The notes under the pieces: generated by a model
Database searches by the model: none
What the model was told of the DNA's origin: nothing
Seen by the model: only the letters and a program-made list of their open reading frames with translations
Origin: an uncultured Bacilli bacterium
GTDB taxonomy: Bacteria > Bacillota_I > Bacilli_A > RF39 > UBA660
Reading direction: 5' to 3'
Assembly (NCBI GenBank): GCA_934167665.1
Contig: CAKPLN010000002.1
Coordinates: 232,107 to 296,106, forward strand
Length of the DNA stretch: 64,000 nucleotides
Shown here: piece after piece, positions 1-64,000 of the stretch
Position numbering within the stretch: the stretch's first letter is position 1
How the letters are laid out: each line of letters opens with the position of its first letter
Position numbers and translations under genes: made by a program

Positions 1-1
1 A

Positions 2-247
2 TTAGTTAATATAAACGATTATACTAGAATTTTAAGAATAGCAAAAGATTTTGTGGCTAGAAGATGGTATATGAATGCAAAAAATTACAATTTTCCTATA
101 GGTAGATGTGATTTTTATGGTGTCGTTGATAATAGAAACATTAGTAAAAATGATTGGTACAAAAGTACTATCGGTGTTAATCAAGTAATGAAGGAACTTA
201 TTAATATAGGTCAATTGACTATTGATAATGAACTTAGTATAAAATAA
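2..247 (+). CDS. C-terminal fragment of unknown protein (partial at window edge)
   Basis: The reading frame is open from base 2 through the stop at 247. No recognisable motif. Confidence 0.3.
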   Translation, partial: LVNINDYTRILRIAKDFVARRWYMNAKNYNFPIGRCDFYGVVDNRNISKNDWYKSTIGVNQVMKELINIGQLTIDNELSIK

Positions 248-750
248 ATTTTAATAAAATAAAATTGGCATGTTTGATTAGCGTAATAGTTAAATAAATT
301 TCTTGAAGAGTTGATAAATTATGAATTTAAATGAGTTGGTTATAAAAATGTAAGAAATACTGCTCTCTAAATATTTGATAAATGAATAGAAAATGAGAAA
401 CATAAAATATCAATAATTAGTAAAATAAAACTTGGAGAAGTTTATAAAAATTTTGCATGTATCGAAATAATTACATCAGCAAAATAAAAAATTAGATTAG
501 ATTTAGAAAAAGGTATTTCTAACTTAGAAGATTAGTAGATGTTGTTAATATTCTAGCTAGTGTCATTCAAAAAGTAATAATTAAATGTTCTGATTTTAAT
601 GAAATAAGAGATATATTATCAAATGGCACACCATTTTATTGTGATGAAAGTAAAGATAAATTTAAAGTAAATATATGTAAAATTTAAAGAAAATATATTA
701 ATCATTTAATTAGTAAAATAAATTTTGGTATAATTAAAGTGAGGTGTATA

Positions 751-1209
751 ATGTTTAAAAAATACTTAAACCAAGATATAGATAATCCTACTTATTTATT
801 TCACGGTAGCCCTAAAATGTTATCAGTATTAGAACCTAATAAATCATATGACATAACAGGTAACCAACAAAATATAGCAAATGCAATATTTTTATTCCCA
901 TCATTTTTAAAAGCTACACCATACGCTTTCAAAGATACGATTAAAGCGAACAGCGAAGGATTAAAATGGAATTTTAAAATACCAAATTCTAATACATTCC
1001 CGTTAATGATTATGGAAAATGTAAATATTGATGAAAATATAGTTGGATATATTTATGTATTATTGAAAGATGAAGATATGATAAAAGATAATGACTCATA
1101 TCAATACAAGTGTTTTAAAGAAAAACAACCTATTGATATAATAAAGGTAACATATAAAGATTTTAAAGAATATTATGAAATAGCAAATAAAACAAAAATT
1201 AAAAAATAA
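751..1209 (+). CDS. hypothetical protein
   Basis: ATG at 751 is preceded by GTGAGGTG (RBS-like). 152-aa ORF with no recognised motif. Confidence 0.45.
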   Translation: MFKKYLNQDIDNPTYLFHGSPKMLSVLEPNKSYDITGNQQNIANAIFLFPSFLKATPYAFKDTIKANSEGLKWNFKIPNSNTFPLMIMENVNIDENIVGYIYVLLKDEDMIKDNDSYQYKCFKEKQPIDIIKVTYKDFKEYYEIANKTKIKK

Positions 1210-1581
1210 AACAAAATATGTTAAACAATCAATGGATATAATAATGATAAATGATAGGAGTAATAATTTATGAAATAAAAAAAGTGATAAATGTAATAAA
1301 AAACTTAAATCATATTTAGCAAAAATTGCTGTGTTAGAATATGTTTTTGATAATAACTTAACTAATGATAATAAATTTAAGAAAATAAATTAAAAAAGTA
1401 TCCACTGATTTTTAGTGGACATTTTCTTATTTAACAATTATTATTTTAATTTGAAATATGCTATTTTAGAGCCCTAATGATAAAGTTATATTTAACTTAT
1501 CAATATGGAATTTTCTTGCTTAAACTGTGTACCAATAGTAATATTGGTATTTATTTTATAATCAAAACTTATTATATCTAA

Positions 1582-2328
<747 letters not shown>

Positions 2329-2389
2329 TACTAATTATTGGAAATGTGGTATAATAATTATATTAAATTCTTTTAAACGAGGTGCAATT

Positions 2390-2944
2390 TTGATAATAAA
2401 AAATAAATTAGAAAGCATTGATAAAATAAATAAATTAGGATTAAATAAATTTCCAGAACAATTGTTTAAAAATAATAATGAAGAAGATGTAAAGAGATTT
2501 CTTCAAAAATATCCTGCTGATTATTATGCAATAAGAGACAAATCTAGAGCAGGGGGAATTTTTAAATTAAAAGTTGGCTATGATAAAGTTTTAGATGAAA
2601 TTAAAGATTATAACTTATTTACTATCAATGTAAGTTCTGCAAATTATGTGGATAATCAATTATTAGTGGGAGAAATTGAATTTTTATCAAATGGTGAGGT
2701 ATATGCTATATTATCAGTTGATCCAACTGCTTCAGTTAGGGATGCATTGTCAAATCCATCATATAATTTAAAAACAGATATATTTGACAAAAAACTAAAC
2801 AATATACCACATTTTGATTTAATTTATCAATATATTGTTGAACATGATTTGCAAGATATAATCGTTGAATTTGCATTATTTGATAAAGAAGTTGGAATCA
2901 AAAAAGAAAAAGTAATTGTTTATGAATTAAGAACACATTATTAA
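2390..2944 (+). CDS. hypothetical protein
   Basis: ORF 2312-2944. The likely start is TTG at 2390, after GAGGTG and a TATAAT at 2350-2355. No confident family assignment. Confidence 0.4.
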   Translation: MIIKNKLESIDKINKLGLNKFPEQLFKNNNEEDVKRFLQKYPADYYAIRDKSRAGGIFKLKVGYDKVLDEIKDYNLFTINVSSANYVDNQLLVGEIEFLSNGEVYAILSVDPTASVRDALSNPSYNLKTDIFDKKLNNIPHFDLIYQYIVEHDLQDIIVEFALFDKEVGIKKEKVIVYELRTHY

Positions 2945-2960
2945 AAAGAAGATGTATTTA

Positions 2961-3544
2961 ATGAAAATAGCTTTTTTAGGTGCATATGGAACAGGAAAAA
3001 CAACATTGGTTGAGTTAATGTATAAAGATTTAAAGTTAAAACCGGTTTATAATAATGCAAGGAATGTAATGTCAGGATTAGGTATAACTGATTGACTGAT
3101 GTTGAACCTACCAAAAGAGCATTATTATGTGAATCAATACTTTTAACAAGATTAACAAAACAACTTGAATTATTTGATGAAGGATTTATATCAGATAGAA
3201 GTTTAATTGATGAACTTATGTATTGGGAATTAGATAATAAAAATAATTTTCCATATTTAACTTCAATATTGAATAATTTTGTTGACTCTTTTCTTAATAA
3301 TTTTAAGTATGATTTAATTGTGTGTATTCCTGTTGAATTTGAATTATCTGAAAGTGAAAAAAATGCTGATAAGTTAAGATGGGTTGATGAACATAGATAT
3401 TTAGAAAACGAATATGTAAATAATTTTTTTAATAAAGAAAAAGAAGAATTACGCTATTGTAATAAAATTATAATGGTTACTGGTTCTGTAGAAGAAAGAA
3501 TAGCCCAAATAAATAAAGTCATAGATGATCTTACAAATATTTAA
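2961..3544 (+). pseudogene. P-loop ATPase/kinase (AAA_28, NadR-like), frameshifted
   Basis: ATG at 2961 gives MKIAFLGAYGTGKTTL (Walker A) and runs into TGA at 3093-3095. The protein continues in another frame from 3092 (ISDRSLID motif). ACTGAT occurs twice, 2 nt apart, at 3087-3100. Confidence 0.65.
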
Positions 3545-3870
3545 GAATATATTGCTCATATTATTGTAATTTGTTTAATTTATATAGATTGATTTATATG
3601 AATCGTTATTGCCGAAAAAAAGTTGTAGACCTCTACGTCGTCGGCACCAAATTGATAATTACTCAGTATTTTTGAGTTTAAATAGAGTACTAACTAAAAA
3701 TAGTTAGTTTTTTTGTTGCTTAAGAAAGATAAGCATTTTATATGAAATTTTGATTTGTATTATATAACAAATAATATATTACAAGAGATTATTTATACTC
3801 TAAAAATTAATGCAAATAAAAAAGCCCATAGCGGCTTTCCTGCTTAAAATATTTGGTTTATTTTTATTTA

Positions 3871-4197
3871 TTATAAATTGGCAATTATTGTTGGAAGAAT
3901 ATCTGAATCATTTTCTCTTTCAGAAAAATGTGATAGTAAAGCTATTTCCTTTTCAAGTTTTTTGATTTCGGTTTTTAAATTTTTTAGTTTTTCATTATCA
4001 AGATCAATAATTTTATTAACTTCATTTTCTATAGTCTCTGCAGATGACTTTTCGTCTAAATTTTTAAGTAGCTTGGAATACGAATTAGAACTTTCAGTTC
4101 TACCTTTCTTTTCACATCTTTCCATTTCTTCCTTAATTGCATTATAATCTAAATTAGCAATTTCAGGTTTTAGTCCATTAAATTTAATAATTTTCAT
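3871..4197 (-). CDS. hypothetical coiled-coil protein
   Basis: 108-aa charged helical ORF. A hairpin AAAGCC/GGCTTT lies just downstream at about 3822-3838. The overlapping + strand ORF is low-complexity. Confidence 0.4.
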   Translation of the reverse strand: MKIIKFNGLKPEIANLDYNAIKEEMERCEKKGRTESSNSYSKLLKNLDEKSSAETIENEVNKIIDLDNEKLKNLKTEIKKLEKEIALLSHFSERENDSDILPTIIANL

Positions 4198-4445
4198 TTT
4201 TTAGTCTCCTATATTATTCATTTTATCATAAACTTTAAAGATTTTATCAGGAATGTAGTATAATTTAACATAACTACTTGTAAATTGTTGTTATCTATCA
4301 AAAAGATTGAGATAATAATATAAAATTTGCTATCAAATTAAATTGGAATAGATACTTAGTAAATTTTAAAGAATATTTTTACTGAAAATAATTATTTGAA
4401 ATGGGAAAAAAAGTTTAGTATAAAATAATATGGAGTGTGATTTTG

Positions 4446-5069
4446 ATGACTACTATTTATTTAATAAGGCATTCAAAAACATTGAAAGTTAATAATACTT
4501 TAAATAATGATAATTTGCAGATTCAAAATGAAAAGTATTGTCTTTCAATAGAGGGAGAGCAAATAGCAAAGGAAAAATTTAATAATGAGGAATTTGAAAG
4601 TATTGATGTATTATATTCATCTAATTATGTGAGGACAATTCAAACGGCAAAGTATTTGGCAAGGAAAAATAATTTGGAAATAAACGTTTTGGACGATTTA
4701 GGGGAAAGAAAATTTGGTATTGACTCTTGGGATGAACTTCCAGAGGACTTTGAAAGAAGACAATTTTTGGATGAAAATTATAAGATTGGCAACGGTGAAA
4801 GTCAAAAAGAAGTTAGAGATAGAATGTATTTTAATATACTAAAAATATTAAATAGTAATCAAAATAAAAGAATTGCTATTGTAAGTCATGGTACCGCTAT
4901 TTCATATTTGTTAAAAAAATGGTGTGATGTAGAAATTGTTGACGATAAATTAGGATATAGTTTTCATAATAACCTATTATTAGATGGTTACTTTGATTAT
5001 TGTGAAACTTTTAAACTAGAATTTGATAAAAACAATGAGTTAATATCAATACATAATATCAAATTATAG
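4446..5069 (+). CDS. histidine phosphatase family protein (phosphoglycerate mutase-like)
   Basis: IYLIRHS (RHG-type motif) and VSHGTAISYL. ATG at 4446 follows GGAGTG. Confidence 0.7.
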   Translation: MTTIYLIRHSKTLKVNNTLNNDNLQIQNEKYCLSIEGEQIAKEKFNNEEFESIDVLYSSNYVRTIQTAKYLARKNNLEINVLDDLGERKFGIDSWDELPEDFERRQFLDENYKIGNGESQKEVRDRMYFNILKILNSNQNKRIAIVSHGTAISYLLKKWCDVEIVDDKLGYSFHNNLLLDGYFDYCETFKLEFDKNNELISIHNIKL

Positions 5070-5432
5070 AGAGTATAAATAATAAAAAATCATAGAAATG
5101 TTAGTATCTATGATTAAAATAATTAAAGATAAATTGTATAAATAGACTAATTGTTATTAAAATAAAACTATTGTTAAGTTATTAGAATAGTCTTTCTCTA
5201 TCTAAATAATTTTTAAATTTATAGATTGTTAATATACGCATTAACATTGTGCACTCCATAACTTTTGTAATTTGTATTATCTGTTATATATTTCGTGCAA
5301 TGCTTTGTCAAATTTCTTAGTTAGGACTAGAATTTAATTAATTCAAAAATTAAATATCTTTTAAAACTATGATATACTTCTTTTAGTGGCTAGTTAGTAC
5401 ACTGACTTTATTAGTAAAGGAAAATAATTAAG

Positions 5433-5939
5433 ATGAAGAAGTATATTGATTGTGATGGTGTAATACTTGATACTGAAAATGGTTTATTTGATGAATATTG
5501 TAGACTTAAGAAAGCTAATCCTGGATTAAAAAGAAAAATGTATTTATTAGAGATGGATTGGAATTATTGGCTTGAACAAGCTTTGGTATTAAATGATGCT
5601 ATTAATATTTTAAAAAGTTATGATCCTAACGATACCGATATTCTTACAAAAGTTCATTCACTTAAAGAAGCTATTGCTAAAATTGAATATTTTAGAAGGC
5701 ATGGTGTTAAAAACAATGTCATTGTTGTTCCTTCTGAATTTCAAAAAAGCCAAGTAGTTGGGGCTAGGGGAAATATCTTAGTTGATGATAGTGATAGTAA
5801 TCTTACTGATTGGTCAGTTAGTGATGGATTTTCTTTTAATTTTGGTAAAAGAGAAAGTCAATTTCCTAAAGTTGATTCTTTAGATGATGTTTTAAATCCT
5901 GATAAAGCTAAAGTTTTATTGAAAAGATTTAATAAGTAA
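5433..5939 (+). CDS. HAD-superfamily 5'(3')-deoxyribonucleotidase-like protein
   Basis: N-terminal DCDGVILDT (DxDxV HAD motif I) and a late VDDS motif. Size and layout resemble NT5C/YorS-type enzymes. Confidence 0.55.
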   Translation: MKKYIDCDGVILDTENGLFDEYCRLKKANPGLKRKMYLLEMDWNYWLEQALVLNDAINILKSYDPNDTDILTKVHSLKEAIAKIEYFRRHGVKNNVIVVPSEFQKSQVVGARGNILVDDSDSNLTDWSVSDGFSFNFGKRESQFPKVDSLDDVLNPDKAKVLLKRFNK

Positions 5940-5979
5940 GTATATAAAAACTTAGTATTTTTGGTACTAAGTTTTTGTT

Positions 5980-7602
5980 TTAGGCTTTTTTATTATCGTA
6001 TCCAATATTTTCTACTTTTTCTTTTTCAAAATGATAATAATCATAGTCTTCACTTATGAATGGCATATGTGGCTTTTGTTCATACTTATCAATTGAAATT
6101 TTTCTTATTGGGATTTGAAATTCTGCAGCTATATCAATTTCTAATTGAGTAGGGGTTCTTGTTACTAATAGATAGCTTGGTTGCATTACTTGATTAGTTG
6201 TTCCCATATTTATTGTTAATTCATTGTGACTTTGAGTATTTTCGATAAAGCTACTAATAGGTAAAAAGCTGCTTCTGTTTACTTTGCGATGTTTTCTGTA
6301 TCTTATTTCATTTCCATCTGTTCTGCCATCACCTAATGTTGCAGAGGTTATTATTCTTCCTGAGATATCATCATATCCCAGAACGATTCTATTTTCTCCA
6401 CCAAATAGTAGGTTAAGATGGGCTTCATCAACAATAGAACAACTTCTTCTGCCTTTTGTAATTTCACCATTTTGATTTGAACAATAAATGTTTTTGAATT
6501 CTTTAGCATTACTTGAAGATGGAATAGTACTTAGAAGCATAGTTATGTTCTTTTGATTTTCTGTTTGATTTTCTATTTCATAAACTTTAACAGGAATACC
6601 ATTTGACGATAATAAAGTTTTAGGTTCTATGCCATCAGTTATATCTTTATTAATACTTTGACTTACGAGATCTTGAAATATTTTTTGGCATAACGTATAG
6701 CTTTTTGCTATTACTTCATAGTTTATTGGTGTTGCCATTAAGTCTTTAGGATCAAAGCTTTCACTAGTTAGTGAATTGTAAGTTGCGTATAGTATATCGT
6801 ATATGTCTTTTAAATAATTATCTCGTAATGCTTTATCGGCATTAGCAAACTCTATAATAGTTTTAAGATCTAATAGGACATTAGATGGGAGATTATGAAA
6901 AAATAAATCGCAATAAGCATTTTTAACAATTATTGAACTATAGCTTGTATTGTTTTCTATTATATGTTTTAGTTTTTCTTTTCTTTTTTCTATTAAACTG
7001 TCTGGGTCTGGCAAGTTTAATTCTTCAATCATTTCGTAGAAAAATGGGGCATTTACTCTGTTTACTGCAACATCTATGAATCTTTTATAACCTAGTAATG
7101 CTCTCAATGTTTGGTCATTTCTATTTTCATATAAATCCTTTATTAAGTATAATAATTCATCATCTGTTATTTCTGATATTACACTTTTTATAAATGGTAT
7201 TTGATTTCGACTTTTTAGGCTATTAACAATGCTTGAAAACCAGAATGGTCGATTGTCTTTTTCATAAAGTTCTATATATAACTTAGAAAAAAAACTTACT
7301 TCTAGATTATCCGGCATGTCTTTTAATAGTTGATTTCTATCCCTGACATTTTTCAGTACCATAAATTTTAGCATATAGTTTTGAATCTGACTTATTCCAG
7401 AGCTAAAATCTCTGAATAGTTTACTAAAATCAAAATAGGATAATAAGTCATTTTGGCTGTTGATTATTTTATCTGTATTTTCATAGAGTAATTTGCTTAA
7501 GTCTAAATCAAAAAATTCTTCTGTTTCATCGGAATTATATTTTCTGCCTTCATATTTATATTCTGTATACTCTATTGTTCTATATTTATCTTTAGTATTC
7601 AC
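5980..7602 (-). CDS. hypothetical protein (540 aa), no recognisable domain
   Basis: Long uninterrupted ORF with typical local codon usage. No motif recognised. Confidence 0.6.
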   Translation of the reverse strand: MNTKDKYRTIEYTEYKYEGRKYNSDETEEFFDLDLSKLLYENTDKIINSQNDLLSYFDFSKLFRDFSSGISQIQNYMLKFMVLKNVRDRNQLLKDMPDNLEVSFFSKLYIELYEKDNRPFWFSSIVNSLKSRNQIPFIKSVISEITDDELLYLIKDLYENRNDQTLRALLGYKRFIDVAVNRVNAPFFYEMIEELNLPDPDSLIEKRKEKLKHIIENNTSYSSIIVKNAYCDLFFHNLPSNVLLDLKTIIEFANADKALRDNYLKDIYDILYATYNSLTSESFDPKDLMATPINYEVIAKSYTLCQKIFQDLVSQSINKDITDGIEPKTLLSSNGIPVKVYEIENQTENQKNITMLLSTIPSSSNAKEFKNIYCSNQNGEITKGRRSCSIVDEAHLNLLFGGENRIVLGYDDISGRIITSATLGDGRTDGNEIRYRKHRKVNRSSFLPISSFIENTQSHNELTINMGTTNQVMQPSYLLVTRTPTQLEIDIAAEFQIPIRKISIDKYEQKPHMPFISEDYDYYHFEKEKVENIGYDNKKA

Positions 7603-7678
7603 CTTAAATCACCTTAATTTATTTTATCATTTTTTTATATATTATCGATAGTTACGTTGTTATTTTTATTTTATAATT

Positions 7679-8974
7679 TTATCCTATTATTACGGATCTT
7701 TTTCCTGTTGCATTGTATATTGATTCTATTTTGTTTTTGGAAACTGTCCAAGTAGTTCTACCATTATCATGGGTCCATGGATCTGTTAAAATATGTTCAC
7801 CTGTTATACTGTTGTATCCTGTTAATAAGAAAACATGAAGATTTTTTGGTGCACCTTCAGCAAATTCTTTGGGGTTATTTAAAAATGATGTTAAGTATAT
7901 TATAACTGGATTACCAGATTGAACTTGAGCCTCTAATTCATCTAAGGATTTTCCTGTTGAGTCAATAACATTGTTATAGCCAGATGATGTTCTACCAAAC
8001 TCTGCTAGAGCATTTGGAGCTATCCAGTGGGGGACATCGCTTGGTTCAGTGCCGAAAATATCGTGTATAAAACCTAAAGATGGTTCGGTACTTTTAGGAA
8101 CTTTTTCAGCATAAGTTAATAAGTCCATATTTTTTAGATATCCTTTATATTGTAATCCCATTAGTAAAGTAGCAACCTCACATCCATTTAAAACATTATT
8201 TTTATTTTGACTTATATATGGCACGTTTAAAATACTCCAAGCAGCCTGAATTTGCTGCCTTCGTTCTTCTTCCTGTCTTCTTCTTTCTTCCTCACGTTTT
8301 CTTCTTTCTTCTTCTAAACGTTTTCTTTCTAATTCTTCTCTTCTAGAAAGTTCTGCCTCAACTGTATTTAAATAATTTTGTAGTTCAGCAATTATGTCTT
8401 GTTGTTTTAAAGACTGTTGTTTGGATACTGCAGCATTATAAGTATCTCTTGTTACTTCGTCTTTTACTTTTTGATGATTTTCATCCTCAAATAAGTTATT
8501 TATAGTATTTTTTACATCTTCAATTTGATTTAATTCTTCGCTTATCAAATTTATTTTTGGTATTAATAAGTTTTGGTATTTTTCTGTTAATTTAGAGTTT
8601 TCTTTTTTGATGTTTTCTAAATCTAATGATGTGACTGATGACTTTATAGCACTATTTTCAAAGCTATTATCAATACTATTTTTTAATTTAATATATTCTT
8701 TTAATTCTTTTAACTCTGATTCTATTTTTTTCTTTTTATTTGGATATGCTACTTTACTATTCATTTTTTCTACTTTTTCTATATCTTTAATTGTTACATC
8801 ATCTTTGGGGATATTTTTCTTTTCTATAAATAGTTCTTTGTAGGCATAGTAAGTTTTTAAATATTGTTCTTTTTCTAATTTATCGGTCTGATATGAGTAA
8901 ATAGTGCATATTACACCTAATGTTATAAAAACTAAACTTATAAAAATCAATACTACTTTTTTTGTTTTACTCAT
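7679..8974 (-). CDS. membrane-anchored protein with coiled-coil/ER-rich helix and C-terminal peptidase C39-like (YvpB-like) domain
   Basis: N-terminal TM (VVLIFISLVFITLGVICTIY), a REELERKRLEEERRKREEERRRQEEERR tract, then YISQNKNNVLNGCEVATLLM typical of C39_2/YvpB domains. ATG at 8974 has a GGAGAG RBS. Confidence 0.6.
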   Translation of the reverse strand: MSKTKKVVLIFISLVFITLGVICTIYSYQTDKLEKEQYLKTYYAYKELFIEKKNIPKDDVTIKDIEKVEKMNSKVAYPNKKKKIESELKELKEYIKLKNSIDNSFENSAIKSSVTSLDLENIKKENSKLTEKYQNLLIPKINLISEELNQIEDVKNTINNLFEDENHQKVKDEVTRDTYNAAVSKQQSLKQQDIIAELQNYLNTVEAELSRREELERKRLEEERRKREEERRRQEEERRQQIQAAWSILNVPYISQNKNNVLNGCEVATLLMGLQYKGYLKNMDLLTYAEKVPKSTEPSLGFIHDIFGTEPSDVPHWIAPNALAEFGRTSSGYNNVIDSTGKSLDELEAQVQSGNPVIIYLTSFLNNPKEFAEGAPKNLHVFLLTGYNSITGEHILTDPWTHDNGRTTWTVSKNKIESIYNATGKRSVIIG

Positions 8975-9071
8975 ACTTATACTCTCCAATTATAGAATAT
9001 TTGTATAATTAAGTAGTGTCAATATTTTTAGTTTAGTATATTTTATATTTACATTAGTTTACGATTACTTT

Positions 9072-9767
9072 TTAATTTATTTTTTTTAAGATATTTGTCA
9101 TTGCTTCAGCAACTTTTTTACTGCTGTCTTGAAGAAAAGTTTCATATGTTATGGTGTTATTGTTGTTTGGCGTGTCAGATATGCTTCTTATGATTAAAAA
9201 TGGAATATGACTTAAATAACAAATTTGGGCAATAGAGGCACCTTCCATTTCTACACATAAGGCATTAAATTTCTTATTAATTTTTTTACTCATATTAAAT
9301 TCTGTACAGAAAATATCTCCAGATGCTATTACGCCAGAAAATACATTCATCTTTTGCTCATCTTTTAGGACGTTATTAGCTAATTTGTATAAGTATTCAT
9401 CTGAATTTATATAAACACCTATTTCTGGTATATATCCTTTTTCATGATTAAATGCTGTTATATCAAAATCATGTTGAACTAATCTTTCACCTATGACGAT
9501 ATCTCCGACTTTAAGATTAGGAGAAATTCCACCAGCTACGCCAACGTTAAATATATAATCAATTTTAATATGGTCTATTAATATTTGTGTTGCTCTAGCA
9601 GCATTAACTTTCCCGACTCCACATTTTACTAGTATACATCTAGTATTACTAATTATTCCTTCATAAAATTTTAAATCAAATATTTTATACTCTTTTTCTT
9701 GTTTTAAAAATTTAAGTAATTCATTTAATTCTTCTTCAATAGCAAAAATTATTCCAACTGTTTTCAT
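9072..9767 (-). CDS. mtnN: 5'-methylthioadenosine/S-adenosylhomocysteine nucleosidase
   Basis: 231 aa with VGVAGG and VEMEGASIAQ motifs and a typical N-terminal GIIFAIEEE. Confidence 0.9.
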   Translation of the reverse strand: MKTVGIIFAIEEELNELLKFLKQEKEYKIFDLKFYEGIISNTRCILVKCGVGKVNAARATQILIDHIKIDYIFNVGVAGGISPNLKVGDIVIGERLVQHDFDITAFNHEKGYIPEIGVYINSDEYLYKLANNVLKDEQKMNVFSGVIASGDIFCTEFNMSKKINKKFNALCVEMEGASIAQICYLSHIPFLIIRSISDTPNNNNTITYETFLQDSSKKVAEAMTNILKKIN

Positions 9768-9974
9768 ATTTAATCTCCATATAACTAAATTTTTTTTAGT
9801 ATACCATATTTTTTTTTGTATAGACTATTTTATTGTTATTTTTAGTATGATTAAAGTATAAATACTGTTTTTATAATACTTTTTTTATAATTTATTGTAT
9901 TTTAAACTGTAAAATTTTTAATTATGTATAAGATTAATGATATTTGTTAATTATAAAAAAGGAGGGATATTTTT

Positions 9975-10208
9975 ATGAATAATAGTTATACTGAAGTTCC
10001 TACTAATATTGTGACTGGTAAGGACTTGGATTATTTAAGTGATATGTTTGAGTGGAATTATGGAGCATTAAAAAATGTTATTAGTTCTATTGAAAATGTT
10101 GAGAGTGAGGAAATAATTTCTTTACTCGAAGAGGGTAAAAATCTTTTTAAAGAAAATATTACAACAGTGTTAAATCTACTTAATGAGGCTGGTGATAACA
10201 ATGGATAA
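9975..10208 (+). CDS. small hypothetical protein, probably co-transcribed with the Coat F protein
   Basis: Strong RBS AAGGAGGG upstream. Overlaps the next gene's start. Confidence 0.45.
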   Translation: MNNSYTEVPTNIVTGKDLDYLSDMFEWNYGALKNVISSIENVESEEIISLLEEGKNLFKENITTVLNLLNEAGDNNG

Positions 10209-10518
10209 TAAAATTTGTAATGTTAAGGTTGAAGTACCAAGTGGTAAACAATTAAATGATAAAGACTATATTACAGAATTTAATAGTTGTCTTAAAGATA
10301 TGATTAAAAATTATGCTATAAGTATGACGGAAGCAAGTAATCAAAAACTTTTTGAAGCATATAAGGATATATATTTAAAGCTTTCATTTTTACAAAGGAA
10401 AGCTTATACATTAATGTTTAAAAATGGTTGGTATTGCTTAGAAGTCGCAGATGGCTCAAAAATTAATCAAAAATTTAATAATTTATCTAAAGAATACAAT
10501 GACATTTTCACTGATTAG
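10202..10518 (+). CDS. Coat F domain (spore coat protein F-like) protein
   Basis: The pattern LNDKDYI...MTEASNQKLFEAYKDIY...FKNGWY matches the Coat F helical domain as I recall it. The start is either 10202 (ATG) or 10183. Confidence 0.55.
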
Positions 10519-10575
10519 TTAATTTATTAGTATATTATTTCTACTTTTGTCAAATATATAAGTAGGGAGGTATAT

Positions 10576-10791
10576 ATGGAAACATTACAGAAAGTATTAT
10601 TATGTATAACAATTATTGGTGCTGTAAACTGGGGACTAATTGGAATTTTAGATTTTAATTTAGTTGCTACTTTATTCGGTGCTACTAGTTTGTTTACTAG
10701 AATAATTTATACTTTGGTTGGTATATGTGGTATTATTAATATCGGTATATTATTTAACCATATAGAAGATACTAAAAGACCTATGAAATAG
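10576..10791 (+). CDS. DUF378 family membrane protein
   Basis: IGAVNWGLIGILDFNLVATLFG is the DUF378 signature. RBS GGGAGG. A terminator overlaps the 3' end. Confidence 0.75.
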   Translation: METLQKVLLCITIIGAVNWGLIGILDFNLVATLFGATSLFTRIIYTLVGICGIINIGILFNHIEDTKRPMK

Positions 10792-10925
10792 TAAAAATCT
10801 AGGTCTTTTTTTATTGAATAATTTTATTTATTCTTTTTTATTGGTTTTATAATTTTTATTTTGAAGGTGTTTTTATTGATAATTTTTTTTTATGATGATA
10901 TTATATATTATAGAATAGGGGTGGT

Positions 10926-11405
10926 ATGATGGAAGCTATTATTGTGTTTTTACGTGATACTTTGGATGGCTTAACGTATGTATTAGTTTCTGTTGTATGC
11001 TTTATTTTAATTATATTTTGTATTTGGCAGTTGATTTTACGTAGTAAAAAGAAAAGGGCAGCTCATGATGAATTTTTGGCTTCTAATGTTGTTATTATTA
11101 ATGATAAAGGGCAACATGAAACTATAAAAATTGTTCCGTCTGTTGCTAAAAGTAGTATTTCTACTACAGTTAATAGTGAAAGTAGTGTTTCAAGTGTTAC
11201 GACGTTACCACAAAACAATAATGTTAAACCAGTAGTCATGATTAATCCATTAGAAGTGGCTGCTGTTTCTAGTACTATGAATATTATTGCTTCTGGTAGT
11301 TCATTAAATACTTCTAAGGAAGATAAAGTAGGGAACTCTACTAATTCTGTTCAAGGAAATACTGATACTAATTCTACGCCAAATAGTCAAAACTTTACTA
11401 ATTAG
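10926..11405 (+). CDS. membrane protein with Ser/Thr/Asn-rich tail
   Basis: One N-terminal TM helix followed by a low-complexity S/T/N-rich region. Confidence 0.5.
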   Translation: MMEAIIVFLRDTLDGLTYVLVSVVCFILIIFCIWQLILRSKKKRAAHDEFLASNVVIINDKGQHETIKIVPSVAKSSISTTVNSESSVSSVTTLPQNNNVKPVVMINPLEVAAVSSTMNIIASGSSLNTSKEDKVGNSTNSVQGNTDTNSTPNSQNFTN

Positions 11406-11449
11406 ATTTTTTTAGATATACTATTATAGTGCTTTAAAGGAGAGATTTG

Positions 11450-12277
11450 ATGGCAGCAATTTTAACTAATGTATTATCTATACTAAGGAAAGTAGTTGAT
11501 ATTTCCTTAGTTTGGTTAATTTTTTATTTGATTTTAAAGAATATTAAAAATAATGTTAAGTTATCTTTATTATTTAAGGGTGTAACATTCTTAATTATTT
11601 TAAAGATAGTAAGTGATTGGCTTGGTTTTACTACTATAGGAGTATTACTTGAATATATTATTCAGTGGGGTCCTATGGCTATTATTGTTATATTCCAGCC
11701 AGAAATTAGAAATATATTGGAACAATTGGGACGTAATCAATTGCTTGGTAGACATAAGGTTTTAACAGTTGACGAAAGAGAACGTATGGTTTATGAAATT
11801 ATTAATGCAGTTGATTATTTACGTAAAGAACATATAGGAGCTTTAATTGTTTTGGAGCGTGACATTAGTCTTGGTAACTATATTGACAAGGCTAAAAAGT
11901 TATATGCTGATTTGTCTAGTGATTTGTTGATTGCTATTTTCTATCAGGGTAATCCGTTACATGATGGAGGGGTAATCATTCAAGGTGATAGAATTACATG
12001 TGCTGGAGCTGTTTTCCCAACTAGCAATAGTCAAAAGATAAATAGACGCCTTGGTACTAGACATAGAGCCGCCCTTGGTTTAGCTGAGGAAACTGATGCT
12101 ATTTGTATTGTTGTTTCTGAAGAAACTGGTAGAATTTCTGTAGCTCTTAAAGGCGAATTACTATATAATTTATCCATTGATGATACAAGAATGTTATTAA
12201 TAGATGAATTAAGGCCTAAGCAAGATATAGAATTTAATGAGGCAGATGAGGAAGAGACTTATGAAGAAGATGTTTAG
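11450..12277 (+). CDS. cdaA: diadenylate cyclase CdaA
   Basis: Three N-terminal TM helices plus DAC-domain motifs HDGGVII and LGTRHRAALGLAEETDAICIVVSEETG. Confidence 0.92.
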   Translation: MAAILTNVLSILRKVVDISLVWLIFYLILKNIKNNVKLSLLFKGVTFLIILKIVSDWLGFTTIGVLLEYIIQWGPMAIIVIFQPEIRNILEQLGRNQLLGRHKVLTVDERERMVYEIINAVDYLRKEHIGALIVLERDISLGNYIDKAKKLYADLSSDLLIAIFYQGNPLHDGGVIIQGDRITCAGAVFPTSNSQKINRRLGTRHRAALGLAEETDAICIVVSEETGRISVALKGELLYNLSIDDTRMLLIDELRPKQDIEFNEADEEETYEEDV

Positions 12278-13616
12278 AGGTATAGGACGTTTATTGCGTC
12301 GCATTGCTACTTTTTTTGATAAATGGTTAATAACTCCAATTACTAAGTTGGTTTTAAATATTACTGAATTTATAAAAAGTAATTCTAAAAGTATTGATAG
12401 AATAATTGGTCGTAAATCTACTTTGCTAGTTATTAGTTTGATTTTAGCGTTTGCAGTTTTTGTTATTATTGATCAAGAATCTGATATTATGATAGATAAA
12501 TATGCAGAGATTTTGGAAAATCAGCCTGTATCAGCTATTTATAATGAGGAGTTGTATGTTGTTGAGGGAATTCCTAAAACAGTGGATATTACCTTGATTG
12601 GTCAAAGAAGACATATCTTTTTGGCAAAGCAGTCTCCTTCTAAGAATGTTTCTGTTGATTTAACTGGATTAAAACCTGGGACACATTCTGTTACACTTAA
12701 ATATACACAACGTTTAAAGTCACTTGAATATAAATTGGATCCTTCTAAAATTACGGTTAAAATTTATGATAAAGAGAGTGAAACTCGTAGTTTAACTTAT
12801 GATATTCTACATCAGGATGATCTTGATTCTAAGCTATCAATAAAAGGTGTAGAACTTGATAGAACTGATGTTATTGTAAAAGGTGCTAAATATAAATTAG
12901 AGCAAGTAGCAACTGTAAAAGCTTTGGTTGATGTTAATGAAATTCCAAATCCTGAAGCTGGGGAAATTACAGTTAGAAATGTTCCTTTAGTTGCTTATGA
13001 TACTAATGGTAAAATAATTGATGTGGAAATTGTACCTAAGGTAGTAGATGCTAAGGTTAATATATCATCTCCTAGAAAAGAAGTTTCAATTAAAGTAATT
13101 CCGAAGGGTACTTTAGCTGTTGGTAAAGCTATAAAATCAATTCAAAGTGAAGCTACTTCAGTTGTTGTTTATGGTGAAGAGTCAGCAGTAGAAAAATTAA
13201 ATACTTTAGAAGTAGAAGTTGATGTTGATGGTTTGGATAGTGATAAGGACTTTAATGTTACTTTGAAAAAACCAGCTGGTATTACGGATTTAAGTATTAA
13301 AAATCTTAAAGTTAAAGTTAGTGTTGATAATGCTGTTACTAAAGAATTTGAGGGAATCAGAGTAAGTGCTGAAAATCTTCCTTCTGGATATAAGGCTCAA
13401 GCTTTATCTCAAGCTGATAGTATGATTACTGTTGTTGTTTCTGGTAGTGCAGATATCATCGAAAAAATTGATGCTTCTTCTATAAAGGCATATATAGATT
13501 TAACTAACTATGGTGTTGGTGAACATCAAGTAAAAGTTGTTGTTACTGGTGATGACCTTCGTTTAACGTATAAGCCTAAAACAAAAGAAGTAAAAATTAG
13601 AGTTACTCAAGAATAG
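12261..13616 (+). CDS. cdaR: CdaA regulatory protein CdaR (YbbR repeat protein)
   Basis: Immediately follows and overlaps cdaA. One TM helix, then repeated YbbR-like beta domains. The start is uncertain (12237, 12261 or 12270). Confidence 0.82.
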   Translation: MKKMFRGIGRLLRRIATFFDKWLITPITKLVLNITEFIKSNSKSIDRIIGRKSTLLVISLILAFAVFVIIDQESDIMIDKYAEILENQPVSAIYNEELYVVEGIPKTVDITLIGQRRHIFLAKQSPSKNVSVDLTGLKPGTHSVTLKYTQRLKSLEYKLDPSKITVKIYDKESETRSLTYDILHQDDLDSKLSIKGVELDRTDVIVKGAKYKLEQVATVKALVDVNEIPNPEAGEITVRNVPLVAYDTNGKIIDVEIVPKVVDAKVNISSPRKEVSIKVIPKGTLAVGKAIKSIQSEATSVVVYGEESAVEKLNTLEVEVDVDGLDSDKDFNVTLKKPAGITDLSIKNLKVKVSVDNAVTKEFEGIRVSAENLPSGYKAQALSQADSMITVVVSGSADIIEKIDASSIKAYIDLTNYGVGEHQVKVVVTGDDLRLTYKPKTKEVKIRVTQE

Positions 13617-13636
13617 CGTTGCTATTCTTTTTTTTG
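13611..13636 (+). terminator. rho-independent terminator after cdaR
   Basis: GAATAGC-gtt-GCTATTC followed by a T run. Confidence 0.7.
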
Positions 13637-13692
13637 TAATATTAATTATCTAAATTCAATATAATTAACTAGAAATTAATATGAGGTGAACT

Positions 13693-14691
13693 ATGAAAAA
13701 GGTATTTATTTTATTGGTTACTATGTTATTTTTAGTTAGCGGTTGTGGTAAGCAGACAGAAAAGGATATTATTAATAATTTAGAGAAAAAGATAAATAAA
13801 GCTTCTTCCTATAAAATTTCTGGTGACTTAGAAATTGTTAATAATGATGATGTTTATAATTATGATGTTGAAGTTAGCTATAAAAAGGGCGATTTTTATA
13901 AGGTTAGTCTTACCAATACCGCTAATAATCATACACAAATTATTTTAAAAAATTCTGAGGGTGTATATGTATTAACACCATCCCTTAATAAGAGTTTTAA
14001 ATTTCAAAGTGATTGGCCTTATAGTAATTCTCAAATATATTTACTTAGTGCTTTGTTAAATGACATAAAAAATACGGAGAATAGAAATTTTAAAGAAATA
14101 AAAAATGGTTATGCTTTTTCAACTAATGTTAATTATCCTAATAATCCAAAATTAGTGAGTCAAAATATTGAAATTGATAAGAACTTTAATATTAAAAAAG
14201 TTAAAGTTTATGATAAAAATAATATAGCTTATATGACAATGCAATTTAATGATATTGATTATTCACCTACTTTTAAAGATAATTATTTTGAACTTGATAC
14301 TATTATGGGAGCTTATTCTGTAGAACATGATAATGTTAAGGAAACAATGCAACTTGATAGTTCTATTTATCCTTTAGTTATTCCTACTGGGACTAAGTTG
14401 ATTAATGAGGAAAAAATTAAGAAGGATGTTGGAGAGAGGGTAATATTGACTTTTGATGGTGATAAACCTTTTCTATTAGTTGAAGAAACGGCATCTACCA
14501 TGGAAGAGTTTACTGTTATTCCTACATATGGTGAACCTTATCAATTGATGGATACATTGGGTGTTATGACTAATAATTCTCTATCATGGACTAGTAATGG
14601 TATTGAGTATTATATTATTAGTAATGTATTGGAACAGGATGAATTAATTGAAATAGCTCAATCTATAAATGTTTTACCTACAATGAAATAA
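13693..14691 (+). CDS. putative lipoprotein
   Basis: Lipobox LFLVSGC at the N-terminus. A possible LolA/DUF4367-like fold is only a guess. Confidence 0.6.
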   Translation: MKKVFILLVTMLFLVSGCGKQTEKDIINNLEKKINKASSYKISGDLEIVNNDDVYNYDVEVSYKKGDFYKVSLTNTANNHTQIILKNSEGVYVLTPSLNKSFKFQSDWPYSNSQIYLLSALLNDIKNTENRNFKEIKNGYAFSTNVNYPNNPKLVSQNIEIDKNFNIKKVKVYDKNNIAYMTMQFNDIDYSPTFKDNYFELDTIMGAYSVEHDNVKETMQLDSSIYPLVIPTGTKLINEEKIKKDVGERVILTFDGDKPFLLVEETASTMEEFTVIPTYGEPYQLMDTLGVMTNNSLSWTSNGIEYYIISNVLEQDELIEIAQSINVLPTMK

Positions 14692-14770
14692 AGGTTTATC
14701 CTTTATTTTTTTGCGGTAAATTTTCTTTTTCTTTTTTTATTGTTATGTTATAATGTCTTTGGTGATATTA

Positions 14771-15280
14771 ATGACAAAGAAGAATAATGTTAAAAAAAAT
14801 ATTGAAAAGTTAGAGATGTCTAGTGAGGCTAAAAATTTAATAATAGTTACAGTAGTTGTATTAGCTTTTTTAGCTTTATTTTATTTTGTTACTGTTATTA
14901 TTTTAGATAATGGTGATAAGAAGAATACTGGTACTGATGAAGTTGAAGTTCAACATAAGGAAGTTTTGGTGGGAACTAGTTTTTCTATTAAGGATTCTAA
15001 TTATTATGTTTTCTATTATGAAACAGGAGATGATGAGATTAGTTCTGATGCTTCATCTTTAGTTTCTACGTATCGTTCTTCAAATAAAGATATATACCTT
15101 TATACAGTTGATATGTCTAATGCTTTAAATCAAGGCGCTAAGTCTGATAGTAGTAATAGTTCGGCTACGAATGCTTCTGAGCTTAAAATTTCTGGACCTA
15201 CACTTATTAAATTTACTGATGGTGCAATTGCACAATATGTTGAAGGTATGGATGCTATTGAGGAAATTTTAAATAATTAA
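14771..15280 (+). CDS. membrane-anchored hypothetical protein
   Basis: Single TM helix (IIVTVVVLAFLALFYFVTVIIL) and an extracytoplasmic domain. ATG at 14771 follows GGTGAT. Confidence 0.5.
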   Translation: MTKKNNVKKNIEKLEMSSEAKNLIIVTVVVLAFLALFYFVTVIILDNGDKKNTGTDEVEVQHKEVLVGTSFSIKDSNYYVFYYETGDDEISSDASSLVSTYRSSNKDIYLYTVDMSNALNQGAKSDSSNSSATNASELKISGPTLIKFTDGAIAQYVEGMDAIEEILNN

Positions 15281-15377
15281 TTGTAAAAAGACTGTTTAGT
15301 CTTTTTCTTTTTTAGGCTTTAAGTTTTATTTTTCTGTTTATTATGTTATTCTATTATTAGACTATTGGGGTGATATA

Positions 15378-16637
15378 ATGAAAGCTAAAAAGAACGATAA
15401 GAAGAAAGGTAAGAGTACAATTGATAAAATAAAAAAGTTCTTTGATAAACATTGGCATTTTGATAATAGTTCAAAGTTTAATTTATTAGAAGTGCTTGTT
15501 GTTTTAATTATTGCGATGCTTTTTGGAATGATTGCGGGATGTATTTTAACTTATGGTAAGGGATATGCTAAAGTTACTGATAATAAATATATTAGCGAAT
15601 TACTTAAGTCTTATGAGGCAATTGTTGATAATTATTATTATAATGTTGATGAAGAGACTTTAGTTAATTCAGCTATTGATGGGATGGTTAAATCTTTGGA
15701 TGATAAATACTCATATTATATGGGTACAGATGAAGCTACTAAATTTAATCAAAAAATAGATGGAAGTTACGTTGGTATTGGAGCAACAGTTGCTTTTTCA
15801 GAATCTGGTAATTATGTTGTTGAGTTATATGAGGATAGTCCAGGAGAAAAGGCTGGCTTAATGGTTGGCGATGTTATTTTAAGTATTGATGATACTTCTG
15901 TTGTTGGTTATACATTATCTGAACTATCACCACTTCTTACGGGAAAATCTGGTACGAAATTTAAAATGATAGTTAGACGTGGGGATCGTGAAGAAAACTT
16001 AACAGTTACTAGGGGAGTTGTAGTTATTCCTTCTGTTAATAGTAAAATTATTGATGGTGAAAATAAAAAAATTGGTTATATTTATATTGATACTTTTGCA
16101 GCTAATACATATCTTCAATTTAATAAGCAGTTGAAAGAATTAGAAAAGAAAAATATTAATGGACTTATTATTGATGTGCGTGATAATTTAGGGGGACATT
16201 TAGATCAGACTGCTAAGATTTTATCTTTGTTTTTTGATAAGAAAACAGTTTTATATCAAATTAGTACTAAAGATGAAACTAAAAAAGTTTATTCTAGCAC
16301 TAAAGAAAGTAGAGAATATGATATTGTTGTCTTGATTAACTCTTTTTCGGCATCTGCTTCTGAGATATTGGCATCAAGTTTTCAGGAAAACTATAAAAAT
16401 GCAGTTATTGTTGGTGTACAATCGTATGGTAAAGGTACTGTTCAAAGTGCCATTAAGTTATCTACTGGTTCTAGCTTAAAGTATACTAGTCAAAGATGGT
16501 TGACTGCGGCTGGTGTTTGGCTTGATGGTGTAGGGGTTACACCTGATGTTGTGGTTGAACAAGGAAATGATGATTATACGGCTACTTCTTCTGATGATAC
16601 ACAATTTGAAAAAGCACTTGAAATTCTTAATAAATAA
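15378..16637 (+). CDS. S41 family C-terminal processing peptidase with PDZ domain
   Basis: PDZ segment (GEKAGLMVGDVILSIDD). Catalytic Ser context SFSASASEILA and Lys context YGKGTVQ. Confidence 0.88.
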   Translation: MKAKKNDKKKGKSTIDKIKKFFDKHWHFDNSSKFNLLEVLVVLIIAMLFGMIAGCILTYGKGYAKVTDNKYISELLKSYEAIVDNYYYNVDEETLVNSAIDGMVKSLDDKYSYYMGTDEATKFNQKIDGSYVGIGATVAFSESGNYVVELYEDSPGEKAGLMVGDVILSIDDTSVVGYTLSELSPLLTGKSGTKFKMIVRRGDREENLTVTRGVVVIPSVNSKIIDGENKKIGYIYIDTFAANTYLQFNKQLKELEKKNINGLIIDVRDNLGGHLDQTAKILSLFFDKKTVLYQISTKDETKKVYSSTKESREYDIVVLINSFSASASEILASSFQENYKNAVIVGVQSYGKGTVQSAIKLSTGSSLKYTSQRWLTAAGVWLDGVGVTPDVVVEQGNDDYTATSSDDTQFEKALEILNK

Positions 16638-16668
16638 AAGAATCTTTAAATAGATTCTTTTATTTTTG
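16637..16668. terminator. bidirectional terminator between the convergent protease and sortase genes
   Basis: AAAGAATCT-ttaaat-AGATTCTTT with flanking A and T runs. Confidence 0.65.
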
Positions 16669-17206
16669 CTTCTACTATTAATTGCATTTTATTATTTTGT
16701 GTGCTACAGGTAGTTAATATCAGTTGACTCTCATTCCTTTTAGAAAATTTTATATAACCATTTTTCTCTTGTTCATAAATATTATCTACTACATAAATAT
16801 ACGTTTCATCGTAGTATTTAAATTCTATTTCGTCACCTTCACTTAACTCTATTAGTTTATTGAAATATGCGATTCTTCCTTCTCCGGAATGAGCTGCTAA
16901 CACGACAAGACTGTTTTTATCTTTTAAATTTTCTGATGTCTTTAATATAGTGACGTTTTCCTCTATGTTATTGTGTTTACTATTAATATCATATATTTTA
17001 TTGCTTAAATTAATTTTATCTATTTTTAAGAACCCTATATTTTTTTCTATCTTCGTTATAGACTCTTTATCTTTATTTGTTATTACTTGGTTTATCTCTT
17101 TATTAGTTATATTGGTTATTTTAATATTTTCTTCTTTTATGATTTTTTCTTTATATGTTATTTTGAAATTTATAATTAATAGTATTATTAATAATTTTAT
17201 TATCAT
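16646..17206 (-). CDS. sortase family transpeptidase
   Basis: N-terminal TM helix, VLAAHSG (catalytic His) and LILTTCS (TLxTC Cys motif). Confidence 0.8.
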   Translation of the reverse strand: MIIKLLIILLIINFKITYKEKIIKEENIKITNITNKEINQVITNKDKESITKIEKNIGFLKIDKINLSNKIYDINSKHNNIEENVTILKTSENLKDKNSLVVLAAHSGEGRIAYFNKLIELSEGDEIEFKYYDETYIYVVDNIYEQEKNGYIKFSKRNESQLILTTCSTQNNKMQLIVEAKIKESI

Positions 17207-18626
17207 ATATTTGTCCTATTATTTTAATTATTTTGAGTATTATTTGATTAATAATATTGTCTTTACTTTTTGCGTATGTATTAGGTACTTTTATTTTATA
17301 GTCTTTTAGGTCATATGTTAAAGGTGTGTTACTATTTATTATGATGATGAATGGTTCTACTATTTCATAACCGTCAGTTGTATTTTGTTGAACTACTTTA
17401 TATGTTCCATATGGTAATTCTATTTCTAAATTGCCAAATTTATCTGTTGTTAGACTTTTATATAGATTATTTTTGTTATCATAAATATTAAATGTAACAT
17501 TTTCTTCATCTTTAATTAGCTCTTCATCAATATAGACTTTATGAATTTTTAATTTTCCTTTTATGACTTTATTTTTTAAAGTAATGGCTATTTTGGGTTG
17601 CTCTTTAGATAATTCAAATTCATATATATTAGTATCTAAAGTATAACCTGTTCCAGCTATTACTTCTTTTATGTAATATTTTCCTATTGGTAAACTTTTA
17701 AGCGTTGTGGTTAATTCGGCGTCAAATATTATTTCTGCAATCTCAAACATATTTTCATTATATATTTTGTATGTTGCTCCTTCTAATTTGGCCATTCCAC
17801 TGGCTATTTTTGAATTTGTATCAAAATCTATTTTATCTAGTTTTACTTCTGTATCAGTTACTTTAACATTAATAGTTAATGTTTCTTCGTCTAGGTTACC
17901 TATAGTTACTAAATCTTGACTATCTACTGAAGTAAAGAAAACGATATTTTCTTTATGATTGTTGAATTTTTGAGCAACTACTATTTTATGTTCTCCTACC
18001 GGAAGGTTTTCTATGGTTATGGTGTTATTTGTTATAGTTGTATATTTATCGTCACTTTTATATGTTATATTATAGTCATTATCTAATGGTATTTCTATTT
18101 TTTCACCAATTGTTATTGTATAATTTAGTTCTGTTTTAATACTATTTTGGTAGTTATTTATCGCATTATTTAGTTCATTTATCAGGTCTTGATACTTGTT
18201 AGTTTTATTACCATTTAGTGAATCTGTAAAATAATATAATCCATTTGGTTCAACTGTTTCCCAAATAAGTAATTGTGTTATAGCGTACCATATTTCATCT
18301 TCTTTACCTTTATTTTTATAGCCTAAGTAAACTAAATATTTAATTCTATTTTTTTGCTCTTCAGTTAGTTTTGTTGAAACTATGTCTTCATAGCTACTGT
18401 TTTCATTAAACATGGTAAATGGCTCTAGACAATAAGCAATATTTCCTGTTTCTCTTTGCTTAAACATACGGGCTTTTTGATAATATATAGTTTTTCTGTT
18501 AGGAGTTACTTTATTCATCCATACATTGTCTATATATTTATCTTCATAAAAATTTGTTACTTTAGCGTAAGTTGGCTGTGGTAATAATGCTATTAATGAT
18601 GTTAAGAAAATAATTATTAATTTCAT
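17151..18626 (-). CDS. putative thioester-domain (Cys-Gln) surface adhesin with two Cna-B/SpaA-type Ig-like domains
   Basis: Signal peptide ending TYA/K. AYCLEP (Cys66, nt 18429-18431) and AITQLLIWE (Gln118, nt 18273-18275). Two domains show GxYxxxE..xxGY patterns. A sortase gene is adjacent. Confidence 0.6.
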   Translation of the reverse strand: MKLIIIFLTSLIALLPQPTYAKVTNFYEDKYIDNVWMNKVTPNRKTIYYQKARMFKQRETGNIAYCLEPFTMFNENSSYEDIVSTKLTEEQKNRIKYLVYLGYKNKGKEDEIWYAITQLLIWETVEPNGLYYFTDSLNGNKTNKYQDLINELNNAINNYQNSIKTELNYTITIGEKIEIPLDNDYNITYKSDDKYTTITNNTITIENLPVGEHKIVVAQKFNNHKENIVFFTSVDSQDLVTIGNLDEETLTINVKVTDTEVKLDKIDFDTNSKIASGMAKLEGATYKIYNENMFEIAEIIFDAELTTTLKSLPIGKYYIKEVIAGTGYTLDTNIYEFELSKEQPKIAITLKNKVIKGKLKIHKVYIDEELIKDEENVTFNIYDNKNNLYKSLTTDKFGNLEIELPYGTYKVVQQNTTDGYEIVEPFIIIINSNTPLTYDLKDYKIKVPNTYAKSKDNIINQIILKIIKIIGQIYDNKIINNTINYKFQNNI

Positions 18627-18815
18627 TTTATTCCTCCTTTTTCTTAATGGTTATCATAATAGCAGGTGTTTATTTACAAAGCAAATTGATAATTTTTAGT
18701 TTTTTGTAGTAGTTTGTTTTAAATTTTATCTTTTTACTATATGTTTCTTACTTTTTTCTTGTAATTTTATTCATTAATTTTTAAGTTTAGGATATAATGA
18801 TGTGGGAGGGATTTT

Positions 18816-20426
18816 ATGAAGGATATTGAAATTGCTCAAAAAGCAGAGAAGTTGGATATACGTGATATTGCTTTAAAATTAGGGATTAATGATAATGATT
18901 TAATTCTTTATGGATGTGATAAAGCTAAAATAAAGCTTTCTTCTGGTAAAAAGAGTGGTAAATTGGTACTTGTTACGGCTATTAATCCAACACCTTATGG
19001 TGAGGGTAAGACTACTGTTAGTATTGGTTTAGGAGATGCTTTAAATAGACTTAATAAAAATCCTGTTGTTGCACTTAGAGAACCTTCTATGGGACCTGTT
19101 TTTGGGATTAAGGGTGGTGCTACTGGTGGTGGCTATAGTCAAGTTATTCCAATGGAAGATATTAATTTACATTTTACTGGAGACTTTCATGCTATAACTT
19201 CTGCTAATGACTTATTATGTGCTGCTATTGATAATCATATTTATCAAGGAAATAAATTAGGTATAAAAGAGGTTTGTTTTAGACGATGTTTAGATGTCAA
19301 TGATCGAGCATTGAGAAGTGTTAATTTAAATAGTAGAGAAGAGTCTTTTTCTATAACTGCGGCTAGTGAGATTATGGCTATTTTTTGTCTTGCCAGTTCT
19401 CTTTCTGATTTAAAAGCACGATTAGGAAAAATAATTATTGGTTACGATAAAGACGATAAACCTTTATATGCTCATGATTTAAATATTGAAGGAGCTCTTA
19501 CTGTACTTTTGAAAGATGCTTTTTTACCTAATCTTGTGCAAACTCTTGAACATACACCAGTTATTATTCATGGTGGACCTTTTGCTAATATAGCTCATGG
19601 TTGTAGTTCTGTTGTGTCAACTAAGTTAGCTATGAGCTTGGGAGATTATGTTATTACAGAAGCTGGTTTTGGAGCTGATTTAGGCGCTGAAAAATTTTTA
19701 GATATAAAATGTAGAAAGGCAAATATTAAACCTGATTGTATTGTTTTAGTAGCAACTATTAAGGCTTTAAAATATAATGGTAATGTTTCACAGGATAAAA
19801 TAAATGATATTAATAATCAAGCTTTAGTTTCTGGTCTTGAAAATTTAAAACGTCATATTAGTAATTTAAAAAAATATGGAGTTTCAGTTGTTGTATGTTT
19901 AAATAAATATTTTAGTGATACTTTAGAAGAAATTAACATTGTCAAAGATTGTTGTATTAATCTTGGTGTTAGATTCTCTGTTAGTACAGCTTATATTGAT
20001 GGTGGTAAGGGTGCTATTGACTTAGCTAATAAAGTAGTTGATGCTTGTTTAGATAATAATCACTTTAAATTATTGTATGATGATAATAGTACTTTACAAG
20101 AGAAGATAGAAAAGATTTGTCATGAGATATATGGAGCAGCAGATGTTAAATATTCTGATGCTGCTATAGATAAACTGAAAAAACTTAGTAGTTATTCTAA
20201 TCTTCCAATTTGTGTTGCTAAAACACAATATTCCTTCTCTGATGATGCTAAAAAGCTTGGAGCACCAGCTGATTTTTCTGTTTTAGTTAGAGATGTATGC
20301 TTATATAGTGGAGCAGGATTTATTACGATTTTTTTGGGAAATATAATGACGATGCCTGGATTACCATCTAAACCTAATTATGAAAATATAGATTTAGTTG
20401 GTGATAAAATAGTTGGATTAGATTAA
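18816..20426 (+). CDS. fhs: formate--tetrahydrofolate ligase
   Basis: NPTPYGEGKTTVSIGL and overall FTHFS length and pattern. Confidence 0.95.
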   Translation: MKDIEIAQKAEKLDIRDIALKLGINDNDLILYGCDKAKIKLSSGKKSGKLVLVTAINPTPYGEGKTTVSIGLGDALNRLNKNPVVALREPSMGPVFGIKGGATGGGYSQVIPMEDINLHFTGDFHAITSANDLLCAAIDNHIYQGNKLGIKEVCFRRCLDVNDRALRSVNLNSREESFSITAASEIMAIFCLASSLSDLKARLGKIIIGYDKDDKPLYAHDLNIEGALTVLLKDAFLPNLVQTLEHTPVIIHGGPFANIAHGCSSVVSTKLAMSLGDYVITEAGFGADLGAEKFLDIKCRKANIKPDCIVLVATIKALKYNGNVSQDKINDINNQALVSGLENLKRHISNLKKYGVSVVVCLNKYFSDTLEEINIVKDCCINLGVRFSVSTAYIDGGKGAIDLANKVVDACLDNNHFKLLYDDNSTLQEKIEKICHEIYGAADVKYSDAAIDKLKKLSSYSNLPICVAKTQYSFSDDAKKLGAPADFSVLVRDVCLYSGAGFITIFLGNIMTMPGLPSKPNYENIDLVGDKIVGLD

Positions 20427-20431
20427 TAAAT

Positions 20432-20461
20432 AAAAAAAACTACCAAACGGTAGTTTTTTTA
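20432..20461. terminator. bidirectional terminator
   Basis: AAAAAAACTACC-aaac-GGTAGTTTTTTT between convergent genes. Confidence 0.8.
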
Positions 20462-20466
20462 TTTAA

Positions 20467-21543
20467 CTATTTAACGTATGTATTAAGTGGTTGTGTACGA
20501 TATTTTAGTTCATCCATATCACATGTTGGAACAAATCCAGCTTTAGCATTTATTACGTCTGGTAATCTATTAACAATAGTTGCACATGTTAATTCAACTG
20601 TTGCTGGTCTATTTACTACGATTGTTGTATCTGGTTCACCAATTACTGTCCATTCATTTTTATCAAATTCATCTTTTCCGTATACTTTACCAATACATTC
20701 ACTTTCGATTACAATTCCTTCTTTAGTTTCTGTTGTTACAATAGCACTCATTCCAGTAGCGTCACCTTGTTTTACAGTCATATTTAATGTTGATGATGCT
20801 ATATCTTCTTTATAAGTTGTTGGTACACATCTTTGAGATTGACTAGTAACTGTTAGACCAAGTTTTCTAGCTAACCAACCATTAACATTCCACATATATG
20901 ATGGTGAATATGTTCCACTTTCTATTAGCGCATTTCTTTCTTCCGAACTCATTCTATCTACACTAGCTATTTTCTTGTCAAATTCTTCAAGAGTTAAACC
21001 TGCACCATGAGCCTCAGCAAGAGCTATTCCATAATCTTCTACATTATATGATGAACTTCCTTTAATTTTAGTAATATTGTGAGTTGAACCAGCAATAGCA
21101 CTAATTAATTCACCCCAATAAATATCTTGATAACCAGTTCCTGCTATTGTACAGTTATTTTCCTTAGCAAGTCTATCAATTTCTTTAGTTACATTTGGAT
21201 TTGAATTATATGAGAAGAATGCTTCTTCACAAGTTGTTATGGCATTTATACCTAGTTTAGCACATAACATTAATGCATCCTTTACATCATTTAATAAGCT
21301 CATAGTTGTTACAATACATATATCAGGTTTTACCGCCTTTAATAGTTCTTCAGCATGTTCATTAGAAGTAACTTTTATTCCTTTGTCTTCGCATCCAATT
21401 ATTTTACCAATATCTTCACCAATTACTTTAGGATTGCAATCAATTGCTCCAACGATTTCAGCTCCTTTTTCATATACATATCTCATTGTATATTTTGACA
21501 TCTTTCCAGTACCATATTGTACTACTCTTAACTTATTTTCCAT
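20467..21543 (-). CDS. DapB-like NAD(P)-binding oxidoreductase (2,4-diaminopentanoate/amine dehydrogenase family)
   Basis: N-terminal Rossmann motif VVQYGTGKM. Size and layout resemble the Ord/AmDH family. Substrate unknown. Confidence 0.55.
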   Translation of the reverse strand: MENKLRVVQYGTGKMSKYTMRYVYEKGAEIVGAIDCNPKVIGEDIGKIIGCEDKGIKVTSNEHAEELLKAVKPDICIVTTMSLLNDVKDALMLCAKLGINAITTCEEAFFSYNSNPNVTKEIDRLAKENNCTIAGTGYQDIYWGELISAIAGSTHNITKIKGSSSYNVEDYGIALAEAHGAGLTLEEFDKKIASVDRMSSEERNALIESGTYSPSYMWNVNGWLARKLGLTVTSQSQRCVPTTYKEDIASSTLNMTVKQGDATGMSAIVTTETKEGIVIESECIGKVYGKDEFDKNEWTVIGEPDTTIVVNRPATVELTCATIVNRLPDVINAKAGFVPTCDMDELKYRTQPLNTYVK

Positions 21544-21633
21544 TATTCTTTCCTCCTATTTTTAGGATACTTAACTTAGTAAAAATTATCAATAATTTTG
21601 AAAATAAAAAAGAGTAGTTTACTCTTTTTTACA

Positions 21634-22320
21634 TTAGTTATTTTTACTATTAGTTACATCATTTTCTTCAGTTTGATTTGGTGTTATGATTTTTGTCTGT
21701 GGTTGATATACCTCTATTTTTCCTTTGTATATAATACCATTATAGGTAACACTATAATCATATCTACCTTCTTGATCGGTTCTTACTTGTGATAAATCAA
21801 TTATAATATTCTTTTTTACTTCTTCTGATAATTCTTCTTCAATATATGTTGATAAATCATTAGGATTAGCATTTAACGGAGAATTTAATGGTAATTTTAA
21901 ATTTTTAACAGTTAATTCTACTTTAGGTAGTTCTTTTTCTTTTATTGTTACACTACCATTATATTTTTTCTTTTGATAAGCAATGGTATATGTATATTGA
22001 CCAGATTCCATAGGATTAACCATAGATGTATCTAATTTTAAATTTTTTACGATACTTAAGTCTATTTCTTCTATATTAGCTAAGTAGTCTTTAACATTTA
22101 CACTTAGTGGTTGATTTATTTCTAATTCTATATCTTTTAATTTTATTTCATTAGTTTTAGCTTCAGATACTCTTTTTGATGTAACTTCAAATTTACTTTT
22201 AATTATTTTTGGTGGTTTTTGGATGAAATTCATCACTAGACCACTTCCTGTAAATAATAATCCCCATGTAGCTATTGTAATAGATACTAATTTTAGTTCT
22301 TTTTTAGTTAGTTTCTTCAT
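21634..22320 (-). CDS. membrane-anchored hypothetical protein
   Basis: One N-terminal TM helix and two similar beta-rich modules (YTYTIAYQKKKYNGSVTI and YDYSVTYNGIIYKGKIEV). A terminator lies at about 21606-21630. Confidence 0.5.
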   Translation of the reverse strand: MKKLTKKELKLVSITIATWGLLFTGSGLVMNFIQKPPKIIKSKFEVTSKRVSEAKTNEIKLKDIELEINQPLSVNVKDYLANIEEIDLSIVKNLKLDTSMVNPMESGQYTYTIAYQKKKYNGSVTIKEKELPKVELTVKNLKLPLNSPLNANPNDLSTYIEEELSEEVKKNIIIDLSQVRTDQEGRYDYSVTYNGIIYKGKIEVYQPQTKIITPNQTEENDVTNSKNN

Positions 22321-22444
22321 AAGTATTACTACTCCTTATTCTTATATATCATTATATTATATTTTAAGTTATCTTACAAGGAATTTGTCGTTATTTGTTG
22401 AAATATGGTATATATTTATATATAATAATTGTAGAGGTGAGTTT

Positions 22445-22864
22445 ATGGCTATATACTGGTTTATTCTTTGCGTTTTCCTTATATTTCTTGAGGTAATGAC
22501 AGTTAATTTGGTTTCTATTTGGTTTGCGATAGGGGCATTTGTTGCGATGATAGTTTCATTATTAACTGATGCTTTATTATTTCAAGTAATCGCTTTTGCA
22601 CTTGTTAGTTTAATAACTTTGCTTGCTACTAAGCCTTTATTAAAAGGTATGAGGCAGACTAAGATTGTACCAACTAATTATGATCGAGTTTTGGGACAAT
22701 GTGGTGAGGTTATTAAAAAAATTTCTAGTGATAGTTATGGTGAGGTAAAAGTTATAGGAACTATTTGGACTGCTGTTTCTGATGATGAAATCGATGTTGG
22801 GGAAAAAGTTATTGTTAAACGAGTAGATGGTGTAAAACTTGTCGTTGAAAGAGAGGAAAAATAA
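22445..22864 (+). CDS. NfeD family membrane protein
   Basis: ATG at 22445 follows AGAGGTGAG. TM helices plus a C-terminal OB-like GEVKVIGTIWTAVSDD...VKRVDGVKLVV. The track's 22223 start overlaps the convergent gene. Confidence 0.8.
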   Translation: MAIYWFILCVFLIFLEVMTVNLVSIWFAIGAFVAMIVSLLTDALLFQVIAFALVSLITLLATKPLLKGMRQTKIVPTNYDRVLGQCGEVIKKISSDSYGEVKVIGTIWTAVSDDEIDVGEKVIVKRVDGVKLVVEREEK

Positions 22865-22865
22865 A

Positions 22866-23837
22866 ATGGAATTTAGTTTACTATTATTAATTGTCATTGT
22901 TTGTATTGCTGCGTCAGGAATTAAAATAATTCCACAATCTAAGGCTATTGTTGTTGAAAGACTTGGTGCTTACCATAGGACAATACAGACTGGTCTTCAT
23001 TATGTTATACCTATTTTTGAAAGAGTTGCTAATGTTGTTAGCTTGAAGGAAAATGTCAAAGATTTTGCTCCACAACCTGTTATTACTAAGGATAATGTTA
23101 CTATGCAAATTGATACAGTTGTTTATTTACAAATAACTGATTCTAAACTTTATACTTATGGTGTTGAAAATCCTGTTAATGCTATTGAAAATTTAACAGC
23201 AACAACTTTACGTAATATAATTGGTGAGTTAGAGCTTGATGAAACTTTAACTTCTAGAGATGTTATTAATACTAAGATGCGTTCTATACTTGATGAGGCT
23301 ACTGATCCTTGGGGAATTAAAGTTAACCGTGTTGAGGTTAAAAATATTTTACCTCCTAGAGATATTCAAGAAGCTATGGAAAAGCAAATGCGCGCTGAAA
23401 GAGAAAGACGTGAAGCAATATTAAAAGCTGAAGGTGAAAAAAAGGCAGCTATATTGATTGCTGAAGGTGAAAAAGAAAGTGCTATTTTACGTGCTGATGC
23501 TAAGAGGGAGACTCATATTCGCGAGGCTGAAGGTGAAGCTGAAGCTATTGTAAAGATTCAAGAAGCAACTTCACGTGGTTTGAAACTTTTAAAAGAAGCT
23601 GCCATGGACGATGCTGTATTAAAATATAAAAGTTATGAAGCTATGGTTAAGGTAGCACAAGGTCAAGCTACTAAGATAATTGTTCCAAGTGAATTACAAA
23701 ATTTAGCTACTATTGGAACTACATTTAATGAAATGATGGATAAACCATTGCCACCTAAACATCCAGAAATGTTAGATAAACCATTGCCACCTAAGCATCC
23801 AGAAATGTTAGATCAAAAAGAAAAGAATAGAATTTAG
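22866..23837 (+). CDS. SPFH/band 7 (stomatin-like) protein
   Basis: Canonical pairing with NfeD. IIPQSKAIVVERLG, a PWGIKVNRVEVK motif and an EA-rich coiled coil. Confidence 0.88.
   Translation: MEFSLLLLIVIVCIAASGIKIIPQSKAIVVERLGAYHRTIQTGLHYVIPIFERVANVVSLKENVKDFAPQPVITKDNVTMQIDTVVYLQITDSKLYTYGVENPVNAIENLTATTLRNIIGELELDETLTSRDVINTKMRSILDEATDPWGIKVNRVEVKNILPPRDIQEAMEKQMRAERERREAILKAEGEKKAAILIAEGEKESAILRADAKRETHIREAEGEAEAIVKIQEATSRGLKLLKEAAMDDAVLKYKSYEAMVKVAQGQATKIIVPSELQNLATIGTTFNEMMDKPLPPKHPEMLDKPLPPKHPEMLDQKEKNRI
23739..23810 (+). repeat. 2 x 36-bp tandem repeat inside the SPFH gene 3' end
   Basis: Repeats at 23739-23774 and 23775-23810 differ at one base and encode DKPLPPKHPEML twice. Confidence 0.95.
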
Positions 23838-23840
23838 GTT

Positions 23841-24782
23841 CTATTCTTTTATTAATTTACCTTGATAAGTGTTACGTCTTACCATTTCTTTATCAATATC
23901 ATTTAATACACAGAATTTTTTTGTTAACCAGTCAGGTTCTATTAAGTCATCTATTTTAGGATCACCTGTTATTCTATGAATTACTATTTCTTTTCGTAAT
24001 AATTCTAGTTGACTAATTACAATATCAATATATTCATCTTTTGTTAGAAGCGGGAACTTTTCTTTTTTGTATAGTTCTTCAATAGCAGTATCTTTTAGAA
24101 TGCTTAACATGTGTATTTTTATTCCTTGTATATCTAATGTATTAAGATATTTTACAGTATTTAACATATCTTCTTTTGTTTCATAAGGAAGGCCATTGAT
24201 TATATGTACAACTACATTTATATTTTCTTGGCGTAGTTTTTTAACCATTTCTTCAAAACATGATAGAGTATGGCACCGATTTATTAGTTTAGCAGTATTG
24301 GGATTAGTGGTTTGAAGACCTAGTTCAATTGTTAAATATGTTTTTTTATTTAATTCTTTTAAGTATTCAAGACATTCATCTGTTATAGCATCAGGTCTTG
24401 TAGCAATATTTAGACCTACTACGTTTTCTTTATTTAATATTTTTTCATATATCTCTTTTAATTTTTCTACTGGAGCATAGGTGTTGGTATGAGCTTGAAA
24501 GTATCCTATATATTTTGCTTTAGGCCATTTGTGTAGCATAACACTCTTAATGGTTTCAAACTGAGTTTCGATAGGCTCATTTTTATTACCAGCAAAATCT
24601 CCACTTCCCTTTTTAGAGCAGTATATGCATCCACCATAGCCAACTGTTCCATCTATATTTGGACAAGTAAAACCTGCATCTAGAGAGACTTTGAATACTT
24701 TTTCTTTAAACTTTTCTTTATAGAAGTAATCTAATGTATGATATCTTTTATTACTATTACTATATTTGAATGGATTTGTCAT
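23841..24782 (-). CDS. TIGR01212-family radical SAM protein
   Basis: CPNIDGTVGYGGCIYCS cluster context and about 310 aa length. Confidence 0.85.
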   Translation of the reverse strand: MTNPFKYSNSNKRYHTLDYFYKEKFKEKVFKVSLDAGFTCPNIDGTVGYGGCIYCSKKGSGDFAGNKNEPIETQFETIKSVMLHKWPKAKYIGYFQAHTNTYAPVEKLKEIYEKILNKENVVGLNIATRPDAITDECLEYLKELNKKTYLTIELGLQTTNPNTAKLINRCHTLSCFEEMVKKLRQENINVVVHIINGLPYETKEDMLNTVKYLNTLDIQGIKIHMLSILKDTAIEELYKKEKFPLLTKDEYIDIVISQLELLRKEIVIHRITGDPKIDDLIEPDWLTKKFCVLNDIDKEMVRRNTYQGKLIKE

Positions 24783-24879
24783 TTTATCACGGTACTTCCT
24801 TTTCTTTTTTTCTTTATTAAGTATATCATACTTTTTAAATATTTTATGATATACTATTTATAGTAGGTGATGATTCTTA

Positions 24880-26001
24880 ATGCAAAAGAAACGTTTAAAA
24901 TTGAAACATTCAGTTGTAATACTAATTAGAGTATTAGCTTTAATTTTAGTGGTTTTTTTATCTGGGTATGCTTTCTATTTTTACCAGATACATTCTTTAA
25001 AGGTTTTGGGGTATAGTAGAACTGCTAGTAAAAATATAATTTTAAAAGGTAAGAGAGATTATATTATAAAAGTTGGTAGTAATAAACTTTTAAATGCAGC
25101 TTTTGAAAGTCCTAATTATGATGAAAATAACTTAGATTCTTATATTAAGATTCAGTATCAAGATCAAAAAAATATTATTAATAATATTAATTTATTAATT
25201 AATAAAGGGTATAGTAATAGTGATATATCTCTTATATTAGCTCATGGTGATGATAATGATGTTAGTGAGTTTGCGAAAAGAGATAAGATTAAATATTTGG
25301 AAGAATTTTATAGTATTAGTTATGCTAAACTTAAATATTATGATCGGTATTTAGAGTATTCTAAAGAAACAGGTGAAGATGAAGAAGCAACTGTCTTATT
25401 TGTTAATCTTGGAATGGATAAAGAAGAATATAAAGACTACAATACTGTTAAGGATTTTTCGATAGATATGCTTGTTAATAAATATAATAAGTTAGCAGAT
25501 GATTTTATTCCAGATGAACTTGTTACGATTGATCCTAAGTATTGTAATGATGATGTACAAAAGGCCTCTAAAGTTGCTGTTTCAGCTTTTGAAAAGATGT
25601 ATAATGCAGCAGTTAAAGAAGGACTTGGTTTAGTTATAAATTCTAGTTATAGAAGTTATGATGATCAAGAGGAACTTTGTGATACTTATCGTTTACTTTA
25701 TGGTGATAGTTATGTAAAAAGATATGTAGCACTTCCAGGATTTTCAGAGCATCAGACTGGTTTAGCTTTTGATATAGGTAGTACTTCTAGCAATATTTTT
25801 GCTGATTCTAAAGAATATGAGTGGATGTTAAAAAATGCTTATAAGTATGGTTTTATTTTAAGATTTTCTAAGAAAGGACAGACATTAACTGGCTTTAGAA
25901 GTGAACCTTGGCATTATAGGTATGTTGGGGAAGAAATTGCTACTTATATTTACGAGCATGGCATTACTTTTGAAGAATATTGTGCTGAGTTTTTGTTGTA
26001 G
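24880..26001 (+). CDS. M15B (VanY-type) D-alanyl-D-alanine carboxypeptidase, membrane-anchored
   Basis: SYRSYDDQ, SEHQTGLAFD and EPWHYRYVG motifs. N-terminal TM helix. Confidence 0.85.
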   Translation: MQKKRLKLKHSVVILIRVLALILVVFLSGYAFYFYQIHSLKVLGYSRTASKNIILKGKRDYIIKVGSNKLLNAAFESPNYDENNLDSYIKIQYQDQKNIINNINLLINKGYSNSDISLILAHGDDNDVSEFAKRDKIKYLEEFYSISYAKLKYYDRYLEYSKETGEDEEATVLFVNLGMDKEEYKDYNTVKDFSIDMLVNKYNKLADDFIPDELVTIDPKYCNDDVQKASKVAVSAFEKMYNAAVKEGLGLVINSSYRSYDDQEELCDTYRLLYGDSYVKRYVALPGFSEHQTGLAFDIGSTSSNIFADSKEYEWMLKNAYKYGFILRFSKKGQTLTGFRSEPWHYRYVGEEIATYIYEHGITFEEYCAEFLL

Positions 26002-26064
26002 TTTTGCTTGGAATATTTATATATTTATGATAATATTGTACTAGAATAATAAGAGGGTGTTGAT

Positions 26065-28470
26065 ATGTATCCACTTGGAAAACAATTTGAAATTGATTAT
26101 AGTAAAATAAATTGTAGTAGTAATGCTATTGTCCAAGGAAAGACTTTTCGTGTTTCAGTACTTACTGAAAGAGTGGTTAGACTTGAGTATTCTCCTAGTG
26201 GACAATTTGTTGATAGACCTACACAGTTAATATTAAGAAGAAATATTGATTTAGCAGATTTTTCAGTTAGGCAGGATAACAACTTTTTGGAGATTTCTAC
26301 GAAATACTTTTTTCTTTCATATAATAAAGAGCAACCTTTTACTGTTGCTAAAAACTTAAAAATCACTTTGGAATCACGTGATAATGGTCGTGGTAAAGAT
26401 TGGTATTATGGTAATCCAGAAGTACGTAATTTAAATGGAAATATGATAAGTACAGACTTAATTACAAGTTCTACGTTGGCAAGGGGACTTTATTCTCTTG
26501 ATGGTTTTGCCTCTATTGATGATAGTAAGAGTAAAGTTATAATGGAAGATGGTACTTTGGCTGATCCACCTCTTGATCATATGGATATTTATGTATTTAT
26601 GTATGATAAAGACTTTAAACAGGCTTTAATAGATTATTTCAAACTTACTGGTTCGCCATCATTGATACCACGTTATGCTCTTGGAAACTGGTGGAGTAGA
26701 AATGTTACTTATGATGATAATTCTATTTATGATCTTATTCGTAATTTTGAAAGAAAGAGAATTCCTTTATCAGTAATGTTATTTGATAATGATTGGCATT
26801 ATCGTAATATTGGCAACCAAGTTGGTTTAAAATCAGGTTTTACTTTTAATAACCAGTTATTTAAAGATCCTAAGGCTATGATTGAACAATTTCATGCTAG
26901 AGGTATTAGAGTTGGACTTTGCATTAATCCAGAAGAGGGAATATATCCGCATGAATTTTTCTATAAGCAAGCTTGTTCATATTTAGGTAAGACTGATTCT
27001 ACTATAATTCAGTTTGACCCTTTAAATCCTAAATTACTTGATATTTTATTGAAAATGTTTTTACATCCATTAGAAGCTTTTGGTGTTGATTTCTTTTGGA
27101 ATGATTCCAAAAATGCTAATGATGTTACTAAGTTATGGGCTCTTAACCATTATCTTTATTTAGATTCTAAAAGGGATGTTGCTAGAAGAGGTATGTTACT
27201 TGCTAGAAATGGTATTGTTGCTCCACATAGATATGGTATTTTATATGGTGGCTCTAGTGAAGTTAGTTGGGAAGCTTTAAGAAAATTACCATTTTATTAT
27301 TTAAATGCGGCTAATATTGGTGTTAGTTGGTGGAGTCATGATGTTGGAGGAAATCATGGAGGAGTTGAAGATGGTGAACTTTATGTTCGTTATTTACAAC
27401 TTAGTACTTTCTCACCAATACTTAGATTCCATGCAGCACGGGGTCAATACTATAAAAGAGAACCTTGGTTATGGGATGCTGAAACAGAAAATATTGCAGC
27501 CGATTATTTAAGACTTCGTCATCGTCTAATACCTTATTTATATACAGAAGCATATAACTATACAAAATCTGGTATACCGTTAATTCAACCATTTTATTAT
27601 AATTATATGTGGGTTTATGATGATGAGTTATATAAAAATCAATACTACTTTGGTTCACAATTATTAGTATGCCCAATACTTGATAAAAAAGAAAAAATAA
27701 TGAATCGTACAATTCATAGATTCTTTATACCAGATGGTATTTGGTATGATTTTATTACTGGTAAAAAATTCCCTGGTAATAAAAAATATATATCATTCTT
27801 TAAAGAAGAAGATTATCCAATTTTTGCACATGCAGGTTCAATAATTCCTTTATCTAATAGGAGTGATTATAATAACACAGGATTACCTACTGATTTAGAG
27901 ATTCAAATATTCCCAGGAGTAAGTAATACTTATACTCTATATGAAGATGATGGAGTAACTGCCTTATATAAACAGGGATATTTTTTAAAAACTTCTATTG
28001 ATTATAACTATTTAAGAAATAACTATACTGTTATTATTAGATCTGTTGAGGGTAAAAGTGGTATTGTTCCAGAAAAAAGAAATTATAAATTCGTTTTCCG
28101 TAATACTAAACAGGCAAATGATGTTACAGGTTATTTTAATAATGAAAAAGTTGAAGTTAAATCTTATACTGAGGCAGAAGACTTTATAGTAGAAATTAAG
28201 GATTGTCCAACTGTTGGACAGTTAACTATAAATTGTAAGGGTAAAGATATTGAAATTGATGCTATGAGAATTATTAATGATGATGTTAATAGTATCTTAA
28301 TGGATTTACAGATTAATACTTATTTGAAAGAGGATATTGCTAAAATTATGTTTGGAAGTTTACCTTTAAATAAAAAACGAATTGAGATTAGAAAATTAAA
28401 GAAATCTGGTCTTTCTAAAGAATACATTAATTTATTCTTAAGACTTCTTGAATATATTAGTGAAGTATAG
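26065..28470 (+). CDS. glycoside hydrolase family 31 protein
   Basis: DFFWND and WWSHDVGG motifs with about 800 aa GH31 architecture. Specificity unknown. Confidence 0.85.
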   Translation: MYPLGKQFEIDYSKINCSSNAIVQGKTFRVSVLTERVVRLEYSPSGQFVDRPTQLILRRNIDLADFSVRQDNNFLEISTKYFFLSYNKEQPFTVAKNLKITLESRDNGRGKDWYYGNPEVRNLNGNMISTDLITSSTLARGLYSLDGFASIDDSKSKVIMEDGTLADPPLDHMDIYVFMYDKDFKQALIDYFKLTGSPSLIPRYALGNWWSRNVTYDDNSIYDLIRNFERKRIPLSVMLFDNDWHYRNIGNQVGLKSGFTFNNQLFKDPKAMIEQFHARGIRVGLCINPEEGIYPHEFFYKQACSYLGKTDSTIIQFDPLNPKLLDILLKMFLHPLEAFGVDFFWNDSKNANDVTKLWALNHYLYLDSKRDVARRGMLLARNGIVAPHRYGILYGGSSEVSWEALRKLPFYYLNAANIGVSWWSHDVGGNHGGVEDGELYVRYLQLSTFSPILRFHAARGQYYKREPWLWDAETENIAADYLRLRHRLIPYLYTEAYNYTKSGIPLIQPFYYNYMWVYDDELYKNQYYFGSQLLVCPILDKKEKIMNRTIHRFFIPDGIWYDFITGKKFPGNKKYISFFKEEDYPIFAHAGSIIPLSNRSDYNNTGLPTDLEIQIFPGVSNTYTLYEDDGVTALYKQGYFLKTSIDYNYLRNNYTVIIRSVEGKSGIVPEKRNYKFVFRNTKQANDVTGYFNNEKVEVKSYTEAEDFIVEIKDCPTVGQLTINCKGKDIEIDAMRIINDDVNSILMDLQINTYLKEDIAKIMFGSLPLNKKRIEIRKLKKSGLSKEYINLFLRLLEYISEV

Positions 28471-28529
28471 TAAAAAGTACTTGAAAAATATTTTGTTATA
28501 GAATATACTAGGTTTATATTTTTGGTGCT

Positions 28530-28722
28530 GTTTATAGTAGTAGCGTTTATTAAATATTCTAGAGAGCTTATGGTTGGTGGAAATAAGTATATTTAAAATG
28601 TGAACTTGATAAACTTAGAAGCATTTGGGTGAACCGTTATCTCTTTTAAGCTGCATAGTTTCTATGAAGTAAGGTGGTACCGCGAATTATTCGTCCTTAT
28701 ATTAATAAGGGCGTTTTTTTTT
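28530..28722 (+). promoter_or_regulatory. T-box leader, probable Leu (CUU) specifier, with terminator/antiterminator
   Basis: AGAGAG at 28561 and a GGTTGGTGGAAA distal loop. Candidate specifier CTT at 28605-28607. T-box AAGGTGGTACCGCG at about 28670-28684. Terminator CGTCCTTAT...ATAAGGGCG plus T9. Confidence 0.85.
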
Positions 28723-28732
28723 AGGAGGTTTT

Positions 28733-29116
28733 ATGCAAAAGATTATATTATTTTTGGGTACTTTTATATTTATTTTGTTAATTTATGAGTTGTTTATTGT
28801 TATACCAATGATTCGTTATAAATCTGGTAAAGGTAAGGCAAAATTACGTAAAAATAAACAAGAACCAATGGAAGTTAGGTTTTTAGTAAATAAATATAAA
28901 ATAGATTTAAAGAAGGTTAATTACAATAAATTATTACAAGTTATATCTTGTGTTTCAGCACTTGATGTTGCTATTTTAATTTCAATTATTACATTAGTTG
29001 ATAGTTATGCTATACAACTTGTAGTGTCAATTGTATTGGTTATACCTATTATTTTAATTAGTTATGGTTTAGTAGCTAAATTTTATAAGAAGAAGGGAAT
29101 GATTAAAGATGAGTAG
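28733..29116 (+). CDS. small integral membrane protein (127 aa), first gene of the T-box-controlled leuS operon
   Basis: RBS AGGAGG. Three predicted hydrophobic helices. Its stop overlaps the leuS start by 8 nt. Confidence 0.55.
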   Translation: MQKIILFLGTFIFILLIYELFIVIPMIRYKSGKGKAKLRKNKQEPMEVRFLVNKYKIDLKKVNYNKLLQVISCVSALDVAILISIITLVDSYAIQLVVSIVLVIPIILISYGLVAKFYKKKGMIKDE

Positions 29117-31520
29117 TTTTAAAAATATAGAAGAAAAGTGGCAAAAGTATTGGTTAGATAATAAAGTCTTTGAGGCTAAAACTAATGATAGTAAGACACC
29201 ATATTATATATTGGTTGAATTTCCATATCCGAGTGGTGCTGGTCTTCATGTAGGACATGTTAGAAGTTATACTGCTCAAGATGCTTTAGCTAGAATGAAG
29301 AGAATGCAAGGATATAATGTTTTATATCCTATGGGATGGGATGCTTTTGGTGCTCCTGCTGAACAGTATGCTATAAAAAATCATATTCATCCTAAAGATG
29401 CTGTAAAGGAAAATGTTAAGACTTTTAAATCTCAAATGGAAAAGCTTGGTTTTTCTTTTGATTGGTCTCGTGAAATTTCTACTGCAGATCCAGAATATTA
29501 TAAATGGACACAATGGCAATTCTTACAATTTTATAAACATGGTATGGCTTATAAGGCTACAATTCCTGTTAATTGGTGTCCAACATGTAAGAGTGTTTTG
29601 AGTAATGAAGATGCAGCTGGTGGAGTTTGTGAAAGATGTGGTACACAAGTTGTACAAAAAGAGAAGAGTCAATGGATGCTTAAGATGAGCTCTTATGCTG
29701 AAGATTTGTTGAATGGTCTTGAAGATACAAATTTTGCTGATAGAGTTAAACTTGGACAAATTAATTGGATTGGAAAATCTACAGGTGTTGAACTTGATGT
29801 TGATATTGTAGGTGGAGGTAAATTCTCTATATTTACAACTTGTATTGAAACTGTTTATGGTATAACGTTCTTTGTTATTGCTCCTGATGGTAAATTAATT
29901 AAGGAATTAATGCCAAGAGTTTTAAATAAAGAAGAAGTAGAAAATTATATTAAAGAAACTGCTATGAAATCTAATATGGATAGAACAGAGCTAAATAAGG
30001 GTAAGACAGGTGTTGAAGTTAAAGGTGTTAAGGCTATTAACCCTATTAATGGTGAAGAAGTTCCTATTTTCTTAGGAGACTTTGTTTTAGGTGATTATGG
30101 TACTGGTGCTGTTATGGCTGTTCCTGCTCATGATCAACGTGATTTTGAATATGCTGTTAAACATAATTTAAATATGATTCAAGTTATAGATGGTGCAGAT
30201 GTTAGTGAAAAGGCTTTTGAAAAAGGTGAATATTTAGGTAAAGGTTGTAAATTAATTAATAGTTCACAATTTACGGGATTAACTGTTGAAGAAGCCAAAG
30301 AGGCTATTACTGATTATTTAGTAGAAAAAGGTATTGCACGTAGAGTTAATAATTATAAGATGAGAGATTGGATTTTTTCTCGTCAAAGATTCTGGGGTGA
30401 GCCTATCCCAATGATTAATTGTCCAAAATGTGGATTTGTTCCTTTAAATGAAGAGGACTTACCATTATTACTTCCAGATGTTGCGGAATACGAACCTACA
30501 GAAGATGGAGAAAGTCCACTTGCTAATATTACTGATTGGGTTAATTGTAAATGTCCTAAATGTGGTGGAGATGCTAAGAGAGAAACTGACACTATGCCAA
30601 ACTGGGCTGGTTCTAGTTGGTATTTCTTGAGATTTATGGATCCACATAATGATAAAGAATTTGCTTCAATGGATGCTATGAAGTATTGGAATAGAGTAGA
30701 TTGGTATAATGGCGGTATGGAACATACAGCTAGACATTTATTATATGCAAGATTTTGGGTTCAATTTTTGTACAATATTGGCTTAGTTCCTCATAAAGAA
30801 ATGATTTGGACTAGGGTTAGTCATGGTATGGTACTTGGACCTGATAATCAAAAGATGAGTAAATCTAAAGGTAATGTTATCAATCCAGATGATATTGTAA
30901 ATGAGTTTGGAGCTGATGTCCTTCGTGTTTATGAAATGTTTATGGGAGATTATCAAATGGATGCTCCTTGGAGTACAGACTCATTAAAAGGATGTAAGAG
31001 ATTTATTGATAAAATTATTAGATTGAAAGATAAAGTAAATGATAGTGATAACTATACTAAATCATTAGAGGTACTTCAAAATAAAACAATTATGAAAATA
31101 GAGTATGATATGACTCATATGGGATATAATACAGTTATTTCTAGTTTGATGATCTTAGCTAATGCTTATGATGCTCTAGATACTATTAGTAAAAAAGATT
31201 ATAGGTTATTATTACAACTATTAAATCCAATTGCTCCACATATTACTGAGGAATTAAATGAATCAATTGGTTATGAACCTTTATGTTATGCAGAGTGGCC
31301 TAAATATGATGAAAGTAAGATTGTTGATTCTGAACTTGAAATTGGTGTACAAGTAAATGGTAAAGTACGTGGTACTATTAAAGTATTGAATGATGATAGT
31401 GAAGAAGTAATAAAGAATAAAGCAATGTCTTTAGAAAATGTTTCTAAATATGTTGAGGGAAAAGAAGTTGTAAAAGTAATAGTTGTTAAAGGTAAAATTG
31501 TAAATATTGTTGTTAAATAA
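29109..31520 (+). CDS. leuS: leucine--tRNA ligase
   Basis: HVGH (HIGH) and KMSKS motifs, CP1 editing region, 803 aa. Confidence 0.97.
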   Translation: MSSFKNIEEKWQKYWLDNKVFEAKTNDSKTPYYILVEFPYPSGAGLHVGHVRSYTAQDALARMKRMQGYNVLYPMGWDAFGAPAEQYAIKNHIHPKDAVKENVKTFKSQMEKLGFSFDWSREISTADPEYYKWTQWQFLQFYKHGMAYKATIPVNWCPTCKSVLSNEDAAGGVCERCGTQVVQKEKSQWMLKMSSYAEDLLNGLEDTNFADRVKLGQINWIGKSTGVELDVDIVGGGKFSIFTTCIETVYGITFFVIAPDGKLIKELMPRVLNKEEVENYIKETAMKSNMDRTELNKGKTGVEVKGVKAINPINGEEVPIFLGDFVLGDYGTGAVMAVPAHDQRDFEYAVKHNLNMIQVIDGADVSEKAFEKGEYLGKGCKLINSSQFTGLTVEEAKEAITDYLVEKGIARRVNNYKMRDWIFSRQRFWGEPIPMINCPKCGFVPLNEEDLPLLLPDVAEYEPTEDGESPLANITDWVNCKCPKCGGDAKRETDTMPNWAGSSWYFLRFMDPHNDKEFASMDAMKYWNRVDWYNGGMEHTARHLLYARFWVQFLYNIGLVPHKEMIWTRVSHGMVLGPDNQKMSKSKGNVINPDDIVNEFGADVLRVYEMFMGDYQMDAPWSTDSLKGCKRFIDKIIRLKDKVNDSDNYTKSLEVLQNKTIMKIEYDMTHMGYNTVISSLMILANAYDALDTISKKDYRLLLQLLNPIAPHITEELNESIGYEPLCYAEWPKYDESKIVDSELEIGVQVNGKVRGTIKVLNDDSEEVIKNKAMSLENVSKYVEGKEVVKVIVVKGKIVNIVVK

Positions 31521-31530
31521 TTAAATATTA

Positions 31531-31562
31531 AAAATGTGGATAATTAGTTCCACATTTTTTTT
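31531..31562 (+). terminator. leuS terminator
   Basis: AAAATGTGGA-loop-TCCACATTTT followed by a T run. Confidence 0.8.
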
Positions 31563-31609
31563 CGACCTTATTTTTAGATAGTTTATGATATTTATTTATT
31601 GGTGATAAT

Positions 31610-31783
31610 ATGAAAGTTAAAATTTTTGATTATGAAGATGAAACTGATTTAGAAGAAGATATTAACTCTTTTATAGAGACAAATGATGATATAGAAGTTA
31701 TTGATATTAAATATCAGGTTAGTGTTGGTGTTTTTAGTGATGAACAAGTATTTTGCTTTTCGGCTATGATAATTTATATGTAA
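31610..31783 (+). CDS. cse60: Cse60-like small sporulation protein (57 aa, absent from the ORF track)
   Basis: MKVKIFDYEDETDLEEDINSFIE...VIDIKYQV...VFCFSAMIIYM resembles B. subtilis Cse60 as I recall it. RBS GGTGAT. Confidence 0.55.
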   Translation: MKVKIFDYEDETDLEEDINSFIETNDDIEVIDIKYQVSVGVFSDEQVFCFSAMIIYM

Positions 31784-31885
31784 AAGGATTATATATAATT
31801 GTAAATGAGTTGGATAAATTCATGACTGACATTGCAAAGTAACTATAGAAAATGTATAATAAAAACATAATAGAGAGGTGTAGTA

Positions 31886-33277
31886 ATGAAGAAAATATTA
31901 AATAATAAAAAAGGTTTTACCTTGGTAGAACTTTTAGCCGTAATCGTCATTATGGGTATTTTGATGATGGTGGCTATTCCATCAATAAGTAGAGTAATCG
32001 AAAATTCTAGAAAAGATACGTTTGTAGATATCGCTAAGTCTTATGCTAATGCGGCTAAGACACTTTGGACAGCTGACACTTTAACATGTGAAGGAACAGT
32101 TGCTTCAGCTGTAGATGATGGCGATTATTATATTTTAATTAATACAACTGAATCAGCTAGAACTATGCTACCAGTATTAGTAGATCAAGGTGGTAAGTCA
32201 TCTTGGGGAAATAGAGATGTAAATGGTTATGTAAGAGTTCATGTTGAAACAGTAACAGATAACAATGGAGAACCAAAAAGAACCACAACTTTTTATGTTA
32301 GTTTAAGTGATGGAACTCATGGCTTAATAGATAATGGAAGTATGACTTCAGATAACCTAAAAAAAGGTAATGTTAAAATGGATTTATCGAGTGATGATAA
32401 GAAAAAAGTAGAATTAACACTTGATAATGGTAACTTAAATTGTTCTAAGACTAATCTTGGAACTTATACGTGTACAGAAGTAACACCAGTAAAAACTATA
32501 ACCGGTTTATGTGTAGATGACTCAAGTTATGCTGGAAATAATGGTACAGTAGATGTTAATCCAGTAAGCTTTGCGAATGATGATTGGGCAACAATAGCAG
32601 CTGCCGCAAAGAGTGGAAACTATGAAGGAAAATATAACGTAGGAGATACTAAAGAAGTAGACCTAGGAAGTCTAGGAAAACATACAGTAAGAATAGCTAA
32701 TACTTTAACACCAGCAGAATGTAGCCAAGAAGGTTTTTCACAAACTGCCTGTGGTTTCGTATTAGAATTTGCAGATATAATTACAACACATAATATGAAT
32801 CCAAAAGGAGAATATAAGGGAACAACATATGAATATGGTTGGAACAAAGATGGTTGGCCAGCAAGTAGTATGAGAAGTTATTTAAGTACAGATATATATA
32901 ATGCTTTACCAACAGATTTACAAAGTGCCATAATAGATACAAGAGTAGTATCAGGACACGGTAAAGATGATAAAGATAATTTTATTTCAACAGATAAGTT
33001 GTATTTATTGTCTACAGCTGAAGTATGGGCACAAGGAATTTTTTACGATGCAGGAAGAAATAATACTAGACAGTTAGATTATTATACAGGAGTTACAACA
33101 AAAAGTTATTCTAAGGTTATTAAACAGCTAAACGGATCAAATACTTATTGGTGGCTCCGCACGGCTGATTTCACTGGTAATGAAAATTTCTTTAGTGTGA
33201 GTGGTAATGGTGTTTGGAATAACCATATTTATGCTAATTATACGAACGGTGTTTCGCCGGCTTTCCGAATAGCCTAA
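31886..33277 (+). CDS. large type IV pilin-like (prepilin N-terminal cleavage/methylation motif) protein, paralog 1
   Basis: KKGFTLVELLAVIVIMGILMMVAIP is a class III signal (G/FTLVE). About 400 aa of extracellular region ends in a WWLRTA...GVSPAFRIA module, which I recall as DUF6273-like. Confidence 0.8.
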   Translation: MKKILNNKKGFTLVELLAVIVIMGILMMVAIPSISRVIENSRKDTFVDIAKSYANAAKTLWTADTLTCEGTVASAVDDGDYYILINTTESARTMLPVLVDQGGKSSWGNRDVNGYVRVHVETVTDNNGEPKRTTTFYVSLSDGTHGLIDNGSMTSDNLKKGNVKMDLSSDDKKKVELTLDNGNLNCSKTNLGTYTCTEVTPVKTITGLCVDDSSYAGNNGTVDVNPVSFANDDWATIAAAAKSGNYEGKYNVGDTKEVDLGSLGKHTVRIANTLTPAECSQEGFSQTACGFVLEFADIITTHNMNPKGEYKGTTYEYGWNKDGWPASSMRSYLSTDIYNALPTDLQSAIIDTRVVSGHGKDDKDNFISTDKLYLLSTAEVWAQGIFYDAGRNNTRQLDYYTGVTTKSYSKVIKQLNGSNTYWWLRTADFTGNENFFSVSGNGVWNNHIYANYTNGVSPAFRIA

Positions 33278-33282
33278 ATGTA

Positions 33283-33312
33283 AGTATTGGACCTCGTTCA
33301 ATACTTTTTTTT
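33283..33312 (+). terminator. terminator after pilin-like paralog 1
   Basis: AGTATTG-loop-CAATACT followed by T8. Confidence 0.7.
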
Positions 33313-33407
33313 ATTTAATACTTATCCACATAATTTTATATGTTGCCTACTACCCATCTAAGATTTGTCCACTTTTTAGTTTAGCACTGCATACAAACTC
33401 CTCCCCA

Positions 33408-33437
33408 TTGACAAAAACGTTGGGAGAGGGATATACT
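33408..33437 (+). promoter_or_regulatory. candidate sigma-A promoter for paralog 2
   Basis: TTGACA at 33408-33413, an 18-nt spacer, then TATACT at 33432-33437. Confidence 0.4.
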
Positions 33438-33462
33438 TTATACATAATAGAGAGAGGTGTAT

Positions 33463-34863
33463 ATGAAAAGAATTAATAAAAAAGGTTTTACTTTAGTAGA
33501 ACTACTTGCTGTAATTGTTATTATGGGTATTTTGATGATGGTGGCTATTCCATCAATAAGTAGAGTAATTGAAAATTCTAGAAAGGATACGTTTGTAGAT
33601 ATCGCCAAGTCTTATGCTAATGCGGCTAAAACACTTTGGACAGCTGATACTTTAACGTGTGAAGGAACAGTAGCCTCAGCTGTAGATGATGGTGATTATT
33701 ATATTTTAATTAATACTAAAGAATCTGCTAGAGCAATACTTCCAGTATTAGTAGATCAAGGTGGTAAGTCATCTTGGGGAAATAGAGATGTAAATGGTTA
33801 TGTAAGAGTTCATGTTGAAACAGTAACAGATAACAATGGAGAACCAAAAAGAACCACAACTTTTTATGTTAGTTTAAGTGATGGAACTCATGGCTTAATA
33901 GATAATGGAAGTATGACTTCAGATAACCTAAAAAAAGGTAATGTTAAAATGGATTTATCGAGTGATGATAAGAAAAAAGTAGAATTAACACTTGATAATG
34001 GTAACTTAAATTGTTCTAAGACTAATCTTGGAACTTATACGTGTACAGACGTAGCACCAGTAAAAACTATAACCGGTTTATGTGTAGATGACTCAAGTTA
34101 CGCTGGAAATAATGGTACAGTAGATGTTAATCCAGTAAGTTTTGCGAATGATGACTGGGCAACCATAGCTGCTGCCGCAAAGAGTGGAAACTATGAAGGA
34201 AAATATAATGTAGGTGATACTAAAGAAGTAGACCTAGGAAGTCTAGGAAAGCATACAGTAAGAATAGCTAATACCTCAACAACAGCAGAATGTAGTCAAG
34301 AAGGTTTTTCACAAACAGCTTGTGGTTTCGTATTAGAGTTTGCAGATATAATTACAACGCATAATATGAATCCAAGTGGAGAATATAAGGGAACAACATA
34401 TCCATATGGCTGGAACAAAGATGGTTGGCCAGCAAGTAGTATGAGAAGTTATTTAAGTACAGATATATATAATGCTTTACCAGTAGATTTACAAAGCACC
34501 ATAATAGATACAAAAGTAGTATCAGGACATGGGCCTAGTGATTCATCTAACTTTACTTCAACAGATAAGTTGTATTTATTGTCTACAGCTGAAGTATGGG
34601 CACAAGGGACATCAAATACTATTACTACCGATACAGGAAGAGATAATACTAGACAGTTAGATTATTACTTGGCACAAGGTGTAACAACAAGTAATAAATC
34701 TGGAGCTATTAAACAGAGAAATGGATCAAATTATTATTGGTTTCTCCGCACGGCTGATTCCCATATAGATAGCCTTTTCTGTAATGTGTTTGGTGATGGT
34801 AGTTGGGGTAACAATTATGCTAGTCTTACGACCGGTGTTTCGCCGGCTTTCCGAATAGCCTAA
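33463..34863 (+). CDS. large type IV pilin-like protein, paralog 2
   Basis: Same class III signal (KKGFTLVELLAVIVIMG). Nearly identical to paralog 1 over the first two thirds and divergent over the last 110 aa or so. ATG at 33463 follows GAGAGGTG. Confidence 0.8.
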   Translation: MKRINKKGFTLVELLAVIVIMGILMMVAIPSISRVIENSRKDTFVDIAKSYANAAKTLWTADTLTCEGTVASAVDDGDYYILINTKESARAILPVLVDQGGKSSWGNRDVNGYVRVHVETVTDNNGEPKRTTTFYVSLSDGTHGLIDNGSMTSDNLKKGNVKMDLSSDDKKKVELTLDNGNLNCSKTNLGTYTCTDVAPVKTITGLCVDDSSYAGNNGTVDVNPVSFANDDWATIAAAAKSGNYEGKYNVGDTKEVDLGSLGKHTVRIANTSTTAECSQEGFSQTACGFVLEFADIITTHNMNPSGEYKGTTYPYGWNKDGWPASSMRSYLSTDIYNALPVDLQSTIIDTKVVSGHGPSDSSNFTSTDKLYLLSTAEVWAQGTSNTITTDTGRDNTRQLDYYLAQGVTTSNKSGAIKQRNGSNYYWFLRTADSHIDSLFCNVFGDGSWGNNYASLTTGVSPAFRIA

Positions 34864-34970
34864 ATGTAAACAGAGTGTAAAGTAGCAAAAAATATATTGT
34901 ATAGTCAAAGATTGTGACTATACCGATAGTCATCTTACCGAAGTCGTACTACGAACGAAAGTGAGTATAA

Positions 34971-34998
34971 AGTATTGGGCGAAGCCAATACTTTTTTG
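34971..34998 (+). terminator. terminator after pilin-like paralog 2
   Basis: AGTATTGGGC-gaa-GCCAATACT followed by T6. Confidence 0.7.
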
Positions 34999-35084
34999 GT
35001 ATTTTTCATTTAAAGTGCTAGTATTTTAATCCTTAATTTACTTTTACTAACTTGGAGTGTTATACTAATTGTAGGAGGATTATA

Positions 35085-36716
35085 ATGAAGCATAGGGTAG
35101 TAAAAAAGAATTCTTTTGTTATTGGGGCTTTTATTACGACTTTGGGAATTGTTATTTCTAAGGTACTGGGAATTTTATATGTTATTCCTTTCCATGCGTT
35201 AATAGGTGAACGTGGGGGAGCTTTATATGGATATGCTTATACAGTTTATTTAATGTTTGTTTCTTTGTCTACTGCTGGTTTACCTTTAGCTATTAGCCAA
35301 ATTGTTAGTGAGTATCAAACTTTGGGCTATTATAAGGCAAAGAAAAGGGCTTTTTTTCTAGGTAAAAGAATTGCTTTAATTTTAGGATGCGTTTTTTTCT
35401 TCTTTCAAATTATTTTTGCCAGAATCTTAGCACAAATGATTGTTGGTAATATAAGTGGTGGTAATTCTATTGATGATATTGCTTTTACAATAAGAATAAT
35501 ATCTATGGCTGTATTGATAGTACCATTACTTAGTATATATCGTGGTTATTTTGAAGGACATAGATTTATGGAAGCTCCATCAATATCTCAAGTGATAGAA
35601 CAATTGATAAGAATAACCGTTATAATTTTGGGTAGTTTCTTATTTTTAAAAGTATTTAAGATGTCTTTAACAAATGTTGTTGGTGTTGCCTTATTTGGTA
35701 CATTTGCTGGAGCTTTAGGCTCTTACTTTTACTTAATTGATAAGTTTATAGGTAATAAGAAAAAATTTGATGAAAAAATAATAACAATAAATGAACCTAT
35801 TGTTACAGATAAAAGTATTATTAGAAAGTTATTTTCATATGCTTTACCTTTTATTTTAATAGATATTTTTAAAGCACTTTATAATTCTATTGATGTATTT
35901 ACTGTAGTTAAGGGACTTGTTAATTTTACGAAGTATAATGTTACTTCAGCGGAAGCTATTATGGGAATGTTATCTACTTGGTGTAATAAGTTTAATATGA
36001 TAATTTTGTCTGTTTCTTCTGGTATTATAGTTAGTTTAATTCCTAATTTAACACAGAGTGTTGTGAAGAAGGATATTAAGGATGTAAATAATAAAATTAA
36101 TCAAGCTCTTAGTATTTCCTTTTTCTTGATGTTACCAATGACTGTTGGACTTAGTTTTTTAGCGAAACCAGTTTGGATATTATTTTATGGTGATAGTCTA
36201 TATGGACCTAGTGTTTTATCATACTTTATTTTTGCTGGGTTTATAATGGGATTATTTACAACTATTATTTCTATTATGCAAGCCTTGAAAGATTATAAAA
36301 CAGTTCTTATTAGTTTGGCAGTAGGAGTAGTATTAAAAGCCTTTTTAAATACTAATTTAATAGTTGCTTTTTATAAGATTGGATTACCTCCATATTATGG
36401 TGTTATTACAGCTACTATTATTGGCTATTTGACTTCTTTTATAATATGTCTTTTAGTTTTAAAGAGTAAGTGGAAAATTAATTATGAAAGTCTTGTTAAA
36501 AATTTTATAGATATAATTATTACTACGGCAATAATGATTATTGTGATGTTTATATTAAGATTATTAGTTCCTATTAGTTCGTCAACTAGAATAATTAACT
36601 TGTTTATTATAATTTTTTATACTGTTATTGGCTGTATACTTTACTTTTTTATTTCTTTAAAAAATGGTACAATGAAGAGAATATTTGGTAATAAAATTCA
36701 GAAATTTAAATTATAA
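35085..36716 (+). CDS. MOP-superfamily polysaccharide/lipid-linked oligosaccharide flippase (YtgP/SpoVB/MurJ-like)
   Basis: About 14 TM helices. The N-terminal pattern GAFITTLGIVISKVLGILYVIPF is typical of the family. RBS AGGAGG before ATG at 35085. Confidence 0.75.
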   Translation: MKHRVVKKNSFVIGAFITTLGIVISKVLGILYVIPFHALIGERGGALYGYAYTVYLMFVSLSTAGLPLAISQIVSEYQTLGYYKAKKRAFFLGKRIALILGCVFFFFQIIFARILAQMIVGNISGGNSIDDIAFTIRIISMAVLIVPLLSIYRGYFEGHRFMEAPSISQVIEQLIRITVIILGSFLFLKVFKMSLTNVVGVALFGTFAGALGSYFYLIDKFIGNKKKFDEKIITINEPIVTDKSIIRKLFSYALPFILIDIFKALYNSIDVFTVVKGLVNFTKYNVTSAEAIMGMLSTWCNKFNMIILSVSSGIIVSLIPNLTQSVVKKDIKDVNNKINQALSISFFLMLPMTVGLSFLAKPVWILFYGDSLYGPSVLSYFIFAGFIMGLFTTIISIMQALKDYKTVLISLAVGVVLKAFLNTNLIVAFYKIGLPPYYGVITATIIGYLTSFIICLLVLKSKWKINYESLVKNFIDIIITTAIMIIVMFILRLLVPISSSTRIINLFIIIFYTVIGCILYFFISLKNGTMKRIFGNKIQKFKL

Positions 36717-36723
36717 AATATCG
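36717..36723. repeat. left copy of the 7-bp direct repeat AATATCG (putative target-site duplication)
   Basis: Abuts the IS left terminus. An identical heptamer abuts the right terminus of the truncated copy at 39552-39558. Confidence 0.7.
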
Positions 36724-38115
36724 GAGTGTGTAAGGAATTCTGTGTAAATGATATCTAACCATGATAGATAGGAACTTTATATAGGTTCCTTTTTTGTTAT
36801 TTAAATAGTAACATATAATATTTAATTTTCAAAGAACTAAATTCTTCCATCAAACATAATAGATAAAGATAGTATAGGCCCCCAATTTCTATATGCTTGG
36901 TCCCACTTTTTAGATATATTTTTAGTAGCTAAATATAAGCATTTAAGCAATGACATATCTGTCGGAAAAACAGATTTTGTTTTAGTGAATTTTCTAAATT
37001 GTCGATTTAAAGATTCGATTGTATTAGTAGTATACATTATTTTTCTAATTTGTTCTGAGAATTGGAAGAATGGACAAATAGCATCCCAATTTTCTTCCCA
37101 TGTTTTAAATGCCGATGAATATTTATCAGACCATTTGTTTTTTACCTCTTGTAATTGCTCATATCCTTTTTCTTCATCTACTGATGTATAAATTTTCTTT
37201 AAATCATTTGTGAACACTTTTAAATCTTTGTAATTTACAAATTTAACTGAATTTCTAATCATATGAACAATACATCTTTGTTGAACAGTATTAGGAAATG
37301 CCGCATTAATTGCTTCTTTGATGCCAGTTAAATTATCGCTACATATTATAAGAATATCTTTAATTCCTCGTTGCTTTAATTCATTTAATACACCAAGCCA
37401 ATACTTGGCTGATTCATTTTCTCCTATCCATATTCCTAATACTTCTTTGAATCCTTCTGAATTAACTCCTAAAACTATATAAGCTGCTTTTTTTATAATA
37501 TGATTATCTTCTCTTACACTAAAGTGTACTGCATCTATAAATACAAATGGATAAGTATCATCTAATGGTCTTTCTTGCCATTCTTTTATTTCAGGTATTA
37601 TTTGGTCTGTTATATTACTAACTACTGTTGCAGATACTTCTATTCCATATAATTCTTGTATTTGTTCGTTAATATCTCTAGTTGTTAATCCTTTTGCATA
37701 TAATGAAATTATTTTATCCTCAATACCTGATACATCTCTTGTATTTTTAGGAACTATTTTTGGATCAAATTCTCTATTTCTATCTCTAGGTGTTTCGAAT
37801 TCAAATGAACCAAATTCACTTTTTAAATTCTTTTTTGTTGAGCCATTTCTATAATTTGTTTTTTCTGTCTTTTTGTCATATTTAGAGTATCCCATTGATG
37901 AATCAAACTCGGCATTCATCATTTCTTGTAATGCACCTCTGAACATATCTTTTAATGCACTTGATAAATCTTGAGCAGTTTCAATTTTATAATTTTCTTG
38001 TAATAATTTTAGTATTTCTTTCCCTTTATTATTTTCTTTCATAATAAAAATCTCTCCATTTCTTTTATTTTATCATGGAAAGATTTCTTATTTACACAAA
38101 TTGATTTACAGACTC
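36724..38115 (-). mobile_element. IS256-family insertion sequence, complete (1392 bp)
   Basis: Imperfect terminal inverted repeats: GAGTGTGTAAGGAATTCTGTGTAAAT at 36724 against the reverse complement of the right end, GAGTCTGTAAATCAATTTGTGTAAAT. A single transposase ORF lies inside. Confidence 0.85.
36837..38042 (-). CDS. IS256 family transposase
   Basis: 401 aa with typical mutator-type motifs: MGYSKYD, NYRNGS, PRDRNREFDP and a conserved DDE region. Confidence 0.93.
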   Translation of the reverse strand: MKENNKGKEILKLLQENYKIETAQDLSSALKDMFRGALQEMMNAEFDSSMGYSKYDKKTEKTNYRNGSTKKNLKSEFGSFEFETPRDRNREFDPKIVPKNTRDVSGIEDKIISLYAKGLTTRDINEQIQELYGIEVSATVVSNITDQIIPEIKEWQERPLDDTYPFVFIDAVHFSVREDNHIIKKAAYIVLGVNSEGFKEVLGIWIGENESAKYWLGVLNELKQRGIKDILIICSDNLTGIKEAINAAFPNTVQQRCIVHMIRNSVKFVNYKDLKVFTNDLKKIYTSVDEEKGYEQLQEVKNKWSDKYSSAFKTWEENWDAICPFFQFSEQIRKIMYTTNTIESLNRQFRKFTKTKSVFPTDMSLLKCLYLATKNISKKWDQAYRNWGPILSLSIMFDGRI

Positions 38116-38136
38116 ACATTGACTAATTACTAGAAC

Positions 38137-38784
38137 CTAAATTGTTCTTTTTAATTTTTTATTTTTTGATATTAAAATAACAAACACTATAATACTTATA
38201 AGAAAATATACACCAAAAGCAATAGCTAAAATCATAACTAAGTTATTATTATCTTCACTTTTATCATTAGATTTATTTACAGTATTATTATCACTTTTTT
38301 GATCTGATGTAACATCAATTTCATCATTAGTAGTACTGTTATCACTTAATTCTTTATCAGTATAAATATTTTCTGACGGACTAATATACAAATAAGAACT
38401 ATAATTTTCATATGAAATAGGTTTAGTAGAATTAATAGTTAACCTACCATCACCATTAAATACAATTTTTCCATTATAATCAAAGTCAATACCTACACCA
38501 TCAGTAGTTATATTATTATCACCAACTAAGTTTATAACAAAAGTAATTCCACCTTGACCTGTACCATAACAATTTAATTTCAAAGAATTACCATTATAAT
38601 TATTTAACGTTAAAGTAACAGTGCTAGGATCTTTTGTAACTGTTGCAGTTTGAGATGTATTACTACGCAAAACCTCTTCACCATCTACAATCCAATTATA
38701 TGGTAAACTAGCAGCATTAACATTAACACCTACAGCAAAAAACAAACCTATTACTAAAAATAAAAACAAATATCTAAACTTCAT
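38137..38784 (-). CDS. type I membrane/surface protein (signal peptide plus C-terminal TM anchor), unknown function
   Basis: Signal peptide ending VNA/A, a beta-rich domain, an acidic N/D/S-rich stalk, a TM helix (LVMILAIAFGVYFLISIIVFVILI) and a basic tail. RBS GAGGAGG. Confidence 0.55.
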   Translation of the reverse strand: MKFRYLFLFLVIGLFFAVGVNVNAASLPYNWIVDGEEVLRSNTSQTATVTKDPSTVTLTLNNYNGNSLKLNCYGTGQGGITFVINLVGDNNITTDGVGIDFDYNGKIVFNGDGRLTINSTKPISYENYSSYLYISPSENIYTDKELSDNSTTNDEIDVTSDQKSDNNTVNKSNDKSEDNNNLVMILAIAFGVYFLISIIVFVILISKNKKLKRTI

Positions 38785-38873
38785 AATAATCCTCCTCTAG
38801 AATGAATATAACATAAAATGAAATTATAATTAATAATAATAATTAATAATATTTTCTAAAGTGTAAAATTTAG

Positions 38874-38932
38874 ACAAGAAAAGAAATAAAATGAAGCAGA
38901 TTTTATCTATTTCATTTTATTTCTTTTCTTGT
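38874..38932. repeat. perfect 22-bp-stem inverted repeat at the junction of unique DNA and the truncated IS copy
   Basis: 38874-38895 is the exact reverse complement of 38911-38932, with a 15-nt loop. Confidence 0.9.
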
Positions 38933-39478
38933 AATATGATTATCTTCTCTTACACTAAAGTGTACTGCATCTATAAATACAAATGGATAAGTATCATCTA
39001 ATGGTCTTTCTTGCCATTCTTTTATTTCAGGTATTATTTGGTCTGTTATATTACTAACTACTGTTGCAGATACTTCTATTCCATATAATTCTTGTATTTG
39101 TTCGTTAATATCTCTAGTTGTTAATCCTTTTGCATATAATGAAATTATTTTATCCTCAATACCTGATACATCTCTTGTATTTTTAGGAACTATTTTTGGA
39201 TCAAATTCTCTATTTCTATCTCTAGGTGTTTCGAATTCAAATGAACCAAATTCACTTTTTAAATTCTTTTTTGTTGAGCCATTTCTATAATTTGTTTTTT
39301 CTGCCTTTTTGTCATATTTAGAGTATCCCATTGATGAATCAAACTCGGCATTCATCATTTCTTGTAATGCACCTTTGAACATATCTTTTAATGCACTTGA
39401 TAAATCTTGAGCAGTTTCAATTTTATAATTTTCTTGTAATAATTTTAATATTTATTTTCCTTTGTTATTTTCTTTCAT
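38932..39478 (-). pseudogene. IS256 transposase pseudogene (nonsense at codon 9, 3' truncated)
   Basis: ATG at 39478 gives MKENNKGK then TAA, where the full copy has GAA. Homology stops at about 38932. Confidence 0.85.
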
Positions 39479-39551
39479 AATAAAAATCTATCTATTTCTT
39501 TTATTTTATCATGGAAAGATTTCTTATTTACACAAATTTATTTACAGACTC
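38932..39551 (-). mobile_element. truncated IS256-family copy (right end plus 5' 547 nt of the transposase gene)
   Basis: Collinear with 37496-38115 of the full copy with scattered substitutions. It ends at the same terminus, ...TTTACAGACTC. Confidence 0.88.
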
Positions 39552-39580
39552 AATATCGTCTTTTATTAGACGATATTTTT
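39552..39580. terminator. bidirectional terminator hairpin split by the IS insertion
   Basis: AATATCGTC-ttttatta-GACGATATT followed by a T run. The left-arm heptamer is duplicated at 36717-36723, directly after the flippase stop codon. Confidence 0.65.
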
Positions 39581-40886
39581 ATCTTTTTTTAGTTAATTTT
39601 TTCTTTATATTTTTTAAATTATGATACATTTTGAAAGCAATATTGTAAGTATGGTACCAGAATGGGGATACGATATAGTCAAATTCTCCTATTAGTTCTG
39701 AAACGTGACCACCAAAGCTTTTTTTAAATAAGAATAGTCCATAGAGCGGATTTTCTTCTCTAAAATCACCTGTTATACCATAGAAGTTATAGCGACTATA
39801 ACCGTTTTCAACAGCATATTTTATTCCGGCAAAGTGTGTAGTGTAAGCTGATTGAAATTGCATTAGCTTTTCATCTGAACCACCATACAGTGATAGTACT
39901 TCATTACCATAAATAAGGAAAAGTATTCCGCCAAGTACTTTTTTAGCACCATATTGACTCTTTAATTCACTTATTTTTTCTAATTGCTTTTCTAGTCTAG
40001 AAATAGCTTCTTTATTTAGATTGTTACTTTGTAGGTATTTTTTATCATTCATTTTTAAAATGTTTTTTTCTTTTTTGCTGATACGATCTGTTAATTCTTT
40101 TTTATTTGTTTCTAATTCTTCTTTAGTATTTTTTTCATATGTATCAAAATTGATTTCAGCTATAATTATTTTTAAAATTCCTGAATCGTGTAGGGTATCC
40201 CACATAGCTTCATAGTAAGACAATGGTCTATCTATAAATTCGCGTCTATCACTTGTTGTTTGCATTATTTCTTTAAATATTGGCAACTCATCTTTAGTAA
40301 TTTCTCTTGTTGTAATTCCACAACGCTCATTTTTTCTTAGTATTTGTCTTGTCTTTGACTCCATTTCCTTCATTACTTCTTCAAGGGTTTTGTTTTTTGT
40401 TTCAATAATATGCATCCAACGAGGTTGAAGAGTATCTTGCATTAGATTAAAACCAAAGTGTTTATAGCCTAGTTGTTTTAAATTATCAACGCATTTTTGA
40501 TTATTAAAACCATCTTTAACAATATTACCAGAGTTATCATGTTCTTGGTATTCAACATAAGGATCTATTTTTATAAAAATACCGTTTTTAGTTTTTACAT
40601 AGTCTTTTAGTTTTGATGTAAATTCCTTTAGTAAATCAAAATTATTATAATCTATTAAATATCCTCTGGGTGAATAGAACATACTTTTTTTGATTATTGG
40701 TAATTCTTTTGATAATAATAAGGCTCCAGCTAATATTTTGTCTTTATCTTTTAGAGCTATATAATGACTTTGCCAGTTATTTTTTTTCTTTAAATTTGCC
40801 CATTCTTCAGTTTGATGAAAGGTTATTTCTGGACTTTTAATAGCAAATTCTTTAAACTCTTCTTTAGTTATTTCTGTTAATTTCAT
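39579..40886 (-). CDS. FemAB-family peptidoglycan interpeptide-bridge aminoacyltransferase
   Basis: N-terminal MKLTEITKEEFKEF...FHQTEEWANLKKK pattern, a central coiled-coil insertion and a C-terminal YNFYGI...GLFLFKKSFGG. Confidence 0.85.
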   Translation of the reverse strand: MKLTEITKEEFKEFAIKSPEITFHQTEEWANLKKKNNWQSHYIALKDKDKILAGALLLSKELPIIKKSMFYSPRGYLIDYNNFDLLKEFTSKLKDYVKTKNGIFIKIDPYVEYQEHDNSGNIVKDGFNNQKCVDNLKQLGYKHFGFNLMQDTLQPRWMHIIETKNKTLEEVMKEMESKTRQILRKNERCGITTREITKDELPIFKEIMQTTSDRREFIDRPLSYYEAMWDTLHDSGILKIIIAEINFDTYEKNTKEELETNKKELTDRISKKEKNILKMNDKKYLQSNNLNKEAISRLEKQLEKISELKSQYGAKKVLGGILFLIYGNEVLSLYGGSDEKLMQFQSAYTTHFAGIKYAVENGYSRYNFYGITGDFREENPLYGLFLFKKSFGGHVSELIGEFDYIVSPFWYHTYNIAFKMYHNLKNIKKKLTKKR

Positions 40887-42180
40887 TTTGAAGCTCCTTT
40901 TTACTTCTTTTTCTAACTAAGTTTCTATATATTGGAACTAATTTGGTAAAGATCATATACATAAATTTGTTTATTACATAGTCCCATTCTCCTAAAAATT
41001 CAATGTAATTTCCGCCAAATTTTTTCTTGAATTCATGTAGACCAAAGCGAGGATTACTCTCATTAATATCACCAATTGTTCCAAATTGATCATAAATTTT
41101 TATACCTTGTTCTTTACAGTATTTAATATGTTCATAGTATGTGTTGTAGTTTACGTATGTTTCACTTAAAATATTATGATTTCCTGCGTATAATACCCAA
41201 GCTTTGTTTCCATACTCGATAATCATATGAGCACTTAATGTTAAATCTTGACCATATTTTTGACGATATTCTTTATATTTTTCAATTTCTTTATTAATAT
41301 TTTCTTTTTGTTTTGTTAGTTCATTTAGTTTACTTTTAGCACTTTTACTTAAATTATCAATTGGTAAAATTGATATTTGATCATTTATACTTTTTAGATT
41401 TTTTTCAAGACTTTTAATAGTTTTATTTAAGTGTACTTTTCCTAAAAATAGAGTAGCTTTACTATTAGGTGTTCCATTAAAAATTTCATATAGTGTTTCA
41501 TAATAATCTTCGTTGTATGATATAAAGTCTTTTCTATTTTCAGTTAAGGTCATTAAATGATAAAACTCTTTGATATCATTTTTAGTACCTATTGTTACTT
41601 CAGTTTCTAATTTTAATGATTTAGCAATTCTTTGTTTAGTAGTTTTAGAGAAATGATCTTCTATTTCTTCTAGGGGTTGAGTTAAGTCTATTCTAAAAGT
41701 ATATCTTGGTTGCATTGTTTCAAAATTTTTGGTAAATCCTAGGTGTTTAAAGCCAACTTCTTTTAATGTTTCGTATATCTTTTCTGGATCGGCATCAGGT
41801 TTTATTTCTTCATTTAAATAGTTATAGTTTTTATAAATTATATCTGGATCTATTTTTACAAATATGGCTTTCTTTTTTTGAGCAAATTCAGCAATTTGCT
41901 TAGTCATAGTTTTTACTAATTCTTTTTTGTTATAGTCTAATACAAAGCCTCTAGGTGCATAAAAGTAACAATAGCCAAGAGGTAGCATTTTTTGTAGAAG
42001 AAGCGTTGCGGCTACTAATTCATCATTTTCATTTACTAATCCTAGATAGTATGGTGTTAGGCCTTTTTTAACTTTAGAAAATTCACCCCAAGCATGGGAT
42101 TGTAAAAAGTGAGACTTTGTTGGATGATTTTTAACATAATTATCATATATTTCTTTATCAATATTTTTTAATCTTAACAT
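40864..42180 (-). CDS. FemAB-family peptidoglycan interpeptide-bridge aminoacyltransferase (second paralog)
   Basis: Same architecture (FLQSHAWGEF, coiled-coil insert, GLHEFKKKFGG). Overlaps the downstream paralog by 23 nt. Confidence 0.85.
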   Translation of the reverse strand: MLRLKNIDKEIYDNYVKNHPTKSHFLQSHAWGEFSKVKKGLTPYYLGLVNENDELVAATLLLQKMLPLGYCYFYAPRGFVLDYNKKELVKTMTKQIAEFAQKKKAIFVKIDPDIIYKNYNYLNEEIKPDADPEKIYETLKEVGFKHLGFTKNFETMQPRYTFRIDLTQPLEEIEDHFSKTTKQRIAKSLKLETEVTIGTKNDIKEFYHLMTLTENRKDFISYNEDYYETLYEIFNGTPNSKATLFLGKVHLNKTIKSLEKNLKSINDQISILPIDNLSKSAKSKLNELTKQKENINKEIEKYKEYRQKYGQDLTLSAHMIIEYGNKAWVLYAGNHNILSETYVNYNTYYEHIKYCKEQGIKIYDQFGTIGDINESNPRFGLHEFKKKFGGNYIEFLGEWDYVINKFMYMIFTKLVPIYRNLVRKRSKKELQNEINRNN

Positions 42181-42354
42181 ATTAGATAATCACTTCCTTA
42201 TATAGTTAGTATATCATAGATTGTAATTTTTAAGGATAAAAGTGTTATATATATGAAAAAATAAGGAATTTGATTATTATTATATTTATAATTTTTCTTT
42301 AGAAATTACTTATTGTACACTTATAAGTTACAATTCTTTTTTAAAAAAAGAAGG

Positions 42355-42543
42355 CTACATCATATATTTTCCTTCTTCTTTTTGTAAATAATTTTTATAA
42401 GTTTTATTTTCTAATTTGTCTACTTTTTCTTTTAAAATTTTAACATCATATTTTAATTTTCTTATTTCTTCTTCTACATTAAACATTGGTTGATTTTGAT
42501 AGGGTGGTAGATAAGGAAATGGCATATTATTCATTGGTATCAA
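42355..42543 (-). CDS. small hypothetical protein (62 aa, Pro/Gln-rich N-terminus plus coiled coil)
   Basis: ORF only. No family recognised. Confidence 0.35.
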   Translation of the reverse strand: MIPMNNMPFPYLPPYQNQPMFNVEEEIRKLKYDVKILKEKVDKLENKTYKNYLQKEEGKYMM

Positions 42544-42609
42544 CTCATCTTTCTTTTTATTATATGCTAATTTATAGTTTATGTGTTAAAATATTTGGTG
42601 GTGATTATT

Positions 42610-43257
42610 ATGAGACTTAGAAATGTTAAGAATAAAGAAGAAATTTTAAATGCCTCAGCATATTTAATTAAGGAACCAGAAAAATATATAGGTAATTGGA
42701 AAAACTTTTTTGGAAATAGTAACCCAATTTATGTAGAAATAGGTATGGGTAAAGGTAAATTTATTATTGAAAATGCTTTAAAGTATCCTAATATAAATTT
42801 TATTGGTATTGAAAAATATGATAGTATTATTGCGAGAAGTTTACCTAAGATACCTGATAATATTAAAAATTTAGTTGTAATTAGAATGGATGCTAATAAC
42901 ATAGATAAAGTATTTAAAAATGAAATAAGTAGAATTTATTTGAATTTTTCAGATCCTTGGCCTAAAGTTCGACATGCTTCTAGGAGACTTTCTAGTAAAG
43001 TTTTTCTTGATAAGTATGCTTCATTATTTATAGATAATCAAGAAATATGTATGAGAACTGATAATAGAGATTTATATATATATTCTTTAATGAGTTTTAG
43101 TGAAAATGGTTATGTTTTATCTGAAATTAGTTTTGATTTACATAAGGATGCAGACAGTTCTTTAATAACTACTGAATATGAGGATAAGTTTTCTAGTAAA
43201 GGAATGCCTATTTATGTGGTTACAGCTAGAAAATATAGTGTCCAAAATAGTAAATAA
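42610..43257 (+). CDS. trmB: tRNA (guanine46-N7)-methyltransferase
   Basis: EIGMGKGKF (SAM-binding motif) and NFSDPWPKVRH. ATG at 42610. Confidence 0.9.
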   Translation: MRLRNVKNKEEILNASAYLIKEPEKYIGNWKNFFGNSNPIYVEIGMGKGKFIIENALKYPNINFIGIEKYDSIIARSLPKIPDNIKNLVVIRMDANNIDKVFKNEISRIYLNFSDPWPKVRHASRRLSSKVFLDKYASLFIDNQEICMRTDNRDLYIYSLMSFSENGYVLSEISFDLHKDADSSLITTEYEDKFSSKGMPIYVVTARKYSVQNSK

Positions 43258-43317
43258 TATTAAAATATTTTTACATTTATAAAAAATTTGATATAATGTA
43301 GTAAGAGTAGGTGAACT

Positions 43318-43980
43318 ATGAAGAAGATAATTGTTTTACTCTCTATAGTTTTATTGTCTATTACAGGATGTACTGTTAGTAAATTAGATAATAAAAATAT
43401 TACTTCGAATATTAATATTTTACTTTCACAAAAGTCTAAAGTGACTAATGCTAGTTTTGAAGGATATAAATATTATGTTCCTAAGGGTTTAAAGTTCTTG
43501 AATAAAGAAGATTATAATGCTGTATTTAGAGATAGGTTTGATAATAAGTATTATTTATTTGTTGATGTTATTGGATATTACCATAAGGTAGAAAATACAT
43601 ATGAAGTTGATGATGAGGCTTATTATTCTGATATCATTTCTTATAATGATAAAGATGGATATATTGAGATTAATAAAGTAGATGATAATAAGTATTATAT
43701 TCAATATGTGTTTAATTATGGTAGGATGCAAGCTTTAATAGATAGTAAGTATTTAACTACTGTTGTTAATAATATGAGTTATATTTTGAGATCTATCGTG
43801 TATAATGATGAGGTTTTGGATAGTTTGGTTGGAGAGAATATTTTAAGTTATTCTGAGGAAAATTTTTCATTGTTTGAAACTAAAGCAACACGTGAAGATT
43901 TTTTGGATGTTGTTGAAAAGTATGATTCTGGATATAAAGAAGCAAAAGATCATGAAAAGTTAGAACTTAATGATGAATAA
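43318..43980 (+). CDS. putative lipoprotein
   Basis: Lipobox LLSITGC. Confidence 0.6.
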   Translation: MKKIIVLLSIVLLSITGCTVSKLDNKNITSNINILLSQKSKVTNASFEGYKYYVPKGLKFLNKEDYNAVFRDRFDNKYYLFVDVIGYYHKVENTYEVDDEAYYSDIISYNDKDGYIEINKVDDNKYYIQYVFNYGRMQALIDSKYLTTVVNNMSYILRSIVYNDEVLDSLVGENILSYSEENFSLFETKATREDFLDVVEKYDSGYKEAKDHEKLELNDE

Positions 43981-43998
43981 AATTGAAGAGGTGAGTTC

Positions 43999-45057
43999 AT
44001 GGGTGTATTTGAAAGGCTAAAAAATGCTCTTTTTGAAGAGGAGTATGTTGAGGTTGAGGAAAAGCCTAAAACAAAGCAGTTACCAAAGAAAAATAAATTT
44101 AAAGAAATTAAAAAAGAAGCTATAAAAGAAGATAGTGATAAATATAAGGATGAAAAGCCAATTGCCAAGAAAATTGTTTTACCAGAAAAGAAGGAATCTT
44201 ATACAGAAGAGTTAGATAATAATGAGGTTCTTTTGGATGAAGACGAAGATAGCTCTTTAGAAAAGACACATGAAGAAAAGAAACAATTTAGAATTATGGA
44301 TGATAGTGACTTTACAGTTGATTCTGAAGTTAGACATTACGAACCAGATGTTGAACCACAAATTGTTAAAGTTATAGAAAAGGAAGTACCTCCAGCTTAT
44401 GGTCGTAGCAATGAAAATTTATATCATGGACGTATTCCTAATCAGCCTTACGGTTCAACTGATTCCCCTAGAAATACAGTTGCTGATTATAGGGGATATG
44501 ATACTAGAAAAGAAGAGTCAACACATTTTAAACCGTCTCCTATCATTTCACCAATTTATGGTGTTTTGGATAAGAACTATAAAAGAGAAGATGTTGTTTC
44601 TAAAAAGGAAATTAGATTTACAAGTAGTATAGCAAAAGAAAAACTTAACGTTGATGATGTTAGAGAAAAGGCTTTTGGTACAACACCTGAAGTTGAGGAA
44701 GAAGAAGTTGTTTTAGAAAAGAAGGAAAAAGTTAAACCTACTTTTGATGTTGAAACTACTTCCAATTTGCTTGTTGATTTAACTTCTGATGATAGTAAGC
44801 CAGCTGTTAAAGATGTAACTGTTGGAGATGCTGTTGAATATTTTGAAGATTTAGGTTTAGAGTACAATGTTGATTATCTTGATGCTAGTAAAAAAGCTAC
44901 TGGTAGAAGAGTAAAAGATAATTATAATGAAGAAGATACTGTAGAACATGATAAAACTGATAAGGAACCAGTTATTGTTGATAAAAATACTGATGATAGT
45001 AGTGATGATGATAATTTATTTGACTTAATTGATTCTATGTATCAGGATAAAGAATAA
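43999..45057 (+). CDS. highly acidic, probably disordered protein with conserved-looking termini
   Basis: 352 aa rich in E, D and K. N-terminal amphipathic MGVFERLKNALF and C-terminal NLFDLIDSMY. Confidence 0.5.
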   Translation: MGVFERLKNALFEEEYVEVEEKPKTKQLPKKNKFKEIKKEAIKEDSDKYKDEKPIAKKIVLPEKKESYTEELDNNEVLLDEDEDSSLEKTHEEKKQFRIMDDSDFTVDSEVRHYEPDVEPQIVKVIEKEVPPAYGRSNENLYHGRIPNQPYGSTDSPRNTVADYRGYDTRKEESTHFKPSPIISPIYGVLDKNYKREDVVSKKEIRFTSSIAKEKLNVDDVREKAFGTTPEVEEEEVVLEKKEKVKPTFDVETTSNLLVDLTSDDSKPAVKDVTVGDAVEYFEDLGLEYNVDYLDASKKATGRRVKDNYNEEDTVEHDKTDKEPVIVDKNTDDSSDDDNLFDLIDSMYQDKE

Positions 45058-45069
45058 AGGAGAATTTCT

Positions 45070-45369
45070 ATGGATAGCACTTTAAATATGATTTTACCTG
45101 TATTATTATGTGTTTTTGGGATTATACTATTAGTAGTTTTAATTATTCTAGGGATAAGATTAATTGTGATGTTGGATAAAGTAGATAGACTTGTTGATAA
45201 TGTTGAGAATAAAGTTAATTCATTAAATGGAGCATTTGCTTTGATTGATAGAACAACTGATGGTATCGCATTAATTAGTGATTCAGTAGTTAATGCAATT
45301 GCTGGTCTTGTTCATAGATTAATTGGTAAAAAAAATAGAAAGAAAAAGGAGAATGAAGATTATGAGTAA
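45070..45369 (+). CDS. DUF948-like membrane protein
   Basis: One N-terminal TM helix, then a helical region. Pairing with a YtxH-like gene is typical in Bacillota. Confidence 0.6.
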   Translation: MDSTLNMILPVLLCVFGIILLVVLIILGIRLIVMLDKVDRLVDNVENKVNSLNGAFALIDRTTDGIALISDSVVNAIAGLVHRLIGKKNRKKKENEDYE

Positions 45370-45769
45370 AAAGAATGGTTTAGGTAAGTTTATTGCAGGA
45401 GCTTTTGTAGGAGCTGGATTAGGTCTTTTATTTGCACCTAAAAAGGGTAGTGATTTACGTGCTGATTTAAAAGTAAAAATCGAAGAATTGATGGCTAAAG
45501 TTAAAGAAATCGACATTGAAGATGTTAAAAATGAATTTGATTATAAATTACAGGAAATAAAAGTAGAATTAGAAGATTTAGATAAAGAAAAGGTATTAGA
45601 AATTGCTCAAAAGAAGGCTAAACAACTTAAAGAAAAGGCTGAGGATTTAGTTCAATTAGCAATTGATAAAGGTACTCCTGTATTAGAAGATGCAGCAATG
45701 GAAATTAGAAAAAAGGCTATTGCAGTTACTAAAGAAGTATTAAAGAAATTAGAATCAGCTGAAAAATAA
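45362..45769 (+). CDS. YtxH domain protein
   Basis: GKFIAGAFVGAGLGLLFAPKKGSDLRADLK is the YtxH signature. ATG at 45362 follows AAGGAG. Confidence 0.8.
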   Translation: MSKKNGLGKFIAGAFVGAGLGLLFAPKKGSDLRADLKVKIEELMAKVKEIDIEDVKNEFDYKLQEIKVELEDLDKEKVLEIAQKKAKQLKEKAEDLVQLAIDKGTPVLEDAAMEIRKKAIAVTKEVLKKLESAEK

Positions 45770-45844
45770 ACTTTTGTTTATTTTTTTCTTGTATGAATTT
45801 ATTGTTATGATATAATAAATATATATTTTCATTGATTAATATTT

Positions 45845-46031
45845 AGTAGATTTTAATTATTATTTAAGAGACTTAGTGGTTGGTGTAAACTAAGAAGTAA
45901 TTATGATTGAATTACACTATTAGGAGAAAATCGTTTATTGCGTTAAGATAATTAAAGTGCACAGATATCTGTGAATTAAGGTGGTACCGCGAACTATTCG
46001 TCCTTATTAGGATGAGTAGTTTTTATTTTTA
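45845..46031 (+). promoter_or_regulatory. T-box leader, probable Tyr (UAC) specifier
   Basis: AAGAGAC and a GGTTGGTGTAAA distal loop. Candidate specifier TAC at 45913-45915. T-box AAGGTGGTACCGCG at about 45978-45992. Terminator CTATTCGTCC-ttatta-GGATGAGTAG followed by a T run. Confidence 0.85.
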
Positions 46032-46041
46032 AGGAGGAATT

Positions 46042-46584
46042 ATGCATACAGAATATGAAGTTAGGGTTTTAGAAATTGATAGAGAGGAACTTGTTAAAAA
46101 ATTAGAAGAACTTGGGGCTAAAGCTGAATGGGATAGAGTTCAAAAAAGATATGTTTATGATTTTATTCCTAAAATTGATGGTAAATGGATTAGACTTAGA
46201 ACTAATGGGGATAAAACTACATTGACAATTAAAAATGTAGTGTCTTCTAAGATTGATGGCACTCAAGAGTTGGAAATTGAGGTTAATAATTTTGAACGTT
46301 GCCATTTAATTTTAAAAGAGTTAGGGTATGAAGCTAAAGGATATCAAGAGAATAGAAGAGCTCATTATTCACTTTTTGGTGTTGATATTGATATTGATAC
46401 TTGGCCTAAGATACCAACTTATTTAGAAATAGAAGGAGCAAGTGAAGAGGCTGTTTATCATGTCCTAGAAGTATTAGGATTTGATAAGGGAGATGCAACA
46501 ACTATGGATGTTCAAAAGATATATGAACATTATGGATACAATTTAAATGAGATGTATAATTTAAAATTAGAGGAGGATAAATAA
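46042..46584 (+). CDS. CYTH domain protein (class IV adenylate cyclase / triphosphatase fold)
   Basis: N-terminal EYEVRV (ExExK-type motif), about 180 aa, with a characteristic acidic/basic beta-strand pattern. Confidence 0.7.
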   Translation: MHTEYEVRVLEIDREELVKKLEELGAKAEWDRVQKRYVYDFIPKIDGKWIRLRTNGDKTTLTIKNVVSSKIDGTQELEIEVNNFERCHLILKELGYEAKGYQENRRAHYSLFGVDIDIDTWPKIPTYLEIEGASEEAVYHVLEVLGFDKGDATTMDVQKIYEHYGYNLNEMYNLKLEEDK

Positions 46585-46585
46585 T

Positions 46586-47812
46586 ATGACTTTATTTGAA
46601 GAATTAAAATGGAGAGGGTTAGTACAAGATATATCTAGCCCAGAACTTATAGATAAATTAAATGCTGGAGGACTTACTTTTTATATTGGAACTGATCCTA
46701 CAGCAGATTCTATGCATATTGGTCATTACTCTTCATTCTTAATATCTAAGCGTTTAGCAAAAGCAGGTCATCATCCTATTCTTTTAATTGGGGGAGCTAC
46801 TGGATTAATTGGAGATCCTAAACCTACAGCTGAAAGACCAATGATTTCAAAGGAAGAGGTTGAACATAATTTTAAAGGTCTAAAAGAACAGGCTGAGAGA
46901 ATTTTTGGATTTGAAGTTGTAAATAATTTTGATTGGACAAAAGATATCAATGTAATAGATTTTTTAAGAGACTATGGTAAATATTTTAATGTCAATTATA
47001 TGTTGGCTAAAGATAAAGTAAAAAGTAGACTAGAATCAGGTATTACGTATGCTGAATTTTCTTATATGATTTTACAGGCTTTAGATTTTATGCATTTATA
47101 TCAAACTAGAAATTGTGTTTTACAAGTAGCAGGTTCTGATCAATGGGGAAATATTACTTCTGGTATAGAACTTGTAAGAAAAAAATTTGATAAAGAAGTT
47201 TATGGTATGGTTATGCCTTTAGTTACAGATTCTCGTGGTGTTAAATTTGGCAAAACTGAGGGGAATGCTTTATGGTTAGATAGAAATAAAACCTCTAGCT
47301 ATGAATTATATCAATACTTAATTAATCTAGAAGATTGTATGATAATAGATTATTTGAAAAAATTAACTTTCTTAAGTAAAGAAGAGATAGAAGATATTGA
47401 AAGAAGACACAAAGAAAAACCAGAATTAAGAGAAGCTCATAAAATTTTAGCAAGAGAAGTAATTACAGATTTACATGGAGAAGAAGCATATTTAGAAGCT
47501 GTTAATATTAGTGAAGCGTTATTTAGTGGTAATATTGAAAACTTTACAGAAAATGATATTAAAGATGCTTTTAAAGGAATAGAGCCTTTTAAAATAGATA
47601 AGGATATGTCATTAGTTGATCTATTAATATATGGTGGTATTTGTTCTAGTAAAAGAGAAGCTAGGGAATTTATCTCTAATGGTTCTATAAGTGTAAATGG
47701 TAAAAAAGTAATTGATTTAGATTTGGTTATTTCTAAAGATATTTCTTTATGTTCTAAATATATTATTATTAGACGTGGTAAGAAAAAATATTATATTGGT
47801 GTATATGAATAA
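46586..47812 (+). CDS. tyrS: tyrosine--tRNA ligase
   Basis: HIGH motif (SMHIGHY), KFGKT (KMSKS variant) and a C-terminal S4-like domain. Confidence 0.96.
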   Translation: MTLFEELKWRGLVQDISSPELIDKLNAGGLTFYIGTDPTADSMHIGHYSSFLISKRLAKAGHHPILLIGGATGLIGDPKPTAERPMISKEEVEHNFKGLKEQAERIFGFEVVNNFDWTKDINVIDFLRDYGKYFNVNYMLAKDKVKSRLESGITYAEFSYMILQALDFMHLYQTRNCVLQVAGSDQWGNITSGIELVRKKFDKEVYGMVMPLVTDSRGVKFGKTEGNALWLDRNKTSSYELYQYLINLEDCMIIDYLKKLTFLSKEEIEDIERRHKEKPELREAHKILAREVITDLHGEEAYLEAVNISEALFSGNIENFTENDIKDAFKGIEPFKIDKDMSLVDLLIYGGICSSKREAREFISNGSISVNGKKVIDLDLVISKDISLCSKYIIIRRGKKKYYIGVYE

Positions 47813-47872
47813 AGAGGAGTTTTCCTCTTTTCCTGTGGAAAGTATTTTATTTAGCTTTGGAGTGTGATGGAG

Positions 47873-48418
47873 ATGAAAATTACTTTAGTTAGACATGGAC
47901 AAACTGATTATAATTATGAAAATAAATTACAGGGCCTTATTAATAATTATTTAAATGATGAAGGAAGAAGAGAGTGTAAAAAACTTAGGAATAGTCTTAA
48001 TGATAAACATTTTGATGTTTGTTATATGTCTCCTTTATTACGGGCTGTTGAAACCGCTATAATTTTAATTGGTGATAGAGTTGAAACAGTGGTTGATAAA
48101 CGTTTAATAGAACGTGATATGGGTAAATTAGAAGGAAAAGATAGAAGTAAGTATGATCATAAAAAATATTGGGATTACAATTTAAATTGTGGTGATGATG
48201 ATGTTGAAAAAATACAAGATGTTTTTAAAAGATGTGAAGATTTTCTAGATTATATTTTTGAACATGAAGCAGGTAAGGATATTTTAATTGTTTCTCATGG
48301 ATCTACTATTAGAGCCCTTCACCATTTACTTAATAAAACTGATTTAAAGAATGGTAATTTATTTGATGTTGATATATGTAATTGTTATTGTGAGGAGATA
48401 GATATTACAGATAAGTAG
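47873..48418 (+). CDS. histidine phosphatase family protein
   Basis: ITLVRHGQTDYN and VSHGSTIRAL motifs. Confidence 0.8.
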   Translation: MKITLVRHGQTDYNYENKLQGLINNYLNDEGRRECKKLRNSLNDKHFDVCYMSPLLRAVETAIILIGDRVETVVDKRLIERDMGKLEGKDRSKYDHKKYWDYNLNCGDDDVEKIQDVFKRCEDFLDYIFEHEAGKDILIVSHGSTIRALHHLLNKTDLKNGNLFDVDICNCYCEEIDITDK

Positions 48419-48469
48419 AATTTTTTCTACTTTTTATTATGAATTGTGTATTGATAATACACTTTTTTT
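48415..48469 (+). terminator. two consecutive terminator hairpins upstream of the T7SS locus
   Basis: GTAGAA-tttt-TTCTAC plus T5 at 48415-48436. GTGTAT-tgata-ATACAC plus T7 at 48446-48469. Confidence 0.6.
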
Positions 48470-48568
48470 ATTTTTAATAATTATTAATATTCTGTATTGA
48501 TTTTACTAACTTTATGGACTTTATTTTTTAAATCTGTTATTATATTAATATAATAGGTGGGATGTAAC

Positions 48569-51500
48569 ATGAGACTTTATATTCAGGAAAAAAGTAATTT
48601 GTTAAAATATAATTTACCAGCAAAAGTTGATGGATCTTTACTTTTTACGTATAAATCTTTGGATAATGACATGGAATACTCTATTAATATTGATTCTCTT
48701 GATGGAACTTGGTTTTTAAAGAGTAATGGAAGTATCAATGTTATTGGTAGTAACGGAATAGTTTCTGATATGCAACTGCATGATTATATGTGTGTACCTG
48801 TTTCAGCTGTTTTAAGAAATGGTTATACTTGTATATTTTGCTTACCTTCAATTGAAACATCTTCATCTTCTTTTTCTGTTGAGAATGTCTCTCAAATAAC
48901 AATTGGACGTTCAGCAGATAATAATATTGTTTATGATCAAAATATGATGTTTCCTAAACATGCTGTTATTTTTAAAAATGAAAGCGATGGTAAATGGTAT
49001 GTTTCAACGGTCGTTTCGGATGAAAATTGCTATTTATATTTAAATACTGATAGAGTTTTACAACCAACACTTTTATCAGTTGGAGATGTTCTTTTTGCTA
49101 ATGGATTAAGACTTGTTTGGATGGGTAGTTTTTTCAAACTATTTATGGATAAGCAGTTATATAAATGCAATGGTCTTAATTATTCTTCTAGTAATGTTGT
49201 AGTAAATAATGAAGGATATACTGAAGTTAGTGAAGCTGAGGCTAATATCGATTTATATAAGAGTGATGAGTACTTTTCTCATACACCTAGAATTAGGTGT
49301 GTACTTGAGAAGGAAAGTATTTCTATTGAACCACCACCTAATAAGTTTTTAAAAGATGATGAGTTGCCATTTATACTTAGCATAGGTACTAGTTTAACTA
49401 TGGTTGGTATGGCATCTATGAATGCATATAATATATATTCTTCTGTTAATAATGAAGGTGCTACTTTAATTTCCCAATTGCCTGGTATTGTAACTTGTTC
49501 TACGATGGTAATTAGTTCATTACTTATACCTTTATTAACAAAGAGATGGAATAAAAAATTACTTATAAAAAAAGAAAATAATAGACAGTTAAAATATGAT
49601 GAGTATTTGAAAAAGAAAGAGAAAGAAATTCAAATAGTACTTGAAAAGCAACGGCAAATTATTTATGAAAATTATGGTAGTATTAATGATTGCCAAAATA
49701 TAGTTATTAATAAAACAAGAATGCTTTGGTCTAGGAAAATAAGTGATGAAGATTTTATAGATGTACGACTTGGTATTGGTAGTAGACCTTCTTATATTGA
49801 AATTAATGCTCCTGAAGAGAAGTTTTCTTTAGAGGATGATACTTTATATGATGCTGTTTGTGCTATTAAAGATAGATACAAAAGACTACAGAATATTCCT
49901 ATAACTTTTAGTTTAAAAGATGATCCAGTGTCTGCTTTTATATTGGTTAGTAAATTTAATGATGCTTTTATTGATTGTATAATGTTACAATTAGCAACAT
50001 ATCATAGTCCTGTTGATTTAAAAATAGTAGTAGTTACTAATGAAGAAAATAAAAAGAAATGGGATTATGTTAGATATCTTCCACATTGTTGGAGTGATGA
50101 TAAACAAGTTAGATATTTTGCTACTAACCCAGAGGATTTGAAAACTATATGTCAGTTATTGGATGAGGAATATAGTACTAGAAAAGCTAAAAAAGAGGAA
50201 CGTGAAGCTGAACAACAGGAAAAATCAAAAGAAAAGGTAGAAGAGAGAGCTTTATATGACTCTTATTACTTAATTATTACTGATAATTATCAAATGTTAA
50301 AGGGCTTTAAATTTACTAATGATTTATTGGATACACAATTTAATTATGGTTTTTCTATGCTTATAATAGAAAATGAAATGAAACATTTACCTAAAGAATG
50401 TCAAAAGTTTGTGTGTATAAATGATAGTGAGTCTGGAGTGTTCTCGGAAAAAATTAAAGAAAATGAAATGATTCAGTTCAATGCTGAATATGAAAACCTA
50501 GATATGCGTTTCATTTGTAATTTATTAGCAAATATTCCTATATCTTTAAAAGATACTGCTAGTCAATTACCTAATATGCTTCCATTCTTGGAAATGTATA
50601 ATGTTGGTAAAGTAGAGCAATTAAATATTAGAAATAGATGGGCTACTAGTGATCCAATATCTTCATTACAGGCTCCTGTTGGTGTTCATAAAAATGGAGA
50701 TTTATTTAAGCTTGATTTACATGAAAAATATGATGGACCACATGGATTGATTGCTGGTTCTACTGGTTCTGGTAAATCAGAGTTTATTATTACTTATATT
50801 TTATCTATGGCTATTAATTATGATCCGGAGGAAGTCCAATTTGTTTTGATTGACTATAAAGGTGGAGGCTTAGCTGGAGCTTTTGAAAATAGAGAACAAA
50901 ATATTTTCATTCCTCATTTAGTTGGTACTATCACAAACTTGGATGTTTCTGAAATGAATAGAACACTGGTATCTATTGAAAGTGAACTTAAGAGAAGACA
51001 GCAAAAATTTAACGAATGGCGTGAAAAAACTGGCGAAAGTACTATGGATATTTATAAATATCAGAGACTTTATAGAGCGGGTATTATAAAGGAACCTATA
51101 TCACATTTATTTATAATTTCTGATGAGTTTGCTGAGTTAAAATCTCAACAACCTGAATTTATGAATCAACTTATTTCAACAGCTAGAATTGGTCGTTCCT
51201 TAGGAGTGCATCTTATTCTTGCTACACAGAAACCATCTGGAGTAGTTAATGATCAAATCTGGTCTAACTCTAAATTTAAGGTTTGTTTAAAGGTTCAAAG
51301 TAGAGCTGATAGTATGGAAATGTTGAAAAGACCAGAAGCTGCTAGTATTAAAGAAACTGGTAGATTCTATTTGCAAGTTGGATATGATGAATATTTTGAT
51401 ATTGGTCAATCTGCTTGGTCTGGTGAAAAATATAAACCGGTTGAAAGAATCGTAAAGAAAAATGATACTTCTATTGTTTTTGTTAATGATGTTGGCGAAA

Positions 51501-53203
51501 TTATTAAGCGCTTTGATGATGTGGTAAAGCAAGATCAAGAACAAAAAAGTTATGGAGATCAATTAACTAATGTTGTTAAGTATTTACAAAAAATTGCAGT
51601 TGATGACAAACGTGTTTTAAAAAAGCTATGGTTACCTTCTTTGGAAAAAACTATTATGCGTGCTGATTTGATAAAGAAATATAATTTTTCTTATGATGAT
51701 GGATATGGAACTGTGATTGGCGAATATGATGCACCTTGGTCTCAAAAACAAGGCATTATATGTTTGGATTTGCTAAAACAAGGTAATCTATTAATATATG
51801 GTCAACCTGGTTCTGGAAAGGATAATATAATATCAACTATTATATATGATTTGTCTTTACGAAAGTCTCCAGATGATATTAATTTTTACATAGGCGATTT
51901 TGGTGCAGAAACATTAAGAACATTTAAAAAAATTCCACAAGTTGGTGATGTATTTACAATTGATGATTTTGATAAAATTCAAAATTTAATTAAGATGTTG
52001 GATAAAGAACTTGATAGAAGAAAGAAAACTTACGCTGACTATGGTGGTAGTTATGAAGAGTATTATAAATTGACTGGTAATAAAGAGGCAGTTATTGTAA
52101 CAGCACTCAATAATTATGAAAACTTTTTGGAAACTTATCCAAAGTTTTATGATATTTTTACTGGTTTATTTAGAGATGGTGCTAAATATGGTTTATTATT
52201 TATTGTTACTACTACTGTATCTAATGCCGTTAGGTCTAAGGTTGCTCAATGCTTTTACAATAAAATATGTCTTAAAATGTCAAATGATTTTGACTATAGA
52301 GAACTTTTAGGAGCACCTAAAGGAATGGTTCCGGCTGATAATTATGGTAGAGGAGTTATATCTGTTAATGGTGATGATAGTTGTTATGAATTCCAAAGCG
52401 TAATGATTTCACCTAAAGATAATAGAACACAATTCTTGAAAGATGTTTCTTCTGATTTATGTAAATCTTATACTACTAGGGCTAAAAAGATACCTATTTT
52501 ACCTGAGGTTGCTTATGTTGATGATGTATTGTATGAATTAAAGGGATTAAACTGTGTACCTATAGGAATTGAAAAAAATTCTCTTGAAGTTTATGTTTTC
52601 AGTTTTATGGAACTTAAGGTTAATTTAATTGCTGCTAAATCTATAAGAAGTCATGTATACTTTATATATGCTCTTATAAGAGAAATGTTATTAATAGAGA
52701 ATGTTAATGTTATTATTGTTGATGCTTTAAATATATATAGAGGTAAATATGATAATGTTACTTTATATAATGATAATTTAGATGAGGCCTTTGAAAATAT
52801 ATATTATAATGTTCAAAATGATCAATCTTCTACTAAGACAAATGTATATTTTTGTTTAGGTATTAATGAATTTAAAAATAATATTTCTAGTAAATATAGT
52901 GAATACTTTGAAGAGTTATTTAAAGGTGTTAGTAAGTGTTCTAATAATACATTTTTATTCTTTGATGATTCTAATAATTATAAACAATTACAACTTGAAA
53001 AATGGTATAATGAAAATGTCAATAATACGTTTGGTATTTGGCTTGGTGAAGATATTGGAGTTCAAGTTGCTCTTGGGGTTATGTCTTTAACTATTGAGGA
53101 TAAGCAAAATATTTTCCCATGTATAGGTTATCCAATATATCAAGGAAAGCATATGACTATTAAATATGTTGTTGATGGAGTTGATAAAGAAGATGAAGAA
53201 TAA
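48569..53203 (+). CDS. essC: type VII secretion (T7SSb) EssC/YukB-type FtsK/SpoIIIE ATPase
   Basis: N-terminal FHA-like domains (ITIGRSADNNIVYD...), two TM helices and three FtsK-like modules. D1 has Walker A GSTGSGKS at 50755-50778 and Walker B IISDEFAEL. D2 has GQPGSGKD at 51800-51823. D3 has no visible P-loop. Confidence 0.9.
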   Translation: MRLYIQEKSNLLKYNLPAKVDGSLLFTYKSLDNDMEYSINIDSLDGTWFLKSNGSINVIGSNGIVSDMQLHDYMCVPVSAVLRNGYTCIFCLPSIETSSSSFSVENVSQITIGRSADNNIVYDQNMMFPKHAVIFKNESDGKWYVSTVVSDENCYLYLNTDRVLQPTLLSVGDVLFANGLRLVWMGSFFKLFMDKQLYKCNGLNYSSSNVVVNNEGYTEVSEAEANIDLYKSDEYFSHTPRIRCVLEKESISIEPPPNKFLKDDELPFILSIGTSLTMVGMASMNAYNIYSSVNNEGATLISQLPGIVTCSTMVISSLLIPLLTKRWNKKLLIKKENNRQLKYDEYLKKKEKEIQIVLEKQRQIIYENYGSINDCQNIVINKTRMLWSRKISDEDFIDVRLGIGSRPSYIEINAPEEKFSLEDDTLYDAVCAIKDRYKRLQNIPITFSLKDDPVSAFILVSKFNDAFIDCIMLQLATYHSPVDLKIVVVTNEENKKKWDYVRYLPHCWSDDKQVRYFATNPEDLKTICQLLDEEYSTRKAKKEEREAEQQEKSKEKVEERALYDSYYLIITDNYQMLKGFKFTNDLLDTQFNYGFSMLIIENEMKHLPKECQKFVCINDSESGVFSEKIKENEMIQFNAEYENLDMRFICNLLANIPISLKDTASQLPNMLPFLEMYNVGKVEQLNIRNRWATSDPISSLQAPVGVHKNGDLFKLDLHEKYDGPHGLIAGSTGSGKSEFIITYILSMAINYDPEEVQFVLIDYKGGGLAGAFENREQNIFIPHLVGTITNLDVSEMNRTLVSIESELKRRQQKFNEWREKTGESTMDIYKYQRLYRAGIIKEPISHLFIISDEFAELKSQQPEFMNQLISTARIGRSLGVHLILATQKPSGVVNDQIWSNSKFKVCLKVQSRADSMEMLKRPEAASIKETGRFYLQVGYDEYFDIGQSAWSGEKYKPVERIVKKNDTSIVFVNDVGEIIKRFDDVVKQDQEQKSYGDQLTNVVKYLQKIAVDDKRVLKKLWLPSLEKTIMRADLIKKYNFSYDDGYGTVIGEYDAPWSQKQGIICLDLLKQGNLLIYGQPGSGKDNIISTIIYDLSLRKSPDDINFYIGDFGAETLRTFKKIPQVGDVFTIDDFDKIQNLIKMLDKELDRRKKTYADYGGSYEEYYKLTGNKEAVIVTALNNYENFLETYPKFYDIFTGLFRDGAKYGLLFIVTTTVSNAVRSKVAQCFYNKICLKMSNDFDYRELLGAPKGMVPADNYGRGVISVNGDDSCYEFQSVMISPKDNRTQFLKDVSSDLCKSYTTRAKKIPILPEVAYVDDVLYELKGLNCVPIGIEKNSLEVYVFSFMELKVNLIAAKSIRSHVYFIYALIREMLLIENVNVIIVDALNIYRGKYDNVTLYNDNLDEAFENIYYNVQNDQSSTKTNVYFCLGINEFKNNISSKYSEYFEELFKGVSKCSNNTFLFFDDSNNYKQLQLEKWYNENVNNTFGIWLGEDIGVQVALGVMSLTIEDKQNIFPCIGYPIYQGKHMTIKYVVDGVDKEDEE

Positions 53204-53447
53204 GGTTTTAGTAGAATTGGTTGTACCTGCCTTAGAGGTTAAGTATGATGTTTATGTTCCCGTCAATAGAAAAATAGGTAGTGTTGTAGTTTTGCTTACT
53301 AAAGCAATGAGTGAGTTGTCTGGTGGCTATTCTGATAGTATTAAAAACTTTTCTTTATATGATGGCATATCTGGCAATCAGTATTCGCCGGATCAGTTGA
53401 TTAGAAATTCAAATATTAGAAATGGTAGTAAAATAATATTAATGTGA
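53193..53447 (+). CDS. esaB: YukD/EsaB-like ubiquitin-fold protein
   Basis: About 84 aa, overlaps the essC stop. VELVVPALEVKYDVYVPVNRKIGSVV pattern and C-terminal GSKIILM. Confidence 0.65.
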   Translation: MKNKVLVELVVPALEVKYDVYVPVNRKIGSVVVLLTKAMSELSGGYSDSIKNFSLYDGISGNQYSPDQLIRNSNIRNGSKIILM

Positions 53448-53456
53448 GGTGAAAAT

Positions 53457-53783
53457 ATGAGTTTAAGTAGTTTAATTTGGCAACGTGATCAATATGTAAA
53501 GGCAAAAGGGCAGGTGTTAAGAACTGCTTCACATTTGGACTCTGTTCGTTCTAATGTGTCTTCTGCTTTAGGAAAGGAAAATAAGGGATATGCAGTTGAT
53601 GGTAGCTGTACAGATAATGATTTTTTGGGTAAAATTTATACTACTGAGTCTGACTTATCAAGTAAAATAACTGGTGAAGTTGTACCTAGGATAGATAGCA
53701 ATATAAGTAGATTAAATGTACTTATAGCTAGGGAACGTGAACGTCTTGAAGCTCTAAGAAGAGAAGCTGAAAATAGGAGGTAA
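53457..53783 (+). CDS. small helical protein (108 aa), T7SS-associated
   Basis: Tightly packed after esaB. Predicted helical with an RERERLEALRREAENRR tail. No WXG. Confidence 0.55.
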   Translation: MSLSSLIWQRDQYVKAKGQVLRTASHLDSVRSNVSSALGKENKGYAVDGSCTDNDFLGKIYTTESDLSSKITGEVVPRIDSNISRLNVLIARERERLEALRREAENRR

Positions 53784-53785
53784 TT

Positions 53786-54085
53786 ATGGGAAAATTGGGT
53801 ATTGATTCAGAAAAAATCAAATTAGCAGGAGAAAATATTGTTAAAGCTTCTGAAAAACTTAATACTACATTTGATGAAATTTTTGAAAAATTATGTGATG
53901 TTGAGGACTATGATAGTTGGGAAGGTGCTTCTGTTAAAAAATGGATTTCTATTGTATCCTCAGAAAAACAGCAGTATTCTGATTATTCTGTATCTGTTAA
54001 TAATTTTGGAAAGCAATTGATTGAGTATGCTGATAGCATTAATTCAATTGCTTCTGAGACAATTGGAGGTGGCTCATGCCAGTAG
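53786..54085 (+). CDS. WXG100-like protein (99 aa)
   Basis: W45-E46-G47 lies mid-protein (nt 53918-53926), flanked by helical segments. The size is typical of the family. Confidence 0.65.
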   Translation: MGKLGIDSEKIKLAGENIVKASEKLNTTFDEIFEKLCDVEDYDSWEGASVKKWISIVSSEKQQYSDYSVSVNNFGKQLIEYADSINSIASETIGGGSCQ

Positions 54086-54378
54086 TTAATTTTGATAGTG
54101 AAACTATAGTTGAGGGGGTTTTGCCTCAAGTTAAAACGTCTTATAATGAAATACAAACCGCTATTGGTATTGCTAATGGTATTAGTTTTCCTGGTGATGA
54201 TTGTGGTTGGAGTGGAGTAAAGTCAAAACTTTCTGATTGTAAGGCTGATACAAAAAAATATATTGATTGGTTATCTGAAAAAAATTTTAAAACTAATGAG
54301 ACAATTATTAATAATGATGAAAATATGGGAAATGTAAAAGTTGGAGAAATTAAAAAACGAGAATTGATTGTAAAATAA
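54076..54378 (+). CDS. WXG100-like protein (100 aa), divergent
   Basis: W45-S46-G47 sits at the same position as in the preceding gene. The start overlaps the preceding stop by 10 nt. Confidence 0.5.
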   Translation: MPVVNFDSETIVEGVLPQVKTSYNEIQTAIGIANGISFPGDDCGWSGVKSKLSDCKADTKKYIDWLSEKNFKTNETIINNDENMGNVKVGEIKKRELIVK

Positions 54379-54460
54379 TGTACACTATTTTAGTTTTTTG
54401 TTGCTAAAAAAATTGAAGTAGCGTATGATGAAATTATGATAAGTGATGGTAGGATGATTT

Positions 54461-54775
54461 ATGAGTACAGGAATCAATGTTCAAAAAATTAATGCTTTGC
54501 GACAAGAGTTACTTGATTATGCAGAAAATGTTAGTGCAATTCTTAACACTATTGAATCAGAGTATGAAAAAGTTAAGAATAGCATTGAGGGCCCTTCTGC
54601 TGAAGTGATTTCTAATAAGTATCTTGATATTGCAAATTATTATGAAACTATTAAAGCTAATATTGTTTCTTATGTTACTGATTTGGGCAATGTAGTATCT
54701 GCTTATGATAATCAGGATCAAGAATTGTCTGAAATTGTTATCAGTGATGCTAATAAAATGGTTGAAGGGAGTTAA
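54461..54775 (+). CDS. WXG100-sized helical protein lacking Trp (104 aa)
   Basis: Helix-turn-helix-like layout with IEGPS at the central turn. Confidence 0.5.
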   Translation: MSTGINVQKINALRQELLDYAENVSAILNTIESEYEKVKNSIEGPSAEVISNKYLDIANYYETIKANIVSYVTDLGNVVSAYDNQDQELSEIVISDANKMVEGS

Positions 54776-54780
54776 TTTTT

Positions 54781-55080
54781 ATGCCAAGTATTGGAGAGCT
54801 TAATTATGGTTATGATGCCGGTGGTGTAGATGCGTATCTTGAAGAAATTAAAGCTAAAGTATTAACAGAGGTTGCTGCTCAACTTGAGGATACTTCTGCT
54901 ATAGAAAGCGCCTGCAATGAAAACTGGGAAGGTATTGCTAAAGAGAATTTTTTAGCAAATTTAAAAACAGATGTTGCACATGTTAAGGAGCAATATCAAG
55001 TTTTATATAATGTTTTGAATGGTGAGATTCAATCTGTTCATGCTGCAATGGCAAACAAAGATGAATCTTTGATTGGTTAG
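54781..55080 (+). CDS. WXG100-like protein (99 aa)
   Basis: Central W49-E50-G51 (NENWEGIAKENF). Confidence 0.65.
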   Translation: MPSIGELNYGYDAGGVDAYLEEIKAKVLTEVAAQLEDTSAIESACNENWEGIAKENFLANLKTDVAHVKEQYQVLYNVLNGEIQSVHAAMANKDESLIG

Positions 55081-55090
55081 GAGGAATAGT

Positions 55091-55537
55091 ATGTCAATTT
55101 CGATGAGTGGAGCAACAGTTGATCAAAGTTCTAGAGATGCTTTATTAGCTAGTACAGTTGATGGTGGTTCAACTGGTGGTGTTAGTGCTAATAAAGGTGG
55201 ACTTTTCGGTTTGGGTGGAGCAAGCGGTGCTGCTTTAGCCGGAGTTACTGCAGAATTTGCAGCTCAAGTTTCTAGTGCTATTGATGATTATTGTACTAAT
55301 GTTGAAAATAAGTTAAATGAGTTAAATGCTGTTGAATCTAATGGTGCTTTTAGAGGTGCTGCTTTAACGGGAGCTTTAAGTAGTTTTATTAATGGTGTTA
55401 AGGAAGTTTCAATGGCGTATTTAGCAAAGTTAAAAGTAGCAGAACAAGAAATAGTTGCAAGTGTTGGAGCTGCTTACGAAGCTCAAGATACAGATCTTGC
55501 TGGTAACTTAAATAGTGATATTGGAACTATTTCATAG
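55091..55537 (+). CDS. Gly/Ala-rich protein with WXG100-sized C-terminal helical domain (149 aa)
   Basis: RBS AGGAGG. The N-terminal 50 aa are G/A/S-rich. F87-R88-G89 sits at the expected turn. Locally higher GC than the surroundings. Confidence 0.55.
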   Translation: MSISMSGATVDQSSRDALLASTVDGGSTGGVSANKGGLFGLGGASGAALAGVTAEFAAQVSSAIDDYCTNVENKLNELNAVESNGAFRGAALTGALSSFINGVKEVSMAYLAKLKVAEQEIVASVGAAYEAQDTDLAGNLNSDIGTIS

Positions 55538-55560
55538 TTTACAGAGTTGTTATTAAAATT

Positions 55561-55586
55561 AAAATTGGGGCAAACCCAATTTTTTG
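55561..55586 (+). terminator. terminator closing the T7SS locus
   Basis: AAAATTGGG-loop-CCCAATTTT followed by a T run. Confidence 0.7.
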
Positions 55587-55602
55587 TTTTATATTTTTAT
55601 AC

Positions 55603-55635
55603 AAAAAAATAGGCTTTTGTTTGAGCCTATTTTTA
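55603..55635 (-). terminator. rpsD terminator (bidirectional)
   Basis: AATAGGCT-tttgtttg-AGCCTATT flanked by A7 and T4 runs. Confidence 0.7.
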
Positions 55636-55639
55636 AATA

Positions 55640-56242
55640 TTACTTGTTATAGAATTCAACGATAAGTGCTTCGTTAATATCAGCATTTAATTCGTTTCTT
55701 TCAGGTAATCTTACATAAGTAGCTTCTTTTTTGTTTTCATCATAAGTAATGAAATCAACACGTTTAGAAACTTTTGCTAAAGATTCTTCAACAACTTTTA
55801 AGTTCTTGTCATCTTCTTTTAGAGAGATAACATCTCCAACTTTAGCACGATATGATGGAATATCAACTTTTTTACCATTAACAGTTACATGTCCATGATT
55901 AACAAGTTGTCTAGCACCACGACGAGTTGAAGCAAAACCAATACGATAAACTAAGTTATCAAGACGAGATTCAAGTAATCTTAAGAAATTAGTACCTTGA
56001 ATTCCTTCCATTTTTTCAGCTTCTACGAAAGTTTTATGAAATTGTCTTTCATTTAAACCATACATAAAGCGAACTTTTTGCTTTTCTTTTAGTTGTGTTC
56101 CATAATCTGATAATTTACCTTTACGTTCATTTCCATGTTGACCAGGACCGTAAGGACGTCTTGCTAATTCTTTACCATTTTCGTTAATTGAAAAACTAAC
56201 ACGACGAGCTTTTTTGTAACTTGGACCAGTGTATCTTGCCAT
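55640..56242 (-). CDS. rpsD: 30S ribosomal protein S4
   Basis: MARYTGPSYKKARR start with RBS AAGGAAGGAG. 200 aa with an S4 domain. Confidence 0.96.
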   Translation of the reverse strand: MARYTGPSYKKARRVSFSINENGKELARRPYGPGQHGNERKGKLSDYGTQLKEKQKVRFMYGLNERQFHKTFVEAEKMEGIQGTNFLRLLESRLDNLVYRIGFASTRRGARQLVNHGHVTVNGKKVDIPSYRAKVGDVISLKEDDKNLKVVEESLAKVSKRVDFITYDENKKEATYVRLPERNELNADINEALIVEFYNK

Positions 56243-56401
56243 AATTTTTTCTCCTTCCTTTGCATTGCAATTCTTGAAATTTGATTTAGCCATATTTTAG
56301 GGAGTTTTTTGTTCACATAAACAGCAATAGTTACTTAGCTTATAGAAAAAACACATTAAAATATTCTAAAATCTGCTGTTTCAAGTTAATTTGCATTTCT
56401 A

Positions 56402-56430
56402 ATTATAGGGGAGTTTTCTAATTATGTCAA
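56402..56430 (-). promoter_or_regulatory. consensus sigma-A promoter for rpsD
   Basis: On the minus strand: TTGACA (56430-56425), a 17-nt spacer, TATAAT (56407-56402). This implies a leader of about 150 nt. Confidence 0.7.
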
Positions 56431-56534
56431 GGACTTTTAAATTGTTGGGCAATAATTATATTAATATTTTTATAAAATTGTGGAAAAATGTCAAATATAT
56501 GTGTTAAAATAGTTTTATCTAGGATAGAGGTGAT

Positions 56535-58247
56535 ATGGTAATGCAACAGTATTTGATAATAGGTTCTGCTTGTGCTATTGCACTTGTAATTGTTATTGTC
56601 ATACTTCACTTTATTAGGGGTTGTGAAACAAAGTATTATAAAGATAAAATTAAGAACTTAGAAACTCAGCGCAATGTTGTTGCGAGTACACCAGTATTGT
56701 TAGAATTAACTAAGGTAGAGCCTATTATTAAGAATGATAGGATGGAAGAAAAATATAATAGATGGCAAGATGATTTTATTAAATTAAAAGAAAATAGATT
56801 AACTCTTATAGATGATATGTTAATTGACTTAGATATTTTTGTTGATAAACGAGATTATAAATCTTGTTATTACCGCATGGCTAAAGTAGAAATGGAAATT
56901 TATAAGGTTAAAGAAGCTGCTGATCATATTTTAGGTGAAATTAAAGACATTACGTTAAGTGAAGAAAAATATCGTTCTATTGTAACTAAGTTAAAAACGA
57001 AATATCGTGTTTTGAATAAAGAATTTCAAGATCATAAGGCTATGTATGAAGAAATGGCTGATTCTATATCTTTACAACTTGAAAATATTGAAAAACGTTT
57101 CTTGGATTTTGAAAAGGTTATGGAAAATAACGATTACAATGAAGTCTCTCATATTGTTAAAGCACTTGATGCTATGATTGAACATATGGAGATAATTGTT
57201 AATGAAGTACCTGATGTATTATTAATGGCAAAGAAAGCTATTCCAAATAGAATTAAAGAAATTAAAATGACTTATGATGATATGCTTAAGCAAGAATTTC
57301 CTCTTGATTATTTAAATATTGATTATAACTTGGAAGAGATAGATAAAAATATAGAGGTTATTTTAGAAAAAGTTAGAGTTTTAAATCTTGAAGGATGTAT
57401 GTTTGATTTAAAAACTATGCTTGAGTATTTGGATTCATTATTTATTGATTTTGAAAAGGAAAGACTTTCACGTAAAGTGTATGAAGAAGTAGAAAATGAT
57501 TTTTCTAAAAAAATAGAAAAGACTAATAAATTGGTTAGTGATATTTATGCTCAACTTGATGATATAAAGCGATTGTATGACTTAAAAGAAGAAGATATTG
57601 AGACTATTCATAATGTTAATAAACAGTTAGTTATAATTAATGATGATTATAAAAATGTTGTTAATAAAGTTGAGGCCAAGTCTTCTCCATATTCAATTGT
57701 TAATAAAGAGATGGAAGATTTAACTGTAAGACTTAAGAATTTAGAAATTGATTTAGATAAGTCACTAAAATCTCTTGGAAATATGTATGATGATGAAGTT
57801 AGAGCTAGGGAACAACTTGATGAGATACAGATGTTTTTAAAACAGTGTAAAACAAAGATGAGAAGCTATAAGTTACCTATTATTACTGATAATTATTTTG
57901 TACAGTTATCAGAGGCTAATGAGGCTATTTTAGAGGTTATTAAAGAGTTAGAGAAAAAACCAATTGCTATATCAATATTAAATACTCGGGTTGATACAGC
58001 TAGAGATTTAGTTTTAAAACTTTATAATACTACTAATGATATGATTAGAACTGCTCAATGTGCAGAAATTGCTATTGTATATGGAAATAGATATAGGGTT
58101 TATAATGAGGTTGATGCTGGTCTTAATGAGGCTAGATCTAAATTCTATTTAGGTGATTATAAAAAGGCCCTTGATATAGCTATAAAGTCTATTTCTATTA
58201 TCGATAGTGATATTACTAATAAGTTATTTAATAGTGAAGGTTATTAG
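56535..58247 (+). CDS. ezrA: septation ring formation regulator EzrA
   Basis: N-terminal TM helix followed by about 540 aa of spectrin-like coiled coil. Size and neighbourhood (thiI, SASP) match Bacillus. Confidence 0.8.
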   Translation: MVMQQYLIIGSACAIALVIVIVILHFIRGCETKYYKDKIKNLETQRNVVASTPVLLELTKVEPIIKNDRMEEKYNRWQDDFIKLKENRLTLIDDMLIDLDIFVDKRDYKSCYYRMAKVEMEIYKVKEAADHILGEIKDITLSEEKYRSIVTKLKTKYRVLNKEFQDHKAMYEEMADSISLQLENIEKRFLDFEKVMENNDYNEVSHIVKALDAMIEHMEIIVNEVPDVLLMAKKAIPNRIKEIKMTYDDMLKQEFPLDYLNIDYNLEEIDKNIEVILEKVRVLNLEGCMFDLKTMLEYLDSLFIDFEKERLSRKVYEEVENDFSKKIEKTNKLVSDIYAQLDDIKRLYDLKEEDIETIHNVNKQLVIINDDYKNVVNKVEAKSSPYSIVNKEMEDLTVRLKNLEIDLDKSLKSLGNMYDDEVRAREQLDEIQMFLKQCKTKMRSYKLPIITDNYFVQLSEANEAILEVIKELEKKPIAISILNTRVDTARDLVLKLYNTTNDMIRTAQCAEIAIVYGNRYRVYNEVDAGLNEARSKFYLGDYKKALDIAIKSISIIDSDITNKLFNSEGY

Positions 58248-58255
58248 ATTATAAG

Positions 58256-58282
58256 AGGCATATTTAATGTGTGCCTTTTTTT
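58256..58282 (+). terminator. ezrA terminator
   Basis: AGGCATA-loop-TGTGCCT followed by T7. Confidence 0.6.
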
Positions 58283-58340
58283 GTCGTAGTTTGTATACTT
58301 TTTTATTATTTTATGCTAGTATATTGCTGGTGGTGGAAAT

Positions 58341-59528
58341 ATGGATAGAGTAATATTAATAAAGTATGGAGAACTTAGTACTAAGAAAGGGAACCGTAAT
58401 TTTTTTATAAATACTTTGTATAATAATGTTAAAAATAAATTAAAAAATTTTGATGTTAAAATTAGTAAAGATAGAGCTAGAATGTATATTGAATTTAGAG
58501 ATAATGAACTTGGTGATATAAAGAAAAATATAGATAAAGTTTTTGGAATACATAAGTATCATATTGCTTATATTGTTGATACTAATATTGATAGTATTAA
58601 AGAGAAGGCTTTAGATGTTATTAGTAAACTTAATTGTAAAACTTTTAAAGTTGAGACTAAGAGAAGTTTTAAAGCTTTTGAAATTGATAGTATGGAAATT
58701 AGTAGAGTAGTTGGTGGATATATACTAAAGAATACTGATAATCTTACTGTTGATGTTCATAATCCAGAAGTTGTTATTCAAATTGAGGTGCGTGAAGGAA
58801 ATAGCTATATTTATTTAAATAGTTATCAAGGATCTGGTGGTTATCCAGTTGGAACACAGCCTAAAGGTTTTTTAATGTTATCTGGAGGAATCGATTCACC
58901 TGTTGCTGGTTATTTGGCTATGAAGCGTGGTGTTTCTTTAGAGGCTGTTTATTTTGAGGCTATTCCTCATACTAGTTTAGAGGCTAGAAATAAAGTTATT
59001 TCTTTAACTAAAAAATTAGCTAGTTATACTAATAGTATTAATTTGCATATTGTTAATTTTACACCTATTCAAGAAGCTATTTATAAAAATTGTCGTGGTG
59101 ATTATTGTATTACTATTATGCGAAGAATGATGTATCGTATAATGGAAAAATTAGTAAAGTCACGTAATGGTTATGTTATTATTAATGGAGAATCTATTGG
59201 ACAAGTTGCTAGTCAAACTTTAGTTAGTATGTCTGTAATTAACTCTGTTACTAATGTTCCTGTTATTAGACCTGTTGCTTGTCTTGATAAGTTAGAAATA
59301 ATTGATATTGCTAAAAAGATTGATACGTATGAAACTAGTATATTACCATTTGAAGATTGTTGTACTGTTTTTGTACCAAAACATCCTGTTATTAATCCTA
59401 AATTAAGTACTGCTGAATTTGAAGAAAATAAATTTGATTATAATAGTATGATTGATGAAGCTGTTGCTAGTATTAATACTATTAAAGTAGTTGATGAAGT
59501 AGAAAAAGAATTTAGTGATTTGTTATAA
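58341..59528 (+). CDS. thiI: tRNA 4-thiouridine(8) synthase ThiI
   Basis: THUMP-like N-terminal region and PP-loop LSGGIDSPVA. 395 aa, so no rhodanese domain. Confidence 0.92.
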   Translation: MDRVILIKYGELSTKKGNRNFFINTLYNNVKNKLKNFDVKISKDRARMYIEFRDNELGDIKKNIDKVFGIHKYHIAYIVDTNIDSIKEKALDVISKLNCKTFKVETKRSFKAFEIDSMEISRVVGGYILKNTDNLTVDVHNPEVVIQIEVREGNSYIYLNSYQGSGGYPVGTQPKGFLMLSGGIDSPVAGYLAMKRGVSLEAVYFEAIPHTSLEARNKVISLTKKLASYTNSINLHIVNFTPIQEAIYKNCRGDYCITIMRRMMYRIMEKLVKSRNGYVIINGESIGQVASQTLVSMSVINSVTNVPVIRPVACLDKLEIIDIAKKIDTYETSILPFEDCCTVFVPKHPVINPKLSTAEFEENKFDYNSMIDEAVASINTIKVVDEVEKEFSDLL

Positions 59529-59597
59529 TTTTCCAGTTGAATTTAGGTATTAAAATTTAATTTTTTCACAACCTATTAGTGTATAGGAGGTGAAACA

Positions 59598-59813
59598 ATG
59601 AACAATACAAAGAATTCTTCTATGAAAATGAGAGTTCCAGGTGCTAAACAAGCTATCGATAAGATGAAATACGAAATCGCTAACGAATTTGGTGTTAATC
59701 TAGGAGCTGATGCAACCAGTCGTGCCAATGGTACAGTTGGTGGTGAAATCACTAGACGTTTAGTACAAAATGGTTTAAATCAAGTAAGTGGAAGCTATAA
59801 TACAAACAAATAA
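59598..59813 (+). CDS. alpha/beta-type small acid-soluble spore protein
   Basis: [10 protein letters not shown] and [17 protein letters not shown] signatures. Confidence 0.92.
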
Positions 59814-59828
59814 GTTATCTTATAGCTT

Positions 59829-59858
59829 AAAAGATAGGTAAAGCCTATCTTTTTTTTG
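59829..59858 (+). terminator. SASP gene terminator
   Basis: AAGATAGG-taaag-CCTATCTT followed by T7. Confidence 0.75.
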
Positions 59859-59918
59859 CTTTTATTATCATACACCTTGTAGTATAATATTAATAGGTTT
59901 TAGAAATGAGGGAGTACT

Positions 59919-61100
59919 ATGAAAATTTTGTCTATTAATGCGGGGAGTAGTTCTTTAAAATTTTGCTTGTTTAATATGAATGACGATAGTGTTATTGCTA
60001 AGGGACAATTTGAACGTATTGGGATTGAAGGTAGTTTTTATACAATTAAATTTAATTCTGAAAAAATTACACAAGAAGTTGAAATGCCAACGCATTTAGA
60101 AGCTGTTAATATTTTACTTGAAAAATTAGTAGCTTTAGAAATTATTCAATCACTTTATGAAATACATGGTGTTGGTCATAGAATTGTACAAGGTAAAGAT
60201 GTTTTTGATAAATCTGTTGTTATTAATGATGATGTAATGGAGAAGTTAGAGACTATTAAAAATTTTGCACCATTACATAATCCGGCTAATATGCTTGGAA
60301 TAGAAGCTTTTAGAAAGGCTTTGCCTGATGCTGTTCAAGTGGCTGTATTTGATACAGCATTTCATCAAACAATGGATGAGGAAGCTTATTTGTATCCTGT
60401 CCCTTATAAATGGTATAGTGATTATGGTGTTAGAAAATATGGAGCTCATGGTACTAGTCATAGATATATTGCTTTACAAGTTAAAAAAATATTAGGTACT
60501 TCGGAATTTCGTTTGATAAGTTGTCATATTGGTAATGGTGGTTCTATTACCGCTATAAAAGATGGTAAATGTGTTGATACATCAATGGGATTTACACCAT
60601 TAGCTGGTATAATGATGGGAAGTCGTTCTGGTGATATAGATCCTTCAATTATTCCTTATGTTATGGAGCAAGAGGGTAAAAATGCTGGCGAAATTATTGA
60701 TGATTTAAATAGACGTAGTGGTTTATTAGGACTTAGTGAATGTAGTAGTGATATGCGTGATGTTATTGCAAAATGTGAACAAAATGATGAAAAGGCGCTT
60801 AGAGCTAAAAATAAATATGTTCGTAGAATTGTTGATTATATAGCACAGTATTATGTATTACTTGGTGGTGCTGATGTTTTAGTTTTTACTGCTGGTGTTG
60901 GAGAAAATAATGCTTTAATCCGTAAAGAAGTTTGTGCTAGACTAGAATGCTTAGGAGTAAAAATAGATGATGAACGCAATAATACGACAGGTGAAACTAG
61001 AAAGATTAGTTCTAATGATTCACTTATTGATGTCTATGTAATACCTACAGATGAAGAGTTGATGATTGCTAAAGATACGTTTAATTTAATTAATAGATAG
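59919..61100 (+). CDS. ackA: acetate kinase
   Basis: ILSINAGSSSLKF, the HRIVQG-type region and the CHIGNGGSI motif. Confidence 0.95.
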   Translation: MKILSINAGSSSLKFCLFNMNDDSVIAKGQFERIGIEGSFYTIKFNSEKITQEVEMPTHLEAVNILLEKLVALEIIQSLYEIHGVGHRIVQGKDVFDKSVVINDDVMEKLETIKNFAPLHNPANMLGIEAFRKALPDAVQVAVFDTAFHQTMDEEAYLYPVPYKWYSDYGVRKYGAHGTSHRYIALQVKKILGTSEFRLISCHIGNGGSITAIKDGKCVDTSMGFTPLAGIMMGSRSGDIDPSIIPYVMEQEGKNAGEIIDDLNRRSGLLGLSECSSDMRDVIAKCEQNDEKALRAKNKYVRRIVDYIAQYYVLLGGADVLVFTAGVGENNALIRKEVCARLECLGVKIDDERNNTTGETRKISSNDSLIDVYVIPTDEELMIAKDTFNLINR

Positions 61101-61110
61101 GAAATGAAAA

Positions 61111-62073
61111 ATGTACAAGAGAATTTTTAAGGAAATAAAAAAATATAATACAATTGTAATTGCTAGGCATATTGGGGTAGATCCAGATGCAATGGCTAGT
61201 CAGGTAGCACTTAGAGATTCAATTAAATTGACTTTTCCAGAAAAAAATGTTTATGCCATAGGAACGGGAAGTGCTAAGTTTACTTTTTTGGGTAAATTAG
61301 ATAAAGTAGAAAAATTTAATAATGCTTTATTAATTGTTACTGATACACCTGATAAAAGAAGAGTTGATACTGCTGATGTTTCACAATTTGCTTACTCAAT
61401 TAAGATTGATCATCATCCATTTATTGAGAAATTTTGTGACTTGGAATTAATTGAAGATACAGCTAGTTCTGCTTGTGAAATTATTATGAAGCTTATTTTA
61501 GAGACTAAATTAGCTTGTAATGAATCAATCGCTAAACTTCTTTTTATGGGACTTGTTTCTGATTCTAATCGCTTTTTGTTCAATTCTTGTACTGCTTCTA
61601 CTTTTGCTTTAGTTTCGCATTTTTTAGGTGAGTATAAGTTTGATATTACACCTTTATACCAAAAATTATATGCGAGACCTCTTAATGAAGTTAGATTAGA
61701 AGGTTATATATTATTAAATATGGTTGTTACTGAAAACGCTTTAGGATATATAAAAATAACTGATGATATTATAAATAAGTTTGAAGTTGATAGTGCTGCA
61801 GCTGGTAATATGGTTAATAACTTTAATTTTATCAATGAGGTTTTGGTTTGGGCTACTATTACCGAAGATGTTAAAAACGATCAGATACGTGTTTCTATTC
61901 GATCTAGAGGACCTAGTATTAATCAGATTGCTGAAAAATACCATGGTGGTGGTCATAAACAGGCCTCTGGAGCAAAATTAAAGACGTTTGATGAAGCTAT
62001 GAATTTAATGAAGGATTTGGATGATTTTTTAAAAGAGTATAAAGAAAGTGAGGAAAGTTGCAATGGTGATTAA
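61111..62073 (+). CDS. nrnA: DHH family phosphoesterase (NrnA-type oligoribonuclease / pAp phosphatase)
   Basis: DPDAMAS, IKIDHHPF (DHH) and GGGHKQASGA (DHHA1) motifs. Confidence 0.85.
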   Translation: MYKRIFKEIKKYNTIVIARHIGVDPDAMASQVALRDSIKLTFPEKNVYAIGTGSAKFTFLGKLDKVEKFNNALLIVTDTPDKRRVDTADVSQFAYSIKIDHHPFIEKFCDLELIEDTASSACEIIMKLILETKLACNESIAKLLFMGLVSDSNRFLFNSCTASTFALVSHFLGEYKFDITPLYQKLYARPLNEVRLEGYILLNMVVTENALGYIKITDDIINKFEVDSAAAGNMVNNFNFINEVLVWATITEDVKNDQIRVSIRSRGPSINQIAEKYHGGGHKQASGAKLKTFDEAMNLMKDLDDFLKEYKESEESCNGD

Positions 62074-62659
62074 AGAGGCAAACTTGGATATTATTGCGGC
62101 ACGAAGGAGTCAATATCCAGATGGTGATAAACCGGAATTTTTATTAGTAGGTAGAAGTAATGTTGGGAAAAGTAGTTTTATAAATTCTATTTTGTCTAGA
62201 AAAAATTTAGCTCATACATCAGCTAAGCCTGGTAAGACACAAACACTTAATTTTTATGGGGTTAATGACAGCTTTTATTTAATTGATGTTCCAGGATATG
62301 GTTATGCATCTACTGATAAAAAGACCCAAGCTAAATTTGGTATGATGATAGAAGAATATCTTCAGAAAAGGGATAATTTACTTAGAGTATTTATGTTAAT
62401 AGATTTTAGAATTAAACCTACAGAGGATGATTTATTAATGTATAACTTCTTAAAGTATTATAATTTACCTGTTACAGTTATTGCTACTAAGGCTGATAAA
62501 ATTAGTGGAAGTAAAAAACAACATAATTTAAAGTTGATATTAGATACACTTGATTTAGTAGTAGGAGATGATTTAATAGTCTTTTCTAGTGTTACTAAAC
62601 TTGGTGTAAAAGATGTTTTAAAAAAGATTGAAGGCTTGATAGAAGGGGAAACTATCTAG
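62063..62659 (+). CDS. engB: ribosome biogenesis GTP-binding protein YsxC/EngB
   Basis: GRSNVGKSS (G1), DVPGYGY (G3) and TKADK (G4). ATG at 62063 follows GTGAGGAAAG. Confidence 0.9.
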   Translation: MVIKEANLDIIAARRSQYPDGDKPEFLLVGRSNVGKSSFINSILSRKNLAHTSAKPGKTQTLNFYGVNDSFYLIDVPGYGYASTDKKTQAKFGMMIEEYLQKRDNLLRVFMLIDFRIKPTEDDLLMYNFLKYYNLPVTVIATKADKISGSKKQHNLKLILDTLDLVVGDDLIVFSSVTKLGVKDVLKKIEGLIEGETI

Positions 62660-62692
62660 GCCTTTTTTCATATATTATATTGGGTGAAAATA

Positions 62693-63145
62693 ATGAAGAT
62701 TGTGATTATTTCTTCTGAGGAATTTTTTGTTTTTGTTAATTCTGTGTATGCTAAAATTTCGGATTATAGTGATAAAGAAGAAATAATTGATGTTACTAAA
62801 AGTATTATATCTAAAATAAGTACGCGTCTTAGAATGAGAGGATTTTATAAAATAAAAGTACTTGTAGATCCTGTTGTTGGACTATTTATCGAAGGAGTAC
62901 AATTAGAAAATTTGGAAAGAGTTAATGCAGTAGATTTACGTGTTATTGTTTATTTTAATGAAGATATTTATTTTAAGACTTCTGACTATTTTATAATAGG
63001 TGATGTTCCTAACGTTAGATATTTTGATGGAGATTATTATTGTTTGACTAGGGATATTCCGGATATAAATAAAGTTATAGAATTTGGAGAGTTTGTATAT
63101 GGATCTTCTATTTTAAAGATGCTTTATAATAGTTCTTTTGTGTAA
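62693..63145 (+). CDS. hypothetical protein
   Basis: 150-aa ORF with no confident family. Any resemblance to MecA-type adaptors is too weak to call. Confidence 0.4.
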   Translation: MKIVIISSEEFFVFVNSVYAKISDYSDKEEIIDVTKSIISKISTRLRMRGFYKIKVLVDPVVGLFIEGVQLENLERVNAVDLRVIVYFNEDIYFKTSDYFIIGDVPNVRYFDGDYYCLTRDIPDINKVIEFGEFVYGSSILKMLYNSSFV

Positions 63146-63190
63146 TGATTAAGTTTTTTATATAAATAAAAATGATACCTTAGTATCATT

Positions 63191-64000
63191 TTATATGACA
63201 ATAGCAATCATGTTATTTGAACCTTTATTTACTACTTTTGATAGTGTTGTTTGTAGTTTAAATCTTATATTGTCAGGCATAAGATTTATTTTTGATTGAA
63301 TTCCTTCTTGAACAATGGAGTCTAAGCTTCTACCAAATATTTCACTTTTCCATATTTCATTAGGGTTTTTATCATGATCTTTCATAATGTAATCAATTAA
63401 TTCTTTGCTTTGAACTTCACTACCAATAATTGGTTCAAATGTGGATTCAACATCTACTCTAATCATATGAATAGATGGTGCCACAGCTTTTAATTTTACA
63501 CCATATCTTGGCCCTTGTTTTATAATTTCTGGTTTATCTAATTTCATATCTTCAATTGATGGGGTAGCGACGCCATATCCTGTTTGTTTTACCATTTTTA
63601 GAGCATATTTTATTTGATCGTATTCTCTTTTGGCTGTATTGAATTCTTGGAATAGGGCTAGTAAATCAGCCTTATTTTTGACATCTATTTTTATTATATC
63701 AGTTAGGGTTTTATTATATAAATCGGCTGGAGCCGTTAGATTCACTGTTATGATACCTGTTGAAGGATCTACATCTGATAGATAACTTTTTTCAATCATA
63801 TCATTAGATAGAAAATGAGTTATTATATTATCTATATCTTTTAATTTATCTATTTCTACAACACTTTCTTTAATAGATGAGATGTAACTTTTTTTGACTG
63901 GATGATCTGGATTTAAAATAGCTATCCATTCTGGCATATTTACTTTTATTTCTAGTACTGGAAATTCATATAGAGCTTCTTTTAAAATATTATACATATC
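63191..64000 (-). CDS. spoIVA: stage IV sporulation protein A, C-terminal part (partial; continues beyond the window)
   Basis: YEFPVLEIKVNMPEWI, KMVKQTGYGVATP, VKLKAVAPSIHMIRVDVES and a C-terminal ...MIAIVI closely parallel B. subtilis SpoIVA. Confidence 0.9.
   Translation of the reverse strand, partial: DMYNILKEALYEFPVLEIKVNMPEWIAILNPDHPVKKSYISSIKESVVEIDKLKDIDNIITHFLSNDMIEKSYLSDVDPSTGIITVNLTAPADLYNKTLTDIIKIDVKNKADLLALFQEFNTAKREYDQIKYALKMVKQTGYGVATPSIEDMKLDKPEIIKQGPRYGVKLKAVAPSIHMIRVDVESTFEPIIGSEVQSKELIDYIMKDHDKNPNEIWKSEIFGRSLDSIVQEGIQSKINLMPDNIRFKLQTTLSKVVNKGSNNMIAIVI

Follow-up and report, generated by a model that had tools for sequence, protein, structure and literature searches.

The forward strand of the 64-kb window (the whole stretch of DNA analysed here) carries one operon of eight genes at 48569-55537. 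It encodes an EssC-type ATPase, a YukD/EsaB-like protein, and six small proteins, and it contains no gene for EssB, EsaA, or EssA. On balance, we incline towards reading the locus as a self-contained, reduced T7SS operon. None of the eight reading frames is disrupted, and there are overlaps between stop and start codons. The genes and the hairpins that border them are as follows.

48446-48475, plus strand: upstream hairpin (stem at about 48446-48462, then a U-run), after a His_Phos gene
48569-53203, plus strand: essC (tsxC), 1544-aa FHA-bearing, membrane-anchored FtsK/SpoIIIE-type ATPase
53193-53447, plus strand: YukD/EsaB-like gene (TsxB), 84 aa, predicted ubiquitin fold, no C-terminal Gly-Gly
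53457-53783, plus strand: P3, 108 aa, gene 1 of module X, soluble, no known family
53786-54085, plus strand: P4, 99 aa, WXG100 protein of module X (W45-E-G)
54076-54378, plus strand: P5, 100 aa, gene 3 of module X, helical hairpin
54461-54775, plus strand: P6, 104 aa, gene 1 of module Y, WXG100-like, C-terminal Y-D-N-Q-D (YxxxD)
54781-55080, plus strand: P7, 99 aa, WXG100 protein of module Y (W49-E-G51)
55091-55537, plus strand: P8, 148 aa, last gene of module Y, WXG100-like domain, C-terminal Y-E-A-Q-D (YxxxD)
55561-55583, plus strand: intrinsic terminator from the terminator scan, operon end

EssC is the sole membrane protein encoded in the operon. Its open reading frame spans 48557-53203, and the ATG at 48569, which is the start used in public assemblies, gives the 1544-residue protein. 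EssC matches the NCBIfam model TIGR03928 (T7_EssCb_Firm) with 968.8 bits against a cutoff of 778.4, and Pfam identifies an FHA domain at residues 114-179 (E 1.2e-7) and FtsK_SpoIIIE (E 5.9e-45). Among solved structures, the top match is B. subtilis YukB (9qks, E 4e-122), and EccC is also matched in the PDB. Residues 304-325 form the only hydrophobic segment above the hydropathy threshold; a second one, at about 266-289, was assigned by eye from the sequence. The description of the protein in the first-pass annotation, with FHA region, FtsK modules, and TM helices, is confirmed by these matches, the second TM helix being the one assigned by eye. Domain D1 has the Walker A motif GSTGSGKS at 730, D2 has an atypical one (GQPGSGKD at 1078), and a search of the D3 sequence found no P-loop. 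In T7SSb-type EssC, degeneracy of D3 is the norm. The Walker A residues of D1 and its Walker B residues (D852, E853) are unchanged in 13 members of the EssC clade, which are 50-76 % identical and have a mean column identity of 70 % in their alignment. Because of this invariance, EssC has no signs of decay. The FHA region is kept throughout the clade. The GR/SxxH/SxNG residues of FHA2 are canonical in P0058 and in the kinase-associated locus L007 and degenerate in the window clade, hence phospho-regulated assembly is not expected. As a membrane-bound FtsK/SpoIIIE-type ATPase, this EssC is the EssC/EccC component that a T7SS in the broad sense contains.

The start of the YukD-like gene overlaps the essC stop by 11 nt. 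By sequence, either as a single query or as an 11-sequence profile, the protein has no match in Pfam, NCBIfam, or the PDB, while PF08817 (YukD) is matched by three of the 11 family members (best E 4e-4). As the direct sequence links failed, the fold was established by structure prediction. The AlphaFold2 model is confident, with a pLDDT of 90.3. Foldseek ranks the EccD5 ubiquitin-like domain from the ESX-5 complex first (7npt_D8, TM 0.78); the EccD1 Ubl (4kv2) and ubiquitin-like proteins are also among the matches. A total of 791 homologues were found at E≤1e-5. Judged from the model, the locus has the free-standing EsaB/YukD ubiquitin-like protein of T7SSb, which agrees with the overlapping ubiquitin-fold gene noticed in the first pass.

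The six remaining products, earlier described as tightly packed small helical proteins, are soluble proteins of 99-148 aa, and no TM segment is predicted in any of them or in the YukD-like protein. They fall into two triplets, P3-P5 (module X) and P6-P8 (module Y). Each triplet has one true WXG100 protein, P4 in module X and P7 in module Y; P6 and P8 are WXG100-like proteins with a C-terminal YxxxD, and P3 and P5 belong to no known family. The P4 and P7 family profiles match solved EsxA/EsxB at 1.5e-5 to 5e-5, and single-sequence Pfam scores are below cutoff. Specifically, the P4 profile matches EsxA (3zbh, 2.5e-5) and B. anthracis EsxB (4j41, 3.4e-5), and the P7 profile matches S. aureus EsxA (2vrz, 1.5e-5). 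The tryptophan of P4 is conserved in about 90 % of 38 sequences. W49-E-G51 of P7 is invariant in five aligned orthologues, and its W and G are each conserved in about 90 % of 24 sequences. By these profiles, P4 and P7 are the WXG100 proteins that a T7SS in the broad sense encodes together with its ATPase.

P6 is matched by the NCBIfam models ESAT6_2 (3.7e-7) and TIGR03930 (2.8e-5), each below cutoff, and its YxxxD motif is conserved in the alignment. An hhalign comparison relates P6 to the P8 family with 93 % probability over P8 residues 49-147. P8 begins with a Gly/Ala-rich extension, followed by the WXG100-like domain, whose turn reads A-F-[KR]-G. Its family is narrow (119 representative clusters in 1.84 billion proteins); the P8 profile has no relative in the PDB, and the family has no meaningful Pfam match. 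P3 has no match in Pfam or NCBIfam, and neither does its family have a meaningful one in Pfam; orthologues amount to 22 unique sequences, and a Y-x-I-D-D motif in the turn is conserved. P5 starts inside P4, with an overlap of 10 nt; its turn contains a conserved proline, and its C-terminal tail is basic (I-K-K-R). The AlphaFold2 model of P5, built from 11 sequences, has helices at 8-35 and 45-85 with a pLDDT of 70.7. Foldseek returned non-significant hairpin matches only for this model, including HP0062, EsxB, and CFP10, and the P5 family has no meaningful match in Pfam.

We then inspected the window and the related loci for the membrane components of T7SSb. The search covered the 64-kb window of a 296-kb contig and flanks of up to 10 kb per side in the related loci. 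Of the window ORFs with at least 120 aa that were scanned or carry a Pfam annotation, none matches EssB/YukC, EsaA/YueB, or EssA/YueC in Pfam or NCBIfam; two ORFs at the right end (62684-63145 and 63191-63997) carry no domain call on record. For EssB, neither these window ORFs nor the checked neighbours in relatives match PF10140 or the NCBIfam EssB model. For EsaA, no window ORF other than EssC exceeds 803 aa, the two largest encode a GH31 protein and LeuRS, and no large multi-TM family recurs in the related loci. For EssA, there is no Pfam or NCBIfam match among the unannotated small window ORFs, and the small cassette proteins contain no TM segment. The 540-aa ORF at 5980-7602 on the minus strand and the other unannotated window ORFs were considered as hidden EssB, EsaA, or EssA, without support. 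Likewise, no LXG, Rhs, or immunity-like gene is present in the 64-kb window, and the cassette itself contains neither a toxin nor an immunity gene. The absences claimed in the first pass thus stand, that of the three membrane components among window ORFs of at least 120 aa and that of an LXG or immunity-like gene within the 64-kb window. Adjacent essB, esaA, or essA genes, which would have told against the earlier reading, do not occur within 10 kb in 22 related loci.

These 22 loci have EssC, the YukD-like protein, and at least five of the six small-protein families, and 17 of them have all six. Their EssCs are 37-76 % identical to that of the window, and all come from metagenomes or MAGs with up to 10 kb visible per side. 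The carriers are uncultured gut Bacilli; the genome of the closest species ('uncultured Bacilli bacterium') has an EssC 46 % identical to that of the window. The neighbourhoods are unrelated to each other, being tyrS and His_Phos in the window, a Germane-domain gene in L012, a gap gene in L015 and L016, trmB in L003, an Fe-repressor/suf cluster in L013, and LemA/TPM genes in L017. Clustering of all flanking ORFs in the 22 loci yielded no recurrent membrane-protein family. The only recurrent flanking families are DUF4176 (six loci, directly after P5) and an HExxH protein of 550-600 aa (four loci), both in one subclade; the unannotated window ORFs, including the 540-aa one, gave no support for a homologue of the latter. 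Within this clade of uncultured gut Bacilli, the cassette is passed on, and changes place, as a single unit. In a neighbor-joining tree, the cassette-bearing EssCs are separate from those of the T7SSj-like Clostridium loci. Two members of the EssC clade (L034 and L068) have no detectable small-protein genes nearby.

The first-pass annotation had offered two explanations for the missing components, namely that they are encoded elsewhere or that the architecture is reduced. Within the flanks searched, the latter is favoured because the eight-gene set occurs in 17-22 independent loci with unrelated neighbourhoods and no membrane partner recurs. The ATPase-first gene order, which had been taken as a reversal of the known operons, is seen here but is not fixed. 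Among the relatives, modules X and Y are found swapped, inverted, or upstream of essC; the reversed order is therefore without significance, and the variable module positions point to selection on gene content, not on order.

T7SSs without EssA, EssB, and EsaA are already known. Garrett, Higginson and Palmer (2024; PMC11217815) described T7SSc to T7SSj as systems with EssC, a YukD-like protein, and WXG100 proteins, but without EssA, EssB, or EsaA. In their survey, only these three components are near-universal, and each variant adds extra parts of its own. As such Bacillota systems have been published, the present finding is less unusual than it first seemed, and there are better frames for it than 'T7SSb-like'. 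The layout in the window fits none of the eight variants, and we found no description of it, or of a 'T7SSk', in the literature.

With T7SSb, the window locus shares a free-standing YukD/EsaB protein of ubiquitin fold, WXG100 proteins of about 100 aa, and an EssC that combines an N-terminal FHA region and two TM helices with ATPase domains of the FtsK type; the FHA phosphothreonine-binding residues are degenerate, as reported for T7SSb EssC (PMC11217815). Different from T7SSb, it lacks EssB/YukC, EsaA/YueB, and EssA/YueC in the window and within 10 kb in the 22 loci, has two non-identical WXG100 proteins and four small partners in place of a single EsxA, and has no LXG toxin or immunity genes. 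T7SSj of Clostridium (L007 and L008) resembles the cassette in having TsxC with FHA, TsxB, and WXG100, and in lacking EssA, EssB, and EsaA. The two also share homologous YukD-like proteins (blastp 3e-11) and EssCs that are 34-35 % identical. The EssCs lie on separate tree branches, and the FHA phosphothreonine-binding residues are canonical in T7SSj. T7SSj further has a Ser/Thr kinase in the membrane, a phosphatase of the PPM type, DUF6382-FHA proteins, and a small protein with a TM segment, and the cassette has none of them. The kinase, phosphatase, and DUF6382-FHA marks of T7SSj, T7SSe, and T7SSf were found in L007 and L008, and not in the window cassette or its flanks. T7SSg (Acetivibrio, Paenibacillus) is the simplest published layout; besides TsgB, TsgC, and two WXG100 proteins that are not identical, it contains little else. 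Its TsgC has no FHA, in contrast to the window EssC, and it has two small proteins instead of six. Moreover, T7SSg has the DUF5050 beta-propeller protein TsgL and always adjoins Tad pilus genes; DUF5050 was not matched in any scan, and no Tad genes lie beside the cassette. Assignment to T7SSg or T7SSj was thus rejected on their defining features. The small proteins also resemble LXG-Lap and EsxAB/PE-PPE complexes, in that they are small helical hairpins encoded by neighbouring genes in sets of two or three, with WXG on one partner and Y/FxxxD on another. They differ in that P3-P8 bear no toxin or large domain, and P3 and P5 lack a match to any Lap or WXG100 family.

By analogy with studied systems, the cassette could work as follows. 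An EssC oligomer, a hexamer if it resembles EccC and YukB, would serve as both motor and membrane conduit. YukD docks on YukB and fixes it in an assembly-competent state (PMC12637312); the YukD-like protein may do the same on the FHA and DUF region of EssC, where there would be no EssB pseudokinase to recruit. Each triplet may form a helical-hairpin bundle with a composite signal, comprising the WXG of P4 or P7 and the YxxxD of P6 or P8, and the EssC ATPase domains would recognise this signal and export the bundle. P3-P8 would then be both obligatory co-factors and the main cargo. The triplet bundle and the role of YxxxD are suggested by the motifs and by analogy. In its strongest form, this reading holds that EssC and the ubiquitin-like protein are a complete autonomous translocon with EssC as its one membrane component, in a genome without an EssB/EccB-, EccD-, or EsaA-like partner, and that it exports two dedicated three-hairpin, WXG100-like bundles that are themselves effectors and not toxin adaptors; we propose this form tentatively and regard it as rather doubtful. 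To our knowledge, no T7SS has yet been demonstrated to function with EssC as its lone membrane protein. The non-antibacterial role in a spore-former suggested earlier is conjecture.

It is a substantial possibility, short of an expectation, that the cassette is just the cytoplasmic and motor half of a system whose membrane or envelope partners, be they EssB, EsaA, and EssA or an unrecognised analogue, are encoded elsewhere. EssB, EsaA, and EssA are required for secretion in the T7SSb systems studied in B. subtilis and S. aureus (PMC12637312, PMC11217815), and EssC retains the N-terminal FHA, whose job in T7SSb is EssB binding. The searched DNA is a part of the contig, and Garrett et al. caution that components can escape neighbourhood analysis (PMC11217815). 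Yet the cassette shifts context as a unit without an accompanying membrane protein in 22 loci, canonical T7SSb partners always share the operon with essC, and genome-wide searches for T7SSc found no additional orthologues of T7SSa or T7SSb components (PMC11217815). From the absent classical partners, the D3 without a P-loop, and the atypical D2 Walker A, one could argue that a once fuller T7SS is decaying here or has left a non-functional remnant. We consider this very improbable in view of the eight intact frames with overlapping codons, the invariant D1 motifs and 70 % mean column identity of the 13 EssCs, and the retention of the gene set in 17-22 loci.

The small proteins allow a different interpretation, which we regard as unlikely: P3-P8 would be Lap-like targeting and stabilising partners plus an EsxA-like core factor for unlinked antibacterial toxins, and the system would be an ordinary interbacterial weapon. 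T7SS toxins leave the cell in complexes that also contain small WXG100-like proteins, two or three in number (PMC11217815). Related EssC loci contain a WXG100-CHAP fusion (L006) or, beside WXG100 genes, proteins of 1123 and 2256 aa without a Pfam match (L005 and L014), which are candidate effectors. DUF4176, the family found right after P5 in six cassette loci, is described as a stabiliser of LXG toxins (PMC12482557). Against this interpretation, the six small genes remain linked to one another and to essC also at loci without any large gene, known Lap genes adjoin the toxin gene and not essC, and the 64-kb window has no LXG, Rhs, or immunity-like gene.

The self-contained reading bears on how the T7SS channel is built and on which components it cannot do without. 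A cassette that has no extra parts and that many gut Bacilli retain as a unit is a natural candidate for the minimal T7SS. If the autonomous translocon were real, it would be the minimal natural T7SS, and the conserved conduit would be EssC itself. With eight genes in 7 kb, the cassette is small enough for synthesis, testing in a T7SS-free host, or cryo-EM, and its two conserved triplets, in which one member bears WXG and others bear YxxxD, provide a model of composite T7SS signals that is free of toxins. For the present, the uncultured state of the hosts limits the biological payoff.

The operon borders were examined by folding and by the terminator scan. Strong terminators had been noted on both sides of the locus; this holds downstream (-12.9 kcal/mol, z -2.9), whereas the upstream hairpin is weak (-6 kcal/mol, z -1.9) and was missed by the scan because its stem has few G-C pairs. 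It is probably the terminator of the preceding His_Phos gene and marks the left operon edge. A sigma-70 promoter match was rejected as a true promoter since it overlaps the ribosome-binding site. A mobile-element or prophage origin was also rejected, as the flanks of the cassette contain no integrase or phage gene and its GC content, at 0.29-0.32, is close to that of the window (0.28). The gene directly upstream encodes a His_Phos_1 histidine phosphatase and not a PPM, and its adjacency to the cassette is not conserved. At a distance of 14 kb upstream lie pilin-like N_methyl genes, which are distinct from Tad genes and are not kept beside the cassette in relatives. A second hairpin following the terminator at 55561-55583 was read as belonging to the convergent rpsD.

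The eight genes of the cassette (window 48569-55537, forward strand) are tightly packed in one direction and form an operon bounded by a hairpin and a terminator. The first-pass annotation had placed strong terminators on both sides; this holds for the right edge, whereas the left edge carries a weaker element. The features are listed below, with P3 to P8 denoting the six small proteins in gene order. Orthology across related loci divides these six into two three-gene modules, X and Y.

~48446-48475: weak hairpin with U-run, left edge of the operon
48569-53203 (+): essC, first gene of the operon, 1544 aa
53193-53447 (+): yukD-like gene, 84 aa, overlapping the essC stop codon
P3 (+), module X: no detectable family; Y-x-I-D-D conserved at the turn
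P4 (+), module X: genuine WXG100; profile matches EsxA and EsxB structures at 2.5e-5; WXG conserved
P5 (+), module X: no detectable family; conserved Pro in the turn, basic tail
P6 (+), module Y: ESAT-6 matches sub-threshold; w-x-G turn; C-terminal YxxxD
P7 (+), module Y: genuine WXG100; profile matches EsxA at 1.5e-5; WXG conserved
P8 (+), module Y: Gly/Ala-rich N-terminal extension followed by a WXG100-like domain; A-F-K-G turn; C-terminal YxxxD
55561-55583: good intrinsic terminator, right edge of the operon

EssC scores 968.8 bits against NCBIfam TIGR03928 (cutoff 778.4) and contains Pfam FHA (residues 114-179) and FtsK_SpoIIIE domains. Its closest solved structure is B. subtilis YukB (9qks, E 4e-122), and its hydrophobic segments lie at residues ~266-289 and 304-325. 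The Walker A motif is canonical in D1, atypical in D2, and absent from D3. In an alignment of 13 EssCs of the window clade (50-76% identity), the Walker A and B residues of D1 are invariant and the mean column identity is 70%. Judged by its sequence, essC is under purifying selection and not decaying, and such conservation makes it very unlikely that the locus is a decayed remnant of a T7SS. The canonical G-R, S-x-x-H, and S-x-N-G residues are retained in FHA2 of the kinase/phosphatase-associated Clostridium locus L007 and of P0058. The window clade instead has G-[RKN] and F-P-K-H, and no S-x-N-G. The degenerate FHA2 fits a cassette having neither kinase nor phosphatase, and resembles the state in T7SSb, where FHA domains serve for docking independently of phosphorylation (PMC11217815).

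The yukD-like protein matches no sequence in Pfam, NCBIfam, or PDB, either as a single sequence or as an 11-sequence profile. Its AlphaFold2 model, based on a 40-sequence alignment, is a confident β-grasp fold (pLDDT 90.3). Foldseek ranks EccD5 of the ESX-5 complex first, through its ubiquitin-like domain (TM 0.78), ahead of ubiquitin, SUMO, and ISG15, and also lists the EccD1 Ubl domain. PF08817 (YukD) is matched by three of the protein's 11 relatives. The initial YukD/EsaB-like call is correct. The protein ends in I-L-M and lacks a Gly-Gly. In Clostridium neuense, C. hydrogenum, and further species of that genus, the YukD-like proteins (P0066, P0083, P0157) are named 'methyltransferase' in NCBI/UniRef, which looks like an annotation error.

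No hydrophobic segment was found in any of P3 to P8. The P5 model is a two-helix hairpin (residues 8-35 and 45-85, pLDDT 70.7), and its structural matches are hairpins, all non-significant. P6 and the last 100 residues of P8 are related (hhalign 93%). In the composite export signal of mycobacterial ESX substrates, one partner contributes WXG and another YxxxD/E; by analogy, P3 to P8 may use such a WXG and YxxxD signal.

We collected EssC relatives from species genomes (8 loci), a protein collection (63 clusters, six contexts fetched), and metagenome contigs (80 loci), and ran HMMs of seven small-protein families over every ORF of these loci. All 63 clusters derive from metagenomes or MAGs, labelled 'Bacilli bacterium' where named. 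The yukD-like gene and at least five of the six small families occur together in 22 loci, 17 of which have all six, with EssCs 37-76% identical to that of the window. In a neighbour-joining tree these EssCs form one group, separate from both the Clostridium loci L007 and L008 and a sister clade. The genomic surroundings of the cassette are unrelated to one another: it follows tyrS and His_Phos, a Germane-domain gene, gap, trmB, an Fe-repressor/suf cluster, or LemA/TPM genes. Its layout varies as well: module X may precede Y or Y may precede X, and the six small genes may be inverted en bloc or all lie upstream of essC. The cassette has thus been moved and rearranged repeatedly while keeping its gene content, and this is the chief reason for regarding the eight genes as a functional unit.

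The only recurrent flanking extras are DUF4176 genes (six loci) and a 550-600-aa HExxH protein (four loci), both in the Y-then-X subclade. The former directly follow P5 (L013:19114-20731 and five others) and are missing from the window; DUF4176 is linked to the stabilising of LXG toxins (PMC12482557). The latter is encoded between the yukD-like gene and P6 (L013:14948-16753, also L029, L032, and L035), bears either a signal peptide or a lipobox (LLSGC in L013), matches nothing in Pfam or PDB, and has no homologue in the window. By these features it may be an extracellular metalloprotease anchored in the membrane, with a loose likeness to MycP of T7SSa.

The absence of EssB/YukC, EsaA/YueB, and EssA/YueC noted at first reading was borne out for the 64-kb window, which is part of a 296-kb contig, by Pfam and NCBIfam scans of unannotated ORFs and precomputed Pfam calls for the rest; for ORFs 62684-63145 and 63191-63997 at the right end, no domain call is recorded. 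Besides EssC, the largest window ORFs encode a GH31 glycosidase and LeuRS. The main rival explanation, that membrane partners are encoded at unlinked loci, is a serious contender though the less probable reading; clustering of all flanking ORFs in the 22 loci yielded no recurrent membrane protein beside the cassette. Compatible with it, and somewhat less probable again, is that P3 to P8 serve toxins encoded at unlinked loci.

Garrett, Higginson and Palmer (Microlife 2024) described eight variants, T7SSc to T7SSj, in which TsxC (EssC) comes with TsxA (WXG100) and usually TsxB (YukD-like), all without EssA, EssB, and EsaA (PMC11217815). Hence, the principle that seemed surprising at first reading, a T7SS lacking these three components, is already published. 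L007 and L008 fit the T7SSj description in having a PPM phosphatase and a kinase together with DUF6382-FHA proteins and a small TM protein. The window differs in layout from all eight. Its ATPase has an FHA domain, unlike those of T7SSc, g, and h, and the cassette lacks the kinase, phosphatase, or DUF6382-FHA protein of T7SSc, d, e, f, and j, the TsgL or Tad genes of T7SSg and h, the EspG-like protein of T7SSc, h, and i, and the LytR-type regulator of T7SSi. The survey drew on RefSeq, and the window EssC clade is known from metagenomes only; our search of later literature found no description of this layout. The locus is real, intact, and conserved, a further reduced layout within recognised T7SS diversity. 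The first-pass interpretation is supported in part. The cassette appeals as a candidate minimal system for reconstitution; the concept was anticipated by published variants, and the hosts are uncultured.

Onto the observed operon structure, component identities, and cassette conservation, a mechanism can be projected by analogy with the YukB-YukC-YukD structure and with ESX and LXG-Lap pre-secretion complexes. In B. subtilis, YukD clamps the FHA domains, the DUF, and a D1 hairpin of YukB (PMC12637312). EssC would oligomerise into motor and conduit, with its cytoplasmic base stabilised by the yukD-like protein, and the triplets X and Y would leave the cell as helical bundles.

The sister EssC clade (~40% identity) has a layout barer still, in which essC and the yukD-like gene are joined only by a helical-looking ~70-aa gene (L041-L061 and others, e.g. 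L060:9983-15230), amid housekeeping genes (rplM, rpsI, an amidase, and a ZIP transporter). Elsewhere, L004:3616-14322 has two essC-yukD-like pairs in tandem, and L006 encodes beside essC a WXG100-CHAP fusion (L006:8670-9617), likely a peptidoglycan-hydrolase effector.

The window has a G+C content of ~28% and Bacilli-typical housekeeping and sporulation genes: tyrS (behind a T-box), rpsD, ezrA, thiI, a SASP gene, ackA, femAB paralogues, leuS, and cse60. The T-box leader (Rfam RF00230, 105 bits; 45823-46008, +) stands in front of a 180-aa gene and tyrS, a short way upstream of the operon. An IS256-type (Transposase_mut) gene is full-length at 36837-38042 (-), with a 156-aa fragment at 38912-39382 (-); the insertion is polymorphic in the population, as contigs L001 and L002, with identical EssC, differ at that point. 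A 540-aa ORF without family match (5980-7602, -) adjoins a Peptidase_C39_2-domain protein (7679-8989, -). At 11447-14691 (+), a GerS-like germination lipoprotein is encoded after a cdaA-ybbR (c-di-AMP synthase) pair, and a sortase with a TED/SpaA surface protein lies at 16646-18626 (-). Two paralogous pilin-like proteins with an N-terminal methylation motif and DUF6273 are encoded at 31886-33277 and 33457-34863 (+), ~14 kb upstream of essC; two N_methyl genes also lie ~5 kb from the cassette in L017, an association not conserved elsewhere.
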